DNA from: Parcubacteria group bacterium GW2011_GWD2_38_12
GTDB lineage: Bacteria > Patescibacteriota > Minisyncoccia > GWC2-36-17
Direction of reading: 5' to 3'
Length of the DNA stretch: 64,000 nt
NCBI GenBank assembly: GCA_000992345.1
Contig: LBUA01000001.1
Span: 13,542-77,541 of the forward strand
In this document: positions 1 to 64,000 of the stretch, in pieces
How positions within the stretch are numbered: position 1 is the stretch's first letter
How the letters are laid out: the number at the start of each line of letters is the position of its first letter
Program-made: the position numbers and the translations under genes
The notes under the pieces: model-generated
Database searches by the model: none
Seen by the model: the letters and a program-made list of their open reading frames with translations, nothing else
What the model was told of the DNA's origin: nothing

Positions 1-25
1 TGCTCGCGCGAATATCAATACGGCC

Positions 26-796
26 ATGTCCAGTATAAATACCCAGAAGCAAGCAATATCCGCGCAAAAATCTACGAATCAAAATAATATTGATGCAGCT
101 AAAGCGCAAATTTCAAGCGCAGAAAGCGCTCTGAATGTCGCAAATTCTCAGCTTGTGTTCAAAAAGGCGCTGCCAAGGAGCGAGGATATTGAAATCGCCA
201 AAGCTCAAGTATCGGAAATAGAAAATCAAATTGCGGCGGTAAGAGAAAAAATACGCAAGGCGACTCTTTCATCTCCCATACCGGCGAAAATTTCTAAAAT
301 CTTTTTTAAGGAAAAAGAATTTTTTAGAACAGGACAATCCGCTGTTTCGCTTATTGCTTTCGATTTTAAAATCCAAGCCGATATTTCGGAATTGGAAATA
401 GGAAAAATCAATGATTCGGACGGTAATAATGTTTCCGTGCAATTTGATGCTTTTGCGGGAGAAATGTTCTCCGGCAAAGTTGTTTCCATTGAACCAAAAG
501 AGGTTTTGAAGGATGGAGATAAATATTATCGTGCGGATATTTATTTTGAAGACAGGGGAATCTCTATTCGTCCGGGTATGAGCGCTGATTTGATGATAAA
601 AATACAATTTAAGGAAAATGTGGTTAAAATTCCAGAAATAGTTGTTTATAAAAAAGACAAGAAAAAATTTGTCATTCTTTCTGAAAATGGCAATCAAAAA
701 GAAACGGAAATTGAGACTGGAATTTCAGATGGGGAATTAATTGAGGTGACAAAAGGACTTTCTGAGGGGCAAATTGTAATTATGTCAATAAAATAA
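26..796 (+). CDS. Efflux transporter periplasmic adaptor (membrane fusion protein, HlyD/MacA-like). Reading frame is open to the window start, so the gene is 5'-truncated.
   Basis: Has the C-terminal beta-barrel/membrane-proximal region typical of MFPs. Followed directly by an ABC ATPase and an FtsX-type permease, giving MacAB-like operon order. Confidence 0.6.
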   Translation: MSSINTQKQAISAQKSTNQNNIDAAKAQISSAESALNVANSQLVFKKALPRSEDIEIAKAQVSEIENQIAAVREKIRKATLSSPIPAKISKIFFKEKEFFRTGQSAVSLIAFDFKIQADISELEIGKINDSDGNNVSVQFDAFAGEMFSGKVVSIEPKEVLKDGDKYYRADIYFEDRGISIRPGMSADLMIKIQFKENVVKIPEIVVYKKDKKKFVILSENGNQKETEIETGISDGELIEVTKGLSEGQIVIMSIK

Positions 797-910
797 AGGT
801 TTTTCGGGACTTCCGGGCTCTTTTTTGAGGCATTAAACCTATATTTCGTTTTTGCTCATCGCCCGTGCTTATTGCAGGCAGGATAAACGAAATAAGCGAG
901 TGATATTTTA

Positions 911-1798
911 ATGAGAAAAACAAGCGTACAAAACAATACAATAAACAATACTGGCGAGGGGATGTTTGATCCGGTTTGCGGGATGAATTTAAAAGGGATT
1001 GATGAATTTAAAAAAAATCAATTAGCGGAAAAGGGATTATTTTTTTGTAGCGATCATTGTAAAAGCCGATTTGAAAAGAACCCGGAAAAATTCCAAAATG
1101 AACCGTTAATCAAACTCAGAAATGTTCAGAAAGTTTTTAATCTGGGCGGAGTGGATACTTATGCGTTAAAAGACCTTGATATTTATATTTGGGAAGGAGA
1201 TTTTGTGGCGATTATAGGCGCTTCAGGATCGGGGAAAAGCACGGCTTTGAATATGATAGGTCTTTTAGACAAACCGACTTCCGGCGACATTTTTTTAAAG
1301 GGGGTTAATATATCCGATTTAAATGATGAAGAAAAAACAAAGTTTCGTTCAGAGACCTTCGGCTTTATTTTTCAGCAATATAATTTAATACCCTGGTTGA
1401 CTGCTTTTGAAAATATTTCATTACCATTGATTTTTTCCGGCAAAGGTATTAATAATAAAAAAATCAATGCGAGTATTGAGGGAATCGGTCTTGGGGGAAG
1501 GTCTTTGCATCGCCCATTTGAGCTTTCCGGAGGCGAACAGCAAAGAGTTGCTTTGCTTCGCGCGCTCGTTAGCGATCCGGATATAATACTTGGCGATGAG
1601 CCGACCGGAAACCTTGATTCCAGCACAGGAAATAAGCTGTTGGATATATTGCTGGATTTGAATAAAAAGGAAGGCAAAACATTGTTAATTGTCACTCATG
1701 ATGCCGATATAGCGGGAAAAGCGGATCAAATCATAACTATGAAAGACGGGAAAGCGATAAAAGACCATCAGGTTTATAAAAAAATATATACAGAGTAA
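911..1798 (+). CDS. ABC transporter ATP-binding protein (MacB/LolD-like) with an N-terminal YHS-like zinc-ribbon metal-binding domain
   Basis: Walker A GASGSGKST, ABC signature LSGGEQQRVALLRAL, Walker B ILGDEPT and H-loop VTHD. N-terminal DPVCGM...FFCSDHCKSRFEKNPEKF matches the YHS domain pattern. Confidence 0.85.
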   Translation: MRKTSVQNNTINNTGEGMFDPVCGMNLKGIDEFKKNQLAEKGLFFCSDHCKSRFEKNPEKFQNEPLIKLRNVQKVFNLGGVDTYALKDLDIYIWEGDFVAIIGASGSGKSTALNMIGLLDKPTSGDIFLKGVNISDLNDEEKTKFRSETFGFIFQQYNLIPWLTAFENISLPLIFSGKGINNKKINASIEGIGLGGRSLHRPFELSGGEQQRVALLRALVSDPDIILGDEPTGNLDSSTGNKLLDILLDLNKKEGKTLLIVTHDADIAGKADQIITMKDGKAIKDHQVYKKIYTE

Positions 1799-1825
1799 AC
1801 GATTTTTAAATCTTAGACGCGTTAT

Positions 1826-3031
1826 ATGCTCAAAAATTTTATAATTTTAATTTTAAAAGGTGTCAGACACAGGCCCATCAGAAGTTGGTTGACTATTTTA
1901 GGGATTATTATCGGAGTGATGCTTGTAATAATGATTCTTTCTTTGAGCGCCGGAGTTCAGAATGCGATTAGCAGTACATTGCAAATGTTCGGTTCAGACT
2001 TGATTATTATTTTTCCCGGCAAGGAAACAAACCCTATTGCCGGAATTTTGGCCGGCCAAAAATTCAAAGAACAGGATATTATGGATCTTGAAAATATTGA
2101 AGGGGTTGATTCTGTGGCTCCGATGACTATCGGGACATTGAATGTTGATTTTAAGGGGGAGAAGAAATCTGTCGCTTTTCATGCTTCTTATTGGGATAAA
2201 ATGAAAAGCATTTTTGAAGAATCGCGTGGCGTGAAATTGGAAATCGGCGCATGGCCGCAGAATGAAGATGCTAACGAAGTGGTCCTTGGGTATTTAGCCG
2301 CAAACAGTCTTTTTAAAAATAAAATTCAGGCAGGAGATGAAATCATTGTTCAATCAAAAAGGTTGAAAGTATCTGGTATTATGGCGCGGCTCGGCATTCA
2401 GGAGGATGATAATTCCATGTATATGTCTTGGAATATGTTTCATAATATTTCCGGATTAAAGCCGGGAGTTATGTCGGCCTTAGTCAGGGTTGTCCCTGGG
2501 GGAAATATCGAGTTTATTGCCCAGCAGATAAGATTTCAGCTTCAGAAACAGGAGGTTGTCCGTGATTTTTCCGTTTTAAGTCCGGAAAAAGCCGGCCGCA
2601 TAGTTGGCGATATATTATCCATAGTGGAATTGGTGTTGCTTCTAATCGCCATGGTTTCTTTGCTTGTTGGCGCGGTTGGGATTATGAATACAATCTATAC
2701 TTCGGTTTTAGAACGTACAAAGCAGATAGGAATCATGAAAGCCATCGGAGCTTCATCAGAAAGTATTCTGATGCTGTTTTTAATAGAGTCGGGAGTTATT
2801 GGTATTATTGGAGGAGTTTTAGGGGTGGTTGTCGGTATTATTTTCGCTTGGATTGCCGGTTTTATAGCTTCGCGTTTTGGGATTAACGGACTTTTTTCTT
2901 TCGCTTCGCTTGATTTTTTTGGATTTTTCGCCATTTTAATTATTACTTTTATAACCGGCATTGTCTCCGGTATTTTGCCGGCGCGCCAAGCGGCAAAGAT
3001 GGAGCCAGCCGAAGCATTAAGATATGAATAA
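1826..3031 (+). CDS. ABC transporter permease, FtsX/MacB-type, with a large periplasmic loop
   Basis: N-terminal TM helix, roughly 200-aa extracytoplasmic domain and a C-terminal FtsX-like 3-TM bundle. Starts 28 nt after the upstream ABC ATPase stop codon. Confidence 0.8.
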   Translation: MLKNFIILILKGVRHRPIRSWLTILGIIIGVMLVIMILSLSAGVQNAISSTLQMFGSDLIIIFPGKETNPIAGILAGQKFKEQDIMDLENIEGVDSVAPMTIGTLNVDFKGEKKSVAFHASYWDKMKSIFEESRGVKLEIGAWPQNEDANEVVLGYLAANSLFKNKIQAGDEIIVQSKRLKVSGIMARLGIQEDDNSMYMSWNMFHNISGLKPGVMSALVRVVPGGNIEFIAQQIRFQLQKQEVVRDFSVLSPEKAGRIVGDILSIVELVLLLIAMVSLLVGAVGIMNTIYTSVLERTKQIGIMKAIGASSESILMLFLIESGVIGIIGGVLGVVVGIIFAWIAGFIASRFGINGLFSFASLDFFGFFAILIITFITGIVSGILPARQAAKMEPAEALRYE

Positions 3032-5165
3032 TAAAATTATGTATACTTGTCCAATGCATTTAGAAATTATCAGAGAGCTTCCCGGAGAATGTCCAAAATG
3101 CGGGATGAAACTTGTTGAGAGTAAAGAGGGTAAGGGGAAGAGTAAAGAGATGGGTTACGAAAGTCGCGCTTTAATCGACAGTGCGCGACACGATTCTGCA
3201 GAATCGCATGCAGGGCATAAGGCCGAAGATTTTTTGAAAAAGTTTTTAGTGAGTTTGGCGTTGACCATACCAGTTTTATTTTATTCTGATGTTATTCAGA
3301 AATTGATTGGTTGGTCACCACCGAGTTTTTACGGGTCGCAATATCTTGCTTTTATTTTAAGCTCTTTTGTGTTTTTTTACGGCGGTTTTATTTTTTTGCG
3401 CGGCGCTTTCTCAGAATTAAAAGCGCGACTTCCCGGAATGATGACTTTGATTACGATTGCAATTTCTGTCGCGTATCTCTATAGCGTATTTACGGTGTTT
3501 TCCGGCAAAGGCGAAAATCTTTTTTGGGAATTGACCACCTTAATCACAATAATGCTGCTTGGCCATTGGATTGAAATGCGAGCGGTTCAAGGCACCGAGA
3601 AAACATTGAAAGAATTGGCAAAACTTTTACCGGATAAAGCAGAGGTGGTAAAGGGCGCGCAAACGGAAATTATTTCGCTCAGCGAATTAAAGTTTGATGA
3701 TATTGTTTTTATAAGGCCCGGAGGGAAAATTCCGGCTGATGGAGCTGTGATAGAGGGAAAATCAGACGTTAATGAATCAATGATTACCGGAGAATCAAAT
3801 CTAGTAGAAAAAACAATCGGTAGCGAAGTAATTGCCGGCACGATAAATAGCGACGGCGTTTTAAAGGTAAAAATTACTAAAATAGGAGAGCAGACTTTTT
3901 TGGCTGGCGTGATGCGCTTAGTATCTAGCGCTCAAACATCAAAATCGCGCTTACAAATATTATCTGATAGAGCCGCATTTTACTTGACTCTTGTGGCTAT
4001 TATTTCCGCAATCACGACATTTTTTTTGTGGTTTTTTATAGGAGGAAATTTGGTTTTTGCCATAGAAAGATTCGTTGTTGTGCTTGTAATTGCCTGCCCC
4101 CACGCTTTGGGACTTGCCATTCCGCTTGTTGCATCAATCTCCACATCGCTTGGCGCAAAAAATGGTTTATTGATCAGACAGCGTCTTGCGCTTGAAGCCG
4201 CTAGAAAAATAGATATTGTTCTATTTGATAAGACCGGCACCTTAACTAAAGGGGAATATGGCGTTGAAGAAATTTTCCCCATAAAAGCCGATCAAGATAC
4301 GATTCTTCATTTGGCGGCATCAATTGACGCTTATTCCGAGCATATGGTGTCAAAAGCCATTGTCAGGAAATTCAAGGAAAAAAATAAAGCGTTTCTTGAG
4401 GTAAAAGACTTCACTAGAGTTCCCGGCAAAGGTGTTAGAGGAATTATAAACAAAGAAGAAGTGTTGGCTGGAGGAGCATCTATTTTGGACGATGAAAAAA
4501 TTATTGTTGCGGAAAATACAAAAAAAATAATTGAAGAAGAAAGTAAAAAAGGCAGAACAATTATTTTTGTTATTAAAAATAAAGAAATTTTAGGGATAAT
4601 ATCGCTTGGCGATGTGGTGCGCGAAGAATCAGAAGAAGCAGTTTTACAACTTCAAAATATGGGCGTGAATGTGGCGATGATTACCGGGGATTCGGAAGAT
4701 GTTGCCAGATGGGTGGCAAAAGATTTGGATATTAGCGAGTATTTTGCGAAAGTTTTGCCTCACGAAAAAGTGGAGAAAGTAAAAATTTTACAATCAAAAG
4801 GCTTTAAGGTGGCGATGGTCGGAGATGGCATTAATGATGCGCCGGCGTTGACCCAGGCAGATTTGGGTATTGCCATTGGCGCCGGGACAAATGTGGCGAT
4901 TGAATCTGCGGGAATTATTTTAGTAAAAAATGACCCTCGCGATATTGTAAAAATAATTAAACTTTCCAAAGCCACTTATCGTAAAATGATACAGAATTTA
5001 TTCTGGGCGACTGGATACAATATTGTGGCTTTGCCATTAGCAGCCGGTATTTTGGCATCAAAAGGGATATTGCTTCAGCCAGCATTAGCGGCATTATTTA
5101 TGTCGGCAAGCACCATTATTGTCGCCGTGAATGCAATGTTTTTGCGACGATCAAAATTTGATTAG
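3024..5165 (+). CDS. Heavy-metal (copper) translocating P1B-type ATPase with an N-terminal CxxC...CxxC zinc-ribbon metal-binding domain
   Basis: DKTGTLT phosphorylation motif, TGES, GDGINDAPAL, membrane CPH motif (IACPHALGLA), and N-terminal YTCPMH...GECPKCGM ribbon. CPH instead of CPC suggests the CopB-like P1B-3 subgroup. Confidence 0.9.
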   Translation: MNNKIMYTCPMHLEIIRELPGECPKCGMKLVESKEGKGKSKEMGYESRALIDSARHDSAESHAGHKAEDFLKKFLVSLALTIPVLFYSDVIQKLIGWSPPSFYGSQYLAFILSSFVFFYGGFIFLRGAFSELKARLPGMMTLITIAISVAYLYSVFTVFSGKGENLFWELTTLITIMLLGHWIEMRAVQGTEKTLKELAKLLPDKAEVVKGAQTEIISLSELKFDDIVFIRPGGKIPADGAVIEGKSDVNESMITGESNLVEKTIGSEVIAGTINSDGVLKVKITKIGEQTFLAGVMRLVSSAQTSKSRLQILSDRAAFYLTLVAIISAITTFFLWFFIGGNLVFAIERFVVVLVIACPHALGLAIPLVASISTSLGAKNGLLIRQRLALEAARKIDIVLFDKTGTLTKGEYGVEEIFPIKADQDTILHLAASIDAYSEHMVSKAIVRKFKEKNKAFLEVKDFTRVPGKGVRGIINKEEVLAGGASILDDEKIIVAENTKKIIEEESKKGRTIIFVIKNKEILGIISLGDVVREESEEAVLQLQNMGVNVAMITGDSEDVARWVAKDLDISEYFAKVLPHEKVEKVKILQSKGFKVAMVGDGINDAPALTQADLGIAIGAGTNVAIESAGIILVKNDPRDIVKIIKLSKATYRKMIQNLFWATGYNIVALPLAAGILASKGILLQPALAALFMSASTIIVAVNAMFLRRSKFD

Positions 5166-5215
5166 TGGAATTGGCGGCAACAAGTATAATAAAAGAATAA
5201 TTTGTTTAATTTATC

Positions 5216-5770
5216 TTGATTATTATGGATGTATTTTCACACGGCCTTTGGAGTGGGGCTGTTTACAAAATTATTAATGCAAAAATTAAAAAGCCATTGA
5301 ATATCAAGTGGGCGGTTATTTTTGGCATATTCCCGGATTTTTTTTCATTTGCGCCATCATTTATCTTTATGTTTTGGGGATTAATTTTCGGCGGTATGAA
5401 TTTTGCTGATTGGCCGCGACCCGATGAATTGGAGCCATTTCCGCCGGATACCCTATTTATTTTTAAATTAACGAATTTTCTCTATAGTATGACTCATAGT
5501 TTAGTGATTTTTCTTGTTATATTTGGCGTTGTGTATCTGATTTTTAAAAGACCAATTTGGGAAATGGGTGCATGGATATTTCATATTTTGATAGATATTC
5601 CTACACATAGTTATGCATTTTATCCGACGCCGTTTTTGTGGCCATTTTCCAATATCAAACTTGATGGATTATCTTGGGCGAATCCATGGTTTTTAGCTGT
5701 TGAGTATTCGTTGGTTATTTCTATTTATCTCTATTTTTATTTCAGAAATAAAAATAAATTACGCATATAA
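5216..5770 (+). CDS. Integral membrane protein, possibly a membrane-bound metal-dependent hydrolase (YdjM/DUF457-like)
   Basis: Multiple TM helices with conserved His positions (HGLW, THS, HILIDIPTHS). Confidence 0.35.
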   Translation: MIIMDVFSHGLWSGAVYKIINAKIKKPLNIKWAVIFGIFPDFFSFAPSFIFMFWGLIFGGMNFADWPRPDELEPFPPDTLFIFKLTNFLYSMTHSLVIFLVIFGVVYLIFKRPIWEMGAWIFHILIDIPTHSYAFYPTPFLWPFSNIKLDGLSWANPWFLAVEYSLVISIYLYFYFRNKNKLRI

Positions 5771-6091
5771 TAATTTAGTTTATATGGTATAAAAACCGCA
5801 TAAATAAGCGGATTTTAGGCGGTTTTAGTCTCTTTAGCTATTGACTTTTTCGGGACGTTATGCTAAGATTGTTTTTACGCCATTGATTTTCAGTGGTGTT
5901 TTATTTTGCCTAGCGGAAAGTTTAATTATCGAGAAATAATTTTGAATAAAGTTTGTAATTTATTTGAAATTTATGCGAGGTCCAGCTGATATTTTCGACG
6001 GATTCTTTTTTAAGAATAAGTTGAGGATTAGGCGCTTATCCATAAAATCGAGATTAATGAAGGATAAGTTTGTTTTTGTGACAAATCTAAT

Positions 6092-6634
6092 ATGGTTACA
6101 TTGACGAGTATAGCGGTTTTATCCGGGTTGCTCCTTGGTATTACTGCTCCCGGAAATATAATTTTAGACAGTAAAAATGATGATGTAAGGGGATTTGCGG
6201 TTGAATTTGCGATAGATGGCTGGTCGGAAAATAGTATGAAGGCCAGTAATTCAAGCGCTATTAAGATTTCTCAGAAGACTATAAAAAATAGGAATTACAT
6301 TGCCATTGAAAGTGGCGATGTAACTGTTACGGCTTATTCTTCGACTTTTGACCAGACGGATGATTCCCCGTTTATTATGGCTTCGGGAAAATATGTTTAT
6401 GACGGAGCAATCGCGGCAAATTTCTTGTCTATTGGCACTAAAGTCCGTTTTCCGGAAAAATACGGCGATAAGATATTCACTGTAGAAGACAGAATGAATA
6501 AAAGATATGATTATAGGATGGATATTTGGATGGAAACCAGACAAGAAGCTCAAAGTTTCGGTTTAAGAAAATTGAAATATGAAATAGTGAAAGATGATTC
6601 TGATGCATTTCATAATATTGTAGCTGTTAAATAA
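6092..6634 (+). CDS. 3D-domain cell-wall-associated protein (MltA/YuiC-like 3D domain)
   Basis: N-terminal hydrophobic signal/anchor. The C-terminal YSSTFDQTDDSPFIMASGKYVYDGAIAANFLSIGTKVRF...RMDIWM segment matches the 3D domain with its conserved Asp residues. Confidence 0.7.
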   Translation: MVTLTSIAVLSGLLLGITAPGNIILDSKNDDVRGFAVEFAIDGWSENSMKASNSSAIKISQKTIKNRNYIAIESGDVTVTAYSSTFDQTDDSPFIMASGKYVYDGAIAANFLSIGTKVRFPEKYGDKIFTVEDRMNKRYDYRMDIWMETRQEAQSFGLRKLKYEIVKDDSDAFHNIVAVK

Positions 6635-6675
6635 AAACTAAAACCGTCCGCCTAAGGCGGACGGTTTTAGTTTTA
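6634..6675. terminator. Bidirectional rho-independent terminator between convergent genes
   Basis: Perfect hairpin aaaaccgtccgcc-TAAG-ggcggacggtttt flanked by A/T runs on both sides. Confidence 0.8.
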
Positions 6676-6691
6676 AGTGCTCTTAGTCTGT

Positions 6692-7051
6692 TTATATTGT
6701 TGTTTGTATTGATGTTTCTTCGGTCAGTAGTTTATAAAGCGCAAGACCTGCCAAGAAATCAACAGCAACAAACATAACGTCCGTAAGGCCAGTCATGATT
6801 GCCACTGCAATGCCAGCATCGGTTTTCATGAAAAAATGATATAGGCCGGCAACGGCAAGTAAGGTGTTTAGATAAAATCCATACTCAATTGTTTGTTTTC
6901 TTGCCATGAGGATCGTCACAATTACGGCATCAAATAAAGTCACCCACATCAGCCAGCTGATTTGGGGATGTAATTTGCCATGAAGGAGCGTGGCGGCCGC
7001 AGGCATTAGAAAAAGTATGGCGAGCAATGAATATTGGATAAGTTTGTTCAT
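6692..7051 (-). CDS. DoxX-family small membrane protein
   Basis: About 119 aa with 4 TM helices and DoxX-like composition. Confidence 0.5.
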   Translation of the reverse strand: MNKLIQYSLLAILFLMPAAATLLHGKLHPQISWLMWVTLFDAVIVTILMARKQTIEYGFYLNTLLAVAGLYHFFMKTDAGIAVAIMTGLTDVMFVAVDFLAGLALYKLLTEETSIQTTI

Positions 7052-7198
7052 TTCTATTTTATTGGTTAATTATAAATATGACGACCTTTAATATATCAAA
7101 TAATGATGAATATAATAAATTATTCATTAATATTAATACATCGGTTATGGGTTATGCAATAGTTAAAAATGTGGCCGTTAGTTAAGGACTTTATTATT

Positions 7199-7276
7199 CC
7201 CCGCAATATAAGAAGGATATGTTGTGTTATCCTTCTTATATTGCGGGGTTTGACAATTTTGAGAAAAGAGTATAAT
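7199..7276. promoter_or_regulatory. Perfect 20-bp-arm inverted repeat directly abutting a near-consensus sigma70-like promoter (TTGACA-15-TATAAT)
   Basis: ccccgcaatataagaaggat / atccttcttatattgcgggg with a 10-nt loop. Followed by tttgacaattttgagaaaagagtataat. Confidence 0.5.
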
Positions 7277-7406
7277 ATAGTAATAATTTAAGTTGGGCAG
7301 ATGATTCTCGGAAAGAGTGGCATTGGTCCAGCGAATGAAAAGGTCGTTGTTAGATTACGATATAAAATTTGATAGTTTTAAAGCTATTAAATTTTAAGCT
7401 AAGAAC

Positions 7407-7715
7407 ATGACAGCAAAAACAGTTGATCAAGAATTTCTTGAATATCTTATCAAATCGATTGTTACCCATCCTGAAGAGGTGAAGGTTGACAGGAAGGTTG
7501 ACGAAATGGGAGTTTTATTAACTCTCAAGGTTAACAAAGAAGACATGGGAACTATTATTGGGCGTGGTGGAGATACTGCAAAAGCCATCAGGAGTTTGGT
7601 GAGAATTGTTGGTTTAAAAAATAATGCCAGAGTTAATTTAAAGATTGAAGAGCCGGAAGGCGGCACTGGCGGTAATTCAAAAAGATCTGCCGATATTGGA
7701 GATCTAGACCTTTAG
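7407..7715 (+). CDS. KH-domain RNA-binding protein (KhpA/YlqC-like, UPF0109)
   Basis: GXXG KH motif [15 protein letters not shown]. Located immediately upstream of trmD, as in the rpsP-khpA-rimM-trmD cluster. Confidence 0.75.
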
Positions 7716-7730
7716 TTTTTCACAAAATAC

Positions 7731-7762
7731 AAAACCCCTCATTTTGAGGGGTTTTGTATTTT
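7731..7762 (+). terminator. Rho-independent terminator
   Basis: aaaacccctc-atttt-gaggggtttt hairpin followed by a T-run. Confidence 0.75.
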
Positions 7763-7779
7763 GTGTTAATGTAAAATTA

Positions 7780-8436
7780 ATGATCAAATTTGATATAATA
7801 ACAATCTTCCCCGAAATTTTCAGCTCGTATTTTGGTAAATCCATTTTAAAGCGCGCGCAGGAGAATGAGTTGATAAAAATCGGCGTTCACGATTTGCGTA
7901 AATTTTCCATTGACAAACACAAAAAAGTGGATGACAAAGCATATGGCGGAGGACCGGGGATGGTGCTCAAAATTGAACCAATTGTTAGAGCAATTGGTTC
8001 AATTTTGAAGTTAAAAGTTAAAAGTAAAAAGTTAAAAGTAAAAAGCAGAGTTATATTATTTTCTACTCGGGGGAAAAAATTCAACAATAAAATTGCCGAA
8101 AAATTGGTAAAATATGATCAATTGATTTTAATTTGCGGTAGATATGAAGGGGTGGACGAGAGGGTAGCCAAATATATTGCCGATGAGGAAATATCCATTG
8201 GAGAGTATGTTTTGACTGGCGGTGAAATTCCGGCGATGGTTTTGGTGGATGCGGTTAGTCGCCATATTCCCGGAGTTTTAGGCAAGCAAGAATCATTAGA
8301 GGAAATAAAGGGATCGTATCCGGTTTATACGCGTCCAGAAGTTTTTGAGATGAGAAATAAAAATTTGCGCGTGCCGAAAGTTTTATTATCCGGCGATCAT
8401 AAAAAAATAGAAGAATGGAGGGAGAAATTTCACTAA
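7780..8436 (+). CDS. trmD: tRNA (guanine37-N1)-methyltransferase TrmD, carrying a Lys-rich insertion from an AAAGTTA heptamer repeat
   Basis: [13 protein letters not shown]-terminus, [16 protein letters not shown] and [11 protein letters not shown] motifs. The annotated ORF start at 7744 overlaps the upstream terminator, so the start is placed at Met 7780. Confidence 0.9.
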
Positions 8437-8564
8437 TTGCAAATTTATCAGTCGTAAATCGCGGATTATTTAATTGACCCCTTAGGAATTGTCTATATTA
8501 TATAAGATTTAAAAATTTATATAGAGTGTTATAATGGTTATAAGAATATTAAAGAATAAATAAA

Positions 8565-10172
8565 ATGCTAAAGTATATCTTTGTTACCGGGGGGGTATGC
8601 TCTGGCCTGGGCAAAGGAATAGCCGCGTCTTCTATCGGCATGCTTTTGAAATCCGCGGGATATAAGGTTGTTATCCAAAAAATGGATCCTTATTTAAATA
8701 TTGATCCCGGGACTATGAATCCGTATCAACATGGCGAGGTTTTTGTGACTCATGACGGCGCGGAGACGGATTTAGACCTTGGGCATTATGAAAGATTTAT
8801 AGACGAAGAACTTTCTGCGATATCTAGTATTTCCACGGGACAAATTTATAGGGATGTTTTGGGGAAGGAAAGAAGCGGAGATTTTTTGGGAAAAACAATT
8901 CAGATAATTCCTCATATCACAAACGCCATCAAAGATTCAATAAGAAAATGTGCTAAAAAATCTAGAGTCGATATTTTAATTTGTGAAATCGGCGGAACAG
9001 TAGGCGATATTGAGGGCGAGCCGTTCCTAGAAGCGGCGCGTCAACTTCATAATGAAGAAGGGCATCACAGCGTGATGTTTATTCATCTAGTACTCTTGCC
9101 GTACCTGAGGAATTCCGATGAATTGAAAACCAAACCCGCTCAAGCATCGGTAAGGGAGCTTCGAAGATCGGGCATTAATGCCGATATTATTTTATGTCGC
9201 GCTGATGAAAAGATAGCGAAAAATCATTTAGAAAAAATCGCTTTATTTTGCGATGTTTCTGTTGCGGCTGTGGTTCCTGCTCCAACGGTAAATTCCATAT
9301 ATGAAGTGCCGGTGAATTTCGAAAATTATAAAATCACTAAACTTATAACCAAACATTTGGATTTGAGTTATAGAAAACCAAATCTTAAAGAATGGAATCG
9401 TTTTATAAAAAAAATTAATTCCAAATTGCCGGTTATTAATATCGCTTTGGTTGGAAAATACATGGAACTTAAGGATGCTTATCTGAGTGTCGCAGAATCC
9501 GTGAAATCAGCCGCTTATTTCAATAATTTTTCCGCAAATCTTGTTTGGATTAATTCTGATAAATTGGAGGCTGATAATAAATTCGCGGAAAAAGAATGGG
9601 ATAAATTGAAAAATGCAAAAGGAGTGATAGTAATGGGCGGATTCGGGAAAAGGGGCATTGAAGGCAAGATTGCAGTTGCAAAATACGCGAGGGAAAACAA
9701 AGTTCCTTATTTGGGAATTTGTCTTGGAATGCAAATAGCCGCGATTGAATTTGCGAGGAATGTTTTGGGATTAAAGAATGCCAATTCAACAGAATTTGAT
9801 AATAAAACCACCCAACCGATTATTTATCTTATGCCTGATCAGCGGGGTATATACAAAAAGGGCGGGACAATGCGACTTGGCGACTATGATTGTATTTTAA
9901 GGGAAGGATCAAAAAGTTTTGCTGCTTATAGAAATAAAAAAATAGTGGAAAGACACAGACACAGGTATGAATTTAATAGTGCGTATGAGAAGAAACTTGA
10001 AGCTAAAGGAATGGTTGTTACCGGCAGAAATCCCAGGAGCGGTCTTTGTGAGATATTGGAAAATATAAATCATCCTTGGTTTGTCGGAGTTCAATTCCAT
10101 CCGGAATTTAAATCACAACCACTCGCGCCACATCCGCTTTTTAGGGAATTTATTAAAGTTTGTGTAAAATAA
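8565..10172 (+). CDS. pyrG: CTP synthase
   Basis: N-terminal FVTGGVCSGLGKG synthase domain and C-terminal glutamine amidotransferase domain (GICLGMQ, HPEF). Confidence 0.95.
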   Translation: MLKYIFVTGGVCSGLGKGIAASSIGMLLKSAGYKVVIQKMDPYLNIDPGTMNPYQHGEVFVTHDGAETDLDLGHYERFIDEELSAISSISTGQIYRDVLGKERSGDFLGKTIQIIPHITNAIKDSIRKCAKKSRVDILICEIGGTVGDIEGEPFLEAARQLHNEEGHHSVMFIHLVLLPYLRNSDELKTKPAQASVRELRRSGINADIILCRADEKIAKNHLEKIALFCDVSVAAVVPAPTVNSIYEVPVNFENYKITKLITKHLDLSYRKPNLKEWNRFIKKINSKLPVINIALVGKYMELKDAYLSVAESVKSAAYFNNFSANLVWINSDKLEADNKFAEKEWDKLKNAKGVIVMGGFGKRGIEGKIAVAKYARENKVPYLGICLGMQIAAIEFARNVLGLKNANSTEFDNKTTQPIIYLMPDQRGIYKKGGTMRLGDYDCILREGSKSFAAYRNKKIVERHRHRYEFNSAYEKKLEAKGMVVTGRNPRSGLCEILENINHPWFVGVQFHPEFKSQPLAPHPLFREFIKVCVK

Positions 10173-10549
10173 TTCAGCATATGTTGAAATTTCTTCTTGG
10201 AGGAATCATATTCGCAACTGGTATTTCATGGGCGTCTTTTGCGGCGATTGTATTTAGCGTTGACCCTAAAGATGTTGGGGGGGTGGGCATCGCGCTTTTT
10301 TATACTAGCTTATTTTTGGGGCTTTCCGGGGTTTTATTTTTATTGATGGCGTATTTGAGAAATAAAAAGCTCAGAATCAATGTAAAAGAGATGATTCATA
10401 ATATTTTTAGGCATTCTATTTTATTATCGGTATTTTTTGTCGGCTTGTTATTTTTGCACCAATCTAATATGCTGAATATTATTTCGGTTGTATGCTTGGC
10501 GGTGTTTACATTGGCTGTAGAAATATATTTTTTAAAAATGAATCAATAA
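10160..10549 (+). CDS. Small hypothetical membrane protein
   Basis: Four predicted TM helices. No recognisable motif. Confidence 0.35.
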   Translation: MCKIIQHMLKFLLGGIIFATGISWASFAAIVFSVDPKDVGGVGIALFYTSLFLGLSGVLFLLMAYLRNKKLRINVKEMIHNIFRHSILLSVFFVGLLFLHQSNMLNIISVVCLAVFTLAVEIYFLKMNQ

Positions 10550-10588
10550 AATCACGCAACATAAAACATCCGGCAAGAGGCAATATAT

Positions 10589-11644
10589 TTGAAACGCTTC
10601 ATGCTTCATATTTTGTGTTTCATGACTGTGATGGATTTACAGCAAAAATTAGAGAATATAAAGAAACTATTTAATCAAAAAATAAGAGATGTAAAAAATC
10701 TTGAAGTTTTGGAAAATTTGCGAGTTCAGTTTTTGGGTAGGAAAAGCGAGTTGGTGGAATTTTTAAAGGGGATTAAAAATTTAACCGAAGAAGAAAAAAG
10801 GAAATTTGGCCCCGTTGCCAATCAATTGAGGCGGGAGATGGAAAAATTAATGGAAGACGCAAAGAAATCGCTTAAAATGCGCGAGGTTGGTAAATTGATG
10901 GAAAAAGATCGTATTGATATTTCTGCTCCAGCCAAAAAAATATCTCAAGGACATTTACACCCATTAACTTTGATACAAAGGAAGATTGAGGATATTTTTC
11001 AGTCTATTGGTTTTGAAGTTGTTGAAGGACCAGAGATAGAGACGGAATACTATAATTTCAATGCCCTAAATATTCCGGCTGATCATCCAGCCAGAGAAAT
11101 GCAAGATACTTTCTGGCTCCAAACTCCAAACTCCAAACTCCAAACTCCAAAGTTACTAATGCGAACACAGACTTCATCTGTTCAGATTAGATACGCGGAA
11201 AATCATCAACCGCCGATTAGAATTATTTCCCCGGGCAGAGTTTTTAGGTTTGAAGCAACTGACCAAACTCACGATATTCAATTTCATCAAATTGAGGGAT
11301 TGATGATTGATAAAAATATTTCCCTTGCCAATCTAAAGGGAGTTTTGGAAATTTTATTTAAAAAGCTTTATGGCAAAGGAGTGGAGGTTCGTTTTAGGCC
11401 CAGTTACTTTCCCTTTGTGGAGCCGGGAGTGGAGGTAGATATGAAATTCAGAGGAAAGTGGATGGAAATTGCGGGCGCCGGAATGGTGCATCCGAAAGTT
11501 TTAAATACCATGAAAATAGATAGTCGCATTTGGCAGGGATTTGCTTTCGGTATGGGGCTTGAGAGATTGGCAATAATTAAATATGGGATTGATGATGTGA
11601 GACTGTTTTCATCGGGAGATTTGAGATTTCTGAAACAGTTTTAA
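10589..11644 (+). CDS. pheS: Phenylalanine--tRNA ligase alpha subunit, with an in-frame ACTCCAA heptamer-repeat insertion
   Basis: Class II aaRS motifs (FRPSYFPFVEPG, GAGMVHP, GMGLERL). The insert reads LQTPNSKLQTPK. Confidence 0.9.
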   Translation: MKRFMLHILCFMTVMDLQQKLENIKKLFNQKIRDVKNLEVLENLRVQFLGRKSELVEFLKGIKNLTEEEKRKFGPVANQLRREMEKLMEDAKKSLKMREVGKLMEKDRIDISAPAKKISQGHLHPLTLIQRKIEDIFQSIGFEVVEGPEIETEYYNFNALNIPADHPAREMQDTFWLQTPNSKLQTPKLLMRTQTSSVQIRYAENHQPPIRIISPGRVFRFEATDQTHDIQFHQIEGLMIDKNISLANLKGVLEILFKKLYGKGVEVRFRPSYFPFVEPGVEVDMKFRGKWMEIAGAGMVHPKVLNTMKIDSRIWQGFAFGMGLERLAIIKYGIDDVRLFSSGDLRFLKQF

Positions 11645-11668
11645 TCAAACGCTGATTGGCGCGGAATT

Positions 11669-12079
11669 ATGGAAGAATTTAAAAAAACTTTAGGACATGG
11701 AAAAGAAGAAGAACATTCTCCCGAAGATTTAAGAAGAGAGATAGTGGAGATGATAGCAAAAATAAAAAAAGAAAACCCGAACGATCCCCATCTTATTAAT
11801 ATAAATACAGAAAATATTAAAGAAGAAGATAGGGAGATACAAAAAAGATATGAGCAACTCTTAAATAAAGGACTGACGTTGACCGAAGAGGAGTATAATG
11901 AATTTTTTAATGAATTTGTCATATATAGAAATAAGGTTTTTAAAGAAATTGAAGAGAAAAAGACACATTCAAGTCGCTTAGACTTTGTTGGTTATTTGGG
12001 AAATAAAATAGCAGGGAAAATTTATGTTCCCTGTAGGAAAAATTGGCCAAATAAAGGGGAGAGACCATTAAAACCATGA
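11669..12079 (+). CDS. Hypothetical highly charged (Glu/Lys-rich) protein between pheS and pheT. Its stop overlaps the pheT start (ATGA).
   Basis: ORF only. No recognisable motifs. Confidence 0.35.
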   Translation: MEEFKKTLGHGKEEEHSPEDLRREIVEMIAKIKKENPNDPHLININTENIKEEDREIQKRYEQLLNKGLTLTEEEYNEFFNEFVIYRNKVFKEIEEKKTHSSRLDFVGYLGNKIAGKIYVPCRKNWPNKGERPLKP

Positions 12080-14637
12080 AAATCTCATATAATTGGTTAA
12101 AAGATTTCGTGAACCTAAAAAGATATTCGGCTCCAGAGCTAGCGGATTTATTGACCATGAACTTTGCGGAAGTCGATGGGATTAAAACGCTTGGCGATGA
12201 TTTGATTTTTGATTTGAAAATTTTACCAGATAGAGCTTCGGATTGCCTGTCGCATTATGGAGTGGCGCGTGAGTTAGCTGCGCTAACAAAGTTAAAAGTT
12301 AAAAGTTTAAAGTTTAAAGTTAAAGAAAGTAAAAAAATAAATATAAAAGATTTGATAGAAGTTGAAAATCAAAATCCGGAGATTTGTAAAAGATATATTT
12401 CGCGAGTAATTTTGGATGTTAAGGTCGGGGCTTCTCCGAAATGGTTGAAAGAGAGACTTGAATCATTGGGTCAAAAATCTATAAATAATGTAGTGGACGC
12501 GACAAATTATGTGATGTTGGAACTGGGGCAACCGATGCATATTTTTGATTTTGATAAAATCAAAAATATGCAAGTTAAAAGTGAAAAGTCCATGCCTACC
12601 GGCAGGCAGGTAAAAGCGCAAAGTGAAATTTCAAAAATTATAATCCGAAAAGCAAAAGTCGGAGAAAAGATAACAACCCTAGATAATCAAGAAATAGAAC
12701 TAAATGAAGATGTTCTTGTAATTGTCGGCTCTGATACTCCAAACTCCAAACTCCAAACTCCAAGCTCTATTCTGGCAATTGCTGGCATAAAAGGCGGAAA
12801 GAAAGCGGAAATAGATCAAAATACCAAAAATATTATTTTGGAATCAGCGAATTTCAGCGCAGAGGCAATACGCAAAGCTTCAAAACTGACTGGAATAAGA
12901 ACAGAGTCTTCTGCCAGGTTTTCCGCTGATTTAGATCCTAATCTAGCGGGTATTGCTATTGAAAGATTGGCATCTTTATTGGTTCAAATTGCTGGAGGGG
13001 AAGCAGTTAGCGGGAAAATAGACATTTATCCACGCAAGGTTATGAGTGCGAAAGTTGCTGTTTCTTTGAATGACGTTATAAGTTTATTGGGAGAGAAAAT
13101 ATCCGAAAAAGAATTTTTGAGTATTTTTAAACAGCTAAACTTTAAGGTAGAAAAGATTTATCAAGAGAAAGAATTAATGAAATTGGCAAGGAAATTTATT
13201 GGCAGGCCATACAAATATGGGGCAAGCACAAGTCAAGATGCTCCCGAAACATTTGATTGCTCCAGTTTTGTTCAATATTTATATTGGCAAATTGGCATTG
13301 AGATTCCCAGAATTTCAGTTGAGCAGTTTTTATTTGCGCGTTCCATTGAAAAGAAAGATTTGAAAATTGGCGATCTGGCTTTTAGAAAAGGAGGAAGGCC
13401 ATATTTCTATAAAGAAACTCCAAGGGGTATTGGACATGTGGGGGTTTATATCGGGAAAGGCAGGGTTGTCCATGCATCCGGAGACAAAAAGAAAGTAATC
13501 GAAGAAAAATTAGAAACATTTTGCAAGAAAGACTTTCGCGGATTTGGAAGAATAGCTGATTTAGGGGATGAGGCTTTTGTCATCGAAATCCCCACATATA
13601 GGAGAGATATCAGAATGAAAGCTGATATTATTGAAGAGATTGGCCGGATTTACGGTTATCAAAATATAAAATCAAAATTGCCTGAAGGTATTCTGATGCT
13701 GCCTCAAAGAAATGATGAGATTTTTTGGGAAAATTTATCAAAAAACGCTTTAGTATCCACTGGATTTACTGAAGTTTATAACTACTCTTTTATCGGTGGA
13801 AAAGATTTAAAGGCGGGTTTTATTATTCCTGAAAATATTTTAGAACTTCAAAATTATATTAGCGATGACAAAAGATATTTGCGACCAAGCTTGATTTTTG
13901 GTTTTCTAAGAAATATCGAAGAAAATTTCAGGTATTTTAATGAGACGCGCATATTTGAAGTTGGCAAAATTTTCACCCTTAATGCAAAAGAAAAAATTTC
14001 TGAGAGAAAGTTTATTGGCGGGGCCATTTCCCTTAAAGGGAAAAGAAATAGCGCAAAAGCTGAGGAATTTTATGAATTAAAAGCCACCGTTGATTTATTG
14101 ATGCAGAAATTGGGTGTGCCGGAATTTTGGTATGATGATTATCAGGCCACGCCCGAGATCATTGAAGGAAAAATTTGGCACCATTTGCGTTTAGCGGAAA
14201 TTAAAATAGGTGACGAGAGAGTCGGATTTATTGGAGAAATAAATCCGAATGTCATTGGAAATTATGATATAGACGGAAGAGTGGCGATGTTTGAAATTGA
14301 TTTTGAAAAATTAGCGTGTCTCGCTAACGAAGATTTTATTTATAGTCCTATATCAAAATTCCCAGCCATAGAAAGAGATTTGGCGATACTTACTCCCATT
14401 AATGTGAAAGTTGATGATGTTTTAAATGTCCTGGAAAATATAGGCGGCCAGTTGCTCATAAATACGGATTTATTTGATGTTTATGAAGGCGATAATATTC
14501 AGGAGGGTAAAAAGAGTTTGGCCTTCCATTTGATATTCCAGTCGCGGGAAAGAACTTTATCCGATAAGGAAGTGGATGAAATTTTAGCCGAAATAATCGT
14601 TGCTTTATCCGAGGAGGGTTGGGAAATTAGAAGATAG
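12076..14637 (+). CDS. pheT: Phenylalanine--tRNA ligase beta subunit that lacks the N-terminal OB (B2) domain and carries an inserted NlpC/P60 domain plus two heptamer-repeat insertions
   Basis: MKISYNWLKDFV N-terminus, B3/4, a B5 motif pair (FKVEKI ... IPTYRRDIRMKADIIEEIGRIYGYQNI) and an FDX-ACB C-terminus. The NlpC/P60 block (RPYKYG, FDCSSFVQY, GHVGVYIG, VHAS) is embedded inside B5. Confidence 0.9.
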   Translation: MKISYNWLKDFVNLKRYSAPELADLLTMNFAEVDGIKTLGDDLIFDLKILPDRASDCLSHYGVARELAALTKLKVKSLKFKVKESKKINIKDLIEVENQNPEICKRYISRVILDVKVGASPKWLKERLESLGQKSINNVVDATNYVMLELGQPMHIFDFDKIKNMQVKSEKSMPTGRQVKAQSEISKIIIRKAKVGEKITTLDNQEIELNEDVLVIVGSDTPNSKLQTPSSILAIAGIKGGKKAEIDQNTKNIILESANFSAEAIRKASKLTGIRTESSARFSADLDPNLAGIAIERLASLLVQIAGGEAVSGKIDIYPRKVMSAKVAVSLNDVISLLGEKISEKEFLSIFKQLNFKVEKIYQEKELMKLARKFIGRPYKYGASTSQDAPETFDCSSFVQYLYWQIGIEIPRISVEQFLFARSIEKKDLKIGDLAFRKGGRPYFYKETPRGIGHVGVYIGKGRVVHASGDKKKVIEEKLETFCKKDFRGFGRIADLGDEAFVIEIPTYRRDIRMKADIIEEIGRIYGYQNIKSKLPEGILMLPQRNDEIFWENLSKNALVSTGFTEVYNYSFIGGKDLKAGFIIPENILELQNYISDDKRYLRPSLIFGFLRNIEENFRYFNETRIFEVGKIFTLNAKEKISERKFIGGAISLKGKRNSAKAEEFYELKATVDLLMQKLGVPEFWYDDYQATPEIIEGKIWHHLRLAEIKIGDERVGFIGEINPNVIGNYDIDGRVAMFEIDFEKLACLANEDFIYSPISKFPAIERDLAILTPINVKVDDVLNVLENIGGQLLINTDLFDVYEGDNIQEGKKSLAFHLIFQSRERTLSDKEVDEILAEIIVALSEEGWEIRR

Positions 14638-14671
14638 TGATTATTTATATAATTAGATATAAATTTCAAGT

Positions 14672-14702
14672 AAAAATCCCGCTTAACTAAGCGGGATTTT
14701 TA
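14672..14702 (+). terminator. Rho-independent terminator after pheT
   Basis: aaaaatcccgcttaactaagcgggattttt. Confidence 0.8.
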
Positions 14703-14854
14703 CTTATTTTTAGGGTTGTATAAATGTTTAAAATTTGATATAATTTGATTATAAAACAAGTTGAAAAAACGCTTTTTAGTCCGCTTTATAAGCGGATTTC
14801 TAATTGATATTAGGCTTAAATTGCAGAATTGTATTTTGTAATTTAAGGCAGTAA

Positions 14855-16999
<2,145 letters not shown>

Positions 17000-17003
17000 A
17001 TAA

Positions 17004-17567
17004 ATGCAAAACACAAAACACAAAACACAAAATAAAATTATACCTCAAAAATTTTTTGAAAAGCCAACATTGGAAGTGACGGAGAATTTACTTGGGAAAT
17101 ATTTGGTTAGAAAAACAGGTGGTAAGACGATTGCTGGAATAATAACGGAACTGGAAGCATATGTTGGTGAAACTGATTTAGCGTGTCACGCCGCAAAAGG
17201 GCGAACAAAAAGGACAGAGATTATGTATCAAGATGCCGGAACTCTGTATGTTTATATGATTTACGGGATGTTTTATTGTTTGAATGTCGTGACCGAGAAA
17301 AAAGATTTTCCTTCGGCAATATTGATACGGGCAGTAAAAGTAGACGGTATTGATTTTATGGCGACAAGTGGTCCGGGGAAATTATGTAAAATTTTAAAAA
17401 TAGATCGCAAATTCAACGGGTTGAAATTAGGCAAGAAAAGCGGACTTTGGATAGAAGATAGGGGGATAAAAATAAAAAAATCACAAATTATAAAAAGCAA
17501 AAGAATAGGGGTTGATTATGCCGGACATTGTAAAGATTATTTGTGGAGGTTTTCTATTAAAATTTAA
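17004..17567 (+). CDS. mpg: DNA-3-methyladenine glycosylase (Mpg/AAG family); N-terminus encoded by a CAAAACA heptamer repeat
   Basis: TELEAYVGETDLACHA, YVYMIYGMFYCLNVV and GPGKLCK motifs of the AAG fold. Confidence 0.8.
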   Translation: MQNTKHKTQNKIIPQKFFEKPTLEVTENLLGKYLVRKTGGKTIAGIITELEAYVGETDLACHAAKGRTKRTEIMYQDAGTLYVYMIYGMFYCLNVVTEKKDFPSAILIRAVKVDGIDFMATSGPGKLCKILKIDRKFNGLKLGKKSGLWIEDRGIKIKKSQIIKSKRIGVDYAGHCKDYLWRFSIKI

Positions 17568-17571
17568 GATT

Positions 17572-18291
17572 ATGCAAGTTTTGTTTTTCTTTTCGGCATT
17601 TTTTGCAGAAATTGCAGGGACCATAGCTGGCTTCGGATCTTCCACTATTTTTCTGCCCCTCGCATTATTTTTCGTTGATTTTAAAACTGCCCTTTTACTT
17701 GTGGCTTTGACGCATATTTTCGGTAATCTCGGAAAAATAACATTTTTTAAACACGGCATAGATAAAAGATTGCTTATAATCTTTGGCTTGCCGAGCGTTT
17801 TATTATCTTTGTTCGGCGCTTTGCTTGTTGGTTATATCAATCAAGATATTCTAAAAATGATTCTTGGTATTTTTCTCGCCATTTTTTCACTAGGATCATT
17901 TTTGATGCCAGATTTTAAATTTGCTCCAGTCGCGCAGAATGCAATTGTCGGAGGGGCAATTTCCGGTTTCATAGCCGGATTGATCGGGACAGGCGGAGCG
18001 CTTCGTAGCGCTTTTTTGACGGCTTTTAATTTGGAGAAAGAAAAATATATTGCTACAGCCGCAGTAATTGCTATCGCAGTTGATGCGACAAGAATCCCCG
18101 TGTATCTCTCCAGCGATTTTATGGATGAAAAATATTATTATTTCATACCTATGCTTTTTGTGATTGCGATTTTAGGCTCGTTTATCGGCAGGAAAATAGT
18201 TGACAAGATTTCTCAGGATAAGTTTAGGAAGCTAGTACTTTTTGCGATTTTTCTAATATCTCTAAAATTCATTTGGGATTATTTGGGTTGA
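17572..18291 (+). CDS. TauE/SafE (TSUP) family sulfite/anion exporter-like membrane protein
   Basis: Eight TM helices with the duplicated GxGGG-type 4-TM repeat (AGFGSSTIFLP, IGTGGALRS). Start placed at Met 17572. Confidence 0.75.
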   Translation: MQVLFFFSAFFAEIAGTIAGFGSSTIFLPLALFFVDFKTALLLVALTHIFGNLGKITFFKHGIDKRLLIIFGLPSVLLSLFGALLVGYINQDILKMILGIFLAIFSLGSFLMPDFKFAPVAQNAIVGGAISGFIAGLIGTGGALRSAFLTAFNLEKEKYIATAAVIAIAVDATRIPVYLSSDFMDEKYYYFIPMLFVIAILGSFIGRKIVDKISQDKFRKLVLFAIFLISLKFIWDYLG

Positions 18292-18584
18292 TGGCGAATA
18301 AAATATAAATGTGACAAAAATAAGAAAACAAACTTTTACTTATGGACTCGTTTTGGGAATTATAATAAATAATTGTTTTTGACTTCTATTTGATGAATAT
18401 GTAAGATGGGTTTGTGCTAGAGAAAATAGCGACTTCTGCGCCAATTATAAATAATCAGTGAGTTTTTAATACTTATTGTTTAGTGTCGTCTAGCAGTCCC
18501 TATTTTTAAGAATAAATTTAATTTATAGAATTAGTGCGGGGTGTTCAGAATTTTAATCAAATTTTGTATGCTTCGTTTTGAAAT

Positions 18585-19862
18585 TTGGAGCATTCCGGCA
18601 AATTTTTAATAAAAGGTGGAAGAAAGCTGAGCGGCGAGATTGATATAATGGGCAGCAAAAATGCGGCAACACCGATATTGGCTGCGACATTGTTGACGAG
18701 TGAAGAATGTATTATCGATAACATCCCTTTGATTGAAGATGTATTTAGATTGATTGAAATTTTAAAACACCTTGGCGCAGAAGCTGATTTTATTGGTAAG
18801 AGAAAATTGAAAATAAGAGCAAGAAACATAGACGTAGGTAGATTAAATAATGCAGGCGTTGGCAAATTAAGATCCTCGGTTTTATTGATGGGGCCGCTTC
18901 TCGCTAGATTCAGGAAAATTCAAACCAAAAATCCGGGAGGATGTCTTATCGGTAATCGTCCGCTTGATACTCATCTTGAGGCATTTGTTGATTTAGGAGC
19001 CAAGATTGCGCCAAATGGCAACAATCTTGATATAATTTTAAAAAATAAACCCAAAGATGAAATAGTGCTTAAAGAATTTTCCGTAACTGCGACGGAAAAT
19101 GTCTTAATGTTTGCTTCATTGATGCCACAAAGAACAATTATAAAAATAGCCGCAATGGAGCCACATGTACGAGATTTAATAAAATTTTTACGCGCCATGG
19201 GCGTAAAAATAAAATTATTAGACAGTCATACCATTGAAGTAGTGGGAGTAAAAAAACTTCGCGGCGCAAAGCATAAAATTATTCCGGATCAAATAGAGGC
19301 GGGAACGTTTTTAATAATTGGAGCTTTGATAGGCAGTGATATTTTAGTAAAAAATTGCAGAATAGATCATTTGGATTTAATTTTAAAAAAGTTGAAAGAA
19401 TTTAATATTGATTATAAGTTTGAAAAGCGAAGGGGAAATTTTGCCGATATTAGAATTAAGACAAATTATCCATTAAGAGCGGCAAAGGTTCAGGCGATGC
19501 CATATCCGGGAATTCCTACGGATTTGCAATCAATCTTTGGTGTCTTAGCCACTCAAGCGCAGGGGACAAGCATGATTCATGACCCATTATTTGAAGGAAG
19601 ATTCAAATATCTGGATGAGCTTGTGAAAATGGGTGCTAATGTTGTTGTCTGCGATCCGCACAGAGCATTAATTACCGGTCGGACTCAGCTTCAAGGAACT
19701 AATATAACAAGTTATGATTTACGCGCGGGAGCGTCTTTGATTATTGCAGGCTTGATTGCTAGCGGAGAAACTGTTATAAATGACGCATATCAAGTGGATA
19801 GAGGATATGAAAGGATAGAAGAAAGGTTGCAGAAGTTGGGAGCGGACATAACCAGAATTTAG
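18585..19862 (+). CDS. murA: UDP-N-acetylglucosamine 1-carboxyvinyltransferase (TTG start likely)
   Basis: KFLIKGGRKLSGEIDIMGSKNAATPIL, GNRPLDTHL, and a C-terminal DRGYERIEERL segment that aligns with the E. coli MurA C-terminus. Confidence 0.9.
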   Translation: MEHSGKFLIKGGRKLSGEIDIMGSKNAATPILAATLLTSEECIIDNIPLIEDVFRLIEILKHLGAEADFIGKRKLKIRARNIDVGRLNNAGVGKLRSSVLLMGPLLARFRKIQTKNPGGCLIGNRPLDTHLEAFVDLGAKIAPNGNNLDIILKNKPKDEIVLKEFSVTATENVLMFASLMPQRTIIKIAAMEPHVRDLIKFLRAMGVKIKLLDSHTIEVVGVKKLRGAKHKIIPDQIEAGTFLIIGALIGSDILVKNCRIDHLDLILKKLKEFNIDYKFEKRRGNFADIRIKTNYPLRAAKVQAMPYPGIPTDLQSIFGVLATQAQGTSMIHDPLFEGRFKYLDELVKMGANVVVCDPHRALITGRTQLQGTNITSYDLRAGASLIIAGLIASGETVINDAYQVDRGYERIEERLQKLGADITRI

Positions 19863-19936
19863 AATTTTGAATTTAGAATTTAACGGTATTTAAAACTTAT
19901 ATTCTAAATACTACATTTTATAATTCTTTCAAGAAC

Positions 19937-20944
19937 TTGTTTCTCAAAAAAATCGGAATAGATTTAGGCACGACAAATACTTTAGTTTTTATTCCCCACA
20001 AAGGGGTTGTTATCAATGAGCCGTCGGTGGTGGCGGTTTCTGTTATTGATAATTCTATTTTGGCTGTTGGCGTGGAAGCAAAAGAAATGGTTGGCCGCAC
20101 GCCTGAAACCATTGTAGCGCGCAGGCCGCTTAAAGACGGGGTAATAGCCGATTATAAAACTACCGAGGCAATGCTCAGATATTTTATAAATAAAGCTTTG
20201 GGGAGATTTCGATTTTTTAGGCCGGAAGTTATGGTTTCTGTTCCTGCGGGTATTACCTCTACGGAGAGAAGGGCAGTTATTGATGCGGCTATCCGTTCTG
20301 GCGCAAAAACTGCTTATCTCATTAAGGAGCCGGTGCTTGCCGCTATCGGAGCAGGTATTCCCATTAACGAAGCTATGGGCAATATGATTGTGAATATCGG
20401 GGGTGGCACAAGCGAAATAGCCGTTATATCGCTTGGCGGTATTGTTTCTTGCCATTCGATACGTGTGGCCGGGAATAAGCTCGACCAGTCTTTAGTTGAC
20501 TATATAAAGCGCAAGCATAATTTGGCTATTGGCGAAAGAACAGCAGAAGAAATAAAAATAACTATTGGTAGCGCTTTAGCTCAGAAAAAAGAAGAAGAGA
20601 TGGAAGTCAGGGGCCGAGATCTCATAACTGGTCTGCCCAAAACCATTAAAATAACTACAAATGAAACAGTAGAGGCTATGGCAGATCAATTAGAAGAAAT
20701 AATAAGAGCTATTAGGGGGGTTGTATCGCAAACTCCTCCGGAACTTTGCGCGGACATTATGGATAAGGGAATTGTTTTATCTGGTGGCACCGCTCTGCTT
20801 CGCAATCTTGATGAATTAATAATGAAATCTACAGGTGTTCCATCTTATGTCGCGCAAGATCCTTTGCTTTGTGTCGCAAAAGGTGCTGGCGTTACATTGG
20901 AGAATTTGGAAATTTATAAGAGATCAATAATGGCGAAAAAGTAA
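19937..20944 (+). CDS. mreB: Rod shape-determining actin homologue MreB (copy 1, intact)
   Basis: IGIDLGTTNTLVF phosphate-1 motif, GGGTSEIAVISLGG and LSGGTALLRNLD. Confidence 0.9.
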   Translation: MFLKKIGIDLGTTNTLVFIPHKGVVINEPSVVAVSVIDNSILAVGVEAKEMVGRTPETIVARRPLKDGVIADYKTTEAMLRYFINKALGRFRFFRPEVMVSVPAGITSTERRAVIDAAIRSGAKTAYLIKEPVLAAIGAGIPINEAMGNMIVNIGGGTSEIAVISLGGIVSCHSIRVAGNKLDQSLVDYIKRKHNLAIGERTAEEIKITIGSALAQKKEEEMEVRGRDLITGLPKTIKITTNETVEAMADQLEEIIRAIRGVVSQTPPELCADIMDKGIVLSGGTALLRNLDELIMKSTGVPSYVAQDPLLCVAKGAGVTLENLEIYKRSIMAKK

Positions 20945-20954
20945 GATTTTTGTC

Positions 20955-21075
20955 CAAATTTTAGAGCTGAAAGCGAATAAAATTTGGTTACAAAATCTTA
21001 CCCTGTTAAATTCCCGCGAAGCGGGGGCGCCGAAGGCGCATTTAACAGGGTGTGCTGGGCTTTGCGATTGTTTAA
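20955..21075 (+). repeat. Family-1 structured repeat element, copy 1 (shorter variant), directly upstream of the GT4 gene
   Basis: Shares about 50 nt of 5' extension with copy 2 (ttttagagc.gaaagc.aataaaattt) and the nested hairpin core cttaccctgttaaat-[ccccgcGAAGcggggg]-[cgccGAAggcg]-catttaacaggg. Confidence 0.7.
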
Positions 21076-21092
21076 ATTTATTTTTATAAAAT

Positions 21093-22199
21093 ATGATTAT
21101 TGGAATTCACAGTGTAGCTGCTTTTAAACCGCACAAAACCGGCGTTGAAAAATACGCTAAGAGATTAGTTGAGAATATGGCGATGCTTCCGGAAGCGAAG
21201 GAGCATCGTTTTATTTTGTATACAAATAAACAGAATCAATCTACTGTTACGGAAAGAATAAAGAATCAAGATTTGCCAGAAAATTTTTATTTGAAAATTT
21301 TGAAGTTTCCGTTTTTGTGGACGCAAATAAGACTAGCGGCGCATTTTATTTTTAAAAAACCCGATGCTTTTTTTGTTCCAGCTCATATTTTGCCGATAAT
21401 ATCGCATCCCAAAAACTCCACAGTGATGATTCACGACATTGCTTTTGAATTATTCCCCGAGGCGTATCCATTGTTTCATAGAAAATATTTGCGATTTACC
21501 ACAAAATACGCGCTAAAACACGCTGAAAAAATAATCGTGCCATCGGAAAGCACAAAGCAAGATATTTTGCGTTTTTATAAATGGGTGGACGAGAAAAAGA
21601 TTTTTGTTGTTTATCACGGAATGGAGTATAAACTGCTTGATTTAAAATTCTCCGAAGCACCACTCAATTTCCCCTATTTTCTTTATATCGGGAGATTAGA
21701 GTTTAAGAAAAATATTCTCGGAATTTTGCGGGCGTTTGATTTGTTTAAAGCGCAGTATAAATCTACGCACAAATTAGTGCTTGCCGGCGGTTTGGGTTTT
21801 GGCGGCGAGAAAATAAAAGAAATGGCGGCAAAACACAGATTTAAAAATGATATAATTTTAACAGGGTTTATTTCCGAAGAAAAAAAAGAAAATTTGTTTG
21901 TCTCTGCCGATATATTTTTGTTCCCATCTCTTTATGAGGGTTTTGGTTTTCCGATCTTGGAAGCGCAAGCTTTTGGCGTTCCAGTAATAACTTCATGTAT
22001 CTCTTCTATGCCTGAAGTATCCGGGGAGGGGGCTATTTTGGTTAATCCTCATAAGCCAGAAGAAATTAAAGATGCTATAATCAGGATTTTAATTGATGAA
22101 AGCTTGCGGAAAAATCTGATTGTAAAAGGCAGGGAAAATTTAAAAATATTTTCCTGGCAAAATTGCGCCCGAGAAACTTTAAGAATTATAACCGATTAA
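21093..22199 (+). CDS. Glycosyltransferase family 4 (GT-B, retaining)
   Basis: EX7E-type C-terminal motif region FPSLYEGFGFPILEAQAFGVPVITS. Confidence 0.8.
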   Translation: MIIGIHSVAAFKPHKTGVEKYAKRLVENMAMLPEAKEHRFILYTNKQNQSTVTERIKNQDLPENFYLKILKFPFLWTQIRLAAHFIFKKPDAFFVPAHILPIISHPKNSTVMIHDIAFELFPEAYPLFHRKYLRFTTKYALKHAEKIIVPSESTKQDILRFYKWVDEKKIFVVYHGMEYKLLDLKFSEAPLNFPYFLYIGRLEFKKNILGILRAFDLFKAQYKSTHKLVLAGGLGFGGEKIKEMAAKHRFKNDIILTGFISEEKKENLFVSADIFLFPSLYEGFGFPILEAQAFGVPVITSCISSMPEVSGEGAILVNPHKPEEIKDAIIRILIDESLRKNLIVKGRENLKIFSWQNCARETLRIITD

Positions 22200-22311
22200 A
22201 ATTAGATTAAGTTTAACCCCCCAGTTATTCAGTTATTGTTCCAATATTCTTAAGAATTTGAGAATGATAATTCTTTTATTAAAATTGTGGAATTTGGTAG
22301 AATGGCGGTAT

Positions 22312-22372
22312 AGATTGCTTCGTGCTTGATTGACCACAATCACCTACTGGGTCGGCAATGATAAAATGGTGT
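22312..22372. repeat. Family-2 repeat element, copy A; its inverted counterpart lies at 55393-55460
   Basis: agattgcttcgtgcttgattgaccacaatcacctactg equals the reverse complement of 55405-55444 with one mismatch. It contains the palindrome TGATTG-acca-CAATCA. Confidence 0.7.
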
Positions 22373-22402
22373 TTTGTAATTTAAGGGATTATTCTATATT
22401 CT

Positions 22403-23392
22403 ATGCCCATCGTTGGTCATAAAAAACAAATAAATTATTTGAACAATATCTTAAAAAATAAGGAGCAGATGCCCCATGCTTTTTTATTTGTCGGACCGGA
22501 TAAGATTGGTAAAAAAACAATCGCATTGGAATTTATAAGGTCCATTCAATGCGAGAAAAGCGAGGGACTGGGAAAGCATTGCAATGAATGCATGGCTTGC
22601 GATCAGCAGGATAGAGTGAGCGCGGATTTTTTACTGATAGAGCCGGATAGAACCGAGAAAGGGGATTTAAAAGAAATAGGAATTTCTAAGATAAGGTCTT
22701 TAATTGATTTTGCCGGCGATCGTCCCGTTTCAAACCCGTTTAAAATCGCAATTATTGATGAAGCTCATAATATGACTCAAGAGGCGCAGAATGCATTATT
22801 GAAAGTCCTTGAAGAGCCAAAGGGAGATAAAGTGATTTTTTTGGTAAGTTCCCGCGTGGAAAATTTTCTTGACACTATATTGTCGCGAGTTTATTCTATT
22901 AAATTTAATTTTGCCTCAGATGAAGAGATTTCCAAGGTATTAGATGCGATGCCATTAAAATATATCCAGAATTTGAAAGATATCCTCGGCATTGCTGGCT
23001 TGAGACCGGGCCTTGTTTATGATTTATCGCAAAAAGAAGAGTTGATAAAAAAATACGGAAAGATTATTGATGATTTTTTTGATTTTGCCAAAGCCGATCT
23101 GAATGATCGTTTTAACTATATAGAAAAATGCAATCAGCTAAAGGATTTTGACATTAGAAAATTGTTGGATAGTTGGATTATGATTTTGAGATTTGCACTC
23201 TTTCAAAAGTCGCAGATTTATGATTTAATTGATGATAGTAAAATGAAAAAGCGCCTGGCGGAATATAGTGAAAAAAGGACCATCAAAAACATTTCCGGCA
23301 GCTTGTGCTTGGCTCAGGAGATTTATTTCTTAGGCAAGTCAACTAATATAAATCAGCGTTTGGCGTTTGAAATGTTGGCACTTGCGTTATAA
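22403..23392 (+). CDS. holB: DNA polymerase III subunit delta' (clamp-loader AAA+ subunit)
   Basis: HAFLFVGPDKIGKKT Walker A-like, zinc module CNECMAC, IDEAHNMTQEAQNALLKVLEEP, and SRV sensor region. Confidence 0.8.
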   Translation: MPIVGHKKQINYLNNILKNKEQMPHAFLFVGPDKIGKKTIALEFIRSIQCEKSEGLGKHCNECMACDQQDRVSADFLLIEPDRTEKGDLKEIGISKIRSLIDFAGDRPVSNPFKIAIIDEAHNMTQEAQNALLKVLEEPKGDKVIFLVSSRVENFLDTILSRVYSIKFNFASDEEISKVLDAMPLKYIQNLKDILGIAGLRPGLVYDLSQKEELIKKYGKIIDDFFDFAKADLNDRFNYIEKCNQLKDFDIRKLLDSWIMILRFALFQKSQIYDLIDDSKMKKRLAEYSEKRTIKNISGSLCLAQEIYFLGKSTNINQRLAFEMLALAL

Positions 23393-23435
23393 TAATACGG
23401 AACATTTAACAATTTAACATCCGACATTTAACTAA

Positions 23436-24587
23436 TTGCGAGTTGACACTTTTATTTTTGTCAATCGTCAATCGTCAATTGTCAATCGTTTTTTGAAAGT
23501 AGCAATTTCATTAATTATTATTTTTCTTATTTTAGGCGCTATTTTGTTTTTTGCAGTTCCTTTTTTGTTGCAAAATATTTCTTTTCCCGGATTTTCGTCT
23601 AGTGGCTCAGGCATTGCCGGAATTTTCAAGACCATTGATGGGGGCGATTTTTGGTTTTCAAAAAATAATATTGAATCTTCAAAGTCAACGATTGGATCCG
23701 CAAATATTTTGGATTTAGTTCTTGACCCTTTTGATAATAATATTATGTATGCGGGTACTAATGGCGCCGGGATTCTTAAAAGCATAAATAATGGCGAGAG
23801 CTGGAAACGATTAGTTGATGACAATAACTTATTGGCATCTAGCGCGGTTATCAATCAAATTGCGATTAACCCTCGTGACCCCGCTCATATTTTTATTGCC
23901 GCTTTTCAGGGAGGCAGTGGCGGCATTTTTAAAACAGAAGATGCGGGACGTAGTTGGAAGCAGCTTTACATCGTTCCGTTGGCGAAACAAGACATTAAGA
24001 CGTTGGTGATTGATCCTTTAAATCCTAATTTTCTTTATGCTGGCACTACGGCTGGAGGGTTTTTGGTCAGTTCTGACGGGGGGGAGTCATGGAGAGCGCT
24101 TAAATGGTTTTTCGACCCGATAAAGAAGATTGTAATAAATCCGTTTTCATCGGCAGAGCTTTTTTTGGTTCTTGAAAACAGGGGGTTTTATAAGACGGCC
24201 GATAGGGGAGAGAACTGGAAAGATTTAACCCATACTTTTTCTGGCTATCCGTCGGCTATTAGAGTAGAGAATATTGTTTTAGATCCTCAAAGACCCAACG
24301 TTTTGTATATGACTTCCATGTATGGATTATTGAAATCTACTGATGGCGGAAATAGCTGGAGGTCGCTTAAAATTTTAGTGTCGCCCGAGACTCTGCCCGT
24401 GCAAGACATCGCAATTGATAGAAATAATTATAAGATGATTTATATAAGTGCAGGATCTAAGATTTATATTTCTAATGATGAGGGAGAGAATTGGACTGTA
24501 AAAAGTTTAAATACCGGAAAAAACGCGAAGCTAATTAGGATAGATTATAAAAATCCAAAAGTAATTTTTGTGGGGATACATAAATAA
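23436..24587 (+). CDS. Membrane-anchored BNR/Asp-box repeat beta-propeller protein (Ycf48/sortilin-like). Start codon uncertain (TTG).
   Basis: N-terminal TM helix, then six or more S-x-D-x-G-x-(S/T)-W Asp-box repeats (NNGESW, DAGRSW, DGGESW, DRGENW, DGGNSW, DEGENW). Confidence 0.7.
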   Translation: MRVDTFIFVNRQSSIVNRFLKVAISLIIIFLILGAILFFAVPFLLQNISFPGFSSSGSGIAGIFKTIDGGDFWFSKNNIESSKSTIGSANILDLVLDPFDNNIMYAGTNGAGILKSINNGESWKRLVDDNNLLASSAVINQIAINPRDPAHIFIAAFQGGSGGIFKTEDAGRSWKQLYIVPLAKQDIKTLVIDPLNPNFLYAGTTAGGFLVSSDGGESWRALKWFFDPIKKIVINPFSSAELFLVLENRGFYKTADRGENWKDLTHTFSGYPSAIRVENIVLDPQRPNVLYMTSMYGLLKSTDGGNSWRSLKILVSPETLPVQDIAIDRNNYKMIYISAGSKIYISNDEGENWTVKSLNTGKNAKLIRIDYKNPKVIFVGIHK

Positions 24588-24665
24588 GCTTAGTAGACCG
24601 GAAGCCTAAAAACTGAAAAGTAAAATACTATTAAGCTATTCAGTTAGATTTTCACCTGAATTATA

Positions 24666-25220
24666 ATGCAAGAAATATTAAATAAATTTAAATCACAATT
24701 AGAAAAAACCCTTGATTTTTTTAAGAATGATATTGCCGTGCTTCGTGCGGGCAGGCCAACGCCGGCGCTTGTTGAGAATATTTTAATAGATGCTTATGGC
24801 CAGAAAATGCCACTTCAGCAACTTGCGGTTATCAGTGTTTCTCCGCCAAATTTAATATTAATAAATCCTTGGGATAAAAATGTTATTGAAGCGATAAGTA
24901 AAGCGATAATAAATTCGCAATTGGGGCTTGCGCCAATCGTAGAGCAGGATTTTATTCGTATAGCATTACCACAGATGACGCAGGAAAAAAGAGAACAATT
25001 GATAAAATTATTGCATGAAAAATCAGAGCATGCGAGAATTTCCGTTAGAAACGAGAGGGAAGACGCATCAAAACATTTACAAAGAATGGAAAAAGAGAAA
25101 ACAATTTCGGAGGATGAATGGTTTAAAGGCAAAGAGAATATACAGAAATCGGTGGATGAATATAATATCAAGATAAAGGAAACAACAGAGAAGAAGGAGG
25201 AGGAAATCCGAACTTTATAA
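24666..25220 (+). CDS. frr: Ribosome recycling factor
   Basis: Full-length RRF similarity (DIAVLRAGRPTPALVENI...). Confidence 0.95.
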   Translation: MQEILNKFKSQLEKTLDFFKNDIAVLRAGRPTPALVENILIDAYGQKMPLQQLAVISVSPPNLILINPWDKNVIEAISKAIINSQLGLAPIVEQDFIRIALPQMTQEKREQLIKLLHEKSEHARISVRNEREDASKHLQRMEKEKTISEDEWFKGKENIQKSVDEYNIKIKETTEKKEEEIRTL

Positions 25221-25316
25221 ATTAATTTTCAATTTCTAATTTTTATTAAATATCTAATGATTAAATTTCTAAAAAGTTTAAAAATTGATAATTAGAAATT
25301 TGATTTAATTTTACAA

Positions 25317-26399
25317 ATGCTCACTTTTATTATTTTTATATTAGTTCTTGGCGTTTTGGTGGTTGTCCATGAATTCGGGCATTTTTGGATTGCGCGTAGA
25401 AATGGTGTTCGCGTTGATGAGTTTGGTTTTGGTTTTCCGCCAAAACTTTTGGGCATTAAAAGAGGCGAGACATTATATTCTTTCAATGCCTTGCCACTTG
25501 GCGGATTTGTAAAAATTTTCGGAGAAGATATGGAAGAGGGGAAAGATGATCCGCGAAGTTTTGCGACTAAAAGCGTTGGAGCAAGATTTCGTATTATCGT
25601 TGCGGGAGTGGTGATGAATTTTATTTTAGCCGTTGTTTTATTTTCTTTCGGGTCTGCTATTGGTTTGCCCAGCGCCATAGACGGGTCTAACGAAAAATAT
25701 GCCCGTGATATCAGTGTGCAGATTATTGGTGTAGCAAAAAATTCGCCGGCGGAATTATCAGGGATTAAGATGGGGGATAAGATTTTGGAAGTTGGAGGTT
25801 GGAAGTTGGAAGTTGGAGACAGCCAAATTGAAAAAATTCAGAAAGTAATAAGCGAAAACAAGGGGCAAGAAATAATTATCACTGTTCAAAGAAAAGATGA
25901 AATTTTGAATATCAAAACAATTCCAAGGGTTGAAATTCCGAAAGACGAAGGGGCGTTAGGCATTGCGATGGCCAAAGTCGGTATAGTTGCCTATCCAGTT
26001 TACCTGGCGCCAATTAAGGGGGTGGAAGCGGCTTTTGGCGTCGGAATAAATTTTATTCACTCAGTCTATTCAATATTTAATATATGGATTACTGACGGAA
26101 GAATGATAGGAGACATTGCCGGCCCGGTGGGAATTTTCACTTTAACCGGACAAGCCGCGCGACTTGGATTTATTTATCTTCTGCAATTTGTCGCGATGCT
26201 TTCTGTTAATCTGGCGATTATTAACGCTGTTCCTTTTCCGGCGCTTGACGGAGGAAGATTATTATTTTTAGGGTTGGAAAAAATAAAGGGTTCGCCGATA
26301 AGCATTAAATGGGAAAAATACGCCCATATTATCGGTTTCGCGATTTTAATTTTATTGATCTTATTGATTACATATAAAGATGTAAGGAGAATGTTTTAG
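25317..26399 (+). CDS. rseP: RIP metalloprotease RseP (site-2 protease) with a PDZ domain; carries a GAAGTTG heptamer-derived insert
   Basis: HEFGHF zinc motif in TM1, a PDZ domain, and the C-terminal LDGG motif (NAVPFPALDGGR). Confidence 0.85.
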   Translation: MLTFIIFILVLGVLVVVHEFGHFWIARRNGVRVDEFGFGFPPKLLGIKRGETLYSFNALPLGGFVKIFGEDMEEGKDDPRSFATKSVGARFRIIVAGVVMNFILAVVLFSFGSAIGLPSAIDGSNEKYARDISVQIIGVAKNSPAELSGIKMGDKILEVGGWKLEVGDSQIEKIQKVISENKGQEIIITVQRKDEILNIKTIPRVEIPKDEGALGIAMAKVGIVAYPVYLAPIKGVEAAFGVGINFIHSVYSIFNIWITDGRMIGDIAGPVGIFTLTGQAARLGFIYLLQFVAMLSVNLAIINAVPFPALDGGRLLFLGLEKIKGSPISIKWEKYAHIIGFAILILLILLITYKDVRRMF

Positions 26400-26403
26400 G
26401 GAT

Positions 26404-27663
26404 ATGTTGCAATCCAAATATTTCATAAAAACTAAAAAAGAAGCGTCTAGCGATGAGGTATCGGTGAATGCCCAATTTTTAACCAGGGGCGGATTCATTG
26501 ATAAAGAAATGGCTGGAGTCTATAGTTTTTTACCACTTGGTCTCAGAGTTTTAAGAAAAATAGAAAATATTATTCGTGAAGAAATAAATGCTATTGGTGG
26601 TCAGGAATTATTGATGCCTGCATTGCAGCCAAGAGAATTATGGGAAGAAACTCAAAGATGGGAGGAGATGGATGTGCTTTATCGCTTTCAAGACCAGCAG
26701 AAAAAATGGCTGGCTTTGGGCCCGACTCACGAAGAGGTACTCACCGATATTATCAGAAAAAACATCAATTCTTATAAAGATTTGCCACTTTATCTTTTTC
26801 AAATACAGACAAAGTTTCGCGATGAGCTTCGCGCGAAAGCCGGATTGCTTCGGGGCAGAGAATTTTTAATGAAAGATTTGTATAGTTTTCATGAGAGTGA
26901 AGAAGACAGGAAAAATTATTATCAAAAAGCCATTAAAGCGTATAAGAAAATTTTTAAACGTTGCGGACTTGATGTTTTAGTGGCTGAGGCATCGGGTGGC
27001 GCATTTTCCAAGGAATTTTCTCATGAATTTCAAGTGCAGACTCCAAGCGGTGAAGATTTGGTAGTTTTTTGTCCCAATGGAGATTTTTCCAAAAATAAAG
27101 AAATCACGGATTTGAGGGAAGGGGCAAAATGTCCGAATTGCTTAGCTCATTTAATAGATGTCAAAACCATTGAGGTTGGCAATATTTTCACGCTTGGCAC
27201 AAAATTTTCCGAAGCAATGGGAGCTAATTTTTTAGATAAGAACGGGCAAAAAAAACCGATTGTGATGGGCTGTTATGGTATTGGCATTTCAAGAATTATG
27301 GGTGCAGTTGCGGAAGTAAATCATGATGAAAGAGGGATAATTTGGCCAGAAGAAATCGCGCCGTTTAAAACACATTTGATTTCTATAACGGCTAAAGATA
27401 AAAAAACCGATCAAAAAGTTAAAAATACCACAAAAAAGACTTATAAAGAACTACTTGATTTGGATATTGAAGTATTGTATGATGACCGCACTGAAATATC
27501 GGCAGGCGCTAAATTTGCTGATTCGGACCTATTGGGGATACCATTTAGGATAGTTATTAGCGAGAAGACATTAGCAAAAAATAGCGTGGAGATTAGAAAA
27601 AGAGGAGAGGAAAAGGCGAAATTAGTGAAAATTAAAGAAATTTTTAGAAAATTAAAAATTTAG
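26404..27663 (+). CDS. proS: Proline--tRNA ligase (compact form without the large editing insertion)
   Basis: Class II motifs, a ProRS-specific N-terminal region, the CPNCLAH zinc site and a C-terminal anticodon-binding domain. Confidence 0.88.
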   Translation: MLQSKYFIKTKKEASSDEVSVNAQFLTRGGFIDKEMAGVYSFLPLGLRVLRKIENIIREEINAIGGQELLMPALQPRELWEETQRWEEMDVLYRFQDQQKKWLALGPTHEEVLTDIIRKNINSYKDLPLYLFQIQTKFRDELRAKAGLLRGREFLMKDLYSFHESEEDRKNYYQKAIKAYKKIFKRCGLDVLVAEASGGAFSKEFSHEFQVQTPSGEDLVVFCPNGDFSKNKEITDLREGAKCPNCLAHLIDVKTIEVGNIFTLGTKFSEAMGANFLDKNGQKKPIVMGCYGIGISRIMGAVAEVNHDERGIIWPEEIAPFKTHLISITAKDKKTDQKVKNTTKKTYKELLDLDIEVLYDDRTEISAGAKFADSDLLGIPFRIVISEKTLAKNSVEIRKRGEEKAKLVKIKEIFRKLKI

Positions 27664-27674
27664 CTGAAAAGTAA

Positions 27675-28726
<1,052 letters not shown>

Positions 28727-28731
28727 TTTAA

Positions 28732-29565
28732 TTGGTTTTATCTTTAAACTATGCGCGGAATATGAGATTATTTAAGAATAAATTCTTTATTTTTTTGTTG
28801 TTCTTAATTTTCTCCTTCTTGATTATTTTCTTAAATTCCCGAAAGTTATTGGGATTTTCAAATAATTTTTTAAATGTATTTGTCTCTTCCGTTTCGAAGC
28901 CGGTTTGGTTGGTATCTGGAAGATTTTCCAGCCTTTTTTCTTTTATAGTTGATTTAAAAAATATTCGTTCGGAAGATTTCAATTTGAAAGATAAAAATCA
29001 AAGGTTACTCGCAGAGAATATTTATTTGAAAGATTTATTGAAAGAAAAAGAAATTCTGGATAAGGCAAGAGAATTTCATATTAAAGATAATTTTGATTGG
29101 CAGATTGGTCGTGTCATTGGTATGGATATTCAGAATTGGTCCGGATATGTAATTGTTGATATTGGTAGTGATGATGGCATAAAGATTGGTATGCCAGTTA
29201 TTACGCAAAATAAATTGTTAGTAGGGAAAGTTATTGAAGTAGAGAAGAAATTCTCCAAAATCTCCACATTACTTAATCCTTCGATTAAGGTAGCCACGAA
29301 AACTCAAGATAGTCAGGCATTTGGAATGTTGACGGGTGACTATACAAAGAGTTTATTAATGGATTTCATTGATAAGGACAAAGTTCTTTTATTGGGAGAG
29401 CCGGTTATGACTTCCGGTAAAGACGGATTCTTCCCGGCGGGTCTTGTAATAGGAGAATTGAAAAATTTTGAAATAAAGCCGGAAAATCTTTTTCAAACCG
29501 CAATAATACGGAGCGAATTGAATATTTATGATTTGGACAGAGTTTTGGTTTTAACGAAATTTTAA
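28732..29565 (+). CDS. mreC: Rod shape-determining protein MreC
   Basis: N-terminal TM helix, coiled coil, then an MreC beta-domain (GMPVITQNKLLVGKVIEV...GEPVMTSGKDGFFPAGLVIGEL). Confidence 0.8.
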   Translation: MVLSLNYARNMRLFKNKFFIFLLFLIFSFLIIFLNSRKLLGFSNNFLNVFVSSVSKPVWLVSGRFSSLFSFIVDLKNIRSEDFNLKDKNQRLLAENIYLKDLLKEKEILDKAREFHIKDNFDWQIGRVIGMDIQNWSGYVIVDIGSDDGIKIGMPVITQNKLLVGKVIEVEKKFSKISTLLNPSIKVATKTQDSQAFGMLTGDYTKSLLMDFIDKDKVLLLGEPVMTSGKDGFFPAGLVIGELKNFEIKPENLFQTAIIRSELNIYDLDRVLVLTKF

Positions 29566-29578
29566 CAATAACAAATAG

Positions 29579-30109
29579 ATGAAGTTTTTTTTCTTTTCTT
29601 TATTACTGTTTTTTTTGTTTATTTTGCAAATAAGTGTTTTACCGTTTTTATTAATTTTTGGAGTTCTGCCGAATCTATTGCTTGTAGCTTCGATTTTCTT
29701 TATATTTTATCCATTAGGCAGGGGATTAGATTATAGGGAATTGATGGCATTTTCTTTTGCGTCCGGATTTCTTATTGATACTTACTCTGGAATGCCTTTT
29801 GGGGTCGTCATGTTATCTTTTATTTTGACGGTAGCGTTAGTTCACTTTTTGGCTTATAATTTTTTGGAAAAAGCCAATTTTTTTATGGTTTGTATCGGCG
29901 TATTGATAGGTTCGATCGCTTACTCCATAATTTCCTTTGGCATTTTGAGATTATATATCGCGTTTAATTTAATATCTGATTTGGGATTTGATTATTCGGT
30001 ATTTTTCAAAGTAATGTTGATTTTCTCTGTATTAAATATTGGTGCTGTAATGGTGATGCATATACCGTTTAAAAAATTTGTGATATTTACTGATAAATTT
30101 AAGAGATGA
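29579..30109 (+). CDS. mreD: Rod shape-determining protein MreD (polytopic membrane protein)
   Basis: About 176 aa with 5 TM helices, positioned between mreC and PBP2. Confidence 0.6.
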   Translation: MKFFFFSLLLFFLFILQISVLPFLLIFGVLPNLLLVASIFFIFYPLGRGLDYRELMAFSFASGFLIDTYSGMPFGVVMLSFILTVALVHFLAYNFLEKANFFMVCIGVLIGSIAYSIISFGILRLYIAFNLISDLGFDYSVFFKVMLIFSVLNIGAVMVMHIPFKKFVIFTDKFKR

Positions 30110-30116
30110 TTTTCAT

Positions 30117-32069
30117 ATGTTTATTTCAGGCGATGAAGAAGAATATAAAGTTTCAAGAAATGAACAATCTTCCATTGAGCCGGAAGAAATTTTTTTTGAC
30201 GCCAAGGTAAAACGTAATTTTTGGAATCAGGGCGGAGACCTTTCTCAATCCAGGATGGAAGTGCCCTTGGGTTTTAAAAATTTTTTTGTTGTCGGATTTT
30301 TAATAATAACCATGTTCCTGGTTATGTTTTTTTATAATTTTTATATTCAGATATTTTTAAAAGAAAAATTTAGGTTGCAGGCGAAAATCAACAGTATGAG
30401 GGTGGAGAGCATAAAAGCTCCTCGAGGCATTATTTATGATCATAATATGAAAGCGCTTGTATCCAATGAACCGAGTTTTGATGTGATTTTAATTCCGAAA
30501 GATTTATCAACTGACAGTGTAGATGATTATATTGGTGAATTAAGCGATATAATAGGAGTTTCGGAAAATGAATTAAGGGGGGTATTTGAAAATTCCGATA
30601 GAATGTCCATAGTGCCAATTATTTTAAAGGAAAATCTCGATAAAAACCTCGCTCTTTTACTGGAAGCGCAAATCAGCAATTTTAAAGGCATTGAGGTTGA
30701 AAAAAATGCCGTACGTGATTATAAAGATGGGATGATTTTTTCGCATCTTATTGGGTATACGGCAAAAATATCCGGTGAGGAATTAAAATTAAAAAAAAAT
30801 TATCTTCCAACCGACTATATAGGAAAAACTGGGATAGAGCAGTATTATGAGGATTTTTTGAGGGGAGAAAACGGGAAATATGTCAGCTATCTTGATGCGC
30901 GTCACAATACTTTAAGAGAGGGCTTGGAACGTGAGCCAAAAGTTGGCGATAGCGTTATTTTATCTATTGATGCTGATCTGCAAAAATTGGCCTATGAATC
31001 TTTGAAAGAGGCGACGAGTAAAGCCGGACTTGGCGGCGTGTTTATAGCTATCAATCCGAAAGATGGAAAAATTTTATCTGCTGTGAGCGCGCCGGGATAC
31101 GATAATAATCTTTTTTCTCGAGGGATTTCTAATAAGGATTATCAGTCGTTGCTCCAAGATAAATCTAAACTGCTTTTTAATAGAATTATTTCCGGAAAAT
31201 ACCCCCCAGGATCCAGCATAAAGCCATATATTGGAGCAGCAGCTCTTGAAGAAAATATTATTACTCCGGACAGGCAGATTTTAAGTACCGGAAGCATAGC
31301 TATAGGAGATAATCCAGAAACTGCTTATGTATTTAATGATTGGAAAATTGGTGGTCATGGGTGGGTTAATATTGGCAAGGCGATTGCGCAGTCCGTGAAT
31401 ACTTATTTTTATACGATTGGCGGTGGCTACGGCGATATAAAAGGCCTTGGCATGGAAAAAATTAAAAAGCATCTTGAGCAATTCGGTTTTAATAATCTGT
31501 CCGGCATAGATATTTTAGGGGAATCAGGAGGATTTATTCCTACGCCGGAGTGGAAAAAAGAAAAAATAGGAGAAAGTTGGTATATCGGCGACACCTATAA
31601 TGCATCTATCGGCCAGGGCTATATAACGGTGACGCCATTACAGATTGCTCTTGCCGTATCTACAATCGCGAATGGCGGAATTCTTTTTGAGCCGAAATTA
31701 GCGGAGAGAATTATTGATTCCAATAAGAAAATAATCCAAGAATTTGCTCCAGAAATTATTAGGAAGGATTTTATTCAAAAAAATAATATTGAAGTTATAA
31801 GGCGTGCGATGAGAGAAACGGTTAGCGATGGATCGGCGAGGTCGCTGAATGAATTGCCTATTAAGGTTGCCGGAAAAACCGGCACAGCGCAATTCGGAGG
31901 CGATGGGAAAACACATGCATGGTTTTCCGGATGGGCGCCATATGAAAATCCGGAGATTGCCATTGTTGTTTTAGTTGAAGGAGGAGGTGAGGGGTCTTCT
32001 GTTTCTGTGCCAATAGCTAAAGAAATTTTTAAATGGTGGGCTGAACAGAAAATTAAAGATTCAAAATGA
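30117..32069 (+). CDS. mrdA: Penicillin-binding protein 2 (elongasome class B transpeptidase)
   Basis: N-terminal TM helix and PBP dimerisation domain, then transpeptidase motifs SxxK (GSSIKP), SxN region and KTGT (VAGKTGTAQ). Confidence 0.85.
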   Translation: MFISGDEEEYKVSRNEQSSIEPEEIFFDAKVKRNFWNQGGDLSQSRMEVPLGFKNFFVVGFLIITMFLVMFFYNFYIQIFLKEKFRLQAKINSMRVESIKAPRGIIYDHNMKALVSNEPSFDVILIPKDLSTDSVDDYIGELSDIIGVSENELRGVFENSDRMSIVPIILKENLDKNLALLLEAQISNFKGIEVEKNAVRDYKDGMIFSHLIGYTAKISGEELKLKKNYLPTDYIGKTGIEQYYEDFLRGENGKYVSYLDARHNTLREGLEREPKVGDSVILSIDADLQKLAYESLKEATSKAGLGGVFIAINPKDGKILSAVSAPGYDNNLFSRGISNKDYQSLLQDKSKLLFNRIISGKYPPGSSIKPYIGAAALEENIITPDRQILSTGSIAIGDNPETAYVFNDWKIGGHGWVNIGKAIAQSVNTYFYTIGGGYGDIKGLGMEKIKKHLEQFGFNNLSGIDILGESGGFIPTPEWKKEKIGESWYIGDTYNASIGQGYITVTPLQIALAVSTIANGGILFEPKLAERIIDSNKKIIQEFAPEIIRKDFIQKNNIEVIRRAMRETVSDGSARSLNELPIKVAGKTGTAQFGGDGKTHAWFSGWAPYENPEIAIVVLVEGGGEGSSVSVPIAKEIFKWWAEQKIKDSK

Positions 32070-32133
32070 AAAAGAGACAAACGCAAAATGCTTGACTTTT
32101 GAGAAGTAACCTTTTATCATTCAAAGTTATTAA

Positions 32134-32202
32134 ATTCGCTATTCGCTAATCGCTATTCGCTAATCGTTTTTTATGATTTGCGTTTTGCATTTTGCGTTTT
32201 GC
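32134..32202. repeat. Intergenic tandem repeats (ATTCGCTA/ATCGCTA units, then GCGTTTTGCATTTTGCGTTTTGC)
   Basis: Direct reading of attcgctattcgctaatcgctattcgctaatcg ... gatttgcgttttgcattttgcgttttgc. Confidence 0.8.
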
Positions 32203-32213
32203 TTTTTAGCAAG

Positions 32214-32678
32214 ATGTCGTCAAAAGAATATATTTCTGAGGAGGGTCTTGAGAAATTAAAACAAGAATTAGAGAATTTTAAAACTGTCAAAAGACAAGAA
32301 ATCGCTCAGCGTCTTGAAGAAGCGAAAAAAATGGGAGATTTGTCAGAAAATGCCGAATATACAGAAGCAAGGGAAGCTCAGGAGTTTAATGAGCGTGAAA
32401 TTGCAGAAATGGAGGACTTAATTAAAAAAGCGATAGTAATCGGGAAAACTAAAAATAAAGATGAAATACAAGTAGGGTCTGTGTTTGTTGTGAAATCTCA
32501 CGGAAAAGAACAAGAGCTGACTATTGTTGGCTCGGAAGAGGCGGATCCAATCCAAGGGAAAATCTCCAACGAATCTCCTCTTGGCAAAGCATTTCTAGGC
32601 AAGAAAAAGGGAGATGATGCCAGGATTAAAACTCCCAAGGGGGAAGCGAAATATACTATAGAGAAAATTATTTCGTAA
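32214..32678 (+). CDS. greA: Transcription elongation factor GreA
   Basis: The coiled-coil N-terminus carries the acidic tip (MGDLSENAEYTEA). The C-terminus is FKBP-like. Confidence 0.9.
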   Translation: MSSKEYISEEGLEKLKQELENFKTVKRQEIAQRLEEAKKMGDLSENAEYTEAREAQEFNEREIAEMEDLIKKAIVIGKTKNKDEIQVGSVFVVKSHGKEQELTIVGSEEADPIQGKISNESPLGKAFLGKKKGDDARIKTPKGEAKYTIEKIIS

Positions 32679-32682
32679 GCGC

Positions 32683-32712
32683 GAGGCGGCCGAATGGCCG
32701 CCTTTTTTATTT
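32683..32712 (+). terminator. Rho-independent terminator after greA
   Basis: gaggcggccgaatggccgcctttttt. Confidence 0.8.
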
Positions 32713-32792
32713 TCTTGTCTAAATGTGTTTTTTTAGCTAAACTTAAAACATATAACATGAAATATATAACATGAAACACAAAGCATTTTTTA

Positions 32793-34337
32793 TTGAATTT
32801 TTGCTCCATGTTTCATATTTCATGTTCCACAAAGTTGGCTTCTATTGAAGAAATTCGCGATAATCGCATAAAAAAACTGGAAGAATTAAGGAAATTCGAC
32901 ATAAATCCATATCCCGCAAAAAGCGGAAGGAATTTTTCTATTGCCGATATTTTGACTGATTTTGATAATTTAGCGCAAGATAAAAAAGAAGTGATTTTAG
33001 CCGGAAGGATTACTTCTTTGCGCGGTCAAGGCGCTTTGATATTCGTAGATCTGAAGGATGGCAGTGGGAGTATCCAACTTTTTTTTAAAAAAGATAATTT
33101 TAGCGACAGTGATTTTGAAAAATTACAAAACTTGTTTGATATAGGAGATATTGTGGAATCCGGCGGTATTTTGTTCGTCACTAAACGTGGCGAGAAAACT
33201 CTGGAAGTTAAAAATTTCAGGATTTTGACTAAAAGTTTAAGACCGATACCCACGGAATTTTACGGACTTTCCGATATTGAAGAACGCTATCGTAGAAGAT
33301 ATTTGGATCTCCTATTGAATGATGATGTTAGAGAAAAATTCATTAAGCGCAGTAAAATTATAAATGTTTTGAGAGAATTTTATAATACAAAAGGATATTT
33401 GGAGGTGGAAACGCCGATATTACAGACAATCCCGGGTGGAGCAACTGCCAAACCATTTAAAACACATTTAAATGCGCTTGATCTTGATTTATATTTGCGC
33501 ATTGCCCCGGAACTTTATTTAAAACGTCTTTTGGTGGGTGGGTTTGAAAAAGTTTATGAAATAGGAAGGTGTTTTCGCAACGAAGGAATGGACGCGACTC
33601 ACAACCCCGATTTCACGATGCTTGAAAGCTATAGCGCTTATGAAAATTACAAAGATTTAATGATTATGGTGGAACGATTGATGGAATTTTTGATTGCCAA
33701 AATCTATCCCGACGCGGAAAACTATAGAATAGAATATAAAGAACAAAAAATTATTTTTAAGGCCCCATACATGATAATAGAATTTACGGAGCTGTTAAAA
33801 GAACATTTTAAGATTGATTATGATGAAATGTCTGAAGACGAATTATTTAAATTTGCGGAAAAAGAAATTAAAAATAGAAAAAGTGATTTAAAGTTAAAAC
33901 AGGGTATGCATAAAGGAAAAATAGCTGATGAGCTTTATAAGGAGTTCATAAGAAGTGAAATCATTCAGCCGATATTTATGATAAATCATCCTCTTGAACT
34001 TTCTCCGCTTGCTAAAAAAACAGAAGAAAATCCCTTGAAAGTGGAAAGATTTCAATTGATTGTTGCGGGGATTGAATTAATGAATGGATATTCCGAGCTC
34101 AATGATCCAATTGATCAGCATAAAAGATTCAGAGAGCAGGAAAATATCGGAAAATCCGGAGATGAGGAAGTGCAAAGACTTGATATTGATTATATTGAAG
34201 CATTGGAATATGGCATGCCTCCAGCTGCCGGGCTTGGTATTGGCGTTGAACGGTTAGTGATGCTTCTGACTGATTCCCAGACCTTGAGAGAATCCATGCT
34301 TTTCCCGACAATGAAACCTCGCGGTGAGGGAAGATGA
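32793..34337 (+). CDS. lysS: Lysine--tRNA ligase (class II). True start probably a few codons downstream of the annotated ORF start.
   Basis: N-terminal OB anticodon-binding domain, class II motifs 1-3 (FRNEGMDATHNPDFT, ...GIELMNGYSELNDP..., GLGIGVERLVMLL). Confidence 0.9.
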   Translation: MNFCSMFHISCSTKLASIEEIRDNRIKKLEELRKFDINPYPAKSGRNFSIADILTDFDNLAQDKKEVILAGRITSLRGQGALIFVDLKDGSGSIQLFFKKDNFSDSDFEKLQNLFDIGDIVESGGILFVTKRGEKTLEVKNFRILTKSLRPIPTEFYGLSDIEERYRRRYLDLLLNDDVREKFIKRSKIINVLREFYNTKGYLEVETPILQTIPGGATAKPFKTHLNALDLDLYLRIAPELYLKRLLVGGFEKVYEIGRCFRNEGMDATHNPDFTMLESYSAYENYKDLMIMVERLMEFLIAKIYPDAENYRIEYKEQKIIFKAPYMIIEFTELLKEHFKIDYDEMSEDELFKFAEKEIKNRKSDLKLKQGMHKGKIADELYKEFIRSEIIQPIFMINHPLELSPLAKKTEENPLKVERFQLIVAGIELMNGYSELNDPIDQHKRFREQENIGKSGDEEVQRLDIDYIEALEYGMPPAAGLGIGVERLVMLLTDSQTLRESMLFPTMKPRGEGR

Positions 34338-34376
34338 GATATTTGTTTTTTGAAAATTAAATAAGGAGGGCTGAGA

Positions 34377-34925
34377 ATGAAAAAACGGATAAGGGATGAC
34401 GATATTAAAATTGATGATCTTTGTGAAATATATGAGACAAAAGATATAAATAAGGTTGAGTTTGAAATGGCTCATAATGATATCAACAAAGATTATGTGC
34501 CATATATTTGCGTATATCCCAAGAGTTATGGAGCTGAGAGTTTGCTTTTTTGGATGGATACCGTAATGTCCGTAAAAATAAAGGCGATTTGTCTTGCGAA
34601 ATTGTTTTGGCTACTTTTAAATGATGAAAATATGGCCCGTATAATTTTTGAAGGTGGGCGGTCGCAGAATTTGCAAGATTTAAAATCCGATTGCGGCTTT
34701 GATCACAATTCAAAAGACGGGGATTATTGTGATGCTGTCGGTATAAAACAAGAGGATTTTAAAAAAGCTTTTAGCGCGCTTGATAATTTATTTTATGCCA
34801 ACCATATGGAGCAAATGGTTGATATTCTAGAATTATTTCTGCAAAAATCATTTGAGAATAAAATAAAATCCTCAGTTTTGCATATTTTATTAAGGAATTT
34901 GATTGAAAAAATAGCATTGGCATAG
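34377..34925 (+). CDS. Hypothetical protein
   Basis: ORF with a strong SD (AAGGAGGG) 8 nt upstream. No motif recognised. A terminator hairpin follows at about 34945-34975. Confidence 0.4.
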   Translation: MKKRIRDDDIKIDDLCEIYETKDINKVEFEMAHNDINKDYVPYICVYPKSYGAESLLFWMDTVMSVKIKAICLAKLFWLLLNDENMARIIFEGGRSQNLQDLKSDCGFDHNSKDGDYCDAVGIKQEDFKKAFSALDNLFYANHMEQMVDILELFLQKSFENKIKSSVLHILLRNLIEKIALA

Positions 34926-35090
34926 GAAATAAAATTAAAAGAGCTATCTTTCGGGATTGCTCTTTTTTGTCTTTAAAGTATACTTTTAGTAATGATATAG
35001 AGAGAGAAATGTGAAAGTAATTTCTCTTGTCTCCGAGCCGAGCCTGCCTGTAGGCAGGCAGGGAGTTGACGCAGGTTAATGCCTTTAGTA

Positions 35091-35848
35091 TGTCCCAATA
35101 TTATAATCCTAAAAGGACAAAAAATTTATTTAATCCCGAAAGTAAAGACCAATTTAAATTGAGTCGTTCAAAAATTGACCTTTTTTTGAATTGTCCGCGA
35201 TGTTTTTATTTGGATAGACGTCTTGGAGTCGATAGGCCGCCGGGATTTCCATTTGCCTTGAATTCCGCGGTTGATAAATTACTCAAGAAAGAATTTGATA
35301 TTCACCGCATTAAAGCGTCAGCTCATCCATTGATGGATAAATATAAAATTGATGCCATACCGTTTTTGCATAAAGATTTGGATCAGTGGCGCGCAAATTT
35401 TATTGGCGTGCAATATCTCCATAAACCGACAAATTTTATTGTTACCGGAGCGATTGATGATGTTTGGATAAATTCCAATGGTGAGTTGATGGTGGTTGAT
35501 TATAAGGCAACAAGCAAGGAAAGCGAGGTCAATCTTGAAGCGGAGTGGCAAATAGGGTATAAAAGACAGATGGAAATTTATCAATGGCTTTTGCGAAAAA
35601 ATGGCCATAAAGTTTCTGATATCGGATATTTTGTCTATTGCAACGGTAAAACGGATAGAGCGGCGTTTGATGGTAAATTGGATTTTGATGTGACAATCTT
35701 GGATTATAAGGGAGATGACGGTTGGGTGGAAAAAGCCGTAAAAGAAGCCCATGATTGTTTAGTGGCAGATAGTATTCCGAAAGCAAATTCGGATTGTGAT
35801 TACTGCAATTATCGCGAAGCGGTGAATGATTTAAAAATTAGCCGTTAG
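35091..35848 (+). CDS. Cas4/RecB-like PD-(D/E)XK nuclease with an N-terminal CxxC and a C-terminal Cys cluster (stand-alone, not CRISPR-linked)
   Basis: CPRCFYLDR, GAIDDVW...GELMVVDYKATS (D...E-x-K), QMEIYQ (QxxxY) and C...CDYC. Confidence 0.6.
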
Positions 35849-35906
35849 CTTTTAGATTCTATTTAAGAAGTTAACAATTAACAATTAACAATTAATAGCT
35901 AATTCA

Positions 35907-37184
35907 ATGATTGATATAGATTTACTTCGTAAAAATCCCGAGACATTCGTGAGGGGCTCAAAAAATAAAAACATTAATATAGATATTGATGAAGTTTTGG
36001 AATTGGATAAAAGGTGGCGCGATGTATTGAGGGAGACGGAAGATATGCGAGCTAAACAGAATTTTTTTGGCGAAGGAGTATCCTCCGAAAAGAGTGAGGC
36101 GAGAAAAAGGGAGATGATAGAAGAGCTTAAAAATATAAAAGATCAAATAAAAACCAAAGAAATTGAAGAAAGTATATTGAAAGAAAAATTAGATAAAATG
36201 ATTCGGCAAATTCCCAATCCTCCCTTTGATGGCGTGATTATCGGGAAAGATGAAAACGACAATAAAGTATTGCGTGAAATTGGATTAAAACCATTTTTTA
36301 ATTTTAAATTTAAAAATTACATTGAGATAGGCGAGGAATTGGATTTGATAGATACGGAAAGAGCGGCTAAAGTTTCTGGTACAAGATTCGGATATTTGAA
36401 GGGAGGAGCGGCCGTACTGGAATTTGCTCTTATTCAATATGCGTTTGATATTTTAATGAAAGAAGGTTTTGTCCCTATTGTTCCTCCAGTTCTTGTAAAA
36501 CCGGAAGCTATACAGGCGATGGGTTATGTCGAGCGTGGCGGAGATGAGATATATTTTTTAGAAAAAGACAATATATATCTTGTGGGCACATCTGAACAAT
36601 CAATCGGTCCCATGCATAAGGATGAAATTTTTGAAGAAAAAGAATTGCCAAAAAGATATGTTGCTTTTTCATCTTGCTTTAGAAGAGAAGCCGGTTCACA
36701 CGGAAAAGACACTCGGGGAATTTTGAGGGTGCATCAATTTGATAAGTTAGAAATGTTTTGTATTACGACGCCGGAAAAATCAAAAGAGGAACACCAATTT
36801 TTATTGTCGCTTGAAGAAAGATTAATGCAGGGATTAAAAATTCCCTATAGAGTTCTAGATATTTGCAGTGGAGATTTGGGGGATCCGGCGGCCGCAAAAT
36901 ACGACATTGAGGCCTGGATACCGTCTCAGGATACTTATCGCGAGACCCACTCATCATCAAATACGACCGATTTCCAATCAAGGAGATTAAATATTAGATA
37001 TCGTCCCAAAGGCCAAGAAAAAGGCACTCGATTTGTACATATGCTCAATGGCACGGCCTTTGCCATTGGCAGAATGATTATTGCCATACTGGAGAATTAT
37101 CAGCAAGCAGATGGATCGATTGTGATTCCCGAGGTTCTGCAAAAATACATGCCCGGACACAAGGATATTATTTCTAAAAAATAA
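35907..37184 (+). CDS. serS: Serine--tRNA ligase
   Basis: N-terminal coiled-coil tRNA-binding arm and class II catalytic core (FRREAGSHGKDTRGILRVHQF, GSGDLG, NGTAFAIGR). Confidence 0.95.
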   Translation: MIDIDLLRKNPETFVRGSKNKNINIDIDEVLELDKRWRDVLRETEDMRAKQNFFGEGVSSEKSEARKREMIEELKNIKDQIKTKEIEESILKEKLDKMIRQIPNPPFDGVIIGKDENDNKVLREIGLKPFFNFKFKNYIEIGEELDLIDTERAAKVSGTRFGYLKGGAAVLEFALIQYAFDILMKEGFVPIVPPVLVKPEAIQAMGYVERGGDEIYFLEKDNIYLVGTSEQSIGPMHKDEIFEEKELPKRYVAFSSCFRREAGSHGKDTRGILRVHQFDKLEMFCITTPEKSKEEHQFLLSLEERLMQGLKIPYRVLDICSGDLGDPAAAKYDIEAWIPSQDTYRETHSSSNTTDFQSRRLNIRYRPKGQEKGTRFVHMLNGTAFAIGRMIIAILENYQQADGSIVIPEVLQKYMPGHKDIISKK

Positions 37185-37190
37185 TCATAA

Positions 37191-37224
37191 CATTTGACGT
37201 CTGACATTTGACGCCTGACATTTT
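37191..37224. repeat. Intergenic tandem repeat CATTTGACG(T/C)CTGA x2.5
   Basis: catttgacgtctgacatttgacgcctgacatttt. Confidence 0.8.
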
Positions 37225-37256
37225 TTAAAAGTTAATTGTCGATTGCTGATGGTTAA

Positions 37257-38132
37257 TTGTTCTCTTCGCGATTGTCTCGCAATTACAGTAAAAATTATAA
37301 TTTCTCGGGTAGATCCCCAATAAAATCGCGAAATTCAATATGGCGGACGGTTGTTAAATTTGTATATATAGTTTTGCCCATAATTATTATTGTATTTGGA
37401 GTATATTTTTTTATTTTTTCCGATTTTTTCAAAATCAAAGAAATTGTGGTTAGAGGTAATAGTTATGTCGTCAGCGCGGCCATAGTGGATGCATTTCAGA
37501 ATATATTTGCGGAAACGAAATTGTTATTTTTGAAAAATAACAATTTGAATATATTGAATTCTCAAAGCGCAGAGCAAGAAATTAAAGATAAATTTCCGAG
37601 GATAGAAGAAGTAAGCATAGAAAAACAATGGCCGGATAAAATTATTGTGGTCATCAAAGAGAAAGAAGCAGTGGAGATATTGTGCAAATCAAAAAATGCC
37701 TCTGTTTCCGATTTTTCCGTTGCTAATTTTTCCGACTGTTTTTTTATTGATAAAAACGGCATTGCTTTTGACAGAGCGGCTGACACTCAGGGATTTTTAA
37801 TTCTAAAAATTCTGGATAATAGGGGAGTTGATATTGGGCTGGATAAAAAATCGTTAAATACGGAATTTTTGAATTTTGTCAGAGACTTAAAAAATAACTT
37901 TGACGATTATTTGAATTACAATATAAAATTAATAGTCCTCGATCATTCGGCGCAAAGAGAGGTTTCTGCTCTAATTGATAATTGGCGGGCGATATTTGAT
38001 GTTTCCGGAGACGCAAAGAAACAGCTTTTTGTATTGAGGGAGGTGTTGGAAAAAGAAGTAAAAGATCAAAAAGACAAGTTGGATTATATTGATTTAAGAG
38101 TTGAGGGCAGAGCGTATTATAAGCTAAAATAA
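37257..38132 (+). CDS. FtsQ/DivIB-like cell-division protein (TM helix plus POTRA domain)
   Basis: Single N-terminal TM helix, followed by a POTRA-like IKEIVVRGNSYV... segment. Confidence 0.5.
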   Translation: MFSSRLSRNYSKNYNFSGRSPIKSRNSIWRTVVKFVYIVLPIIIIVFGVYFFIFSDFFKIKEIVVRGNSYVVSAAIVDAFQNIFAETKLLFLKNNNLNILNSQSAEQEIKDKFPRIEEVSIEKQWPDKIIVVIKEKEAVEILCKSKNASVSDFSVANFSDCFFIDKNGIAFDRAADTQGFLILKILDNRGVDIGLDKKSLNTEFLNFVRDLKNNFDDYLNYNIKLIVLDHSAQREVSALIDNWRAIFDVSGDAKKQLFVLREVLEKEVKDQKDKLDYIDLRVEGRAYYKLK

Positions 38133-38309
38133 TTCTTTTTTAAAATATTTCGGGACAAAAGAATCATTCCCGCAGACGCTGATAAAATTTAAAGAGTCAA
38201 GAGGAGATATTTTATGAATAAAATCTCAGTGTGCGGATAAAAAATCATAGTGTTGTAAATATCCAGTATTATAAATTAAAAAACCAGCCGTTTAAGACGA
38301 CCGGTTTTA

Positions 38310-39323
38310 TCATTTTAGATATTTCAAGATGCTCTGATAATAATTAAGCATCTTATTGCAACACGTAAGATTATAATCCGCCGCTGATGTATACTTTTGG
38401 GGATCCCATTGAAAATAAGATTCTTCAAAATAATTAATCATAAAACGCGCGGCCAGTTCCAGCGTTATAAGAAGAGTGGCATTTAAAGCTGTTTTCTCAT
38501 TAATATAATCTTTTTTGTTTTGAGTTAAATATGCCTTCAATGCCGCGTCAAAAAGTTTTTTATCGAATTCGGCATAATTTTTAATACTCCAACTCCTGAG
38601 AGCGTCTCCAATGTCTATTAATTCATTGGCCCCCATTAAAGTATCCATATCTATTAAAGCAACCACTTTTCCGTCTCTAAAAAGAAAATTTTCAAATTTT
38701 GGATCTCCGTGTATTATTATTTTGGGTAATTTCTTCGGTAAATAATGTTTTGGCGTATTTTCCGATATAAACGATGTTTGGTATTGTGCTTTTCGAGCCT
38801 TTATTTTGTCTTCGCGGTCAGGGCTATTTGATGCAAGAGCAGTCATGAATATCAGTTTTTTAATAATTCGTTTTGTGTTGTGAAAATTTATAGCAGGTGG
38901 CTTATTTATCGGGCCGTCATATTTAGACATAATCTCATGGAATTTACCGAGTTTTGAAGCGGCTTTGATGACTAAGGGAATATTTTTCTCGACTTTGTCA
39001 TGCTCAATATAGCGCGATACCTTCCAATTGTGATTTTTAATCTTTGTCGTTAATGAGAGATTAGAGTTTTTGATTAACTGCGGGATATCGAAGAATTGAT
39101 GATTTCGTAAATAGTTTGATGCGAGATACTGTCTTAAAGTTGTGCTTTTTGGGAAAAATTTATTGAGGCGCTGGGCCACAAATGCCCCCCGATTGGTTAT
39201 TATCTTGAATGTGTCATTTGTAATTCCGCCTGATAATTTTTCGCAACTTTTTATTTCATCCAATCCAAATCTTCCAGCGACTTTTTCTAATGCTTCCATA
39301 TCCCCATCATTGATTATCGGCAT
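38310..39323 (-). CDS. Aminoglycoside/choline-ethanolamine kinase-family phosphotransferase (APH fold)
   Basis: Brenner motif IHGDPKFENFLF and DxD (LIDMDT) of APH-type kinases. Confidence 0.7.
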   Translation of the reverse strand: MPIINDGDMEALEKVAGRFGLDEIKSCEKLSGGITNDTFKIITNRGAFVAQRLNKFFPKSTTLRQYLASNYLRNHQFFDIPQLIKNSNLSLTTKIKNHNWKVSRYIEHDKVEKNIPLVIKAASKLGKFHEIMSKYDGPINKPPAINFHNTKRIIKKLIFMTALASNSPDREDKIKARKAQYQTSFISENTPKHYLPKKLPKIIIHGDPKFENFLFRDGKVVALIDMDTLMGANELIDIGDALRSWSIKNYAEFDKKLFDAALKAYLTQNKKDYINEKTALNATLLITLELAARFMINYFEESYFQWDPQKYTSAADYNLTCCNKMLNYYQSILKYLK

Positions 39324-39365
39324 AATCAGCCCCCTTTTTATATTTTAGCTGTATTTTAAAAGAAC

Positions 39366-40541
39366 CTAATATTTTATCTTAATAAAATCATTATATAATT
39401 TTTCGTATTCTAAGACAATATTTTCAATAGCGTATTTTTGAGCCGCTTTTTGGGAGTTTTCCGACATTTTTTGTCTTAAGGTCGGGTTTTCTATTAATTT
39501 GGTTATCTCTTTTGAGAGTTCGATAAAGCTGTACCTTTCCGTTATGAGACCGGTTGTTCCATGTTCTACATATTCATCGATTGGGGATTTGGCGACAATT
39601 TGCGGCAGGCCTAGAGCCATTGCCTCAAATATCGGCAAGGGCTGATTTTCGGTATCTGATGCGGTAATAAAAATATCATTTGCAGCCACGGCATCGATGA
39701 AATTTTGGTCTATCAACATGCCAAAAAATATGACCTTGTCTCTAATGTTTAATCTTTTCGCGAATTTTTCAAGATTTTTTCTCTCCGGTCCATCGCCAAT
39801 TAAGGAAAGTTTTATTTTGGGATATTTTGGCGAAAGAAGCGCAAAAACTTTCAAGAGTTCATGGATTCTTTTCTCGTAGGTAATTTTTCCGAAATAAACT
39901 AAAGAAAATTCTGGCAAACCACAACGTTTTTTTAGTATATCTTTTTGCGCTGATGGTTTAAATTTAGAAATATCTATTGAGTTGGGAATAATAGAAACTG
40001 GAGCAGTAAGACCGTTTTTGATAAGATTCTCCGCAATGGTTTTTGACGGTACAATGACTATTTTACAGGAGTTATAAAATTTAACAATTTCTTTTTTAAG
40101 GAGGAATTCCGAAAGAAATGATCGACTTTTTATTATATGTTCTATATAGTTGGCATAAAAAGTATGGTGGGATCCGATTAGGGGAAGTTTTAAGATGCGA
40201 GCGACTTTTCGCGCTTCGTGGCCGGCGAAAAAGGGCGTATGAGCATGAATAACATCGGGATTTAATGAAAGAATATCCCGAAAGCCGGGGTTTATGGGAT
40301 GGAAGATATTTTTCAGATTAAAATATTCGTTTTTTGCTCTGTAGATTTCTATAAGTTGCGGTTTTTCAAAGTCGTTATCTATATTATTCTCTGATGATTG
40401 GTTTGTGAAAATAGAAACATTGTGGCCGTGATTTGCAAGTTCGTGGCTTAATGTTTGGAGAGAAACAGAAATACTGTTTATGTCCGGAAGAAAAGTGTCG
40501 GAAAAAAAGGAGATACGCATAAAATATGAAACATGTAACAT
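39366..40541 (-). CDS. Glycosyltransferase family 4
   Basis: GT-B fold. C-terminal region FITASDTENQPLPIFEAMALGLPQIV (E-x7-E). Confidence 0.8.
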   Translation of the reverse strand: MLHVSYFMRISFFSDTFLPDINSISVSLQTLSHELANHGHNVSIFTNQSSENNIDNDFEKPQLIEIYRAKNEYFNLKNIFHPINPGFRDILSLNPDVIHAHTPFFAGHEARKVARILKLPLIGSHHTFYANYIEHIIKSRSFLSEFLLKKEIVKFYNSCKIVIVPSKTIAENLIKNGLTAPVSIIPNSIDISKFKPSAQKDILKKRCGLPEFSLVYFGKITYEKRIHELLKVFALLSPKYPKIKLSLIGDGPERKNLEKFAKRLNIRDKVIFFGMLIDQNFIDAVAANDIFITASDTENQPLPIFEAMALGLPQIVAKSPIDEYVEHGTTGLITERYSFIELSKEITKLIENPTLRQKMSENSQKAAQKYAIENIVLEYEKLYNDFIKIKY

Positions 40542-40582
40542 GAAATATGTAATCCGCCGTGGCGGACTTCATGATTCATGAG

Positions 40583-42442
40583 TTAATCGAGTCGGTAGAC
40601 GAAGATTGAGTGTCCAATCGTTGTAATCGGTTTTTTATCTTTGAGCCAGGAGTAGGTATCTTCCGGCTTCATAATAAATCCAGGAGCTGGTTTTCCATGA
40701 GCATTTTGAAGTAATGTGGCAGAAATAGCAAAATAGCCATGATATGGACCCTTTGATGATTGCCATTGGTCATATTTTTCACCAAGATAATATCTGGGTG
40801 ATCCGCCTCCGAAATATTCAACCCCAATTTTATTTATTTTATTTTTTTCAACATATTGAGTAAGCCGTTTTAAATCCTGTCCCCAGTCAAGATTGGAATC
40901 CACTACATATCTGTATCCATTTTTAGGTCCGCCGATCAATTCATTGAAATATGCTAAAAAATACGGGAAAGTGAAAATCGTGGCGATAGCGTACCAAAAA
41001 AGTAGGATTGCGATTAGCGCATAACGCGAGAAAATTTTCAGATATGAACCAATAACATTTCCGATTGCCTTGAATGGGAATTTAGATAGATCAATAATTT
41101 CATTTTTTAATATTGCCCATTTATTTATTTCTGCGCTAATTAGAACATAGACAAAGGGGAATGTCGGAATAATATGCCTGACTCCGATATTAAGATTGCT
41201 ACGGAGCGTGACAAGCCAATACAGTATAATAAATCCCAGCATCGCTACCTCGTGATAATTATTTTTTGCCCAGTGAATTAGAGCCGTAAACATTGATGGT
41301 TCTTCGTGGCGGCGCTTGGTATTGGCAATGAATAATTTTATGAATCCATAAATTGCAATTAGTATCATTATATGTTTAGCCAGTGGTTCTTTTATCAAAT
41401 AAACAATCAGGAAATAGCTTTTCCATCCTGCGGATGACACCTCGCCCAGGTAGTAGGTTGTATTGCCTCCGGTGGCGCGTTGAGTCACCATCAAAAACCC
41501 ATGACCGTATTGGGCAAATGGCCTTAAGATTGGTTTGTCAGACATCCAGATAATCGGATCTGCAAATAAGCGATTCCCGAATGAACCCAAATTGAATATG
41601 GTATCCGCTTTTTGACGCTCGGCGGGATAGTTCCATGTATGCCACTGATAAATCGGCCAGACAACGAAGATAAATCCAGCAGATATAATAGATACGCTCA
41701 TTACACCGTGCTTGAAAGAGCGCCAAATTTTTTCTTTGAATGGAGCGTCTGTTTGGATATATCCGTAGAGTAGGGCGAGTAATCCTAAAAATGGAATTAA
41801 TAAAAATGTGGAAAATTTCGCGAGTATCGCAAAGCCGAAAGCTAAAGAAGCAAGAATAAAGAATTTGGGAGTTTTATTGCGCAGAAATTTAACGAAATAA
41901 TATATAGAAATAAATATACCGGCAGTCGCTCCGATATCGGTGGTGACAAATCTTCCGTGGGCGAGTATTGTTGGAGAAAATACATAAAGGGTCAGTGCCA
42001 TCAAAGCCGTTTTATCTCCAAATTCCTCAAGAGTCCATTTGAAAATATAAAATCCAAGAAGTAGCATTATGAGTATCGGACCAATGCGTCCCCAGAAAAT
42101 TATTTTATCCGGATTATTTCCCGATTCATATAAAAATTGCGATCCCAAAACCCACTGGTCGTTTATATTTTCTTTCCACGCTTTGCCGTCGTTAGGAAAT
42201 TTAAGATCCATAAATTGCAGGGGAAGAGCGGCAATATCTTTTATAAGCGGAGGATGCTCTGGATTTAAGCGCATATCTTTGTATTTAAGATAGGAATATC
42301 CGGCAGCGATATGGGGAGATTCGTCCATAATAACAGAGTCGTTCCACATGCTGGCAACGGCCAAAATAAGCATTATGCCGAGTAATGCGCAAGCAAGGAT
42401 GTTGGTGAATTTGCGTTCAAACATATTTAAATTATGAATCAT
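40583..42442 (-). CDS. Polytopic membrane glycosyltransferase, GT-C superfamily (PMT/ArnT-like)
   Basis: N-terminal DESPHIAAGYSY...NPEHPPL loop-1 motif typical of GT39/GT83-like enzymes, 10 or more TM helices, and a C-terminal soluble domain. Confidence 0.5.
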   Translation of the reverse strand: MIHNLNMFERKFTNILACALLGIMLILAVASMWNDSVIMDESPHIAAGYSYLKYKDMRLNPEHPPLIKDIAALPLQFMDLKFPNDGKAWKENINDQWVLGSQFLYESGNNPDKIIFWGRIGPILIMLLLGFYIFKWTLEEFGDKTALMALTLYVFSPTILAHGRFVTTDIGATAGIFISIYYFVKFLRNKTPKFFILASLAFGFAILAKFSTFLLIPFLGLLALLYGYIQTDAPFKEKIWRSFKHGVMSVSIISAGFIFVVWPIYQWHTWNYPAERQKADTIFNLGSFGNRLFADPIIWMSDKPILRPFAQYGHGFLMVTQRATGGNTTYYLGEVSSAGWKSYFLIVYLIKEPLAKHIMILIAIYGFIKLFIANTKRRHEEPSMFTALIHWAKNNYHEVAMLGFIILYWLVTLRSNLNIGVRHIIPTFPFVYVLISAEINKWAILKNEIIDLSKFPFKAIGNVIGSYLKIFSRYALIAILLFWYAIATIFTFPYFLAYFNELIGGPKNGYRYVVDSNLDWGQDLKRLTQYVEKNKINKIGVEYFGGGSPRYYLGEKYDQWQSSKGPYHGYFAISATLLQNAHGKPAPGFIMKPEDTYSWLKDKKPITTIGHSIFVYRLD

Positions 42443-42521
42443 AAAACATGAATCAATTTTTAAAAATACGAATTTTAATTATTGAATGTATGTCGCGTGC
42501 TTCATGTTGTATGTTGCGTGA

Positions 42522-44192
42522 TTATTTAATTATATAATTAAATCCTTCCCCCTTTTCTAATTTTCCGGGAGCCAGAGATTGCAATTGTTTTGTTAAATTA
42601 TCATCATACTCCATTAATATAATAACATACGATTTATCATCATAAAAATTTCGCTTTTTTATATCGTTCGGCAATAAATAAATTATATTCTTTTCAAGTT
42701 GGTTGGTTTTTTTATAGCTGTTTGTTATAAACATTGTTGTCTGACTGGACATGGGAATGTTATTGACCAGTGCGCCCCCGCTATTTATTATTACGTATTT
42801 TTTTATATCCCCGGGCAGATTATTGATAAATCGGCCGATTTTAACGTAATTGTCGGAGAAAGCTCCTTTTATATTGGGATTATTAGCATAATTGACAAAG
42901 TATTTTCGATATCCGCTAAATGCCACGTAAAATAAGATAATAAAATATAGTGGCATAATTAATTTCTTGTTGGAATATAGGAAGATTTTCTTTTTAAAAA
43001 AATTATAAAGTGTAAAAGTTCCAAGGCCGGCAAGTATGAATGTTGGAGGGATGGCGCCGATGGATCTTAAAGCATGCGGCAGGCCTTCGGTGCTCAAGAT
43101 TGACGGAGCAAGCATAGCGGAAAACCACGCAAGTAAAAATATGTGTTGCAAGGGGATGGGATTGTGCGGGAATTTTTTCAGTAATTGGTAGCAGAATTTC
43201 AGGAATTTTTTTAAACAGATGAAAATACCGATTAAGAAGAAAATGCCGACAGGCCAGAAAAGCAATGGTGAACCCGCAAAGTTATGCCGCCAATTCCAGT
43301 CGCCAATAAAATTAAATTGCGCAAGTGTCAAAATAGAGCTTTTTATTACTTCTGTTATTGGATTCTCCGAAGCGAAAATCGAAACCTGTCCGGCTCTGCC
43401 GATGAAATCATCCGGATGAATGTAGAAATAATAGAATATCGGCAATGCCGCAAGAAGGGCAAAAGAGCCGTAAATAACGATGTTATAGAAGAATTCTTTT
43501 AATAATTCTTTTTTGTTTGCGCTATTTTCAATATCGCCGGCGCCATTTGTTCTTATTATTTCAATTAATTTAAAAATCAAAACTGCAATTACCACAATTG
43601 GAACGATACGAAAAGCGATATAGGTGTGAAAACCAAGACCCATGAATATGCCAGCCCAAATAAAATTAATATTTTTTTTAGTTCTAAATCCTTTAAATAA
43701 AAAATAAAAAGAAAAAGTCGTGAGAAACGGCAACATAATGGCGCGAAAACCAATACGGGAGAAGTTTGTATGCCAGAAGCTCACAGCGAGAAAGAAAGAT
43801 GATAAAAGAGCAATAATTTTTGAATTATGAAGTATGAATTTTGAATTATGGAGATTATTTTCTGGCTCCAATTCTTGATTCATAATTCTTGATTCATAAT
43901 TCTTTTTGCAAAAAAGCTCTTTGGTCAATAAATACACTCCTAAAACTGTTAATACGCCAAACAATGCGCTTACTAGTCGCAATGCCCACGGCTCATTGCC
44001 GAATGTCGCGACAGATAGCGCCTGGATATTTATAAAAAGTCCTTCGCGACCGTTATTTTCCGGATAAAATATCTTAAAATTTCCAGTTGAGAGCGCTTCC
44101 AGCGCGTTGTTGCCGTTCATAGCTTCGTCCGGGTAAAGTCCGGGCGGCATCTGGGCTATATTGTAGAAACGGAAAAAAGTCGCTATAATCAA
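42522..44192 (-). CDS. Polytopic membrane glycosyltransferase, GT-C superfamily (ArnT/PMT-like), second paralogue
   Basis: N-terminal RFYNIAQMPPGLYPDEAMNG (DE motif in the first extracytoplasmic loop), and more than 10 TM helices. Confidence 0.55.
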   Translation of the reverse strand: MIIATFFRFYNIAQMPPGLYPDEAMNGNNALEALSTGNFKIFYPENNGREGLFINIQALSVATFGNEPWALRLVSALFGVLTVLGVYLLTKELFCKKNYESRIMNQELEPENNLHNSKFILHNSKIIALLSSFFLAVSFWHTNFSRIGFRAIMLPFLTTFSFYFLFKGFRTKKNINFIWAGIFMGLGFHTYIAFRIVPIVVIAVLIFKLIEIIRTNGAGDIENSANKKELLKEFFYNIVIYGSFALLAALPIFYYFYIHPDDFIGRAGQVSIFASENPITEVIKSSILTLAQFNFIGDWNWRHNFAGSPLLFWPVGIFFLIGIFICLKKFLKFCYQLLKKFPHNPIPLQHIFLLAWFSAMLAPSILSTEGLPHALRSIGAIPPTFILAGLGTFTLYNFFKKKIFLYSNKKLIMPLYFIILFYVAFSGYRKYFVNYANNPNIKGAFSDNYVKIGRFINNLPGDIKKYVIINSGGALVNNIPMSSQTTMFITNSYKKTNQLEKNIIYLLPNDIKKRNFYDDKSYVIILMEYDDNLTKQLQSLAPGKLEKGEGFNYIIK

Positions 44193-44284
44193 GATGGCAA
44201 TTAGATAGATTTTATATTTATGAGTTTTGATAAATTGTATATTTAAGTGATCAAGCGATCTTATAAATTATATCAAATTAATCC

Positions 44285-44773
44285 GTGGAAAACCATAAAG
44301 ATAAAAAGAAGGAGATTCCAGCTTTTATGGAAACAAATTCAGTGCAAAGTTTAGAGGCGCAACCAAAAACTCAGCTTCACGAAGAAATCGCCGAACTTGA
44401 AAAAAATTTAGAAGAGAAAAAGCGTTTGGCGGGAATATCAGGCGTTGAGATTCCTTACGAAAAAGAGGTTTTTAAGGATGTTATTAAAGAGCATATCTCT
44501 CAAAAAAGAGAGCAGATTTTGTCTTCTCTACCGCCTTCACAAGCGCAGGCACAACAGGCACAAGTGGCAGATGACGCGCAAAAATTAAAAGAATTGACCG
44601 AGCAGAAACAGCTTGAGGAGTTAATAGGTATTGCTCATAAAAAAAGTCCGATTGCCGCGGCGCATATTGCCGAACATATGAAAAATCCCAGATTACTTGA
44701 TAGCTTTCATGATTATTTGACTGATCAATTGTATGATTATTTAGTAAAAACCAGAAAATTAAGAGAACTTTAA
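44285..44773 (+). CDS. Hypothetical coiled-coil protein
   Basis: ORF only. Gln/Ala-rich low-complexity centre. Confidence 0.35.
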   Translation: MENHKDKKKEIPAFMETNSVQSLEAQPKTQLHEEIAELEKNLEEKKRLAGISGVEIPYEKEVFKDVIKEHISQKREQILSSLPPSQAQAQQAQVADDAQKLKELTEQKQLEELIGIAHKKSPIAAAHIAEHMKNPRLLDSFHDYLTDQLYDYLVKTRKLREL

Positions 44774-44852
44774 GTTAGCTATTCCAGTGGTTCAGCTATT
44801 TTAGCGGTTTAGCTTCGGCTATACTGCTATACCGCCATACCGCTTACCGCCC

Positions 44853-47303
44853 TTGATTTTAAATCTAAATTTAGACCCCAGAATATTGATTATTATTATT
44901 TTATTTGTAGCGCTGACCATTTCAATAATTGTCGCGCTAATTTTTATTTCTCGCATGAAAGAAGAGGGGAGATTGGAGCGGTCATTGAATATGGTTTTAT
45001 TTTTAGTGACATTGCCGAGATTCAAGCCGGAAAAAGAGGGCGAAAAACGTGAAGAGAAAAATTTTATAGCGATATCGGAACAGTTTTTTACCGGTTTATC
45101 GGAGATAACAGACAAGGGATTTTTGAAAAATTTTATTTATGGCCAGCCGTACTTGGTACTGGAGATGGCTGTGTCGTCAAATGCCAATGAAATAGTTTTT
45201 TATATTGCTGTCCCGAGAAAATTTTCCGAAATTCTAGAAAGACAAATTCATAGTTTTTTCCCCGGCGCTTTTTATGAGAGAGTAAAAGACTACAACCCCT
45301 TTGTTTCGGGTGGATATACTGCCGCATCTTATGTTTCTCTTGCCAAGCATTATGCAATGCCGGTTCGCACATATCAAAAAATGGAAGTTGATCCATTAAG
45401 CGCGTTCGCTAATTCGCTCTCAAAGTTGCAGGAAAAGGGAGAAGGCGGAGCGATACAACTATTAATTTCTCCTGCAAAAAATTGGCAAAAATTCAGTTCG
45501 GAAGTGATAAGGCAAATGCAAAAAGGATTGGAATTTTCTAGAGCTATCAAAAGGGCGCAGGGCGGCGTTTGGGAAACTATCAATGAAATATTTATCAAGA
45601 AAAAAAAAGAGAAAGAGCCAAAATTATTGACGCCAATCCAAGAAGAGGAAATAAAAATTATCAGCGAAAAGGCGCAAAAAGTCGGTTTTGCGGTAAATAT
45701 TAATCTTGTGGCTTCGGCGCAAACGAAAGCCAGAGCAGAAGAAATTTTATCGCAAATAGAGAAAAGTTTTACCCAATTTTCTTCACCTAATCTTAATTCT
45801 TTCAAAATTAATCGTTTGAGCAGTAAGGTGGCTGAAGATATAATTTATGATTTTTCCTTTCGGATTTTTCACATACACAGCAAAATGATTTTAAATACAG
45901 AAGAATTGGCGAGTATATATCATTTCCCCACTCCGTATTTGGAAACGCCCAAGATAAGATATCTGACCTTCAAAAAAGCTCCTCCGCCGGTAACTTTACC
46001 AGAGGAAGGGGTGATGCTGGGAATAAATATTTATCGCGGCATTGAGACTACCGTGAAGATGACGCGCGATGACAGGAGAAGACATTTGTATGTTATCGGT
46101 CAAACCGGCACGGGAAAAACATTTTTATTGCAAAATATGATTCGCCAAGATATGGAAAACGGTGACGGATGCTGTTTCATCGATCCGCACGGTGAGGCGA
46201 TTGAATACATTTTGGGATTAGTGCCGAAAAATAGGGCGGATGATGTCGTGGTTTTTGACCCAGCCGACCTTGAAAGGCCTTTAGCGTTGAATTTTCTGGA
46301 GTATGACCCTGCCCATCCGGAACAGAAAACTTTCATTACCAATGAACTGCTTGTGATATTGGATCGACTTTATAATCTTAAAGAAACCGGCGGGCCAATG
46401 TTTGAAAGATATTTAAGAAATACTTTGGGGCTTTTGATGGATTTTCCGGAAAAAGGATTTACTTTGATGGAGATACCAAAAATTTTTGCTGATGAAGATT
46501 TCAGGAATAATCTTTTGGCGAATTGCAAAGATATTTTAGTAAAAGAATTTTGGGAAAAAGAGGCGCTTAAAGTGAAGGGTGAAGGATCGTTGGCTGAGTT
46601 GACCCCATATATCACCAGTAAATTTGGCATATTTATAAATAATGATTATATGAGGCCCATTATCGGCCAATCAAAAAGCACTTTGAATTTTAGCGATATT
46701 ATAAATAACAAAAAGATATTATTGATAAATCTTTCTAAGGGGAAAATAGGCGATATAAATTCGCAGTTGCTCGGTATGATAGTTGTCGGTAAATTAACTC
46801 AAGCGGCATTGGCGCGTGTTGATATGCCCCAAGAACAAAGAAAAGATTTTTATTTATACATTGACGAGTTTCAAAATTACACCACTCCGTCGATTTCCAC
46901 TATTTTATCCGAGGCGAGAAAATATCGGCTATGTCTTAATTTGGCGCATCAATTTATTGGTCAATTGCCTGAAGATATTTCAAAAGCTGTTTTTGGCAAT
47001 GTCGGATCTCTGGCGCTTTTTCGGGTTGGACCGGAAGACGCGGAATTTTTGACGCAATTTTTAAAGCCGGTATTTTCCGAATATGATTTGATAAATTTGG
47101 ATAATCGGAACGCATTGGTCAAGTTGTTGGTAAATGGCGCAGTGACTCAGTCATTTAACATTACCACGACAATGACCGATATTCCGTCGCCCGATTTGGA
47201 GATTACCTCTGCCATCAAACAGCTTTCTCGCTTGAAATTTGGGCGCGATAAAGTGATAATAGAAGAAGAGATAAGAACTCGCTATAAACAATCTGACAAT
47301 TAA
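44853..47303 (+). CDS. Membrane-anchored P-loop ATPase of the TraD/TraG/VirD4 (type IV coupling protein)-like family
   Basis: N-terminal TM helix, then HLYVIGQTGTGKTFLL Walker A followed by CFIDPHGE, then Walker B YIDEFQNY and SEARKYRLCLNLAHQFIGQL, all as in T4CP/TrwB-type ATPases. Confidence 0.55.
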   Translation: MILNLNLDPRILIIIILFVALTISIIVALIFISRMKEEGRLERSLNMVLFLVTLPRFKPEKEGEKREEKNFIAISEQFFTGLSEITDKGFLKNFIYGQPYLVLEMAVSSNANEIVFYIAVPRKFSEILERQIHSFFPGAFYERVKDYNPFVSGGYTAASYVSLAKHYAMPVRTYQKMEVDPLSAFANSLSKLQEKGEGGAIQLLISPAKNWQKFSSEVIRQMQKGLEFSRAIKRAQGGVWETINEIFIKKKKEKEPKLLTPIQEEEIKIISEKAQKVGFAVNINLVASAQTKARAEEILSQIEKSFTQFSSPNLNSFKINRLSSKVAEDIIYDFSFRIFHIHSKMILNTEELASIYHFPTPYLETPKIRYLTFKKAPPPVTLPEEGVMLGINIYRGIETTVKMTRDDRRRHLYVIGQTGTGKTFLLQNMIRQDMENGDGCCFIDPHGEAIEYILGLVPKNRADDVVVFDPADLERPLALNFLEYDPAHPEQKTFITNELLVILDRLYNLKETGGPMFERYLRNTLGLLMDFPEKGFTLMEIPKIFADEDFRNNLLANCKDILVKEFWEKEALKVKGEGSLAELTPYITSKFGIFINNDYMRPIIGQSKSTLNFSDIINNKKILLINLSKGKIGDINSQLLGMIVVGKLTQAALARVDMPQEQRKDFYLYIDEFQNYTTPSISTILSEARKYRLCLNLAHQFIGQLPEDISKAVFGNVGSLALFRVGPEDAEFLTQFLKPVFSEYDLINLDNRNALVKLLVNGAVTQSFNITTTMTDIPSPDLEITSAIKQLSRLKFGRDKVIIEEEIRTRYKQSDN

Positions 47304-47306
47304 CAA

Positions 47307-48023
47307 ATGACGATTGACTATTTGGTCAAATGTCAAAGGTTAAAAGTCAAGAAGTTTGCAAAACATATGGAACAACCATTTCAGAGGGCTCAAGCAACGG
47401 TCGCGGTGGAATCAGCTTCTCCTGTGATTAAGTTTAGAAAAGGGGACGCAATAGCTTCGGTGGCGTTGGGGCTTATCATCGGATTTTTTACGCCGTTTAT
47501 TTTAAATAATATCGGACGGACTTTGCCTCTTCAGGATTTTTATTTTGTAATCTTCCCTATTGTGGCGCTGATGGGAATGTGGATTGTTTTTTTGATTGCC
47601 GCGAGAGTTCCGGTTTTGGTGCAGATTACGAAATTTGGCGCAATTGGCGCAGCTAATACCGTAATTGATTTTGGGATATTGAATTTTCTGTCTTTCAAAT
47701 TCCAGATTTTTAGCGGAGGAAGTCTGACTATATTGAATATTATTTCTTTTAGTGTCGCCGTCATAAATAGTTATTTTTGGAACAAGCACTGGACTTTTAA
47801 ATCCGAGCAAAATAATTCCAGCAAACAATTTATAGAGTTTATTGTTGTGTCCGTTATAGGAGTATTAATAAATACTGGAATAGTTTATTTAATGACGACT
47901 TTGGTTATTCCTTTTGCTGGTATTTCCGAGCAGATTTGGTTAAATATCGGCAAATTGATGGCAACATTTATTTCTCTTGCATGGAACTTCGCTGGTTATA
48001 AATTTATAGTGTTTAGAAAATAA
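47307..48023 (+). CDS. GtrA-family polyprenol-phosphate-sugar flippase-like membrane protein with an N-terminal extension
   Basis: C-terminal about 130 aa with 4 TM helices and GtrA hallmarks (KFGAIGAANTVIDFGILNFL ... FWNKHWTF ... WNFAGYKFIVFRK). Confidence 0.65.
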   Translation: MTIDYLVKCQRLKVKKFAKHMEQPFQRAQATVAVESASPVIKFRKGDAIASVALGLIIGFFTPFILNNIGRTLPLQDFYFVIFPIVALMGMWIVFLIAARVPVLVQITKFGAIGAANTVIDFGILNFLSFKFQIFSGGSLTILNIISFSVAVINSYFWNKHWTFKSEQNNSSKQFIEFIVVSVIGVLINTGIVYLMTTLVIPFAGISEQIWLNIGKLMATFISLAWNFAGYKFIVFRK

Positions 48024-48034
48024 GGGCTTTATTA

Positions 48035-48198
48035 AAATTTTAGAGCAGAAAGCAAATAAAATTTAGATAGTAAATCTTAACCTTGTTAAATCCCCGCGGA
48101 GCTGGGGCGCCAAAGGCGCATTTAACAGGGTACTCGATTTTGAAATAAAATTTTGCGCACTCCGCAAAGCTTCGTTTCAAAATTTCGATAAAATCGGC
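48035..48198 (+). repeat. Family-1 structured repeat element, copy 2 (full length); its last three bases are the ATG of the downstream gene
   Basis: About 85% identical to 53725-53871. Nested hairpins: ccttgttaaat/atttaacaggg enclosing ccccgc-gga-gctgggg and gcgcc-aaa-ggcgc, then ttttgaaat...[tttgcg-cactc-cgcaaa]...cgtttcaaaa, then ..aaaatcggcATG. Confidence 0.75.
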
Positions 48199-48684
48199 AT
48201 GTATGAGATTTATAAATTTTTACATGGAATTGGAATTTTAATGACTGTTGGCGTGATTACCGCGTCGCTTATTTACGGTTGGTATAAAAAATTATTCCCA
48301 AATAATAAATTATTAACCAAAATCCAATTTCCATATAAGTGGATATCTCCGTCGGTGAAAATTGGCCTTGTTGTTTTAATTATTTCCGGCCTTGGGATGT
48401 ATGCGGAGAGAGCGGAACAATTCAATAGTTCGGCGGTTTTTTGGATAAAAATGGGTTTTGTTTTGGCGCTTGTAATAAATAATATTTGGTTAAACAGCAT
48501 TTTAAAACCAAAAGGCAAAAAGATATTTTCCGATCCAGTTCTTGCCAATTCGCCGGAAGCCTTAAAACTTAAAAAGACATTTAATTTTGCAGAAAATCTG
48601 TCTTTATTTTTATGGTTCACAACCATGATTGTAAGTTTTCTTTTGCCTGAGGGCCGTGAAGAGCGCGGAGGAAGAGAATTTTAA
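48199..48684 (+). CDS. Hypothetical membrane protein (4 TM)
   Basis: ORF with TM helices. The start codon is supplied by the upstream repeat element. Confidence 0.4.
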   Translation: MYEIYKFLHGIGILMTVGVITASLIYGWYKKLFPNNKLLTKIQFPYKWISPSVKIGLVVLIISGLGMYAERAEQFNSSAVFWIKMGFVLALVINNIWLNSILKPKGKKIFSDPVLANSPEALKLKKTFNFAENLSLFLWFTTMIVSFLLPEGREERGGREF

Positions 48685-48766
48685 TTATAGATTTATAACA
48701 CACAGAGCATGCAGCATGAAGTCCGCCGCGGCGGATTCATGTTTCATGTCTCATGTTTTATGTTGC

Positions 48767-49882
48767 ATGAGCTTAGTTTTATATCGTAAATATCGTCCTA
48801 AAACTTTTGCCGAGATTAGCGGGCAAAAGCATATTGTTGAAACCTTGGTCAATGCCATAAAGAGCGGGCGAGTAGCGCATGCCTATTTATTTTGCGGTCC
48901 GCGCGGCACAGGCAAGACGACTATGGCGCGTTTACTTGCCAAAGCATTAAATTGCGAAAAACTTTTAACTTTTAACTTTAAACTTTCAACTGACCCAATA
49001 GAGCCGTGTAATAAATGTTTGAGTTGTCAGTCAATCAACGATGGCAATGCTCTGGATATCATTGAAATAGACGCGGCTTCCAATAGGGGTATTAATGAAA
49101 TTCGCGATTTGCGCGAAGGAGTAAAATTTTCTCCAGCCGCGCTTAAATACAAAGTATTTATTATTGACGAGGTACATATGTTAACCAAAGAAGCGTTCAA
49201 TGCTCTGCTTAAAACACTGGAAGAGCCGCCCCAGCACGCCATTTTTATTTTGGCCACAACCGAAGCGAATAAAATACCAGCGACGATTTTATCGCGTTGT
49301 CAGAGATTTGATTTTAGAAAATTATCGGTCAATGAGATTATAGAAAGGCTGAATGGAATTATAAAAAAGGAGGGGATAGATTGCGGCGATGATGTTGTAA
49401 GCTTTATTGCGACAATCAGCGATGGCGGACTTCGCGATGCTGAGTCATTGCTTGGCCAAATTATTAGCGTATCGAGCGGGAAAATAGATTTGGAAACGGT
49501 TCAGGATGTTTTAGGGATTGCCGACATGAGAGATGTATATGCATTTGTTGATTTGCTTATTAATAATAATCATCAGGAAATTTTTAAATTTATCAATAAT
49601 CTTTTTAATCAGGGAAAAGATATGGCGGAGTTTATGAGATCATCTTCTAATTATTTAAGAAAAATGATGATTTGTCAGATTGACAATGCGCTTGTTGCCA
49701 CCGTAGCCAAAGATATGACACGCGAACAACAGGTAAATTTGTGCTCCCAGGCGCAAAAATTTGAAAATGCCAAGATTCATAAAATAGTGGCCCGACTAGT
49801 GGATGCTGAAAATCAAATTAAAAAATCATTCTCTCCTATTATTCCCATTGAGCTTGCTATGATTGATATTTTAGGGATATAA
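48767..49882 (+). CDS. dnaX: DNA polymerase III subunit gamma/tau (short, gamma-like), with an in-frame TTAACTT (reverse AAAGTTA) heptamer insert
   Basis: YRPKTFAEISGQKHIV, Walker A GPRGTGKTT, Zn module CNKCLSCQ, DEVHML and SRCQRF. The insert reads LLTFNFKLSTD between the Walker A and the zinc module. Confidence 0.9.
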   Translation: MSLVLYRKYRPKTFAEISGQKHIVETLVNAIKSGRVAHAYLFCGPRGTGKTTMARLLAKALNCEKLLTFNFKLSTDPIEPCNKCLSCQSINDGNALDIIEIDAASNRGINEIRDLREGVKFSPAALKYKVFIIDEVHMLTKEAFNALLKTLEEPPQHAIFILATTEANKIPATILSRCQRFDFRKLSVNEIIERLNGIIKKEGIDCGDDVVSFIATISDGGLRDAESLLGQIISVSSGKIDLETVQDVLGIADMRDVYAFVDLLINNNHQEIFKFINNLFNQGKDMAEFMRSSSNYLRKMMICQIDNALVATVAKDMTREQQVNLCSQAQKFENAKIHKIVARLVDAENQIKKSFSPIIPIELAMIDILGI

Positions 49883-49884
49883 TT

Positions 49885-49912
49885 TTCTAGCTTCTAGCTT
49901 CTAGCTTCTAGC
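49885..49912. repeat. TTCTAGC heptamer x4 tandem repeat immediately upstream of tRNA-Gln
   Basis: ttctagcttctagcttctagcttctagc. Confidence 0.85.
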
Positions 49913-49916
49913 TTTT

Positions 49917-49987
49917 TGCGGGATCGTCTAATGGTAGGACTCCGCCCTTTGAAGGCGGCTATCTTGGTTCGAATCCAGGTCCCGCAG
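49917..49987 (+). tRNA. tRNA-Gln (anticodon UUG), CCA not encoded
   Basis: Manual cloverleaf: acceptor TGCGGGA/TCCCGCA (U1-A72, G73 discriminator as in bacterial tRNA-Gln), D-arm GTCT-AATGGTA-GGAC, anticodon arm CCGCC-CTTTGAA-GGCGG, T-arm CTTGG-TTCGAAT-CCAGG. Confidence 0.85.
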
Positions 49988-50049
49988 CACGAGTCAGTGC
50001 GTTATTGAGAGACCGAGAAGGCTATATTTTAAGTTATTAATTATATCTA

Positions 50050-50484
50050 ATGCAAAATTACAAAGACAAAATAATTGAATTTATAAGATTATTTTTGTTA
50101 TCGTTGTTTATAATATTTGTTTTATTAATTTTACCAATACTAATAGAAACTATTTTAAGATTATATTTGGAAAGTAGAACAATTGGCGTATTAATAACAT
50201 CTATTTATTTAATTACTTTTCTATATATTTTATATTATAAAAAAAGAGACAAGAGTAAGACATTTCTAGAAAATTTTTATTTGTTTACAAATTCCATAAG
50301 AAAATCTATAAAAGAAATAATTAGTTTTATTACAAAAATTCCTCACTTTTTTAAATTAACAGGAAATTCTATTATCAAAATAGTAGGTTACATTTTTGTT
50401 GCGGCATTGATAATAATCCCAATATTTATAGTCATAATAATTATGTTAGCCATTATAAAATGGTCTTTTCAAATAGTGTTTTAG
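50050..50484 (+). CDS. Hypothetical membrane protein (AT-rich islet downstream of tRNA-Gln)
   Basis: ORF with 4 TM helices. Very AT-rich codon usage compared with neighbouring housekeeping genes. Confidence 0.35.
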   Translation: MQNYKDKIIEFIRLFLLSLFIIFVLLILPILIETILRLYLESRTIGVLITSIYLITFLYILYYKKRDKSKTFLENFYLFTNSIRKSIKEIISFITKIPHFFKLTGNSIIKIVGYIFVAALIIIPIFIVIIIMLAIIKWSFQIVF

Positions 50485-50508
50485 TTTTTAATCTATTAAA
50501 ATAAGATT

Positions 50509-51111
50509 TTGTTAGTAAATAATTGTTTAGATAAAATATTTATGGAAGATCAAATAATTAAAATATCTGAAGATATAACTTCTATTGCTGATAGCACTAA
50601 TCAAATTCAATCTTATATTAAAATCATCTTACAACGCCATTGGTGGGATACTCAATGGTTTTCTTCGTTATTTGGTGTTATTTTGGGCACTATAATAACA
50701 TTATCGATTGGATGGATGAAAGATTATTTACAATGGAGAAAGAAAATTTTATTGAGTTGGTATAAAAAATTGATAAAAGGCCCAAATTTAGATGATCTAA
50801 TATATCAAGCGCTTCATATTAGTTATGCTTATGGTGGAAAAGATACAAATGACAAATCCTTATCAGAAAAAGTTTTAATTGAGTTTCGTAAAAAATATAA
50901 GCATTGGAATCTTCCATTATTATCAAGACTTCGGTTTTTATTTATAAAATGTGAGAAGTTTATTAAAAAATTACCAAATAAAAATAATGCACAGTATGAA
51001 GAATTTAAGAAAAGTGATGAATATAAAATATTAAATAAAATTTTTAATAAAATTATTTTTATTTCCGAAAAGAGCACCGGAGAAAATCGATGGACATTAA
51101 TTAATGATTAA
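50509..51111 (+). CDS. Hypothetical protein (AT-rich islet)
   Basis: ORF only. One central TM helix. Confidence 0.35.
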   Translation: MLVNNCLDKIFMEDQIIKISEDITSIADSTNQIQSYIKIILQRHWWDTQWFSSLFGVILGTIITLSIGWMKDYLQWRKKILLSWYKKLIKGPNLDDLIYQALHISYAYGGKDTNDKSLSEKVLIEFRKKYKHWNLPLLSRLRFLFIKCEKFIKKLPNKNNAQYEEFKKSDEYKILNKIFNKIIFISEKSTGENRWTLIND

Positions 51112-51265
51112 AATAATTAAATATTTAATTTATAGCTACCACCGCGACCCGACCGAGACGGGTTATTGTGGTATAATAAAAACAGTCAAAAAAGCTCTCA
51201 ACGGTCTCGCTAGTTTTGGTTCTAGACCGGAGTAGCTAGCCAACAAAGATAAGTTGGAAAGACTG

Positions 51266-51299
51266 CCTCGCGGATAGATATCCGCGAGGTTTTTGTTTT
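51266..51299 (+). terminator. Rho-independent terminator (plus orientation) ending a roughly 110-nt possible small transcript
   Basis: cctcgcgga-tagata-tccgcgagg followed by tttttgttttg. Confidence 0.7.
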
Positions 51300-51306
51300 G
51301 TAGGCA

Positions 51307-52017
51307 TTATAGAAGTGATAAAAATTCTTCCAGTTCTTTTCCGATAATTGGCCTTATTTTATTAGGTTTGAGATTACCAAGGCGTATGTTCATAATGCGA
51401 ATTCTTTTTAGATCTGCGACTGCATACCCAAGCGCTCCGCACATTCTTCTGATTTGATGTTTTTTGCCTTCCGTCAGGATTATTCTAAAAGTAAAGTTAT
51501 TGATGCGACTAATTTTGCATTTCTTTGTTCTATAACCATCAATATTCACACCCTCGCTCATGCGTTTGAAAAAACTCGGCTTCAAGGGAGTTCTAACATT
51601 TACGATATATTCTTTTTCGTGATTATATTCAGGACTCAAGAGTTTTTCGGTGATGCGACCATCGTCCGTGAGGATTATTAATCCCTCAGAATCTTTATCA
51701 AGGCGACCCATAGGGAAAATATGTGTATTTAACAAAAAATCGCGAATGCTTTTTTCGTTCATTTGCGGGCTGTGAGTAATAACGCCGCGAGGCTTATTAT
51801 AGGCGATATAAGAATATTTTCTATTCGCTATATCTCTTGGTATTTTTACATCATCTCCTTCGTTGACCATATCGCCAAGCACGGCAATTTTACCATTTAT
51901 AAATACATTTTTTCTTCTAATCAGATCATCAGCCCCTCTGCGGGTCGCGAGGTTATGTAGAGCCAGATATTTATTTATCCTTATTGGATAGGATATTGAT
52001 TTTGAATTTTTAAGCAT
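51307..52017 (-). CDS. rRNA pseudouridine synthase, RsuA/RluB family (S4 domain plus catalytic domain)
   Basis: N-terminal S4 (IRINKYLALHNLATRRGADDLI), catalytic motif GRLDKDSEGLIILTDDG, and C-terminal KxYxV region. Confidence 0.85.
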   Translation of the reverse strand: MLKNSKSISYPIRINKYLALHNLATRRGADDLIRRKNVFINGKIAVLGDMVNEGDDVKIPRDIANRKYSYIAYNKPRGVITHSPQMNEKSIRDFLLNTHIFPMGRLDKDSEGLIILTDDGRITEKLLSPEYNHEKEYIVNVRTPLKPSFFKRMSEGVNIDGYRTKKCKISRINNFTFRIILTEGKKHQIRRMCGALGYAVADLKRIRIMNIRLGNLKPNKIRPIIGKELEEFLSLL

Positions 52018-52121
52018 ATTATTTTATACATTATTTTTATAAACTTGTAAACTAAGGGATTTTACTAAAAAAAGTTATATGTTATAATGATTGTATTAAT
52101 AATTAATACACTTGTAAATTT

Positions 52122-52190
52122 ATGGCGAAAGGAAACAACGCTCAAAGAAAAGAAAAGAAGAAACCGAAAAAGGATAAGAAAAAGAAGTAG
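52122..52190 (+). CDS. Possible tiny Lys-rich ORF (22 aa, MAKGNNAQRKEKKKPKKDKKKK). Speculative.
   Basis: ATG ORF downstream of a TATAAT-like box (ttatatgttataatg). No SD. Confidence 0.15.
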   Translation: MAKGNNAQRKEKKKPKKDKKKK

Positions 52191-52229
52191 TTTTAATTAC
52201 CCTTTTTAATTACAAAACCTATTAGGGGG

Positions 52230-52258
52230 TTGACAAAGCTAAGAAAGTTGTATATTAT
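52230..52258 (+). promoter_or_regulatory. Near-consensus sigma70-type promoter (TTGACA-N15/17-TATATT/TATTAT) driving the DEAD-box helicase leader
   Basis: ggggttgacaaagctaagaaagttgtatattattg. Confidence 0.5.
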
Positions 52259-52340
52259 TGGGGAATTAAGAAATAACAAAGTATCAAATATCTCACTGAG
52301 GCCGCGCTAATTATTGCAATATTGCAATTACTCTTAGAAA

Positions 52341-52376
52341 ATGTCGCAGGATTCCGTGCGACATTTTGCTTTTTTG
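52341..52376 (+). terminator. Intrinsic terminator/attenuator hairpin inside the DEAD-box helicase 5' leader. It is followed by GGAGG and a 16-codon TTG uORF.
   Basis: atgtcgca-ggattccg-tgcgacat followed by tttgcttttttgg, then ggaggttgtttaaagac... Confidence 0.55.
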
Positions 52377-52445
52377 GAGGTTGTTTAAAGACTTTTTTCG
52401 TAGCGATTGCAGTAGAAAAGCGAGTTTTTAAATAGCTTCAGCGGT

Positions 52446-53636
52446 ATGTATAGAAATAACACTCGCCACGGCGAGGGTTCGTTTGGTAGATTTTCCGGCA
52501 ATAGAAAGCGACCAGCGCGTCGCGCGCGTCGCGGTCAAAATATTGATGTTTCAAAATTCATCAATAAAGCGGTCATAACCGAAACAACAGAACATTTTGT
52601 TCCCGAACATTTGTTCGCTGATTTTAATATTGATGCTCGCTTAAAAGCGAATGTCTTAGCTAAAGGATATAATACTCCAACTCCGATTCAGGATAAATCA
52701 ATCCCGCATATTTTGCGCGGATCCGATATTGTGGGTATTGCCAATACCGGAACCGGGAAAACCGGAGCATTTCTTGTTCCTCTTATTCAGAAAGTATTGA
52801 TAAATCATAAAGAAAAAGTTTTGATTATCGTGCCGACTCGCGAATTGGCTTTGCAAATTGATAAAGAATTCAAGAGTTTTGCCAGGGGATTGAATATGTT
52901 TTCCGTGTGTTGTGTCGGCGGCGCGCCTATCGGCAAACAGATTTCTGAATTGAGATATTATAATCATTTCATAATCGGTACCCCGGGCAGATTGAAAGAT
53001 TTGGCTCAAAGGGGCTTTATATCTTTTCCTCAGTTTTCTGCGATTGTCTTAGATGAAGCGGACAGAATGCTTGATATGGGATTTATTGATGATATGAAAT
53101 TTATAATGTCTAAGATGCCCGAGAAACGCCATACGTTATTTTTCTCGGCGACAATGTCTCGAGAAATTGAAGCGCTTATTAAAAATTTTCTACGCGACCC
53201 GATATCTATCTCGGTAAAAACCGGAGATACTCCAAAAAATGTTGATCAAGATATTGTGAGGGTATCGGCGGATAATAAAATAGATATATTGCATAATCTT
53301 CTGAAGAATGAAGAATTCAGCAAGGTGTTGATATTCGGCAGAACAAAACATGGCGTGGAAAAATTATCCGAGATACTGATTGCACGCGGATTTAAAGCGG
53401 AGTCAATCCATGGAGACAAAAATCATGCTAAGAGACAACGGGCCTTGGGACTTTTTATTGATAATCGCATTCAGATTCTTGTTGCTACTGATGTGGCGGC
53501 GCGCGGATTGGATATCCCCAATGTGAGCCATGTCATTAACTACGATATTCCTGCCGCGTACGAAGATTATGTTCACCGCATTGGTCGAACTGGTCGCGGC
53601 AATAAAAAAGGCAAAGCGCTCACATTTATTGGATAA
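52446..53636 (+). CDS. DEAD-box ATP-dependent RNA helicase with an Arg-rich N-terminal tail
   Basis: Q-motif, Walker A ANTGTGKT, DEAD (VLDEADRMLD), SAT and HRIGRTGRG. Confidence 0.9.
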   Translation: MYRNNTRHGEGSFGRFSGNRKRPARRARRGQNIDVSKFINKAVITETTEHFVPEHLFADFNIDARLKANVLAKGYNTPTPIQDKSIPHILRGSDIVGIANTGTGKTGAFLVPLIQKVLINHKEKVLIIVPTRELALQIDKEFKSFARGLNMFSVCCVGGAPIGKQISELRYYNHFIIGTPGRLKDLAQRGFISFPQFSAIVLDEADRMLDMGFIDDMKFIMSKMPEKRHTLFFSATMSREIEALIKNFLRDPISISVKTGDTPKNVDQDIVRVSADNKIDILHNLLKNEEFSKVLIFGRTKHGVEKLSEILIARGFKAESIHGDKNHAKRQRALGLFIDNRIQILVATDVAARGLDIPNVSHVINYDIPAAYEDYVHRIGRTGRGNKKGKALTFIG

Positions 53637-53724
53637 GGGCTTCGTCTAAAATTTGAATCCGCCCAGTCTCGATTTTTCTTGAAAAATCGAGGATGCTCAA
53701 TTACAAAGTAATCGGCACTGGCGG

Positions 53725-53868
53725 AGCACAAATTTTAGAAACAAAACCTTACCCTGTTAAATCCCCGCGAAGCGGGGGTGCGAAAGCGCATTTAACAGGG
53801 TGCTCATTTTTGAAACGAAATTTTGCGCACTCCGCAAAGCTCCGTTTCAAAATTTTGACAAAATCGGC
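53725..53868 (+). repeat. Family-1 structured repeat element, copy 3 (full length); it ends at the ATG (53869) that most likely starts the ABC-F gene
   Basis: cttaccctgttaaat-[ccccgcGAAGcggggg]-[tgcgAAAGcgca]-tttaacaggg ... ttttgaaacg-aaat-[tttgcg-cactc-cgcaaa]-gctc-cgtttcaaaa-ttttgacaaaatcggcATG. Confidence 0.75.
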
Positions 53869-55377
53869 ATGTCGCAAAATGCAAAGCCCCGTAGCGAACG
53901 AAGTTCTGCTGCAGGAGAAGTTATAATCAGATTTGATGAAGTGTCTTTTGAACACGGACCCCAAAAACCCATTCTTGAAGAGGTGGGTTTTTCGGTGCGT
54001 AGAGGAATGAAAGTCACGCTGATGGGGCAAAATGGCGCCGGAAAAAGCACTATTTTTCAACTCATTACCGGAGCGGCAAAACCCGAATCAGGCGCGGTGC
54101 ATATCGGGTCGGATATTATTGTCGCTATTTCGCGGCAAGTAATTCCTCGCGATCAGTTGGATTTAACAGTGCGGGAATTTTTTGAGAAATGTTTTGATAA
54201 AAAAGTTTACGATATAGATCCTAAAATTGATGAGGTGTTGGAAGTGGTGAATTTAAAAGGCCACGAAAAAATGCACAAAAGGATTATTAAGTCATTTTCC
54301 GGCGGTCAGCAGGCGCGGCTTCTTTTGGCGTCGGCGCTCATTCAAGATCCCGATGTATTGCTTCTTGATGAGCCGACCAACAATTTGGATAAAGCCGGTA
54401 TCGCGCATCTGACAAATTTTTTAGTTAATTATAAGAAGACTTGTATTGTTATTTCTCACGACGCGGATTTTCTCAACGCTTTCACGCAGGGCGTTTTGTA
54501 TCTTGATATATTTACTCGCAAAATAGAACAATATGTCGGTAATTATTTTGATGTGGTGAAACAAATCTCTGTTCGAATAGAAAAAGAAAATAGAAAGAAT
54601 GCGTTATTAGCAAAAGAGATTCAGGAGAATAAAGACAAGGCAAACTTTTTTGCGCACAAAGGCGGACGTATGAGGTTGCTCGCTAAACGTATGCGTGAGA
54701 AAGCCGAGGAGATGGAAGAAGAAAAAGTTGATGTGCGAAAAGAAGATAAACCCATCAGGCCGTTTATTATTCCTTTCCAAGAGGATTTGATAGGGGAGAT
54801 TATAAATATCTCATCTTTCACGACGATGAAAAATCATCAGCCAGCAGAACACAAAGCCAAAATTTCAATGAAGAAAAATCAGCACTTGCTCTTATCCGGC
54901 CCCAATGGCATCGGCAAAAGCACATTACTAAAATCCATCGCCAAAGGTACTGTAGGGGGCGTGGCGATTGCCCGAGGTGTCCGCGTCGGGTATTATTGCC
55001 AAGACTTTTCTACGCTTAATTTTGATGAAACTGTTTATGAATCGCTCGTGTCGGCGATGGAGAAAGCGACCGGAAAAAAAGACGATGAATTCATCCGTGC
55101 TATCGCTGCGAGTTTTATGATTAGAGGTGATATGGTTTATTCTAAAATCGGCAGTTTGTCCGAAGGGCAAAAGGGGCTCGTTGCTTTTGCGCGACTGGTA
55201 ATTCAAAAACCCGGCCTTTTGATACTTGATGAGCCAACCAATCACATCAATTTTCGCCATTTACCAGTCATCGCTGGAGCGCTCAACAAATACGACGGCG
55301 CGATGATTCTCGTCAGCCATGTCCCCGAATTCGTCTCCCAAATCCGCATTGATGAGATATTGGATTTAGAGAAATAG
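53869..55377 (+). CDS. ABC-F family ATPase (tandem ABC domains, no TMD; ribosome-associated EttA/Uup-like). Start placed at the ATG supplied by the repeat; the annotated ORF extends upstream to 53800 through the repeat.
   Basis: Two Walker A motifs (GQNGAGKST; GPNGIGKST), two signatures (FSGGQQARLLLASAL; LSEGQKGLVAFARL) and an inter-domain linker with a charged arm. Confidence 0.85.
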   Translation: MSQNAKPRSERSSAAGEVIIRFDEVSFEHGPQKPILEEVGFSVRRGMKVTLMGQNGAGKSTIFQLITGAAKPESGAVHIGSDIIVAISRQVIPRDQLDLTVREFFEKCFDKKVYDIDPKIDEVLEVVNLKGHEKMHKRIIKSFSGGQQARLLLASALIQDPDVLLLDEPTNNLDKAGIAHLTNFLVNYKKTCIVISHDADFLNAFTQGVLYLDIFTRKIEQYVGNYFDVVKQISVRIEKENRKNALLAKEIQENKDKANFFAHKGGRMRLLAKRMREKAEEMEEEKVDVRKEDKPIRPFIIPFQEDLIGEIINISSFTTMKNHQPAEHKAKISMKKNQHLLLSGPNGIGKSTLLKSIAKGTVGGVAIARGVRVGYYCQDFSTLNFDETVYESLVSAMEKATGKKDDEFIRAIAASFMIRGDMVYSKIGSLSEGQKGLVAFARLVIQKPGLLILDEPTNHINFRHLPVIAGALNKYDGAMILVSHVPEFVSQIRIDEILDLEK

Positions 55378-55385
55378 GTTTTGTC

Positions 55386-55409
55386 ATTCCCGCGAAGGCG
55401 GGAATTTAG
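55386..55409 (+). terminator. Terminator hairpin with a GCGAAG mini-loop
   Basis: attcccgc-gaag-gcgggaat followed by tt. Confidence 0.6.
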
Positions 55410-55460
55410 TCCATGGCCATTGCGATTCAGTAGGTGATTGTGGTCAATCAGGCACGAAGC
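55393..55460. repeat. Family-2 repeat element, copy B (inverted relative to 22312-22372)
   Basis: cagtaggtgattgtggtcaatcaggcacgaagcaatct is the reverse complement of 22316-22353 (37/38). Confidence 0.7.
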
Positions 55461-55548
55461 AATCTCTCCGTAATAGAATGTCGCCGAAAGGCGGCTTTTT
55501 AAAATTTGCGTTTTTTACGATTTCAGTGTATAATATAAAGAATAAATT

Positions 55549-55803
55549 ATGCAAAAACCTGATGTAAAAATAAAAGATTGGATTGGGATAGGCGAAAGCA
55601 GGCCCTTGTGCTCTCCTCTGTATGCGGTTGTTTGCAATATTAGCCATGATGATATAGAAGTGGTATACCTTCAAAACGATCACAAGCCGGTAAAACAAGA
55701 AGTTATTTGGGATGGAGAAACGTGGCAATTTAATACTAATTCCGGCATTACCTTGAGAGAAGGTGAGGGATATGAGTTTATACAGATTTTAAAAAATAGA
55801 TAA
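55549..55803 (+). CDS. Hypothetical small protein (orphan cassette gene 1)
   Basis: ORF only. Confidence 0.3.
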   Translation: MQKPDVKIKDWIGIGESRPLCSPLYAVVCNISHDDIEVVYLQNDHKPVKQEVIWDGETWQFNTNSGITLREGEGYEFIQILKNR

Positions 55804-55816
55804 AAAATAAAAATAA

Positions 55817-56170
55817 ATGGGAAAAATATTGTCAATAAATCACAAGCTTGGTAAAGCGGATATATCTTTAGATGATGTTTTGATTAGGCTTTTTATTAAG
55901 TATTATAATGGCACATGCTCTGAAATAAGAATATGGAAGCTACCATTAAAAAGAAGTTTTTGGAGCATGTTTAATGTTAAAAATTTAATTTGGGCTATTT
56001 ATAATGACGACGCTAAATATATTCATGGTTGGTTTTCAAGAGATGGTGATATTCTGGAAGTTTTAACAAGGAAGATTGAAAAATGTAATAATTATAATGA
56101 TCTTAAAGAATTGCTTATTAAATTAGAGAATATTATAAATGGAATTTCTTTACCACATGATGAGTTATAA
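55817..56170 (+). CDS. Hypothetical small protein (orphan cassette gene 2)
   Basis: ORF only. Confidence 0.3.
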   Translation: MGKILSINHKLGKADISLDDVLIRLFIKYYNGTCSEIRIWKLPLKRSFWSMFNVKNLIWAIYNDDAKYIHGWFSRDGDILEVLTRKIEKCNNYNDLKELLIKLENIINGISLPHDEL

Positions 56171-56191
56171 AATTTTTTAAATTAGCGAAAT

Positions 56192-56407
56192 ATGAAAAAT
56201 ATAATTATTATTTTAATAATTTTAGTAGCCGCCATCGGTAGCGGATTGTTTTATTGGTATGAGTATAGACCGAATAAAATAAGAAGTTATTGCAATGATA
56301 AGGCACAAGATACTTTAACCGGCTCACTTCGAGAATTTGTAGCGGTTCAAGCCAACTATGAAGATAATTATAAAAAATGTTTAAGAGGTAATGGAATAAG
56401 AGAGTAA
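56192..56407 (+). CDS. Hypothetical small signal-anchored protein with two Cys (orphan cassette gene 3)
   Basis: N-terminal TM/signal helix. Confidence 0.3.
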   Translation: MKNIIIILIILVAAIGSGLFYWYEYRPNKIRSYCNDKAQDTLTGSLREFVAVQANYEDNYKKCLRGNGIRE

Positions 56408-56423
56408 GTTAAATAAAATTTTT

Positions 56424-56747
56424 ATGGGAAATTTAACAGATGCTTTAAAAAAATATAATGGAAATTCGTTGCCAGAAGATATAATTAAGGGGTTGCAAGA
56501 TGGTGGTTATACTCATGGATTAAATCCGGCGACAGAGGAACCGATTTTTCAAAACTATTTAACTGCTTTATTAAACTCAAAAACTAATAAAGAATTGTCT
56601 GTATCTTTAAATAATTTTAAGGATGTGATAAAAGAATTCTCGCTTTCAAGTTTTGAGTCAACAAAAGCATTGAATCTTTGGACAATGGTATTGGCGTTTG
56701 CCACAACAGCATTAGTATTTGTGACAATCGTAGCGATATTTTATTAA
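56424..56747 (+). CDS. Hypothetical C-tail-anchored small protein (orphan cassette gene 4)
   Basis: C-terminal TM helix. Confidence 0.3.
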   Translation: MGNLTDALKKYNGNSLPEDIIKGLQDGGYTHGLNPATEEPIFQNYLTALLNSKTNKELSVSLNNFKDVIKEFSLSSFESTKALNLWTMVLAFATTALVFVTIVAIFY

Positions 56748-56754
56748 GAGTAAA

Positions 56755-57129
56755 TTGTTTGAAAATATGAATTTTACTGAAGCAAACAAAATTTTTAAAA
56801 TTTGGAGTGAATGGTATTGGCCATCTCACTTTATACTGCATTCAGTTTTTCTCAATAAAATACCGGAATCTTTTTTGCCATATCAAAAAAATGTTTTAGA
56901 GGAGGCACTAAATATTATAGCAAAGCAATATTATGACAATGGCGATTTTAAGGTCTCCAAAAATATCCAAGAATCTATCGCGTCTCTTGCGGCTTATGTA
57001 AGAGATGATGATGCCTTACAGCAAGTGTCTGACAGATTATCTGATGTTAAGATGAGAGAGGCTGTACTTATTTATATTTCAAATTTTAAAAAAGATTGGA
57101 AAAATTGGTTAGACAAACAAGAGGATTAA
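56755..57129 (+). CDS. Hypothetical small protein, Trp-rich N-terminus (orphan cassette gene 5)
   Basis: ORF only. Confidence 0.3.
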   Translation: MFENMNFTEANKIFKIWSEWYWPSHFILHSVFLNKIPESFLPYQKNVLEEALNIIAKQYYDNGDFKVSKNIQESIASLAAYVRDDDALQQVSDRLSDVKMREAVLIYISNFKKDWKNWLDKQED

Positions 57130-57217
57130 AAAGAAAGGCATATGTCTCATAAGTCAAGATAAAATAAACCTTTTTAAAATTTTTTAACAAAATTTAATTG
57201 CTTGAGATAGTTGTATT

Positions 57218-57598
57218 TTGGATAATATGAATAATAAATCAGAGGAAATTATTAAAAAATCAATTGAACAAGCAATTATTAACGCTGTTAGTAAAAAAAT
57301 ATATCCACCACAGCAACCAGGCTTTTTAGGCAGATTTTTAAAAAAATCGCCAGGAAAATACATAGACCTAAATATCGAAGAAGATAAGAGTGGTTGCAAT
57401 AAGATAATATTTAAATTAGAAAATTATAAAAATCCAGTTAGTATCGATCTTGAAAAGATTTTTGAAGGAATATTTTGGACAGAATTTTTCGATGCTGATA
57501 AGTATACAGAAGTCAGTGAATACGTTGATAAATTTGAAAAATTAAATACATGGGATGAAAAAGCAAACTTTTTAAGCCAATGTTTAAAAAGTTTTTAA
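57218..57598 (+). CDS. Hypothetical small protein (orphan cassette gene 6)
   Basis: ORF only. Confidence 0.3.
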   Translation: MDNMNNKSEEIIKKSIEQAIINAVSKKIYPPQQPGFLGRFLKKSPGKYIDLNIEEDKSGCNKIIFKLENYKNPVSIDLEKIFEGIFWTEFFDADKYTEVSEYVDKFEKLNTWDEKANFLSQCLKSF

Positions 57599-57604
57599 TT
57601 CGGT

Positions 57605-58132
57605 ATGCATTCAAAAGAAAACAATTTTGCGTATATTGATGGGGCGAATTTACATAATGGCATTGCCGGTTTGGGTTGGAAGCTGGATTATAAAAGATTT
57701 AGAGTGTGGCTGTCTGATAAATACGGCATAAAAAGCGCCTATATTTTTATTGGTTTAATACCGAAATATAAAGATTTATATAAATATCTCCAAGAATGCG
57801 GATTTACCTTGATATTCAAAGAGGTGGTGTATAACAGCGATGGGAAACCAAAAGGGAATTGTGATGCGGATTTAGTTTTGCAATCAGTATGCGATGCGTA
57901 TAAAAATAAATTTGATAAAGCAATTATCGTTTCGAGTGATGGCGATTATGCCGGACTGGTTAAATTTCTTAAGGAACGCGGAAAATTAAAAACAATACTG
58001 TCGCCTCATACTAAAAATCTCTGCTCTATTCTTCTAAAAAGGACGAATGCGCCGATTGCTTATTTGAATGATCAAAAAACAATTTTACGGGATAAAAAAG
58101 AAAAAGCCCCCGATGCGGACAAAACCGCATAG
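57605..58132 (+). CDS. NYN-domain (LabA-like, PIN-related) predicted ribonuclease
   Basis: NFAYIDGANLHNG ... CDADLVL ... IVSSDGDYAGLV, which are the hallmark Asp residues of the NYN/LabA fold. Confidence 0.75.
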   Translation: MHSKENNFAYIDGANLHNGIAGLGWKLDYKRFRVWLSDKYGIKSAYIFIGLIPKYKDLYKYLQECGFTLIFKEVVYNSDGKPKGNCDADLVLQSVCDAYKNKFDKAIIVSSDGDYAGLVKFLKERGKLKTILSPHTKNLCSILLKRTNAPIAYLNDQKTILRDKKEKAPDADKTA

Positions 58133-58262
58133 GGGTCTTTTTCGTAAGTATTAACTATATAATAGCAAGCGCTTGTAAAAAGTCAATAGTCAGTAAAATG
58201 CCTTATTGCATCTATATTTTATAATGTTTTGATAAGTAAAAATTTAAAAAATATATAATAAA

Positions 58263-58296
58263 AATGCGATGATTTACCGCCATCGCATTTTTTTGT
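58263..58296 (+). terminator. Strong rho-independent terminator 2 nt before the helicase start codon
   Basis: atgcgatg-atttaccgcc-atcgcat followed by ttttttt. Confidence 0.7.
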
Positions 58297-58297
58297 T

Positions 58298-59977
58298 ATG
58301 ATATGGGCTATGAAACAAAATACGGCTCTCAAAATTTTAAAAACGGGACGGAATGTGTATTTGACCGGTGCTCCAGGGAGCGGAAAGACGCATATTTTAA
58401 ACGAATATATAAACTATCTGAGAAATCACGGCATTTCTGTTGGCGTGACCGCTTCCACTGGTATCGCGGCGACGCACATTGGTGGCGTTACGATTCATTC
58501 TTGGTCCGGTATGGGAGTGAAAGATTTTTTATCCGACGATGATATCTCGTATATCGTGCATAAAAAATATTTGCAAAAGCGTTTTGATAAAACGCGAGTG
58601 CTTGTCATTGATGAAGTTTCAATGCTGAGCCCCAAGATACTCGACAATGTTGATCGGGTGTGTCGCGCGGCGAAAGGAAATCAAAATCCTTTTGGCGGAA
58701 TGCAAGTTGTGCTTTCCGGAGATTTTTTCCAATTGCCTCCGATTACGCAGGGTGGCTCTTCTGTGCAATTTGTAAATACTTCTCGCGCGTGGAAAGAAAT
58801 GGACATTCGCGTTTGTTATTTGGACGAGCAATTCAGGCACGAAGATAACACGCTGGAGGCGATATTAAATGAAATGCGCGGCGGATTTGTCTCGCAAAAA
58901 ACGCGGGATGTTTTGGCGAGCCAATGCGAGAAAAATTTTGCAAATGGTATAGCGCCGACGCGGCTCTATGCGCACAATATTGATGTGGATATTCTTAATG
59001 AGAGGGAACTTGCCAAATTGCCGGGCGAAGCGCAAGAATTTGAAATGCAAATAAAAGGCAAAGATATTCTTGTTAAATCATTGAAGAAAAGCATATTGGC
59101 GCCGGAATTTTTGAAATTAAAAAAAGACGCCGTAGTGATGTTTGTAAAAAATAATTTTGATGCGGGATATGTGAATGGCACCTTAGGGATTATTGATGGA
59201 TTTGATAATGATGGCGCGCCGATTGTACGTTTATTTTCCGACAAAAAAATTACCGTGTTACCGGTCCAGTGGGCTGTTGAAGAAGACGGTAAAATATTGG
59301 CGAGAGCAGAACAATTGCCGCTTCGCCTCGCGTGGGCGATTATTACCATCCACAAAAGCCAAGGGATGAGTATGGATGCGGCCGAAATTGATTTATCCAA
59401 GGCGTTTGTGCCCGGGCAAGGATATGTGGCATTGTCGCGCTTGCGAACGCTCGCCGGGCTTGTGCTTTTGGGGATGAACGAAATGGCATTTGCTGTGCAT
59501 CCGGAAGTCGCGACGCTTGATAGGAGTTTGCTTTTGAATTCGGAAAAATGGGAGCAGGAAATAGCGCAATTTGACAATGACAAACTCCGTATAATGCACA
59601 AAGATTTTATTTTGAAATTTGGTGGCACGACAGATGAAAAAGAAATAGCAAAAAATAAAAATAAAGAAAAAGAAAACAGTAAAGACCGCGTCTCTACCCA
59701 CGAGAAAACAAAAGAGTTTGTGAATTTGGGATTGTCTCTCGCTGAAATCGCGAGCGGCAGAGAGATGACTATAGGAACAATCATTTCTCATTTGGAAAAA
59801 CTCAAAGAGCTCGGAGTGGAAATGAATTTTGAAAAATTTAAACCCAATGAAAGCGATTTAAGAAAAATAAAAGAGGCGTTCGCGGCGACCGGCGACACAA
59901 AACTATCTCCCGTCCACCGCCTTCTTTGCGGAGAATATTCCTACGACGACATCCGCCTAGCGCGATTATTTTTATAA
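58298..59977 (+). CDS. Pif1/RecD-like superfamily-1 DNA helicase with a C-terminal HTH domain
   Basis: Walker A GAPGSGKTH, VIDEVSML, QLPPI, and C-terminal LAEIASGREMTIGTIISHL. Confidence 0.85.
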   Translation: MIWAMKQNTALKILKTGRNVYLTGAPGSGKTHILNEYINYLRNHGISVGVTASTGIAATHIGGVTIHSWSGMGVKDFLSDDDISYIVHKKYLQKRFDKTRVLVIDEVSMLSPKILDNVDRVCRAAKGNQNPFGGMQVVLSGDFFQLPPITQGGSSVQFVNTSRAWKEMDIRVCYLDEQFRHEDNTLEAILNEMRGGFVSQKTRDVLASQCEKNFANGIAPTRLYAHNIDVDILNERELAKLPGEAQEFEMQIKGKDILVKSLKKSILAPEFLKLKKDAVVMFVKNNFDAGYVNGTLGIIDGFDNDGAPIVRLFSDKKITVLPVQWAVEEDGKILARAEQLPLRLAWAIITIHKSQGMSMDAAEIDLSKAFVPGQGYVALSRLRTLAGLVLLGMNEMAFAVHPEVATLDRSLLLNSEKWEQEIAQFDNDKLRIMHKDFILKFGGTTDEKEIAKNKNKEKENSKDRVSTHEKTKEFVNLGLSLAEIASGREMTIGTIISHLEKLKELGVEMNFEKFKPNESDLRKIKEAFAATGDTKLSPVHRLLCGEYSYDDIRLARLFL

Positions 59978-59982
59978 AATCA

Positions 59983-60264
59983 ATGCCTTATTATGTTTAT
60001 ATTCTAGAATGCGCGGATGGGTCGCTCTATGTCGGATCCACAAATGATTTGGAAAAAAGATTACATCAGCACAACAATTCAAAATCCGGAGCCCATTATA
60101 CAAAAATGAGAAGACCGGTCGCTCTGAAGTATTCCGAGAAGTTGAAAAATCTCAGTGAGGCGCTCAAAAGAGAAATAGAGATTAAAAGATGGAAGAGAGA
60201 GAAGAAACTAAAATTAATTAAAAGTCATAAATTTACCGAAAAGGAAAAGAATGCTTTTTATTAA
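59983..60264 (+). CDS. GIY-YIG nuclease-domain protein (YhbQ/UPF0213-like, about 93 aa)
   Basis: YYVYILECADGSLYVGSTNDLEKRLHQHN ... E.K.W. Confidence 0.8.
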   Translation: MPYYVYILECADGSLYVGSTNDLEKRLHQHNNSKSGAHYTKMRRPVALKYSEKLKNLSEALKREIEIKRWKREKKLKLIKSHKFTEKEKNAFY

Positions 60265-60493
60265 TTTTATCTTTTTTATAGATAGTTGGTTTAATGCCTT
60301 TTGGTTTGGCGTAGGGAGTATATATCTTTGTTTTAGTTTCATCTTGCCAGACTTCTACAATATCTTTTTCATTTACTTTAGTGCCAAGCGGAGAGAGTTT
60401 CCCGTTGATATAGACTTGTTTATTTACAATGAGTTTATCCACTTCTCTCCGATTTGATTTATATCTCAACGCTAGATATTTATTGATTCGCAT
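60233..60493 (-). pseudogene. S4-domain fragment homologous to the N-terminus of the RsuA/RluB pseudouridine synthase at 51307-52017. Likely a truncated paralogue; its 3' end overlaps the GIY-YIG gene.
   Basis: MRINKYLALRYKSNRREVDKLIVNKQVYINGK...KIYTPYAKPKGI aligns with IRINKYLALHNLATRRGADDLIRRKNVFINGK...YSYIAYNKPRGV. The sequence stops before the catalytic Asp motif. Confidence 0.45.
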
Positions 60494-60548
60494 TGGGTAA
60501 GTTGGGTTTTCCATGGTGGAAATATAACAAATAATGCAAATTAAGCAA

Positions 60549-61826
60549 TTACCAAGTTCGATTTTTCAATTCATTGGTGGCGGCGGTGCCGGCGACAAAT
60601 CCGGTGGTCCAGCAGAGTTGGAGAGAGTAGCCGCCCGATGGCCGGTCAACATTCAAAATATCGCCGACCAGATATAAATTCGGATAAAGTCGCGAGCTCA
60701 TAGTTTTAAAATCCACTTCTTCGAGCGTCACGCCGCCGCTTGTGATAATCGCTTTTTCAACTCCCAAAAGTCCTGATACTTGCATTGGCATATCTTTTAT
60801 AATTTTACCCAGTCGAAGGCGTTCCTCGCGGTGAATGCTATGGCAAAATGTTTCCGGATTGATGCCGGACATTTTTATAACTATAGGCACGAGTGTTGAT
60901 GGCAATAAATTGCCAAGACAATTTTTCAATTGTTTGTTGCTTTGTTTGGTGAATAATTCTTGAATAGTTAAATCCAGTTTACCGTGGTCAAAATGAGGAA
61001 ATAAATCCAGCAACAAAGAAACATCCCCATATTTGAGAAGTTCGCCGATGTCTTTGCTCATATTTAAAATTGCCGGTCCGCTTAGACCAAAATGTGTGAA
61101 AAGGATTTTACCCGTGCGCATTTCTTGTTTTTGGCCGAATTGAAGAACTTTTATTCTGACATTAGGCAAACTTAATCCTGATAGTTGTTTGACCCAATCA
61201 TCTTTTATGGCGATTGGCACAAGCGCCGCGCTTGGTTTTATTATTTTATGGCCGAATTCTTTAAGCCAGACAAACCCATCGCCGGTCGAGCCAGTGTCGG
61301 GACGCGATTTACCTCCTGTTGCCAGAATAAATGACCGCGCTTTTATTTTTTTCCCATTTTTAAGCTTGACCGCTTCTATGGCATATTTATCGTGAATGAT
61401 ATTTACGACAGGGGAGTCAGAGAGAATATTGACACCGCCATTTTTCATATATTGAACAAGGACATCCCAGACAGATTCTGCTTTATCGCTCATAGGAAAA
61501 ACGCGATTTTCTTCTTCTATTTTTGTCGGCATATTTTTGGAATGAAAAAAATACAGCGTTTCCTTGACGCCAAATTGCGAGAAAGTTGAAAAAAGAAATT
61601 TATCGCCTTCTTTGAATTTGGCGAGAAATTTTCTCGTGTCAAATTCAGCATTTGTGAGATTGCACCGACCTCCACCAGTGAGAAGGAGTTTTTCCCCAAG
61701 GGATTCGTTTTTCTCAATAAGTATGACTTTTGCTCCTAGCTCAGCGGCTCGTCCGGCCGCCATCATTCCCGCCGGTCCTCCGCCTATGATTGCTATATCC
61801 CAGATTGTTTGATTGCGCGCATCCAT
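60549..61826 (-). CDS. HI0933/YhiN-family FAD-dependent flavoprotein (aminoacetone oxidase-like)
   Basis: N-terminal Rossmann IIGGGPAGMMAAGRAA, and TGGGRCNLTN. Confidence 0.85.
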   Translation of the reverse strand: MDARNQTIWDIAIIGGGPAGMMAAGRAAELGAKVILIEKNESLGEKLLLTGGGRCNLTNAEFDTRKFLAKFKEGDKFLFSTFSQFGVKETLYFFHSKNMPTKIEEENRVFPMSDKAESVWDVLVQYMKNGGVNILSDSPVVNIIHDKYAIEAVKLKNGKKIKARSFILATGGKSRPDTGSTGDGFVWLKEFGHKIIKPSAALVPIAIKDDWVKQLSGLSLPNVRIKVLQFGQKQEMRTGKILFTHFGLSGPAILNMSKDIGELLKYGDVSLLLDLFPHFDHGKLDLTIQELFTKQSNKQLKNCLGNLLPSTLVPIVIKMSGINPETFCHSIHREERLRLGKIIKDMPMQVSGLLGVEKAIITSGGVTLEEVDFKTMSSRLYPNLYLVGDILNVDRPSGGYSLQLCWTTGFVAGTAATNELKNRTW

Positions 61827-61917
61827 TGTTTTTATCCTAAGTTTAATTACAAGACTTGTCTATGGCAAATAAGAAGCGCCGAGGTTGAACCTTTGGCACT
61901 GTTTAGGATTTTAATAG

Positions 61918-61952
61918 AAAAGCACGCCCCCGCTTCGCGGGGGCGTGCTTTT
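61918..61952. terminator. GC-rich hairpin (aaagcacgccccc-GCTTCGC-gggggcgtgcttttt) in the divergent spacer between the flavoprotein gene and rnr
   Basis: 13-bp stem, with A-run and T-run flanks. The motif is the complement of the GCGAAGC mini-hairpin seen in the Family-1 repeats. Confidence 0.6.
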
Positions 61953-61980
61953 TAGATAAAGAAGTGATAGAGTGATATTT

Positions 61981-64000
61981 ATGAAAAACGAAAATAAACA
62001 ATCAAAAATGATGGGGATTTCAAGCGATGCCACGCTTCGTGCATCGCTTGAGATTCCGTCGCTCGCCCCGGATGAAAGCAAGCTTTCGCCTGCGGGCTCG
62101 CTAGGAATTATAAGCATAACTTCAATGGGTATCGGATATGTGACGGTGGCTGGTTTTGACGAGGATATCCAAATACAACCCCAATTTTTAAATACTGCCT
62201 TACATGGCGATGAAGTGGATATTGTTTTGTTTCCAAAAGTAGAAGGCGAGAAGTTAAGTGGCGAAGTGGAAGGAATATTAAAAAGAGCAAGGATGGAATT
62301 TGTGGGGACGATAGACAGAAAAGAAGGAAATAATTTTTGTTTTATAAAGCCCGATGACAAGCGGATGTATATGGATATTTTTGTCCCTTCAGCTCAAACC
62401 AAAAAACTTCAAAATGGCTACAAGGCTTTAGTAAAAATAAAAAAATGGGATAATTCCAAGAAAAATCCGGAAGGCGAGATAGTAAAAATACTTGGTAAAA
62501 AAGGTGATAACGATACGGAAATGGAATCCATAATCGTAGAAAAAGGATTCCAATCCGAATTTCCTCCGAAGGTTGAGAAAGAAGCGGAGGCGCTGAAAAA
62601 AAAATCCAAACCAATTCCCCAAAAGGATATAGATGAAAGAAGAAATTTTAGAAATATCACAACATTCACGATTGACCCCGAAGACGCAAAAGATTTTGAC
62701 GACGCCATTTCTTTCAGAGAAATTTCTGATGGTTTATTTGAGATAGGGGTGCATATTGCCGATGTTTCGCATTATGTGAGAGAAAACACGGAGCTCGACA
62801 AAGAAGCGATTCATCGCGGAGTTTCCATATATTTAGTTGATAGAACCATACCAATGTTGCCGGAAGTTTTGTCTAACGATATTTGCAGTTTGAATCCTCG
62901 CGAGGACAAACTGACTTTTTCGGCGGTTTTGACGATGTCGGCAAATGGCGACATAACAAATGTTTGGCTTGGCAGAACGGTGATAAATTCCGATAAAAGA
63001 TTTACCTACGAAGAAGCTCAGAAGGTTTTGGATGAGAAATCCGGATTTTATTGCGACGAACTTGCTAATTTAAACAAGATAGCCAAAATATTCAAAGGCA
63101 AAAGAATGGCGATGGGTGCGATAGATTTTGAAAAAGAAGAGGTGAAATTTAAACTTGATGCCAAAGGCAAGCCGATAGATATTATTGAAAAGCCGCGACT
63201 TGATGCCCATAAATTGGTTGAGGAATTTATGATTTTGGCGAACAAAAAAGTTGCCACGTATCTTAGCGAGGAAGTAAAAAAAATCAATAAAGGAGCTTCT
63301 ATCTATCGTATCCATGATGTTCCCAAAAAAGAGGCAATGGATGAACTTTTGGTTTTTCTGAGAATGTTGGGACATGAAATAGAAATGAAGGGCGAACATA
63401 TTTCATCCAAAGAATTGAATAAACTTTTTGAAAAGCTCAAGGGAAAACCAGAGGAGTCGCTGGTAAAGACCGCCGCAATGCGATCAATGGCAAAAGCGAT
63501 TTATTCCATGAGAAACATCGGGCATTATGGATTGGCGCTGGAAAATTACACACATTTTACTTCGCCGATCAGAAGGTATGCGGATTTATTGGTGCATCGT
63601 ATTTTAGCAAAACATTTGGCGGGAGAAAGTTTGAGCGCCGAAGAAGTCGCATGGCATCACAATCTCGCGATGAGTTTGTCGCGCAGAGAAGTTGACGCAG
63701 TGGAAGCCGAAAGGTCATCAATTGCTTATAAGCAAACAGAATATATGCTTGAAAGAATAGGGCAAACATATACAGGAGTAATCAATGGCATAACCAATTG
63801 GGGTATATATGTGGAAGAATCCCATACGAAATCCAGCGGTATGGTGAAACTCAAAGATATGAAAGATGATTTTTATGTTTTAAACAAGGAAACCTATTCT
63901 CTTGTTGGCCAGAGAACCAAGAAGAAATATTCTGTTGGCGACAAAGTGAAAATTAAAGTCGTTGCCGGCGATTTGGAAAGAAAAACGATAGATTATAAAT
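61981..64000 (+). CDS. rnr: Ribonuclease R (RNB family 3'-5' exoribonuclease). The 3' end runs off the window.
   Basis: OB/cold-shock N-terminus, RNB motifs TIDPEDAKDFDDA, IGVHIADVSHYV, YLVDRTIPMLP, HYGLAL...YTHFTSPIRRYADLLVHR, and a C-terminal S1 domain beginning (KVKIKVVAGD). Confidence 0.9.
   Translation, partial: MKNENKQSKMMGISSDATLRASLEIPSLAPDESKLSPAGSLGIISITSMGIGYVTVAGFDEDIQIQPQFLNTALHGDEVDIVLFPKVEGEKLSGEVEGILKRARMEFVGTIDRKEGNNFCFIKPDDKRMYMDIFVPSAQTKKLQNGYKALVKIKKWDNSKKNPEGEIVKILGKKGDNDTEMESIIVEKGFQSEFPPKVEKEAEALKKKSKPIPQKDIDERRNFRNITTFTIDPEDAKDFDDAISFREISDGLFEIGVHIADVSHYVRENTELDKEAIHRGVSIYLVDRTIPMLPEVLSNDICSLNPREDKLTFSAVLTMSANGDITNVWLGRTVINSDKRFTYEEAQKVLDEKSGFYCDELANLNKIAKIFKGKRMAMGAIDFEKEEVKFKLDAKGKPIDIIEKPRLDAHKLVEEFMILANKKVATYLSEEVKKINKGASIYRIHDVPKKEAMDELLVFLRMLGHEIEMKGEHISSKELNKLFEKLKGKPEESLVKTAAMRSMAKAIYSMRNIGHYGLALENYTHFTSPIRRYADLLVHRILAKHLAGESLSAEEVAWHHNLAMSLSRREVDAVEAERSSIAYKQTEYMLERIGQTYTGVINGITNWGIYVEESHTKSSGMVKLKDMKDDFYVLNKETYSLVGQRTKKKYSVGDKVKIKVVAGDLERKTIDYK

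Follow-up and report, generated by a model that had tools for sequence, protein, structure and literature searches.

A predicted NlpC/P60 cysteine amidase domain within the B5 hairpin of a patescibacterial phenylalanyl-tRNA synthetase beta subunit

Why should an essential aminoacyl-tRNA synthetase subunit contain a domain of the NlpC/P60 type, and is that domain a working enzyme? This question is raised by the pheT gene of Parcubacteria group bacterium GW2011_GWD2_38_12, which encodes the beta subunit of phenylalanyl-tRNA synthetase (PheRS) and lies in a 64,000-nucleotide stretch of contig LBUA01000001.1. The whole of this stretch is referred to as the window, and all positions given below are counted from its first letter. 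Bacterial aminoacyl-tRNA synthetases seldom gain catalytic domains, and where one has been gained it has usually brought new biology to light, for example in editing, signalling or metabolite synthesis. From the sequence alone, the original prediction placed a complete papain-like NlpC/P60 domain inside the B5 domain of PheT. The following analysis examines the host protein, the inserted domain and its relatives.

The host synthetase subunit and its locus

The features of the locus are as follows.

10589 to 11644, + strand: pheS, PheRS alpha subunit (Pfam tRNA-synt_2d, E 1.9e-100, and Phe_tRNA-synt_N)
11669 to 12079, + strand: small open reading frame (ORF) of 136 aa between pheS and pheT, lineage-specific
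12076 to 14637, + strand: pheT, PheRS beta subunit of 853 aa (TIGR00472 match), lacking B2 and carrying the NlpC/P60 insert
12385 to 12996, + strand: B3/4 editing domain, residues 104-307 (Pfam B3_4, E 4.4e-55)
13033 to 13152, + strand: N-terminal half of B5, residues ~320-359, consisting of a strand, two helices and a strand (aligned to E. coli PheT up to residue 438)
13153 to 13569, + strand: predicted NlpC/P60 (MEROPS C40) cysteine amidase domain of ~138 aa, residues ~360-498 (Pfam PF00877)
13258 to 13260, + strand: codon of Cys395, putative nucleophile in a D-C-S motif (aligned with the catalytic Cys of 7cfl, 4xcm and 8v3w)
13435 to 13437, + strand: codon of His454, putative catalytic His (aligned with the catalytic His of solved enzymes)
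13471 to 13473, + strand: codon of His466, putative third triad residue (aligned with the third His of solved enzymes)
13570 to 13659, + strand: C-terminal half of B5, residues 499-528 (Pfam B5 profile positions 34-67)
13666 to 14304, + strand: catalytic-like module (CLM; B6/B7), residues 531-743 (Pfam PF17759, E 6e-38)
14353 to 14631, + strand: FDX-ACB anticodon-binding domain (B8), residues 760-852 (Pfam PF03147, E 2.7e-27)

The expectation that PheT would prove continuous and otherwise canonical was borne out, given that the reading frame is unbroken, the B3_4, CLM and FDX-ACB families and half of B5 were all recognised by Pfam, and the NCBIfam equivalog model pheT_bact (TIGR00472) was matched at 565.6 bits against a cutoff of 402.65. 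Furthermore, the full-length protein was modelled by AlphaFold2 (AF2) with a mean pLDDT of 89.5, and bacterial PheRS beta chains were the top Foldseek matches of this model. The parts of the synthetase are intact. The editing residues His155, Glu256 and Thr276, which align to E. coli H265, E334 and T354, are retained; in an alignment of PheT homologues (A1) Glu256 is invariant and the other two are at least 90% conserved. The C-terminal half of B5 holds the Mg-site residues Asp511, Asp517, Glu520 and Glu521, and there Arg509, Asp511, Glu520 and Glu521 are invariant in the same alignment. The CLM, the anticodon-binding domain and a pheS partner upstream in the same operon complete the set. The real start of pheS may be an internal ATG. 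The stop codon of the 136-aa ORF overlaps the pheT start (ATGA), and no Pfam family matched this ORF; two relatives have an ORF at the equivalent position between pheS and pheT, with 38% (L087) and 21% (L088) identity to it. Neither a second pheT nor a stand-alone NlpC/P60 gene was found in the 64-kb window, and an Rfam scan of the window returned a single tRNA and nothing else, hence no rRNA. Taken together, the window pheT appears to encode the housekeeping PheRS beta subunit of the organism, with an NlpC/P60 amidase domain, probably catalytically competent, grafted into the B5 hairpin.

The absence of the N-terminal OB (B2) domain, which had also been predicted, was confirmed: PF01588 was not found in the window PheT, and the alignment to the E. 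coli protein jumps from residue 40 to residue 154, leaving E. coli residues 41-153 without a counterpart. However, a coupling of this loss to the insert was ruled out. Patescibacterial PheTs of 665-720 aa that carry no insert likewise lack B2, and B2 and the insert occur together in some PheTs (L076 and four representatives of 923-936 aa), so the loss of B2 is a trait separate from the insert.

The inserted domain and its predicted active site

The predicted splitting of B5 into two parts was seen both by profile and by alignment. Pfam detected only the second half of B5 (residues 495-528, profile positions 34-67 of 67), and the AF2 model places the elements of the first half at residues 325-329 (strand), 331-338 and 344-353 (helices) and 357-362 (strand). 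Alignment to the E. coli and Salmonella PheTs runs through E. coli residue 438 (query 359) and resumes at residue 440 (query 497), which confines the extra block to one hairpin loop, that between the last two strands of B5. The bounds of the insert (~360-498) were set by aligning the window PheT with insert-less relatives and fall at …VEKI/YQEK… and …LGDE/AFVI…; the domain joins B5 directly at its N-terminal end and through a linker of ~6 residues at its C-terminal end. Thus, of the span of 13150-13590 proposed originally, the last ~21 nt belong to B5, since the insert ends at 13569.

The identity of the block as a whole NlpC/P60 domain is supported by profile and by structure prediction. The Pfam NLPC_P60 model matched residues 376-485 with 68.1 bits (E 7e-19) in the full protein and with 72.5 bits once the segment was excised, where the cutoff is 23 bits; the other family matches were weak and to the related C92 and LRAT families. 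The candidate that the insert is one of the known synthetase editing domains (B3/4, INS/YbaK, CP1, AlaX or DTD) was rejected on these matches. The insert was modelled by AF2 with a pLDDT of 94-97 within the full-length protein and 93.8 alone, folding as an independent papain-like domain with Cys395 at the start of a helix (395-405). Foldseek aligned this model to more than 40 solved NlpC/P60 chains with TM scores of 0.72-0.81, reaching ~0.8 for 7cfl and MepS.

All four motifs quoted in the original prediction were found in the insert, namely RPYKYG (377-382), FDCSS (393-397), GHVGV (453-457) and VHAS, within VVHAS (464-468). The triad of the solved DL-endopeptidases 7cfl, 4xcm and 8v3w has its aligned counterparts, in non-permuted order, in Cys395, His454 and His466. 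Among embedded inserts, Cys395 and His454 are present in 111/111 sequences and His466 in 103/111, the remainder having N, Q, Y, F or G at the third position. Judged by these residues, the inserted domain is apparently an active cysteine amidase.

In the cytoplasmic amidase YkfC, gamma-D-Glu is bound in the S1 pocket by Tyr226, Asp237, Ser239, Arg255 and a small residue at 257 (PMC2954226). The equivalents in the insert, assigned by motif and spacing rather than by structural superposition, are Tyr378, Asp394, Ser396, Arg412 and Ser414. By this motif-based mapping each of them recurs in 48-50 of the 50 embedded sequences and in 79-80 of the 80 stand-alone ones; position 414 is Ser, Thr or Ala in all 50 embedded copies, and one Gly occurs among the 80 stand-alone ones. 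The features that define the YkfC/dipeptidyl-peptidase VI subfamily, an Asp256 equivalent and an SH3b domain with a conserved Tyr, are absent: embedded sequences have Met, Pro, Ile or Val at the Asp256 position, stand-alone ones have Thr, Ser or Val there, and a Pfam search of the window PheT found no SH3b domain. The same search found no LysM or leader-associated domain, so that neither an export signal nor a wall-targeting module marks the protein as a cell-wall hydrolase, and the host is a cytoplasmic synthetase subunit. The domain is read as cytoplasmic because PheT is leaderless and the closest relatives of the insert are leaderless proteins of ~140 aa.

The insert has a mean net charge of +11.5, compared with -2.6 for the host part (~700 aa). 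A domain as basic as this would also suit RNA binding.

Distribution, relatives and gene neighbourhoods

An insert at the same site occurs in related genomes of the candidate phyla radiation (CPR) and was found in 111 independent PheT sequences from a large patescibacterial group (Parcubacteria/Paceibacteria), all labelled Patescibacteria/Parcubacteria. It is present in 50 of the 120 best PheT homologues and in 61 of the 80 best GTDB species-representative loci, and ~70 of the 150 best representatives at 50% identity are single-stretch proteins of PheT length. Almost every locus with an insert has pheS directly upstream on the same strand. The supposition that this is not a known PheT architecture stands for the literature searched (subscription-only papers were outside its scope), in which no description of an NlpC/P60 domain in PheT was found. 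However, it does not stand for the public databases, where many such proteins are already deposited and carry automatically assigned Pfam domains, their names including 'C40 family peptidase' and 'phenylalanine--tRNA ligase beta subunit-related protein'.

The mean pairwise identities of the insert and its host are 51% and 50%, respectively, their dN/dS values against an 85%-identical relative are 0.137 and 0.132, and their distances are correlated (r = 0.72, Mantel p ~0.001). As judged from this divergence, the insert co-diverges with the host protein and is under purifying selection equal to that on the rest of PheT.

The possibility that the architecture is an artefact (a chimeric assembly or a frameshift fusion), or a selfish element or intein removed from the mature protein, has next to no probability, given that it has only the oddness of the architecture in its favour. 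In-frame, same-site inserts in 111 independent sequences came from many samples and assemblers, and the number of these independent assemblies excludes a chimera. Furthermore, the GC content of the insert (0.33-0.40) equals that of its flanks, and insert and host co-diverge. An intein was ruled out by the lack of an N-terminal Cys/Ser and of a C-terminal His-Asn plus nucleophile at the junctions, and no Hint or intein domain was matched in a Pfam search of the window PheT. Misassembly and mobile elements were rejected on the many independent copies, the uniform composition and the missing splice motifs.

The nearest relatives of the insert are leaderless, stand-alone patescibacterial NlpC/P60 proteins of ~140 aa (P0121-P0193; 42-54% identity), labelled Jorgensen-, Wolfe-, Portnoy-, Woyke- and Tagabacteria. 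They share with it the motifs GKPYKYGA…APxxFDCSSF…PRxxxxQ…GxGHV and a strongly basic charge. Unlike the insert, they are encoded by free-standing genes, and their third triad residue is His in 38, Asn in 25 and Ser in 8 of 80 sequences. The domain phylogeny consists of distance trees only, in which the stand-alone copies form a group apart from the embedded ones. The embedded copies are one clade in the neighbour-joining point estimate; strict embedded monophyly was recovered in only 4-7 of 30 bootstraps, with distant Firmicutes sequences joining the embedded side.

Several stand-alone homologues lie beside tRNA-related genes. Divergent gene pairs are formed with pheS-pheT (L067, L034) and with a PheS-like gene encoding PheS+FDX-ACB (L027/L003), and a further homologue lies 4 kb from a pheST operon (L011); the divergent pairs with pheS or the PheS-like gene come from three Jorgensenbacteria loci. 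Across 19 loci, PheS was a neighbour in 4, GatA in 5 and Pth in 2, and the recurrent neighbours were gatA, rpoD/dnaG, pheS, ligA and pth. Neither peptidoglycan-recycling nor mur genes were prominent in these neighbourhoods. In addition, an NlpC/P60 domain is fused N-terminally to the tRNA-modifying enzyme QueH in one narrow lineage (4 clusters of 75-93% identity).

Possible functions and comparison with known systems

The best explanation of these observations, which we hold to be about evenly poised between right and wrong, is a bifunctional PheRS beta subunit that combines the synthetase with a cytoplasmic gamma-D-glutamyl amidase. The amidase would cut gamma-D-glutamyl-diamino-acid bonds in soluble peptidoglycan stem peptides or muropeptides, serving recycling or salvage, and PheRS would act as its stable, constitutively expressed scaffold. 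This reading is supported by the invariant Cys-His dyad and the retained gamma-D-Glu pocket residues. Counting against it are the lack of the L-Ala-reading Asp of YkfC, of SH3b and of notable mur or recycling neighbours, the repeated ties to tRNA enzymes (the PheT insertion, the pheS pairs and the QueH fusion), and the very basic charge, which would fit RNA binding as well.

These ties suggest instead that the domain acts on a tRNA-linked substrate, a reading with a minor but appreciable probability. The target of the thiol would be the ester bond in an aminoacyl-, N-blocked aminoacyl- or peptidyl-tRNA, and the outcome either hydrolysis, as a new proofreading or rescue domain, or acyl transfer to an acceptor. 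The strongly basic charge (about +11) is in keeping with such a role, papain-fold thiol enzymes cleave esters readily, and the tight graft, with no linker on the N side in the AF2 model, suggests a fixed geometry on PheRS. However, the B3/4 editing residues are conserved with or without the insert, so there is no lost function to replace; replacement of a degenerate B3/4 site was ruled out on this ground. The insert also keeps the S1 gamma-D-Glu pocket residues and 30-45% identity to true peptidoglycan endopeptidases, a basic charge is typical of wall hydrolases too, and to our knowledge no NlpC/P60 enzyme acts on tRNA. The associations with tRNA genes could be chance or inherited synteny, since genes for translation are a sizeable fraction of genomes this small, one lineage accounts for three of the four pheS-adjacent loci, and the QueH fusion is likewise narrow. 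A broader form of the idea, which we consider doubtful, is that the whole leaderless patescibacterial NlpC/P60 family, the PheT copy included, is a new class of tRNA-associated thiol hydrolase or acyltransferase that, mounted on PheRS, would deacylate or re-route aminoacyl- or N-acyl-aminoacyl-tRNA. One possible variant of this class would transfer the amino acid of a tRNA to a cell-wall precursor containing gamma-D-Glu.

It is improbable that the insert is a tolerated or structural graft without a catalytic role, serving as a binding or oligomerisation module or as a basic surface for tRNA affinity. Its position in a surface hairpin of B5, a domain with no known catalytic role, and its very basic charge would fit such a graft, and the PheT tree, in which 11 separate insert-bearing groups are interspersed with insert-less lineages, indicates that it is dispensable. 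Nevertheless, the Cys and the first His are invariant and the third His nearly so, the pocket residues are kept down to ~40% identity, and dN/dS is 0.14. In NlpC/P60 domains known to be non-catalytic, such as that of RipD, these residues have been lost, and NCBIfam keeps NlpC_inact_RipD as a separate model.

An essential synthetase subunit has thus far back in evolution come to bear, and has long kept, what is apparently an active cysteine amidase, and this holds for much of the Patescibacteria, which have tiny genomes, a scavenging lifestyle and a poorly understood envelope and amino-acid economy. If murein peptides are cleaved, cell-wall turnover and translation would be fused here in an unusual way; if tRNA-bound substrates are acted on, it would be new proofreading or transfer chemistry; and transfer of an amino acid to a cell-wall precursor would link translation directly to envelope synthesis in minimal-genome organisms. 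The B5 insert is in addition a clean sequence marker for a patescibacterial clade.

The insert can be compared with secreted or wall-anchored DL-endopeptidases, including C. difficile Acd24020 (7cfl), E. coli MepS/Spr (2k1g, 7v6s, 8xud), T. thermophilus TTHA0266 (4xcm) and B. subtilis LytE and CwlO. It shares with these enzymes the papain-like fold, 30-45% identity over the domain, the aligned Cys-His-His triad and the PYxYG, DCS and PRxS motifs. However, they work beyond the membrane and are equipped with signal peptides, lipoboxes or wall-binding modules (LysM, SH3b), whereas the insert is leaderless and embedded in a cytoplasmic aminoacyl-tRNA synthetase. Its loop between PYKYG and DCS is also 4-5 residues longer, and Tyr takes the place of the usual Trp.

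Closer in location are the leaderless cytoplasmic NlpC/P60 amidases, such as B. subtilis YkfC, B. sphaericus dipeptidyl-peptidase VI and a chlamydial YkfC-like enzyme, which cleave gamma-D-Glu-diamino-acid bonds of murein peptides (PMC2954226, PMC9928106). By the motif-based mapping, the insert resembles them in the S1 Tyr, Asp, Ser and Arg and in the small residue at 257. Unlike the insert, these enzymes have SH3b domains and the Asp256 that reads a free L-Ala amino terminus, and none is fused to a synthetase.

As a synthetase subunit, the window PheT follows canonical bacterial PheRS beta (E. coli 3pco_B, T. thermophilus 1pys_B) in the order B1, B3/4, B5, CLM and FDX-ACB, in its editing and Mg-site residues and in its pheS-pheT operon; the canonical proteins have a B2 OB domain and a B5 hairpin of 3-5 residues, whereas here B2 is missing and the hairpin holds 138 residues. 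Inserted hydrolytic editing domains are familiar from other synthetases, namely INS in ProRS, CP1 in LeuRS, IleRS and ValRS, and N2 in ThrRS. The window PheT resembles these enzymes in that an autonomous domain of hydrolytic type has been spliced in and kept under selection, but their editing domains have unrelated folds, none of them papain-like, and act on a demonstrated aminoacyl-tRNA substrate.

Architecture of PheT and fold of the inserted domain

The product of pheT is assigned to the NCBIfam equivalog pheT_bact at 565.6 bits, above the cutoff of 402.65. Its domains and the adjoining small ORF are listed below.

Features of the pheT region (window coordinates unless stated otherwise)
11669-12079, + strand: small ORF between pheS and pheT, 136 aa, charged, overlapping the pheT start
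L088 1618-2022 and L087 4675-4995: counterparts of this small ORF, same position, in two relatives
12076-14637, + strand: pheT, a single ORF without interruption, 853 aa
About 13153-13569, + strand: insert, from alignment boundaries
PheT residues 104-307: B3_4 (Pfam)
PheT residues 376-485: NLPC_P60 (Pfam, E 7e-19; 68.1 bits, gathering score 23)
PheT residues 495-528: B5, second half only (Pfam profile positions 34-67 of 67)
PheT residues 531-743: catalytic-like module (Pfam)
PheT residues 760-852: FDX-ACB (Pfam)

When aligned by phmmer with Salmonella and E. coli PheT, the protein runs unbroken up to residue 359 (Ec 438, '...RRLGCEVT') and the alignment picks up again at residue 497 (Ec 440); therefore, about 138 extra residues stand in place of a 3-5-residue hairpin. 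The boundaries are identical in an alignment of 120 PheT homologues, in which insert-less proteins pass from '...LGFKV' directly to 'xLxVxVPTxRxDI'. The original prediction had placed an NlpC/P60 domain inside B5 at 13150-13590; the domain is there, and the proposed span ran about 21 nt too far, into B5. The absence of the B2 OB domain, also predicted, is borne out by the E. coli alignment, which skips from Ec 40 to Ec 154. GC content is uniform, with no shift at the insert junctions, and neither a second pheT nor a stand-alone copy of the domain (as its own gene) was found within the 64-kb window.

Alignment by phmmer with solved enzymes (C. difficile Acd24020, 7cfl; T. thermophilus TTHA0266, 4xcm; diffocin hydrolase, 8v3w) places FDC(395)SS, GH(454)VG and VVH(466)AS at the positions of the catalytic Cys, His and His, a triad that the insert and these enzymes have in common. 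Modelled by itself, the insert reached a pLDDT of 93.8 and gave more than 40 matches to solved NlpC/P60 chains (TM 0.72-0.81). The AlphaFold2 model of full PheT (78-sequence alignment) had a mean pLDDT of 89.5, with 94-97 in the insert, and its structural matches were bacterial PheRS beta chains. In this model, the elements of B5 are intact on both the N-side (strand 325-329, helices 331-338 and 344-353, strand 357-362) and the C-side (strand 499-505, helix 515-526). The insert opens with a helix directly after strand 357-362 and closes about 6 residues before strand 499-505, so that the graft is modelled as tight, not tethered. Sequence and model together describe a real, folded and catalytically equipped NlpC/P60 domain, for which catalysis is predicted. 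The Mg-site residues of PheT (Asp511, Asp517, Glu520 and Glu521) are conserved, and PheRS function appears intact. As the editing residues His155, Glu256 and Thr276 are also conserved, the insert as a stand-in for a lost editing site was rejected.

The gene order pyrG - small ORF - pheS - small ORF - pheT - gyrB is conserved. The 136-aa ORF, for which no Pfam match was found, seems to be a member of the operon that evolves fast, since it is 38% and 21% identical to its counterparts in L088 and L087, compared with 85% and 65% for PheT. A second, lineage-variable PheT insertion of about 22 residues lies in B3/4 (12565-12636, residues ~164-187, 'NMQVKSEKSMPTGRQVKAQSEISK'); it is not in E. coli PheT, differs among close relatives and is predicted to be disordered (pLDDT 51-65). 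Furthermore, short tandem heptanucleotide arrays (period 7, some 14; 3.6-5.4 copies, 81-100% matches, many different units) occur throughout the window.

Heptanucleotide arrays (window coordinates)
8008-8045, 11117-11151, 12288-12324, 12736-12767, 17007-17032, 19854-19882, 23460-23489
25785-25817, 32134-32207, 35871-35895, 43821-43850, 48736-48769, 48960-48991, 49885-49914

The unit CTCCAAA is in frame in both pheS ('QTPNSKLQTPK') and pheT ('TPNSKLQTPS'). The 85%-identical relative lacks the pheT array, for which disorder is predicted (pLDDT 54); heptamer expansion looks active in the lineage of the window.

Spread and inheritance of the insert

The insert is present in 50 of the 120 best PheT homologues (41-99% identity), labelled Parcubacteria, Patescibacteria or Terrybacteria, some of them named 'C40 family peptidase' or 'phenylalanine--tRNA ligase beta subunit-related protein'. 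When each GTDB species was represented by a single genome, a scan identified 207 loci encoding a relative of the domain. Among the best 80 of these, 61 carry it inside a PheT-length ORF, under titles of Paceibacterota/Paceibacteria, Nomura-, Zambryski-, Yonath-, Campbell- and Terrybacteria; nearly all insert-bearing loci have pheS directly upstream on the same strand, with one domain copy per locus. In addition, searching 1.84 billion cluster representatives gave 223 matches at E <= 1e-30, the best 150 of which include about 70 of 750-840 aa with one domain match at ~335-480 and four of 923-936 aa with the domain at ~450-600. The insert is a clade trait, and its recurrence in the PheT homologues and GTDB loci excludes an artefact. 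An intein was also excluded.

Some PheTs of 901-936 aa (L076 4663-7365 (+), P0359, P0365, P0367 and P0437) possess both B2 tRNA_bind and the insert; therefore, insertion occurred either before B2 loss or in B2-retaining lineages. Short ORFs of 227-230 aa (L074 391-1071 (+) and P0194) comprise the first B5 half, the insert and a degenerate B5 remnant, and the ORF preceding that of L074 matches the B3/4 part of PheT. They probably represent pheT copies that are decaying or have suffered a frameshift, or else errors of sequencing.

In embedded copies (those within PheT), the Cys and His are invariant (111/111 each), the third His is retained in 103/111, and the D-C-S, PR and GD motifs are near-invariant. 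Mean pairwise identity across the 50 insert-bearing PheTs is 51% for the insert, 50% for the remaining host protein, 60% for B3/4 and 42% for the catalytic-like module. Between the window and L088, the insert has a dN/dS of 0.137, and the host one of 0.132. The dS of the insert (13153-13569) in this pair is 0.25, far below the 0.62 of the rest of pheT at equal dN/dS; a recent recombination tract, local mRNA constraint or sampling noise (only 139 codons) are possible causes.

Insert and host distances are correlated (r = 0.72, Mantel p ~0.001), which indicates that the two have been co-inherited. A neighbour-joining tree of the domain places all embedded copies in one group, and the host tree contains 11 insert-bearing PheT groups with insert-less ones in between. 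Together with the identical insertion site, these distance trees suggest one gain and several clean losses; in their bootstraps, distant Firmicutes sequences tend toward the embedded side and the root is not fixed.

Stand-alone relatives and putative activity

Searching with the insert alone returned about 80 leaderless patescibacterial proteins of ~140 aa (42-54% identity), which have the motifs GKPYKYGA…APxxFDCSSF…PRxxxxQ…GxGHV in common with it. Since their Cys motif starts at a median position of 35 and no N-terminal hydrophobic segment was found in them, these proteins are presumably cytoplasmic. The representative search also revealed many proteins in which a closely related NlpC/P60 domain is repeated 3-9 times in tandem (P0327-P0347; P0327 has 1183 aa and 9 matched stretches), with summed scores above those of the PheT inserts.

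The stand-alone copies lie in a suggestive genomic context. Two Jorgensenbacteria loci (L067 and L034) have the gene divergently paired with a pheS-pheT operon that lacks the insert; at a third (L027/L003), its partner is a 383-aa PheS+FDX-ACB gene, and in L011 pheS-pheT lies 4 kb away. Pfam annotation of 120 ORFs from 19 loci gave GatA (5), RpoD (5), PheS (4), DnaG (4), LigA (3) and Pth (2) as neighbours. The domain is also fused N-terminally to QueH, an epoxyqueuosine reductase that acts on tRNA, in proteins of 323-337 aa (L078 768-1736 (+), L032 1-948, P0207-P0210; QueH match E 1e-56).

The 383-aa protein of Candidatus Jorgensenbacteria GW2011_GWA1_48_11 (L027 4609-5757 (-), L003 4621-5772 (-)) joins a PheS catalytic core to an FDX-ACB domain, as monomeric mitochondrial PheRS does. 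Its scores fall just under the NCBIfam cutoffs for 'PheS-related mystery ligase SrmL' (264 vs 300 bits) and pheS_mito (244 vs 258). Its gene, divergent to the stand-alone NlpC/P60 gene, adjoins gatCA and ligA.

The S1 site fitted to gamma-D-Glu is the best conserved part of NlpC/P60 enzymes after the dyad and, in YkfC, is built from Tyr226, Asp237 and Ser239 together with a small residue at 257; Arg255 belongs to the hydrogen-bond network (PMC2954226). By motif and spacing, the insert equivalents are Tyr378, Asp394, Ser396 and Ser414, plus Arg412 for Arg255, at positions conserved in embedded and stand-alone copies. The S1 pocket residues are thus common to YkfC and the insert, whereas Asp256 and the SH3b Tyr, which limit YkfC to peptides with free L-Ala (PMC2954226), have no equivalent in embedded or stand-alone copies. 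Because the gamma-D-Glu S1 residues are conserved, the best-supported chemistry is that the insert would hydrolyse a gamma-D-glutamyl amide. For a cytoplasmic host, murein stem peptides or muropeptides would be the obvious substrates, or possibly nucleotide precursors.

The repeated association of the domain family with tRNA enzymes, and a strongly basic insert (mean charge +11.5 vs -2.6 for the ~700-aa host part), would also fit an activity on tRNA, by thiol-mediated deacylation or acyl transfer. However, a large part of the gene content in these genomes serves translation, the Jorgensenbacteria loci do not count as independent of each other, and the QueH fusion is limited to one narrow lineage (4 clusters and two GTDB species); a tRNA-directed role, the main alternative, is therefore considered unlikely. 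That the insert is a non-catalytic graft is more improbable still.

Comparison with known synthetase and NlpC/P60 architectures

No description of an NlpC/P60 domain in PheRS or any synthetase was found by full-text search of the literature readable without subscription; insert-bearing PheT sequences are already public, with automatic annotation. Precedents exist both for hydrolytic domains inserted in synthetases, a familiar theme, and for cytoplasmic NlpC/P60 amidases. What is new is the combination of NlpC/P60 with PheRS, the B5 location and the wide occurrence among Patescibacteria.

Follow-up and report, generated by a model that had tools for sequence, protein, structure and literature searches.

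Heptanucleotide tandem tracts in genes and spacers of a parcubacterial genome region and their possible origin

Introduction

The mpg gene in the 64-kb window (the whole stretch of DNA analysed here) opens with ATGCAAAACACAAAACACAAAACACAAAATAAA (17004-17036), in which a perfect tandem repeat of a seven-nucleotide unit stands directly behind the start codon, and the question this locus raises is whether such a repeat is a switch, a selected peptide, a regulatory element or a by-product of the way DNA is copied. A sequence-only reading had placed it beside a second heptamer array in rseP and a 9-mer in gyrB, and had proposed that this genome makes and tolerates 7-nt periodic repeats within its ORFs. 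[quoted passage not shown]

Results

The repeats of mpg, rseP and gyrB

The mpg repeat lay exactly where it had been placed, at 17007-17032, with 100% matches in the TRF output, and Pfam confirmed the names mpg, rseP and gyrB. The other two repeats exist but had been misplaced, the rseP string being at 25787-25818 rather than 25795-25828 and the gyrB string at 16094-16115 rather than 16088-16112. The tract is missing from all 21 Mpg relatives that were aligned (60–79% identity); they start with M(N/K)KILPQKFF or similar, the window protein having an 8-aa N-terminal extension relative to the group with 68–79% identity, and in the syntenic relative L170 the gene starts ATG AAT AAG ATT. At the site of the RseP tract (Table 1), L170 has CTG AAA GTT GGC, encoding LKVG, and it is plausible, from this alignment, that such a 12-nt stretch was the seed of the tract.

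The gyrB 9-mer had been grouped with the heptamers wrongly. Its peptide is unchanged or almost unchanged in GyrB orthologues sharing 59–63% identity, the length of the region is unchanged in 74 of 80 orthologues, and the 9-mer is retained at the DNA level in L170 and L174-L176, with L173 carrying a AAAAGCTGC variant that has one synonymous change per unit. On these alignments it is a conserved coding motif (an Ala/Lys helix) and no product of a repeat-generating process.

Table 1. Window positions of the heptamer-based tracts, with the gyrB 9-mer for comparison
Feature	Position	Strand	Repeat	Context and encoded peptide
180-aa ORF C-terminus	6569..6597	+	(AAATATG)x4.1, degenerate	marginal member
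TrmD tract	8008..8045	+	(AAGTTAA)x5.4	encodes 13-residue peptide
PheS tract	11117..11151	+	(CTCCAAA)x5.0, perfect	catalytic-domain loop; encodes LQTPNSKLQTPK
PheT-71 tract	12288..12324	+	(AAAGTTA)x5.3	encodes KLKVKSLKFKVK
PheT-221 tract	12736..12767	+	(ACTCCAA)x4.6	B3_4 domain; encodes TPNSKLQTPS; unit as in PheS
gyrB 9-mer	16093..16115	+	(AAAAGCCGC)x2.6	encodes (R)KAAKAAK; outside the heptamer set
Mpg tract	17007..17032	+	(CAAAACA)x3.7, perfect	right after ATG 17004; encodes QNTKHKTQ of MQNTKHKTQNK
murA 3' tract	19854..19882	+	(AGAATTT)x4.1	from last murA codons (AGA ATT TAG) into spacer
BNR-repeat protein tract	23460..23489	+	(GTCAATC)x4.3	upstream or extreme N-terminus
RseP tract	25785..25817	+	(TTGGAAG)x4.7	PDZ domain; encodes LEVGGWKLEVG(D)
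greA upstream pair	32134-32166; 32177-32207	+	(ATTCGCT)x4.7; (TTTGCGT)x4.4	adjacent, in spacer
CATGAAA-type inverted pair	32746-32778; 32798-32826	.		flanks start (32793) of class II (D/K/N-type) aminoacyl-tRNA synthetase
Intergenic tract	35871..35895	+	(TTAACAA)x3.6, perfect	between 35848 and 35907; unstructured, z = +0.8
Intergenic 14-mer	37190..37223	+	(ACATTTGACGYCTG)x2.4	two diverged heptamers; between 37184 and 37257
GT4 glycosyltransferase leader	40518..40580	-	CATGAAG, GC-rich hairpin TCCGCCACGGCGGA, (TTNCATR)x5	runs into start ATG 40520-40518
GT39/PMT inverted pair	43821..43904 (43870-43904 + 43821-43850)	-	heptamer tracts	in frame (KNYESRIMNQELEPENNLHNSKFILHNS)
GtrA-family N-terminus	47325..47355	+	(GTCAAAA)x4.3, degenerate	weakest member, 79% matches
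dnaX leader	48708..48769	+	CATGCAG-CATGAAG, hairpin TCCGCCGCGGCGGA, (TTCATGT-like)x5	runs into true start ATG 48767 (MSLVLYRKYRPKTF)
DnaX loop tract	48960..48991	+	(AACTTTT)x4.6	between NCE and conserved PC..C..C cysteines; encodes KLLTFNFKLST
tRNA-proximal tract	49885..49914	+	(TTCTAGC)x4.3, perfect	between dnaX stop 49882 and tRNA 49917-49987

A dense set of period-7 tracts

The Mpg and RseP tracts belong to a larger set, which bears out the proposal that 7-nt periodic repeats are made and tolerated within ORFs here. We found 21 heptamer-based tracts of 25–38 nt and 3.6–5.4 copies, all between 6.5 and 50 kb of the window and confined to 43 kb out of the 81 kb sampled. In the TRF output, 19 period-7 rows reached 3.5 copies or more, and five of these were 100% perfect; a mismatch-tolerant scan of periods 4–15 gave 12 arrays at period 7, four at 14, one at 9 and none at any other, while the same scan of 30 Markov-2 simulations gave no array at any period. 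Exact arrays of at least three copies numbered five at period 7 and zero at periods 6 and 8–15. Period-7 arrays with a score of at least 12 occurred at 0.20/kb in the window versus 0.016/kb and 0.012/kb in two control panels (2.0 Mb), i.e., at ~13–17 times the control rate (Poisson P = 2e-11); one of these panels consists of loci from a GTDB genome scan with GyrB (best match 63%) and served solely as a control. In the control loci (2 Mb), too, period 7 was the commonest of the long-unit periods, at low density. The predicted enrichment of period 7 over periods 6, 8 and 9 holds within the 81 kb sampled; the excess is regional (6.5–50 kb) rather than demonstrably genome-wide.

The 21 tracts are built from 16 canonical units, and the largest family sharing one unit has three members. 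The recurring units (AAAAGTT three times; AAACTCC, AAACATG and AATTATG twice each) make up six same-family tract pairs versus 0.49 expected (P = 7e-4), with like-unit neighbours 1.6 kb apart in PheS/PheT and 4.3 kb apart in TrmD/PheT; outside the repeat itself, members of a family have no common flank, the dnaX and GT4 leaders excepted. Tract scores are bimodally distributed, the range between ~2 and ~3.6 copies being almost empty, and the narrow length range is the same in coding and non-coding DNA. Non-coding DNA makes up only 7.6% of the core, yet holds 10 of the 21 tracts (P = 1e-6), which adjoin start or stop codons; the remaining 11 are translated, among them those in TrmD, PheS, PheT (two), Mpg, RseP, DnaX and a GT39 glycosyltransferase.

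Two other sources of the set were considered. The tracts are not assembly artefacts: 13 loci (L081-L089, L177-L180) taken from independent assemblies (ENA, NCBI, JGI and Logan) all carry them unchanged. An imported or mosaic region is not supported as the cause of the clustering: in tetranucleotide signature the left flank matches the core (r = 0.95–0.97) and the right flank is only slightly lower (0.88–0.93), and there is no break in GC or GC skew.

Stability within the population and turnover between relatives

No tract varies in copy number across the 13 loci, which are 99.4–100% identical, come from independent samples and do contain other indels, a comparison of consensus assemblies that hide minority variants; likewise, the Mpg tract was unchanged in every non-identical member of the Mpg cluster in a look-up by exact sequence. 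As the tracts are invariant among near-identical strains, they are not phase-variation switches. Searches of metagenome contigs with PheT for intermediate relatives gave matches at 98–100% or at 40% identity or less only, and the relatives compared here were found by protein searches with Mpg, PMT and DnaX. The syntenic relative L170 has no heptamer tract in 20.5 kb versus eight in the matching segment of the window. By tract content, L170 and L173 count as tract-free lineages, and L172 and L182-L184, like the window, as tract-rich ones. On such alignments, the tracts are lineage-specific insertions or overwrites.

The tract between dnaX and the tRNA gene is the one orthologous site at which a whole-unit change in length between species was observed. 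In the closest relative, L183, the flanks are identical and the repeat is x2.3, exactly 14 nt (two units) shorter, and in L184 it is (TTTTAGC)x4.3, with the same C>T change in every copy.

Tracts within proteins

Compared with orthologues and PDB homologues, most coding tracts (TrmD, PheT-221, DnaX, Mpg and PMT) would be insertions in loops or at termini. The TrmD tract adds 7 aa relative to L049 and 8 aa relative to the solved TrmD 3ky7; the second PheT tract adds 8–10 aa relative to 83 of 86 orthologues and 10 aa relative to L170; and the DnaX loop is 9 aa longer than that of the E. coli gamma subunit 1xxi, in a clade that has both 7-aa and 14-aa forms of the loop. At this DnaX site L184 has a tract of its own, (GTCAGTK)x3.1, and L183 has none. 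The PheS, first PheT and RseP tracts fill existing loops with no net change in length versus L170: the PheS loop is 6–8 aa longer than in the CPR orthologues L005 and L011 and equals in length an unrelated loop of L170, and the first PheT tract looks like an overwrite, as its net length is unchanged in 84 of 86 orthologues as well.

Identical units give identical peptides in unrelated proteins (PheS/PheT, TrmD/PheT), and the DnaX loop unit is the reverse complement of that in TrmD and PheT. A perfect array of the AAAAGTT family would carry a single in-frame TAA, and in all three coding tracts of this family a deviation strikes exactly that codon: T>A in TrmD, A>T in PheT, and a change that likewise removes the TAA in DnaX. 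The PheS unit contains no stop codon, and its tract shows no RNA structure (z = +1.7).

The 84 nt of the paired inverted tracts in the GT39/PMT gene fold as an imperfect hairpin (z = -3.9) within a loop missing from distant homologues. L182 has (GAATTAN)x5.6 and an inverted partner at this site, its arms being identical to those of the window at 30/33 and 27/30 positions versus 64–67% in the flanks, and L181 has only an unexpanded inverted repeat. That the arms are ~90% identical versus 65% for the flanking codons could mean constraint, not neutrality.

Tracts at gene ends and starts

At the 3' end of murA, L170 reads AGA ATT TAA followed by unrelated sequence and L173 is alike, with AGAATTTAA present once. 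Since L170 and L173 carry this seed in a single copy, the window tract is a conserved 8-nt seed plus 21 nt.

Several tracts run up to start codons. For the BNR gene, whose tract is missing in the orthologous region of L170, the true start is probably TTG 23493, which would give a MKVAISLIIIF-like N-terminus; for greA, with weak structure in its two upstream tracts (z = -1.9), it is probably ATG 32214. The dnaX and GT4 leaders have ~62 nt in common, GC-rich hairpin included, and fold far better than shuffled sequences (z = -4.2 and -3.1, respectively). Other heptamers occupy the dnaX leader site in the relatives, (CTARAAC)x4.3 in L183 and (TTACTAN)x5 in L184; different heptamers at the same leader and DnaX loop sites require either that very few sites are permissive or that these particular sites are fragile or functional. 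A GC-rich palindrome, TCCGCC-N2-4-GGCGGA, occurs at dispersed places; that of L183 lies inside the DnaX coding loop. An Rfam scan of the leaders and dispersed repeats matched only the tRNA and gave no family for the leaders or repeats.

Discussion

Origin of the tracts

We think it reasonably probable that the heptamer tracts are the DNA-level product of a mutational process working in a 7-nt register, likeliest replication slippage or template switching, that is filtered by selection. The origin is placed at the level of DNA rather than protein because selection on peptides cannot yield a 7-nt period. This reading builds directly on the period-7 excess, the lineage specificity, the seeding at murA, the unit steps and concerted change of the tRNA-proximal tract, the removal of stops and the lack of polymorphism. 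In this lineage of Parcubacteria (Azambacteria/Moranbacteria-like), the process would make tandem heptamers during DNA copying, with short local sequences at a site serving as the seed that is then amplified. Selection would let tracts survive only in spacers, gene ends, surface loops and termini with the frame kept, and in-frame stops made by the repeats would be mutated away; the encoded peptides would be by-products and not selected protein repeats, and tracts would be fixed within the population and turn over between species only. Slippage or template switching by the polymerase would be the generating step, and we infer that most tracts have no function.

Some features fit stepwise slippage poorly: the narrow range of lengths with its near-empty interval of 2–3.6 copies, the PheS, first PheT and RseP tracts that resemble overwrites and not +21-nt expansions, the recurrence of the same units above chance, the different heptamers of relatives at the dnaX leader and DnaX loop sites, the regional clustering, and the PMT hairpin arms that are more alike between relatives than their flanks. 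A related but unlikely possibility is one-step writing by a replication or repair activity specific to the clade, which would fill or overwrite a patch of ~25–38 nt in a 7-nt register from a local heptamer template, at recurrent fragile sites such as hairpins, gene boundaries or particular loops, and could mirror a tract onto the opposite arm of a hairpin; in a kindred reading, the tracts adjoining start codons would be sequence-independent translational leaders. If true, one-step writing would account for the fixed length, the length-neutral overwrites, the different heptamers at shared sites and the clustering.

It is similarly unlikely that the start-adjoining tracts and hairpin pairs are regulatory cis-elements, e.g., a heptad-binding SSB site, a leader or standby site, or an RNA or DNA hairpin, with the coding tracts as spill-over. 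In three related lineages a heptamer tract of 30–35 nt stands right at the dnaX start, with different units; TTTCATG-type tracts run into the start ATG of dnaX, the GT4 gene, the synthetase at 32793 and an 823-aa gene of L184; and the folding of the leaders and the similarity of the PMT arms described above point the same way. Moreover, the published TAACTGA heptamers cluster just upstream of start codons, and CspB binds to heptamer repeats with one protein for each unit (PMC4679880). However, units that differ between tracts, and between relatives at one site, leave no common motif, single tracts are unstructured (z of at least 0), the Rfam result adds no family match, and the spacers are so short that every non-coding tract necessarily adjoins a start or stop codon. 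Parallel expansion from one seed can also mimic conservation; L181 has no more than the unexpanded inverted repeat.

We regard as still more doubtful that the tracts, alone or as modules with a hairpin, spread by copy-and-paste as very small mobile or gene-converting elements, comparable to Rickettsia palindromic elements or the small dispersed repeats of cyanobacteria, which would enter or replace sequence at permissive sites, coding loops among them. The recurring units, often near one another, the overwrite-like tracts and regional clustering, the two leaders as copies of one 62-nt module, and the dispersed GC-rich palindrome would all suit such elements, but most units are unique, the readable ancestry is local sequence (the murA stop, the LKVG of RseP), same-family tracts lack common flanks apart from the two leaders, and the tRNA-proximal tract changes in place by whole units. 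Furthermore, among the window proteins scanned, for which annotation is partial, none was seen that resembled a transposase or integrase.

We hold it very improbable that the mpg tract and others are NeuO-like contingency loci, switched on and off by gain or loss of a single unit. The mpg tract does lie directly 3' of the ATG, and since 7 is not divisible by 3, gaining or losing one unit would shift the reading frame of Mpg; heptanucleotide phase variation is also documented for NeuO and HMW1A. Against this, copy number is constant in the 13 loci and all Mpg variants retain the tract, most carriers are essential housekeeping proteins (PheS, PheT, TrmD, DnaX) in which switching is implausible, and the tracts are short, at ~4 copies. 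Least credible of all is ordinary AT-rich low complexity or selection for peptide repeats or linkers, which fits the gyrB 9-mer, AT-rich genes for Lys-rich proteins yielding AAA-rich low complexity, but is refuted for the heptamer tracts and valid for that 9-mer only, as composition-matched simulations gave no arrays, the excess is at period 7 and not at 6 or 9 as protein repeats would favour, 10 of the 21 tracts are non-coding and orthologues lack tracts.

Comparison with known repeats

Returning to a DNA-level process with a 7-nt register, the tracts are best read as the known bacterial excess of heptanucleotide repeats taken to an extreme within coding regions. They have at least about three high-identity tandem units, are over-represented and change by whole units between relatives, as heptanucleotide SSRs do. 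They resemble the LSSR 5-11 heptanucleotides (Mrazek, Guo and Shah 2007, as summarised in PMC4692102 and PMC4679880) in having head-to-tail 7-nt units in few copies and many motifs, an excess of period 7 over its neighbours, non-coding enrichment and no known function; they differ in a density ~13–17 times that of controls, in that about half are translated in essential genes, in their clustering, and in their small-genome CPR host. The single-motif families (the STRR of Calothrix/Nostoc, GGGAATC of Xanthomonas, GGGGAYT of Nostoc and TAACTGA of Beggiatoaceae) likewise have 2–6 copies, often near starts, and the Xanthomonas heptamers are reported to form paired inverted tracts able to fold into hairpins. 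Such families, however, use one or few motifs genome-wide, whereas the window has 16 units in 21 tracts and its relatives use other units at the same site. The families are predominantly intergenic and often next to start codons; of the 21 window tracts, 10 are non-coding, a strong enrichment, and 11 are translated.

The poly-psi VNTR of NeuO in E. coli K1 is similar to the Mpg tract in being a 5' coding repeat of a 7-nt unit read in three frames to give a 7-aa repeat, the frame being set by copy number modulo 3. NeuO and the 7-bp promoter repeats of H. influenzae HMW1A are highly polymorphic within populations and belong to surface or host-interaction genes, whereas the window tracts are invariant across strains and in housekeeping genes. 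Of the traits of a contingency locus, Mpg has the 5' SSR with a unit that is not a multiple of 3 (at codon 2), but the set shows neither polymorphism across the 13 loci nor carriers among genes that act at the surface, in host interaction or in restriction-modification.

Rickettsia palindromic elements (RPEs), which are copies of a 100–150-bp consensus, and the small dispersed repeats of cyanobacteria are selfish sequences inserted in frame in conserved genes. The window tracts are similar to RPEs as in-frame repeat DNA in loops of essential proteins, some of it palindromic (the PMT pair and the DnaX palindrome of L183), and in-frame insertion at permissive loops appears to hold on the alignments; but most tracts lack a consensus and derive from local sequence, a dispersed consensus being confined to the dnaX/GT4 module. 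In the coding repeats of Borgs, unit lengths are reportedly multiples of 3 and copies numerous. The Borg tandem repeats (PMC9879509) are like ours in arising fast, being lineage-specific and adding disordered peptide segments; in the window, by contrast, units of 7 nt (or 14) occur in ~4 copies, and the frame is preserved only where the net change is a multiple of 3. A unit of 7 or 14 nt is not divisible by 3, as that of a protein-level tandem repeat would be.

Significance

That bacteria favour 7-nt units among the longer simple repeats was already remarked on for the cyanobacterial STRR and again in the 2007 survey, with no demonstrated mechanism. This clade is an unusually dense natural experiment: at orthologous sites of the sampled relatives, tracts arise, change in length, become uniform again and give way to other tracts, and birth and death rates, seed needs and step sizes are measurable from existing metagenomes. 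For annotation, the tracts lead to falsely extended N-termini and to competing start calls at dnaX, the GT4 gene, greA and the BNR gene. In essential genes they reveal the rules of selection on frame, stops and permissive loops, and through them conserved enzymes gain lineage-specific peptides.

Period-7 arrays and the three repeats first listed

A mismatch-tolerant scan of the window at periods 4–15 recovered 12 strong arrays at period 7, four at period 14 and one at period 9, and none at the other periods; 30 Markov-2 simulations gave no arrays of any period. TRF returned 89 rows, 28 of period 7 and eight of period 14, and after merging there were 21 heptamer-based tracts, each of 25–38 nt (3.6–5.4 copies), with 16 different canonical units. 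Period-7 scores were bimodal (48 proto-repeats of ~2 copies, two intermediates and 13 arrays scoring 12–27). Both control panels, one of 1.28 Mb surrounding gyrB (80 species) and one of 0.75 Mb surrounding pheT (metagenomes), likewise had 7 as the commonest long-unit period; their period-7 array densities were 0.016 and 0.012 per kb versus 0.20 in the window (P = 2e-11).

The sequence-only reading had grouped repeats in mpg, rseP and gyrB as signs of a genome that tolerates or generates 7-nt repeats within ORFs. All three were present by sequence and TRF, their translations had been given correctly and Pfam confirmed the gene names; the rseP string lies 8–10 nt earlier than reported and the gyrB string was also misplaced. 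The mpg ORF opens at 17004 with ATG, three CAAAACA units and CAAAA T. The proposal stood for Mpg and RseP; the inclusion of gyrB was refuted by conservation of its motif in orthologues and of the DNA repeat in relatives. This repeat, the sole strong period-9 array of the scan, encodes a peptide conserved in GyrB orthologues of 59–63% identity (ungapped in 74 of 80), and the DNA repeat recurs in the relatives L170 and L174–L176, the copy in L173 having a synonymous change. Judged from these alignments, the 9-mer is a conserved coding motif, different from the heptamer tracts.

Location of the tracts and gene calls

The host is a CPR bacterium of aquifer groundwater, placed by public records in the Parcubacteria group, Azambacteria or Moranbacteria. 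Eleven of its 21 tracts are translated, in TrmD, PheS, PheT (two), Mpg, RseP, the GT39/PMT glycosyltransferase (two), DnaX, a GtrA-family protein and a 180-aa ORF. The other 10 of the 21 adjoin start or stop codons in non-coding DNA, an excess (P = 1e-6) given that such DNA makes up 7.6% of the core (6.5–50 kb): at the murA stop, upstream of a BNR-repeat gene, upstream of greA (two), at the start of a class II aminoacyl-tRNA synthetase gene, in two spacers, in the GT4 and dnaX leaders, and between dnaX and a tRNA.

Mechanical ORF calls of dnaX, greA, the GT4 gene and the BNR-repeat gene stretched upstream across heptamer tracts, and public calls for these genes vary in length from assembly to assembly. 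The tracts gave rise to several spuriously long ORF calls; dnaX in fact begins at the ATG at 48767 (MSLVLYRKYRPKTF) and the GT4 gene at the ATG at the end of its own tract.

Positions of tracts, gene starts and neighboring features (window coordinates unless a locus is named)
Feature	Position	Details
mpg tract	17007-17032	(CAAAACA)x3.7, matches 100% (TRF)
rseP tract	25785-25817 (TRF); string 25787-25818	(TTGGAAG)x4.7
gyrB 9-mer	16093-16115 (TRF); string 16094-16115	x2.6
PheT-71 tract	12288-12324	(AAAGTTA)x5.3
PheT-221 tract	12736-12767	(ACTCCAA)x4.6
PMT pair	43821-43904 (-)	inverted tracts
Synthetase gene start, with tract	32793	non-coding
Spacer tracts	35871; 37190	non-coding
Extent of all 21 tracts	6569-49914	43 kb of 81 kb sampled
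Tract-free flanks	1-6500; 50000-64000; L179:1-9090 (left); L177:1-7826 (right)	none at score >= 10
dnaX overextension	48656-48766	likely start 48767
GT4 overextension	40521-40541	likely start 40520 (minus strand)
greA overextension	32178-32213	likely start 32214
BNR-repeat gene overextension	23436-23492	likely start 23493
L180 duplications	647; 4955; 8804; 10641	25, 15, 20, 24 nt
Recurrent insertion	11666	26 nt or 5 nt
NlpC/P60-like domain in PheT	13201-13530	aa 376-485
Dispersed intergenic element	20927-21051; 48006-48202; 53730-53872	~125-200 nt
TCCGCC-N2-4-GGCGGA	6647-6661 (via L179:15737-15751); 40553-40566; 48722-48735	
TCCGCC-N2-4-GGCGGA, relatives	L183:492-507; L182:1343-1358; L173:2528-2541; L177:6688-6702	
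43-nt inverted pair	22312-22354 / 55423-55465	
17-mer and 8-mer arrays	44777-44850	x2.2; (GCTATACC)x4.2
Chloroflexia pair	L048:2146-2256	CGTAAGT / CTTACGA
Falkowbacteria pair	L028:6565-6712	AAATTGG / CAAATTT
Peribacteria period-8 pairs	L032:922-1003; 12011-12102	CTGTCGTG / ACTACAGC + reverse complements

Comparison with relatives

The tracts are lineage-specific. That of Mpg was found in none of 21 aligned relatives (60–79% identity); relatives of 68–79% identity begin M(N/K)KILPQKFF, and the window Mpg is eight residues longer. Syntenic L170, with proteins 68–80% identical, had no heptamer tracts over 20.5 kb versus eight in the window, and L173 had none over 10.4 kb; the relatives with such tracts were L172, L182, L183 and L184. 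Against orthologues or solved structures the TrmD and DnaX tracts are insertions of +7/+8 and +9/+10 aa, PheT-221 (the second PheT tract) is a +8 to +10 aa insertion against orthologues, and the PMT pair of inverted tracts lies in a loop missing from distant homologues. Net length was unchanged versus L170 for the tracts of PheS, RseP and PheT-71 (the first PheT tract), the last also versus 84 of 86 orthologues, and these three look overwrite-like.

PheT also contains an NlpC/P60 peptidase-like domain between B3_4 and B5 (Pfam E = 7e-19), an insertion architecture also on record for its L170 orthologue.

Origin of the tracts

The best account, which we consider reasonably probable, is that the tracts are made by slippage or by template switching, working in a 7-nt register, together with selection. 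Local seeding, from sequence at the site, is seen at murA and is plausible at RseP: murA of L170 and L173 ends AGA ATT TAA followed by unrelated sequence, that of the window ends with AGAATTT four times (the seed plus 21 nt), and the RseP unit agrees with ancestral L(K/E)VG codons. Downstream of the dnaX stop and before the tRNA, (TTCTAGC) is present x4.3 in the window versus x2.3 in L183, its closest relative (DnaX 92% identical in amino acids, 81% in DNA), with identical flanks and a difference of exactly 14 nt. In L184 the array is (TTTTAGC)x4.3, each copy having the substitution. Such changes are classic slip-strand and concerted behaviour. Selection would act as a filter on coding tracts through in-frame stops. 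The AAAAGTT family has three coding tracts, in each of which a perfect array would hold exactly one in-frame TAA; in all three this codon is struck by one of two deviations, the second falling 7 or 14 nt further on, at the same position within the unit. Arrays of stop-free units are perfect or almost so, and the PMT 14-mer tract stops just short of an in-frame TGA. Selection on peptides cannot yield a 7-nt period; peptides common to PheS/PheT and to TrmD/PheT are so because the units are shared.

Plain slippage does not explain seven features: length, overwrites, unit recurrence, hot spots, inverted pairs, arms and clustering. Tract length keeps to a narrow range in coding and non-coding DNA equally. 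A 30–35-nt heptamer tract adjoins the dnaX start in all three lineages (window, L183, L184), with units that differ by lineage (TTNCATG, CTARAAC, TTACTAN), and the DnaX loop holds (AACTTTT)4.6 in the window versus an unrelated (GTCAGTK)3.1 in L184; the +7-aa long form of this loop predates this genome.

Function of the leader and hairpin subset is a live rival for part of the set, in our view an unlikely one. The dnaX and GT4 leaders fold well (z = -4.2 and -3.1), and the PMT tracts pair into a hairpin of 84 nt (z = -3.9); single tracts were unstructured in the folding test. Against L182, the PMT arms match at 30/33 and 27/30 positions, versus 64–67% identity for flanking codons (47–50% at third positions), and at this site L181 carries no more than a short inverted repeat, unexpanded; the likeness reflects either expansion in parallel from a single seed or constraint at the nucleotide level. 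Copy-and-paste spread is likewise a live rival for part of the set, and likewise unlikely in our view. In its favour, same-unit pairs number six versus 0.49 expected (P = 7e-4), and the two leaders have a common 62-nt module of CATGNAG units, a GC-rich hairpin and then TTNCATG units. Composition does not account for the regional clustering of the tracts (P about 4e-5, post hoc); the left flank has the same tetranucleotide signature as the core, so a mosaic origin does not account for it. Phase variation was rejected, as the tracts are invariant and their carriers are mostly essential genes: 13 loci of 99.4–100% identity, from independent samples and assemblers, had indels elsewhere and none at tracts, in consensus assemblies that would mask rare alleles, and non-identical Mpg variants kept the tract.

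Strain-level variation took the form of one-off tandem duplications of 15–26 nt. One insertion was repeated across several independent assemblies; the near-identical L180 has four duplications relative to the window, two frameshifting, which could be real or assembly errors.

Other repeats nearby

Three copies of a dispersed intergenic element (73–87% identical, no Rfam match) lie upstream of three different genes and carry GC-rich hairpins and a ACCCTGTTAAAT...ATTTAACAGGGT inverted repeat. A small GC-rich palindrome is dispersed across the clade; in L183 it lies within the DnaX coding loop, encoding RRNPPVGGEGG, and therefore it too is tolerable in frame. A further dispersed repeat is a 43-nt inverted pair, the arms of which are 93% complementary and lie 33 kb apart. 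Directly upstream of an 816-aa gene at 44853 stand a 17-mer array and then an 8-mer array; the L184 orthologue is preceded instead by (TTYATGY)n, a heptamer tract whose end is the gene's own ATG.

Relation to known heptamer systems

A survey, as relayed by PMC4692102 and PMC4679880, ranks heptanucleotide repeats first in abundance among long-SSR classes in most genomes, and a polymerase contact of ~7 nt has been proposed for their excess (via the same papers). Single-motif heptamer families in Xanthomonas, Nostoc/Calothrix and Beggiatoaceae are mostly intergenic and often directly upstream of start codons, and that of Xanthomonas has paired inverted tracts (PMC4692102, PMC4679880). Paired inverted heptamer tracts 55–95 nt apart were also seen in two further MAGs, a GC-rich Chloroflexia and a Falkowbacteria, and resemble the PMT pair and the published Xanthomonas pairs. 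A Peribacteria MAG has two pairs of period-8 tracts, in inverted orientation and about 11 kb apart, much like a mobile element's terminal inverted repeats; its lineage prefers period 8 over 7.

In its repeat anatomy, preferred period, bias towards non-coding DNA and change by whole units, the window agrees with the heptanucleotide-SSR class. It differs from contingency loci in its absence of polymorphism and its gene class and from single-motif families in its 16 units, and it did not behave as RPE-like consensus elements or codon-unit protein repeats when tested as such; we therefore file it as an extreme member of the heptanucleotide-SSR class. What is unusual here is the density of tracts, their load within essential genes and a small CPR genome as host.

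Follow-up and report, generated by a model that had tools for sequence, protein, structure and literature searches.

A T-shaped palindromic repeat filling the spacer between mreB and a GT4 glycosyltransferase gene in a Parcubacteria genome: one copy of a family that may act at the DNA level

In Parcubacteria group bacterium GW2011_GWD2_38_12, a structured repeat, hereafter copy 1 of Family-1, takes up all of the spacer that separates mreB from a GT4 glycosyltransferase gene. An earlier note had read it as a truncated copy sharing an extra 5' arm with a second copy, in keeping with modular evolution or decay of a mobile element. This raises the questions of what a complete unit looks like, how copy 1 relates to it, and whether such an element acts as DNA or as RNA.

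The window, by which we mean the whole 64-kb stretch of DNA that was analysed (64,000 nucleotides of contig LBUA01000001.1), contains exactly three cores of this repeat, as detected with a covariance model (CM) with filters off and in agreement with a repeat search. All three are intergenic and on the plus strand, each followed by a plus-strand gene with its start 41–67 nt downstream. Together with the left (D1) and right (D3) arms, the following features can be delineated:

18537..18602, plus strand: D3-like remnant GGGGTGTTCAGAATTTTAATCAAATTTTGTATG, possibly a fourth copy in decay (weak; nhmmer match to the D3 profile, E=0.0011)
20942..20944, plus strand: TAA stop codon of mreB, which the unit abuts with its first position; the left terminus that is conserved, TAAG(G/A)..TTTGTC, starts at this point
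20942-21095, plus strand: copy 1 as a whole, from the mreB stop codon to the GT4 ATG
20943..20999, plus strand: left arm D1 of copy 1, the "5' arm" of the earlier note (from the fold and from a profile built on other genomes, E=2.4e-9)
21000..21051, strand-neutral: T-shaped core of copy 1 (CM 50.5 bits, E=1.6e-11)
21052..21092, plus strand: tail of copy 1, 41 nt, AT-rich, with no D3 counterpart, followed by the GT4 ATG (21093-21095)
48021..48079, plus strand: left arm D1 of copy 2, starting at the TAA stop codon of a GtrA-like gene
48080..48131, strand-neutral: core of copy 2 (CM 46.0 bits, E=2.8e-10; DNA fold -15.5 kcal/mol)
48132..48201, plus strand: right arm D3 of copy 2, ending in AAAATCGGCATG, the start of a 161-aa membrane ORF
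53634..53750, plus strand: left arm D1 of copy 3, starting at the TAA of a DEAD-box helicase gene (profile match 53635-53762, E=1.4e-9)
53751..53801, strand-neutral: core of copy 3 (CM 40.3 bits, E=1e-8; DNA fold -20.3 kcal/mol)
53802..53871, plus strand: right arm D3 of copy 3, ending in AAAATCGGCATG, the start of an ABC-F ATPase gene

The ORF preceding copy 1 (19937-20944, stop codon at 20942-20944) is MreB_Mbl. The D3-like remnant is located upstream of an EPSP synthase gene and has no intact core. Three weaker CM matches (6631-6677, 7194-7253, and 7717-7769) are plain hairpins and were rejected as family members.

Full Family-1 units are about 180–240 nt long and fill the spacer from stop codon to start codon. 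Because D3 is the mirror image of D1, the full unit is a dyad of ~200 nt, made up of D1, the T-shaped core, and D3. The consensus of D1 reads TAA-GGGCTTTGTC, starting at the upstream stop codon (left termini in other genomes take the form TAA-(A)G(G/A)G(C/T)TTTGTC), and its closing stem, AAGGGCTTTGT with ACAAAACCTT, surrounds an AAATTT..AAATTT stem and a variable hairpin. D3 ends with AAAATCGGCATG in the window and with AAATTTGG(C/T)ATG elsewhere, this end being the start codon of the downstream gene. A D1 profile matches the reverse strand of D3, and vice versa; ~80 nt of D1 can be aligned to the reverse complement of D3, including the termini (TAAG.. versus CATG..). In copy 2, D3 forms a stem CGATTTTGAAA../..TTTCAAAATTTCG around the hairpin TTTGCG-CACTC-CGCAAA.

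In copy 1, the closing stem of D1 is formed by AAGATTTTTGT (20943-20953) and ACAAAATCTT (20990-20999), and the AT-rich hairpin CCAAATTTTA..TAAAATTTGG (20954-20987) sits inside it. This stem reads AAGA/TCTT compared with AAGG/CCTT elsewhere, a compensatory change, and the arm is alignable both to D1 of copy 2 and to the reverse complement of D3 of copies 2 and 3. The core consists of a 12-bp stem (P1, ACCCTGTTAAAT/ATTTAACAGGGT) closing two abutting mini-hairpins in a perfect three-way junction. The two strands of P1 in copy 1 (21000-21011 and 21040-21051) enclose hp1 (TCCCGC-GAA-GCGGGG, 21012-21026) and hp2 (GCGCC-GAA-GGCGC, 21027-21039), and the copy folds as DNA with -21.8 kcal/mol on the plus and -21.7 kcal/mol on the minus strand (z about -7). 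It is the only flawless core among the three in the window; that of copy 2 has two defects, with P1 containing a T.G and hp1 a C.T mismatch.

The similarity of ~50 nt reported upstream of the cores of copies 1 and 2 was confirmed over a shared 55 nt: the quoted 29-mers, at 20959-20987 and 48038-48066, differ at three positions, and the repeat search (family D6) extends the match to 89 nt at 74% identity. However, this arm is not an extra one common to copies 1 and 2 only. Copy 3 also has a D1, split by a 73-nt insertion (53656-53728) which folds alone as a stem with two hairpins, and the arm is present in homologous units of other Patescibacteria. Copy 1 does lack the second hairpin domain, as had been claimed, with 21052-21092 being unalignable with the 66–67-nt 3' domains of copies 2 and 3; a 3'-domain profile matches copy 2 (E=8e-10) and copy 3 (E=2e-11) but not the tail of copy 1, in which no promoter was called. 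The terminal ATG, thought to be missing, is there (21093, the GT4 start), although its conserved AAAATCGGCATG context is absent. As for the hp2 loops, GAA in copy 1 and AAA in copy 2 had been read correctly, but the 'AAAG' of copy 3 was a misread 4-bp stem with a GAAA loop (GTGC-GAAA-GCGC).

Since the "5' arm" is D1, the left half of the dyad, and D3 is absent, copy 1 is a one-armed family member with a perfect core, and not a separate short variant carrying an extra arm. Its right arm may have been lost, exchanged through recombination at the core, or absent from the start. The view of a modular element occurring in at least two length forms is borne out, and so far as a mobile element or its decay had been suggested, mobility fits the data and decay is not supported, the core of copy 1 being the only flawless one.

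Beyond this genome, the core occurs in at least 240 public loci which, by record labels that across phyla rest on MAG binning, belong to Patescibacteria, Desulfobacterota, Omnitrophota, Deferribacteres, and Zixibacteria. They come from two collection scans, both pattern-anchored. The first covered one genome per species with a stem-anchored pattern (GTTAAAT-N18-36-GCATTTAACAGGG) and returned at least 119 loci, with record titles naming Patescibacteria classes, Desulfobacterota, Omnitrophota, Deferribacteraceae, Zixibacteria, and others; its matches include megabase contigs and several copies per genome. Core-bearing megabase contigs are found for Desulfatiglandales, Zixibacteria, and Doudnabacteria. 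The second scan covered metagenomes, was anchored on the commonest hairpins only with the stem left free, and returned at least 121 matches. P1 flanks 121 of the 121 hairpin-retrieved loci in this second scan (among the matches listed). Positions 1–6 of the stem are 98–99% invariant and position 7 is a G-C pair in 90% (94 distinct flanks, among the matches listed), the junction-proximal 7 bp reading GTTAAAT/ATTTAAC. Invariance at this level in a search that left the stem free indicates that the inner stem is conserved as a sequence and not just as pairing. The outer 5 bp of P1 vary and are partly compensated, with T-A, C-G, or A-T at position 8, C-G or T-A at position 11, and A-T or G-C at position 12.

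Inside P1 there are two junction-anchored hairpins, whose arms come in 38 versions for hp1 and 24 for hp2 among the matches listed. The fraction of paired interior nucleotides is 0.68, compared with 0.27 in shuffles (112 distinct interiors, among the matches listed). When 84 sequences are aligned with the CM, 98.1% of the cells are paired (85.9% in shuffles) and 227 cells show changes on both sides (52 in shuffles), counts which lean towards structure because the alignment was fitted to the model; covariation is seen in 14 of 14 hairpin pairs of this alignment, and slid controls drop to 35–46%. The structural parse and the CM alignment replaced RNAalifold on a MAFFT alignment, which had shown P1 only because MAFFT misaligns the hairpins. 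Tandem or abutting copies are present in five loci (L173, with three copies in 300 nt, L004, L012, L069, and L087), and another locus (L052) reaches a density of four copies in 8 kb.

The core family is so far undescribed. Searches of the window copies and 18 related loci against Rfam, at gathering score and at E up to 10, returned tRNAs and noise only; two consensus cores had no match among PLSDB plasmids; and a scan of IMG/VR with the core pattern gave seven matches, of which the one inspected (L120) was a chance match without hairpins, and five of the other six have the same match length. In the literature, the stem sequences, as DNA or RNA, match unrelated primers only, and we found no bacterial description under palindromic or structured elements of Patescibacteria/CPR or under double-hairpin or T-shaped elements, nor any annotated record describing the family.

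Several independent features point to action at the DNA level. With DNA parameters, the plus and minus strands of copy 1 are equally good at folding (-21.8 and -21.7 kcal/mol). The loops are mostly triloops and occur in complementary flavours, AAA/TTT and GAA/TTC (among the matches listed), and several mini-hairpins read GCGAAGC or GCGAAAGC, which we take to be classic, very stable DNA mini-hairpins. At positions allowing all four combinations, G.T and A.C mismatches are about equal in number (11 vs 10), and compensated pairs dominate. The orientation of the core to genes, based on crude ORF calls within the fetched loci, is mixed: 36 sense, 28 antisense, 11 convergent, and 6 divergent among the matches listed. 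A 'frame' orientation taken from the T.G at stem position 13 was tried as a proxy for genes or terminators, and was still about 50:50. Furthermore, ~15 of 29 Family-1 units have their interior turned round with respect to the asymmetric flanks (~14 vs 15, among the matches listed), and the orthologous loci L133 and L205 differ by the inversion of one triloop, AAA versus TTT. The genes downstream are unrelated, and include GT4, a membrane ORF, ABC-F, a tRNA, and others. An RNA leader role of the core family is disfavoured.

Comparison with relatives reveals presence and absence at orthologous positions. In four relatives with the same synteny and a GT4 64–75% identical, the MreB-GT4 spacer holds 60–126 nt of unrelated sequence; the element is likewise missing from the orthologous GtrA spacer in one locus (L255) and from upstream of ABC-F in four relatives (77–81% identical). 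A CM search with filters off found 0 cores in 8 contigs of close relatives totalling 98 kb, as opposed to 3 in the 64 kb of the window. Two metagenome contigs (L177 and L181) are identical over 288 of 288 nt covering the core and its right side, and have unrelated left sides; this chimera may stem from recombination at the core, or else from the repeat having been used as a join in the assembly. No strain-level polymorphism was seen in three other contigs, which are 100% identical to the region of copy 1 over 7.1 kb. Contigs identical to this region occur in Rifle groundwater metagenomes.

No gene recurs next to the core: in an all-against-all clustering of 760 ORFs (crude ORF calls) from at least 119 loci, the largest family covered 8 loci, and the top families were unrelated housekeeping genes. 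No transposase or recombinase was found beside the copies in at least about 240 loci, nor among the 38 window ORFs scanned (of 57 candidates of at least 110 aa).

On balance, and with moderate confidence, we consider the region to be one copy of a non-autonomous, REP/MITE-like palindromic repeat whose action is at the level of DNA. The T shape would be adopted by either strand or by a cruciform, and copies would spread in this form, with the invariant junction-adjacent stem recognised by an enzyme encoded elsewhere; candidates are a single-strand transposase of the HUH/RAYT type or a tyrosine recombinase of the Xer/IntI type. Hairpin-templated repair, or recombination between the arms, may keep the complementarity of the arms perfect and at the same time produce the flip-flop of the interior, so that both of these properties could be explained together. 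The one-armed copy 1 could have resulted from recombination or deletion with its breakpoint at the core. We infer the mobilising enzyme purely by this reasoning, since no transposase or recombinase was found beside the copies listed or among the window ORFs scanned, and the same holds for any host function. A purely selfish insertion does not predict the stop-to-start fit of Family-1: in all ~20 units, including the three of the window, D1 lies at a stop codon and D3 ends in AAATTTGG(C/T)ATG (among the matches listed), and this fit hints at a role of the arms in gene expression.

The proposed REP/MITE-like palindrome shares with REP/BIME elements, which RAYT (TnpA-REP) HUH transposases mobilise, that they are short, palindromic, intergenic repeats, present in multiple copies, in both orientations, and sometimes clustered, in which the hairpin structure is kept over the loop sequence, and which lack autonomy and presumably move as single strands in folded form. 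A RAYT gene typically has REPs on its flanks. REPs, however, are single imperfect hairpins of 20–40 nt with a 5' GTAG or CGTC tag and are species-specific, unlike the core with its three-way junction and a 12-bp stem of conserved sequence common to several phyla. The flanks of the core read TT(T/C)-ACCCT, with no GTAG/CGTC tag, and no RAYT (Y1 HUH transposase) was present among the clustered ORFs of at least 119 loci or the scanned ORFs of the window.

MITEs (Correia/NEMIS, RUP, ERIC) offer a likeness in their long inverted arms, non-coding and intergenic nature, and presence/absence polymorphism between relatives, and the ~80-nt match of D1 to the reverse complement of D3 is equivalent to their terminal inverted repeats. 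Target-site duplications, which the earlier note had proposed to look for, are not visible at the edges of the core or the unit in any of the three copies, and the flanks in the family are inverted (TTT..GAA), not direct. In contrast to MITEs, the most conserved part is the centre and not the tips, and neither a transposase nor a related autonomous insertion sequence was found in the fetched loci.

Two further systems resemble the core in shape. The inverted terminal repeats of AAV also have a stem which closes two small palindromes with AAA/TTT triloops, occur about equally often as flip and flop, and carry a protein-recognition sequence in the stem; they are, however, ends of about 125 nt of a linear single-stranded viral genome, whereas the core is ~50 nt and internal to bacterial chromosomes, and the resemblance is one of form only. 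The DHEs of Allomyces are double-hairpin elements of fungal mitochondria. Such DHE and RHE elements of fungi and sponges have two adjacent hairpins, conserve structure, occur in both orientations, and are thought to be mobile with no known enzyme, but they are organellar and lineage-specific and have no conserved closing stem. The mitochondrial repetitive hairpin-forming elements (RHE) have been described as small dispersed hairpin elements (PMC2800124).

Other readings of the same observations have to be weighed. One of them, possible if doubtful, is that the T-shaped core, as a folded single strand or a cruciform, serves as the substrate of an unrecognised structure-specific DNA transaction common to Patescibacteria, Desulfobacterota, Omnitrophota, and further anaerobic phyla, in which a host Xer/IntI-like tyrosine recombinase or a HUH enzyme would bind and cut the GTTAAAT/ATTTAAC duplex. 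If true, this would amount to a new attC-like/IMEX-like mobile site, able to move itself and sometimes the genes between copies.

The main rival, though unlikely, is that the unit is a cis-acting RNA, transcribed between cistrons as a leader or as an intercistronic processing or stabilising element. In this case D1 would stabilise the upstream mRNA at its 3' end, the core would be a three-way junction that binds protein, and D3 would be a 5' UTR setting translation initiation of the downstream gene. Such a role would agree with the gene-sense orientation of the window copies and of all ~20 Family-1 units, which lie flush with TAA and end in AAATTTGG(C/T)ATG or AAAATCGGCATG. It would agree also with the very stable RNA folds of the three window copies (z -3.8 to -6.7), with the strong covariation, and with the placement of the core in other genomes, where it often precedes a start codon by 9–16 nt that include a Shine-Dalgarno sequence. 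Most genes of the source genome have no Shine-Dalgarno sequence, which makes unusual initiation signals plausible. However, the fixed orientation of a leader is found for the outer arms of Family-1 only: across the family the core is oriented to genes either way, and the order of hp1 and hp2 is flipped in about half of the Family-1 units with the flanks unchanged. Further to that, G.U shows no excess over A.C, triloops dominate and not GNRA/UNCG tetraloops, the downstream genes are unrelated and orthologous spacers of relatives have no element, and there is no match to any Rfam family, all of which speaks against an RNA.

A known type of site-specific recombination site was considered as well, namely an attC-like or dif-like site whose folded strand presents GTTAAAT/ATTTAAC to an Xer/IntI-type tyrosine recombinase, with recombination between copies shuffling the intervening genes as cassettes; this we hold to be rather unlikely. 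Its appeal lies in the boxes, as the integron core-site consensus GTTRRRY is matched by GTTAAAT, and RYYYAAC by ATTTAAC, and in dif the outer portion of the XerD arm, TTATGTTAAAT, is GTTAAAT too; the 7-mer also co-occurs with XerD in papers on dif. As in attC, which is recognised by structure, keeps little sequence beyond its 7-nt boxes GTTRRRY/RYYYAAC, has a variable and sometimes branched terminal structure, and works as folded single-stranded DNA, the stem sequence is invariant and the rest varies while keeping its structure. Copies of attC can bracket small cassettes such as toxin-antitoxin pairs, and in one array-like locus from Desulfatiglandales (L058) three co-oriented copies of the core bracket such pairs (HigB/HigA and an HI1420-type antidote). 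The breakpoint in L177/L181 falls exactly at the core, and abutting copies create ATTTAACAGG-N5-6-CCTGTTAAAT, a dif-like geometry. The nearest precedent is the DUF1874 motif, a multistem attC-like candidate (PMC5737381).

Nevertheless, the core fails the tested defining features of attC and dif. The order of the boxes is opposite to that of attC, the 5' arm carrying GTT and the 3' arm AAC (either strand reads GTTAAAT ... ATTTAAC, versus RYYYAAC ... GTTRRRY). In most copies the 12 bp of P1 are perfectly paired, with neither extrahelical bases nor an unpaired central spacer, and the stem holds one recombinase-sized binding site and not two. There is no second box and no intI nearby, no locus contains an integrase gene (among the matches listed), and most copies are solitary and flank housekeeping genes. 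A dif site consists of two 11-bp arms around a central region of 6–8 bp and is unique to each replicon, in contrast to the multi-copy core, which has only the XerD-arm-like 7-mer, with its arms back to back around the hairpins. A search of the fetched loci for a canonical dif site yielded none that was convincing.

An outright improbable alternative is a DNA or transcription signal serving the host, in which TTAACA in P1 would act as outward -35 boxes, paired, in the version of divergent promoters, with TAAAAT boxes 17–18 nt away in the arms, or in which the unit would be a bidirectional terminator or insulator. A near-consensus promoter-like match is indeed present on the plus strand of copy 2 (TTAACA-N18-TAAAAT at 48122-48151, 10/12), TTAACA-N17/18-TAAAAT or TAAATT is found on the minus strand of copies 2 and 3, and the TTAACA/TAAAAT arrangement recurs in many Family-1 units. 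Yet the -10 box is absent from the plus strand of copy 3 and from copy 1, a -10-like hexamer at spacing 18 is seen in 14 of 385 outward flanks (among the matches listed), and a larger peak lies at the non-functional spacing of 13. A general model of outward promoters was rejected as unsupported beyond Family-1. With regard to termination, T-runs follow AGGGTGAA in some flanks, but the G+C-rich hairpin with T-run of an intrinsic terminator is not found at copy 1, where 20800-21200 contains 0 terminator-like sites; ordinary hairpin terminators exist elsewhere in the window, and upstream genes are not preferentially co-oriented as a terminator would need. Neither role explains the conserved T shape.

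Finally, a chance likeness of copies 1 and 2 upstream of the core, with no common origin, which the earlier note had named as the way in which its claim could fail, is practically out of the question: the region is AT-rich and the self-complementary AAATTT motif is repeated, but a 5'-domain (D1) profile built from other genomes only matches copy 1 at E=2.4e-9 (copy 3 at E=1.4e-9 and copy 2 more weakly, E=0.097) and refutes this reading, and both the 89 nt at 74% identity and the recurrence of the D1 module, with its compensatory closing-stem change (AAGG/CCTT versus AAGA/TCTT), in >20 units argue against it.

What the earlier note had missed is that the core belongs to a cross-phylum family, and that its behaviour is that of a DNA palindrome showing flip-flop. 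Repeats and mobile DNA are generally considered to be almost absent from Patescibacteria genomes. If the element is a mobile palindrome as we propose, it would constitute a repeat family whose recognition stem is conserved in sequence across phyla, including the ultra-small Patescibacteria. It would then offer a handle for finding the mobilising enzyme and a means of tracking horizontal exchange of episymbionts with their neighbours, and would explain assembly breaks and chimeras in Patescibacteria genomes, with its flip-flop being a natural example of hairpin-mediated inversion in bacteria. Should the arms also provide stop, start, and promoter signals, each unit would be a ready-made spacer capable of rewiring the expression of the adjacent gene.

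The stem arms of the core (the T-shaped double hairpin at the center of the Family-1 unit) read outwards as TTAACA in copies 2 and 3. Combined with TAAAAT or TAAATT at 17-18 nt, this motif forms sigma-70-like promoter matches that are near-consensus and lie to either side of the core; this spacing is frequent among Family-1 units, though not family-wide. The matches in the window are as follows:

48122-48151, + strand, sigma-70-like promoter match
48089-48060, - strand, sigma-70-like promoter match
53760-53732, - strand, sigma-70-like promoter match

Two further features concern the arms of the unit:

53656-53728, insertion of 73 nt that interrupts the left arm of copy 3
18537-18602, remnant resembling the right arm D3, GGGGTGTTCAGAATTTTAATCAAATTTTGTATG, upstream of the EPSP synthase gene (nhmmer E=0.0011)

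The insertion has a fold of its own, in which a stem CCGCCCAGT/CACTGGCGG closes two hairpins, and is a second and unrelated T-shaped structure nested within the unit. At the D3-like remnant an intact core is absent, and the remnant may be a decayed fourth copy.

Two contigs from Hainich groundwater (L177 and L181) are identical over the core and 288 nt rightward, whereas to the left of ACAAAACCTTT they are unrelated; either the genome was rearranged at the element, or assembly of the metagenome made a join at the repeat. At the orthologous loci L133 and L205, with flanks ~90% identical, the loop of the first mini-hairpin reads AAA in the former and TTT in the latter, a difference that amounts to inversion of the hairpin loop at one and the same locus.

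Cores can also be clustered. Three co-oriented cores, 1.0 and 1.9 kb apart, lie at 544-3477 of a Desulfatiglandales locus (L058, CAXXJJ01 contig_1), with toxin-antitoxin genes between them (an HI1420-type antidote, and HigB with an HTH antitoxin). This layout is cassette-array-like, and no integrase was found within the 8-kb locus. At another locus (L173, 2058-2351), three cores are packed inside 300 nt directly upstream of a gene, forming a BIME-like cluster; a run of GATTAGT heptamer repeats is seen upstream of it. By eye, an apparent tRNA gene, and not a protein-coding start, is located downstream of the Family-1 unit at L071 and L194.

Most predicted gene starts in the window (e.g. 8565, 14864, 17004, 21093, 22403) lack a Shine-Dalgarno motif and have AT-rich upstream sequence, with GGAGG-like sites at only a few (12076, 34377, 39323). 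A second MreB-like gene is present ~7.8 kb downstream of mreB; at their N-terminal ends the two genes are 71% identical in DNA sequence across 83 nt (19952-20034 vs 27732-27814). In the phenylalanyl-tRNA synthetase beta subunit (12076-14634), the B3_4 and B5 domains are separated by an inserted NlpC/P60 peptidase domain. The contig of a close relative (L253) has both the two MreB paralogues and the NlpC/P60 domain in the same position. Short heptamer-type tandem repeats (CTCCAAA; AAGTTAAAAGT-like) occur at several sites in and around pheS, pheT and one other gene, including two recurring pairs:

11103-11161 and 12723-12781, heptamer-type tandem repeats
7998-8045 and 12286-12333, heptamer-type tandem repeats

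Finally, the covariance model of the core gave weak matches to three long simple hairpins:

6631-6677, between convergent genes
7194-7253
7717-7769, directly after a 102-aa ORF

Given the positions of the first and third, these hairpins look like ordinary terminators; conventional hairpins, separate from the T-shaped element, are therefore present in the genome.
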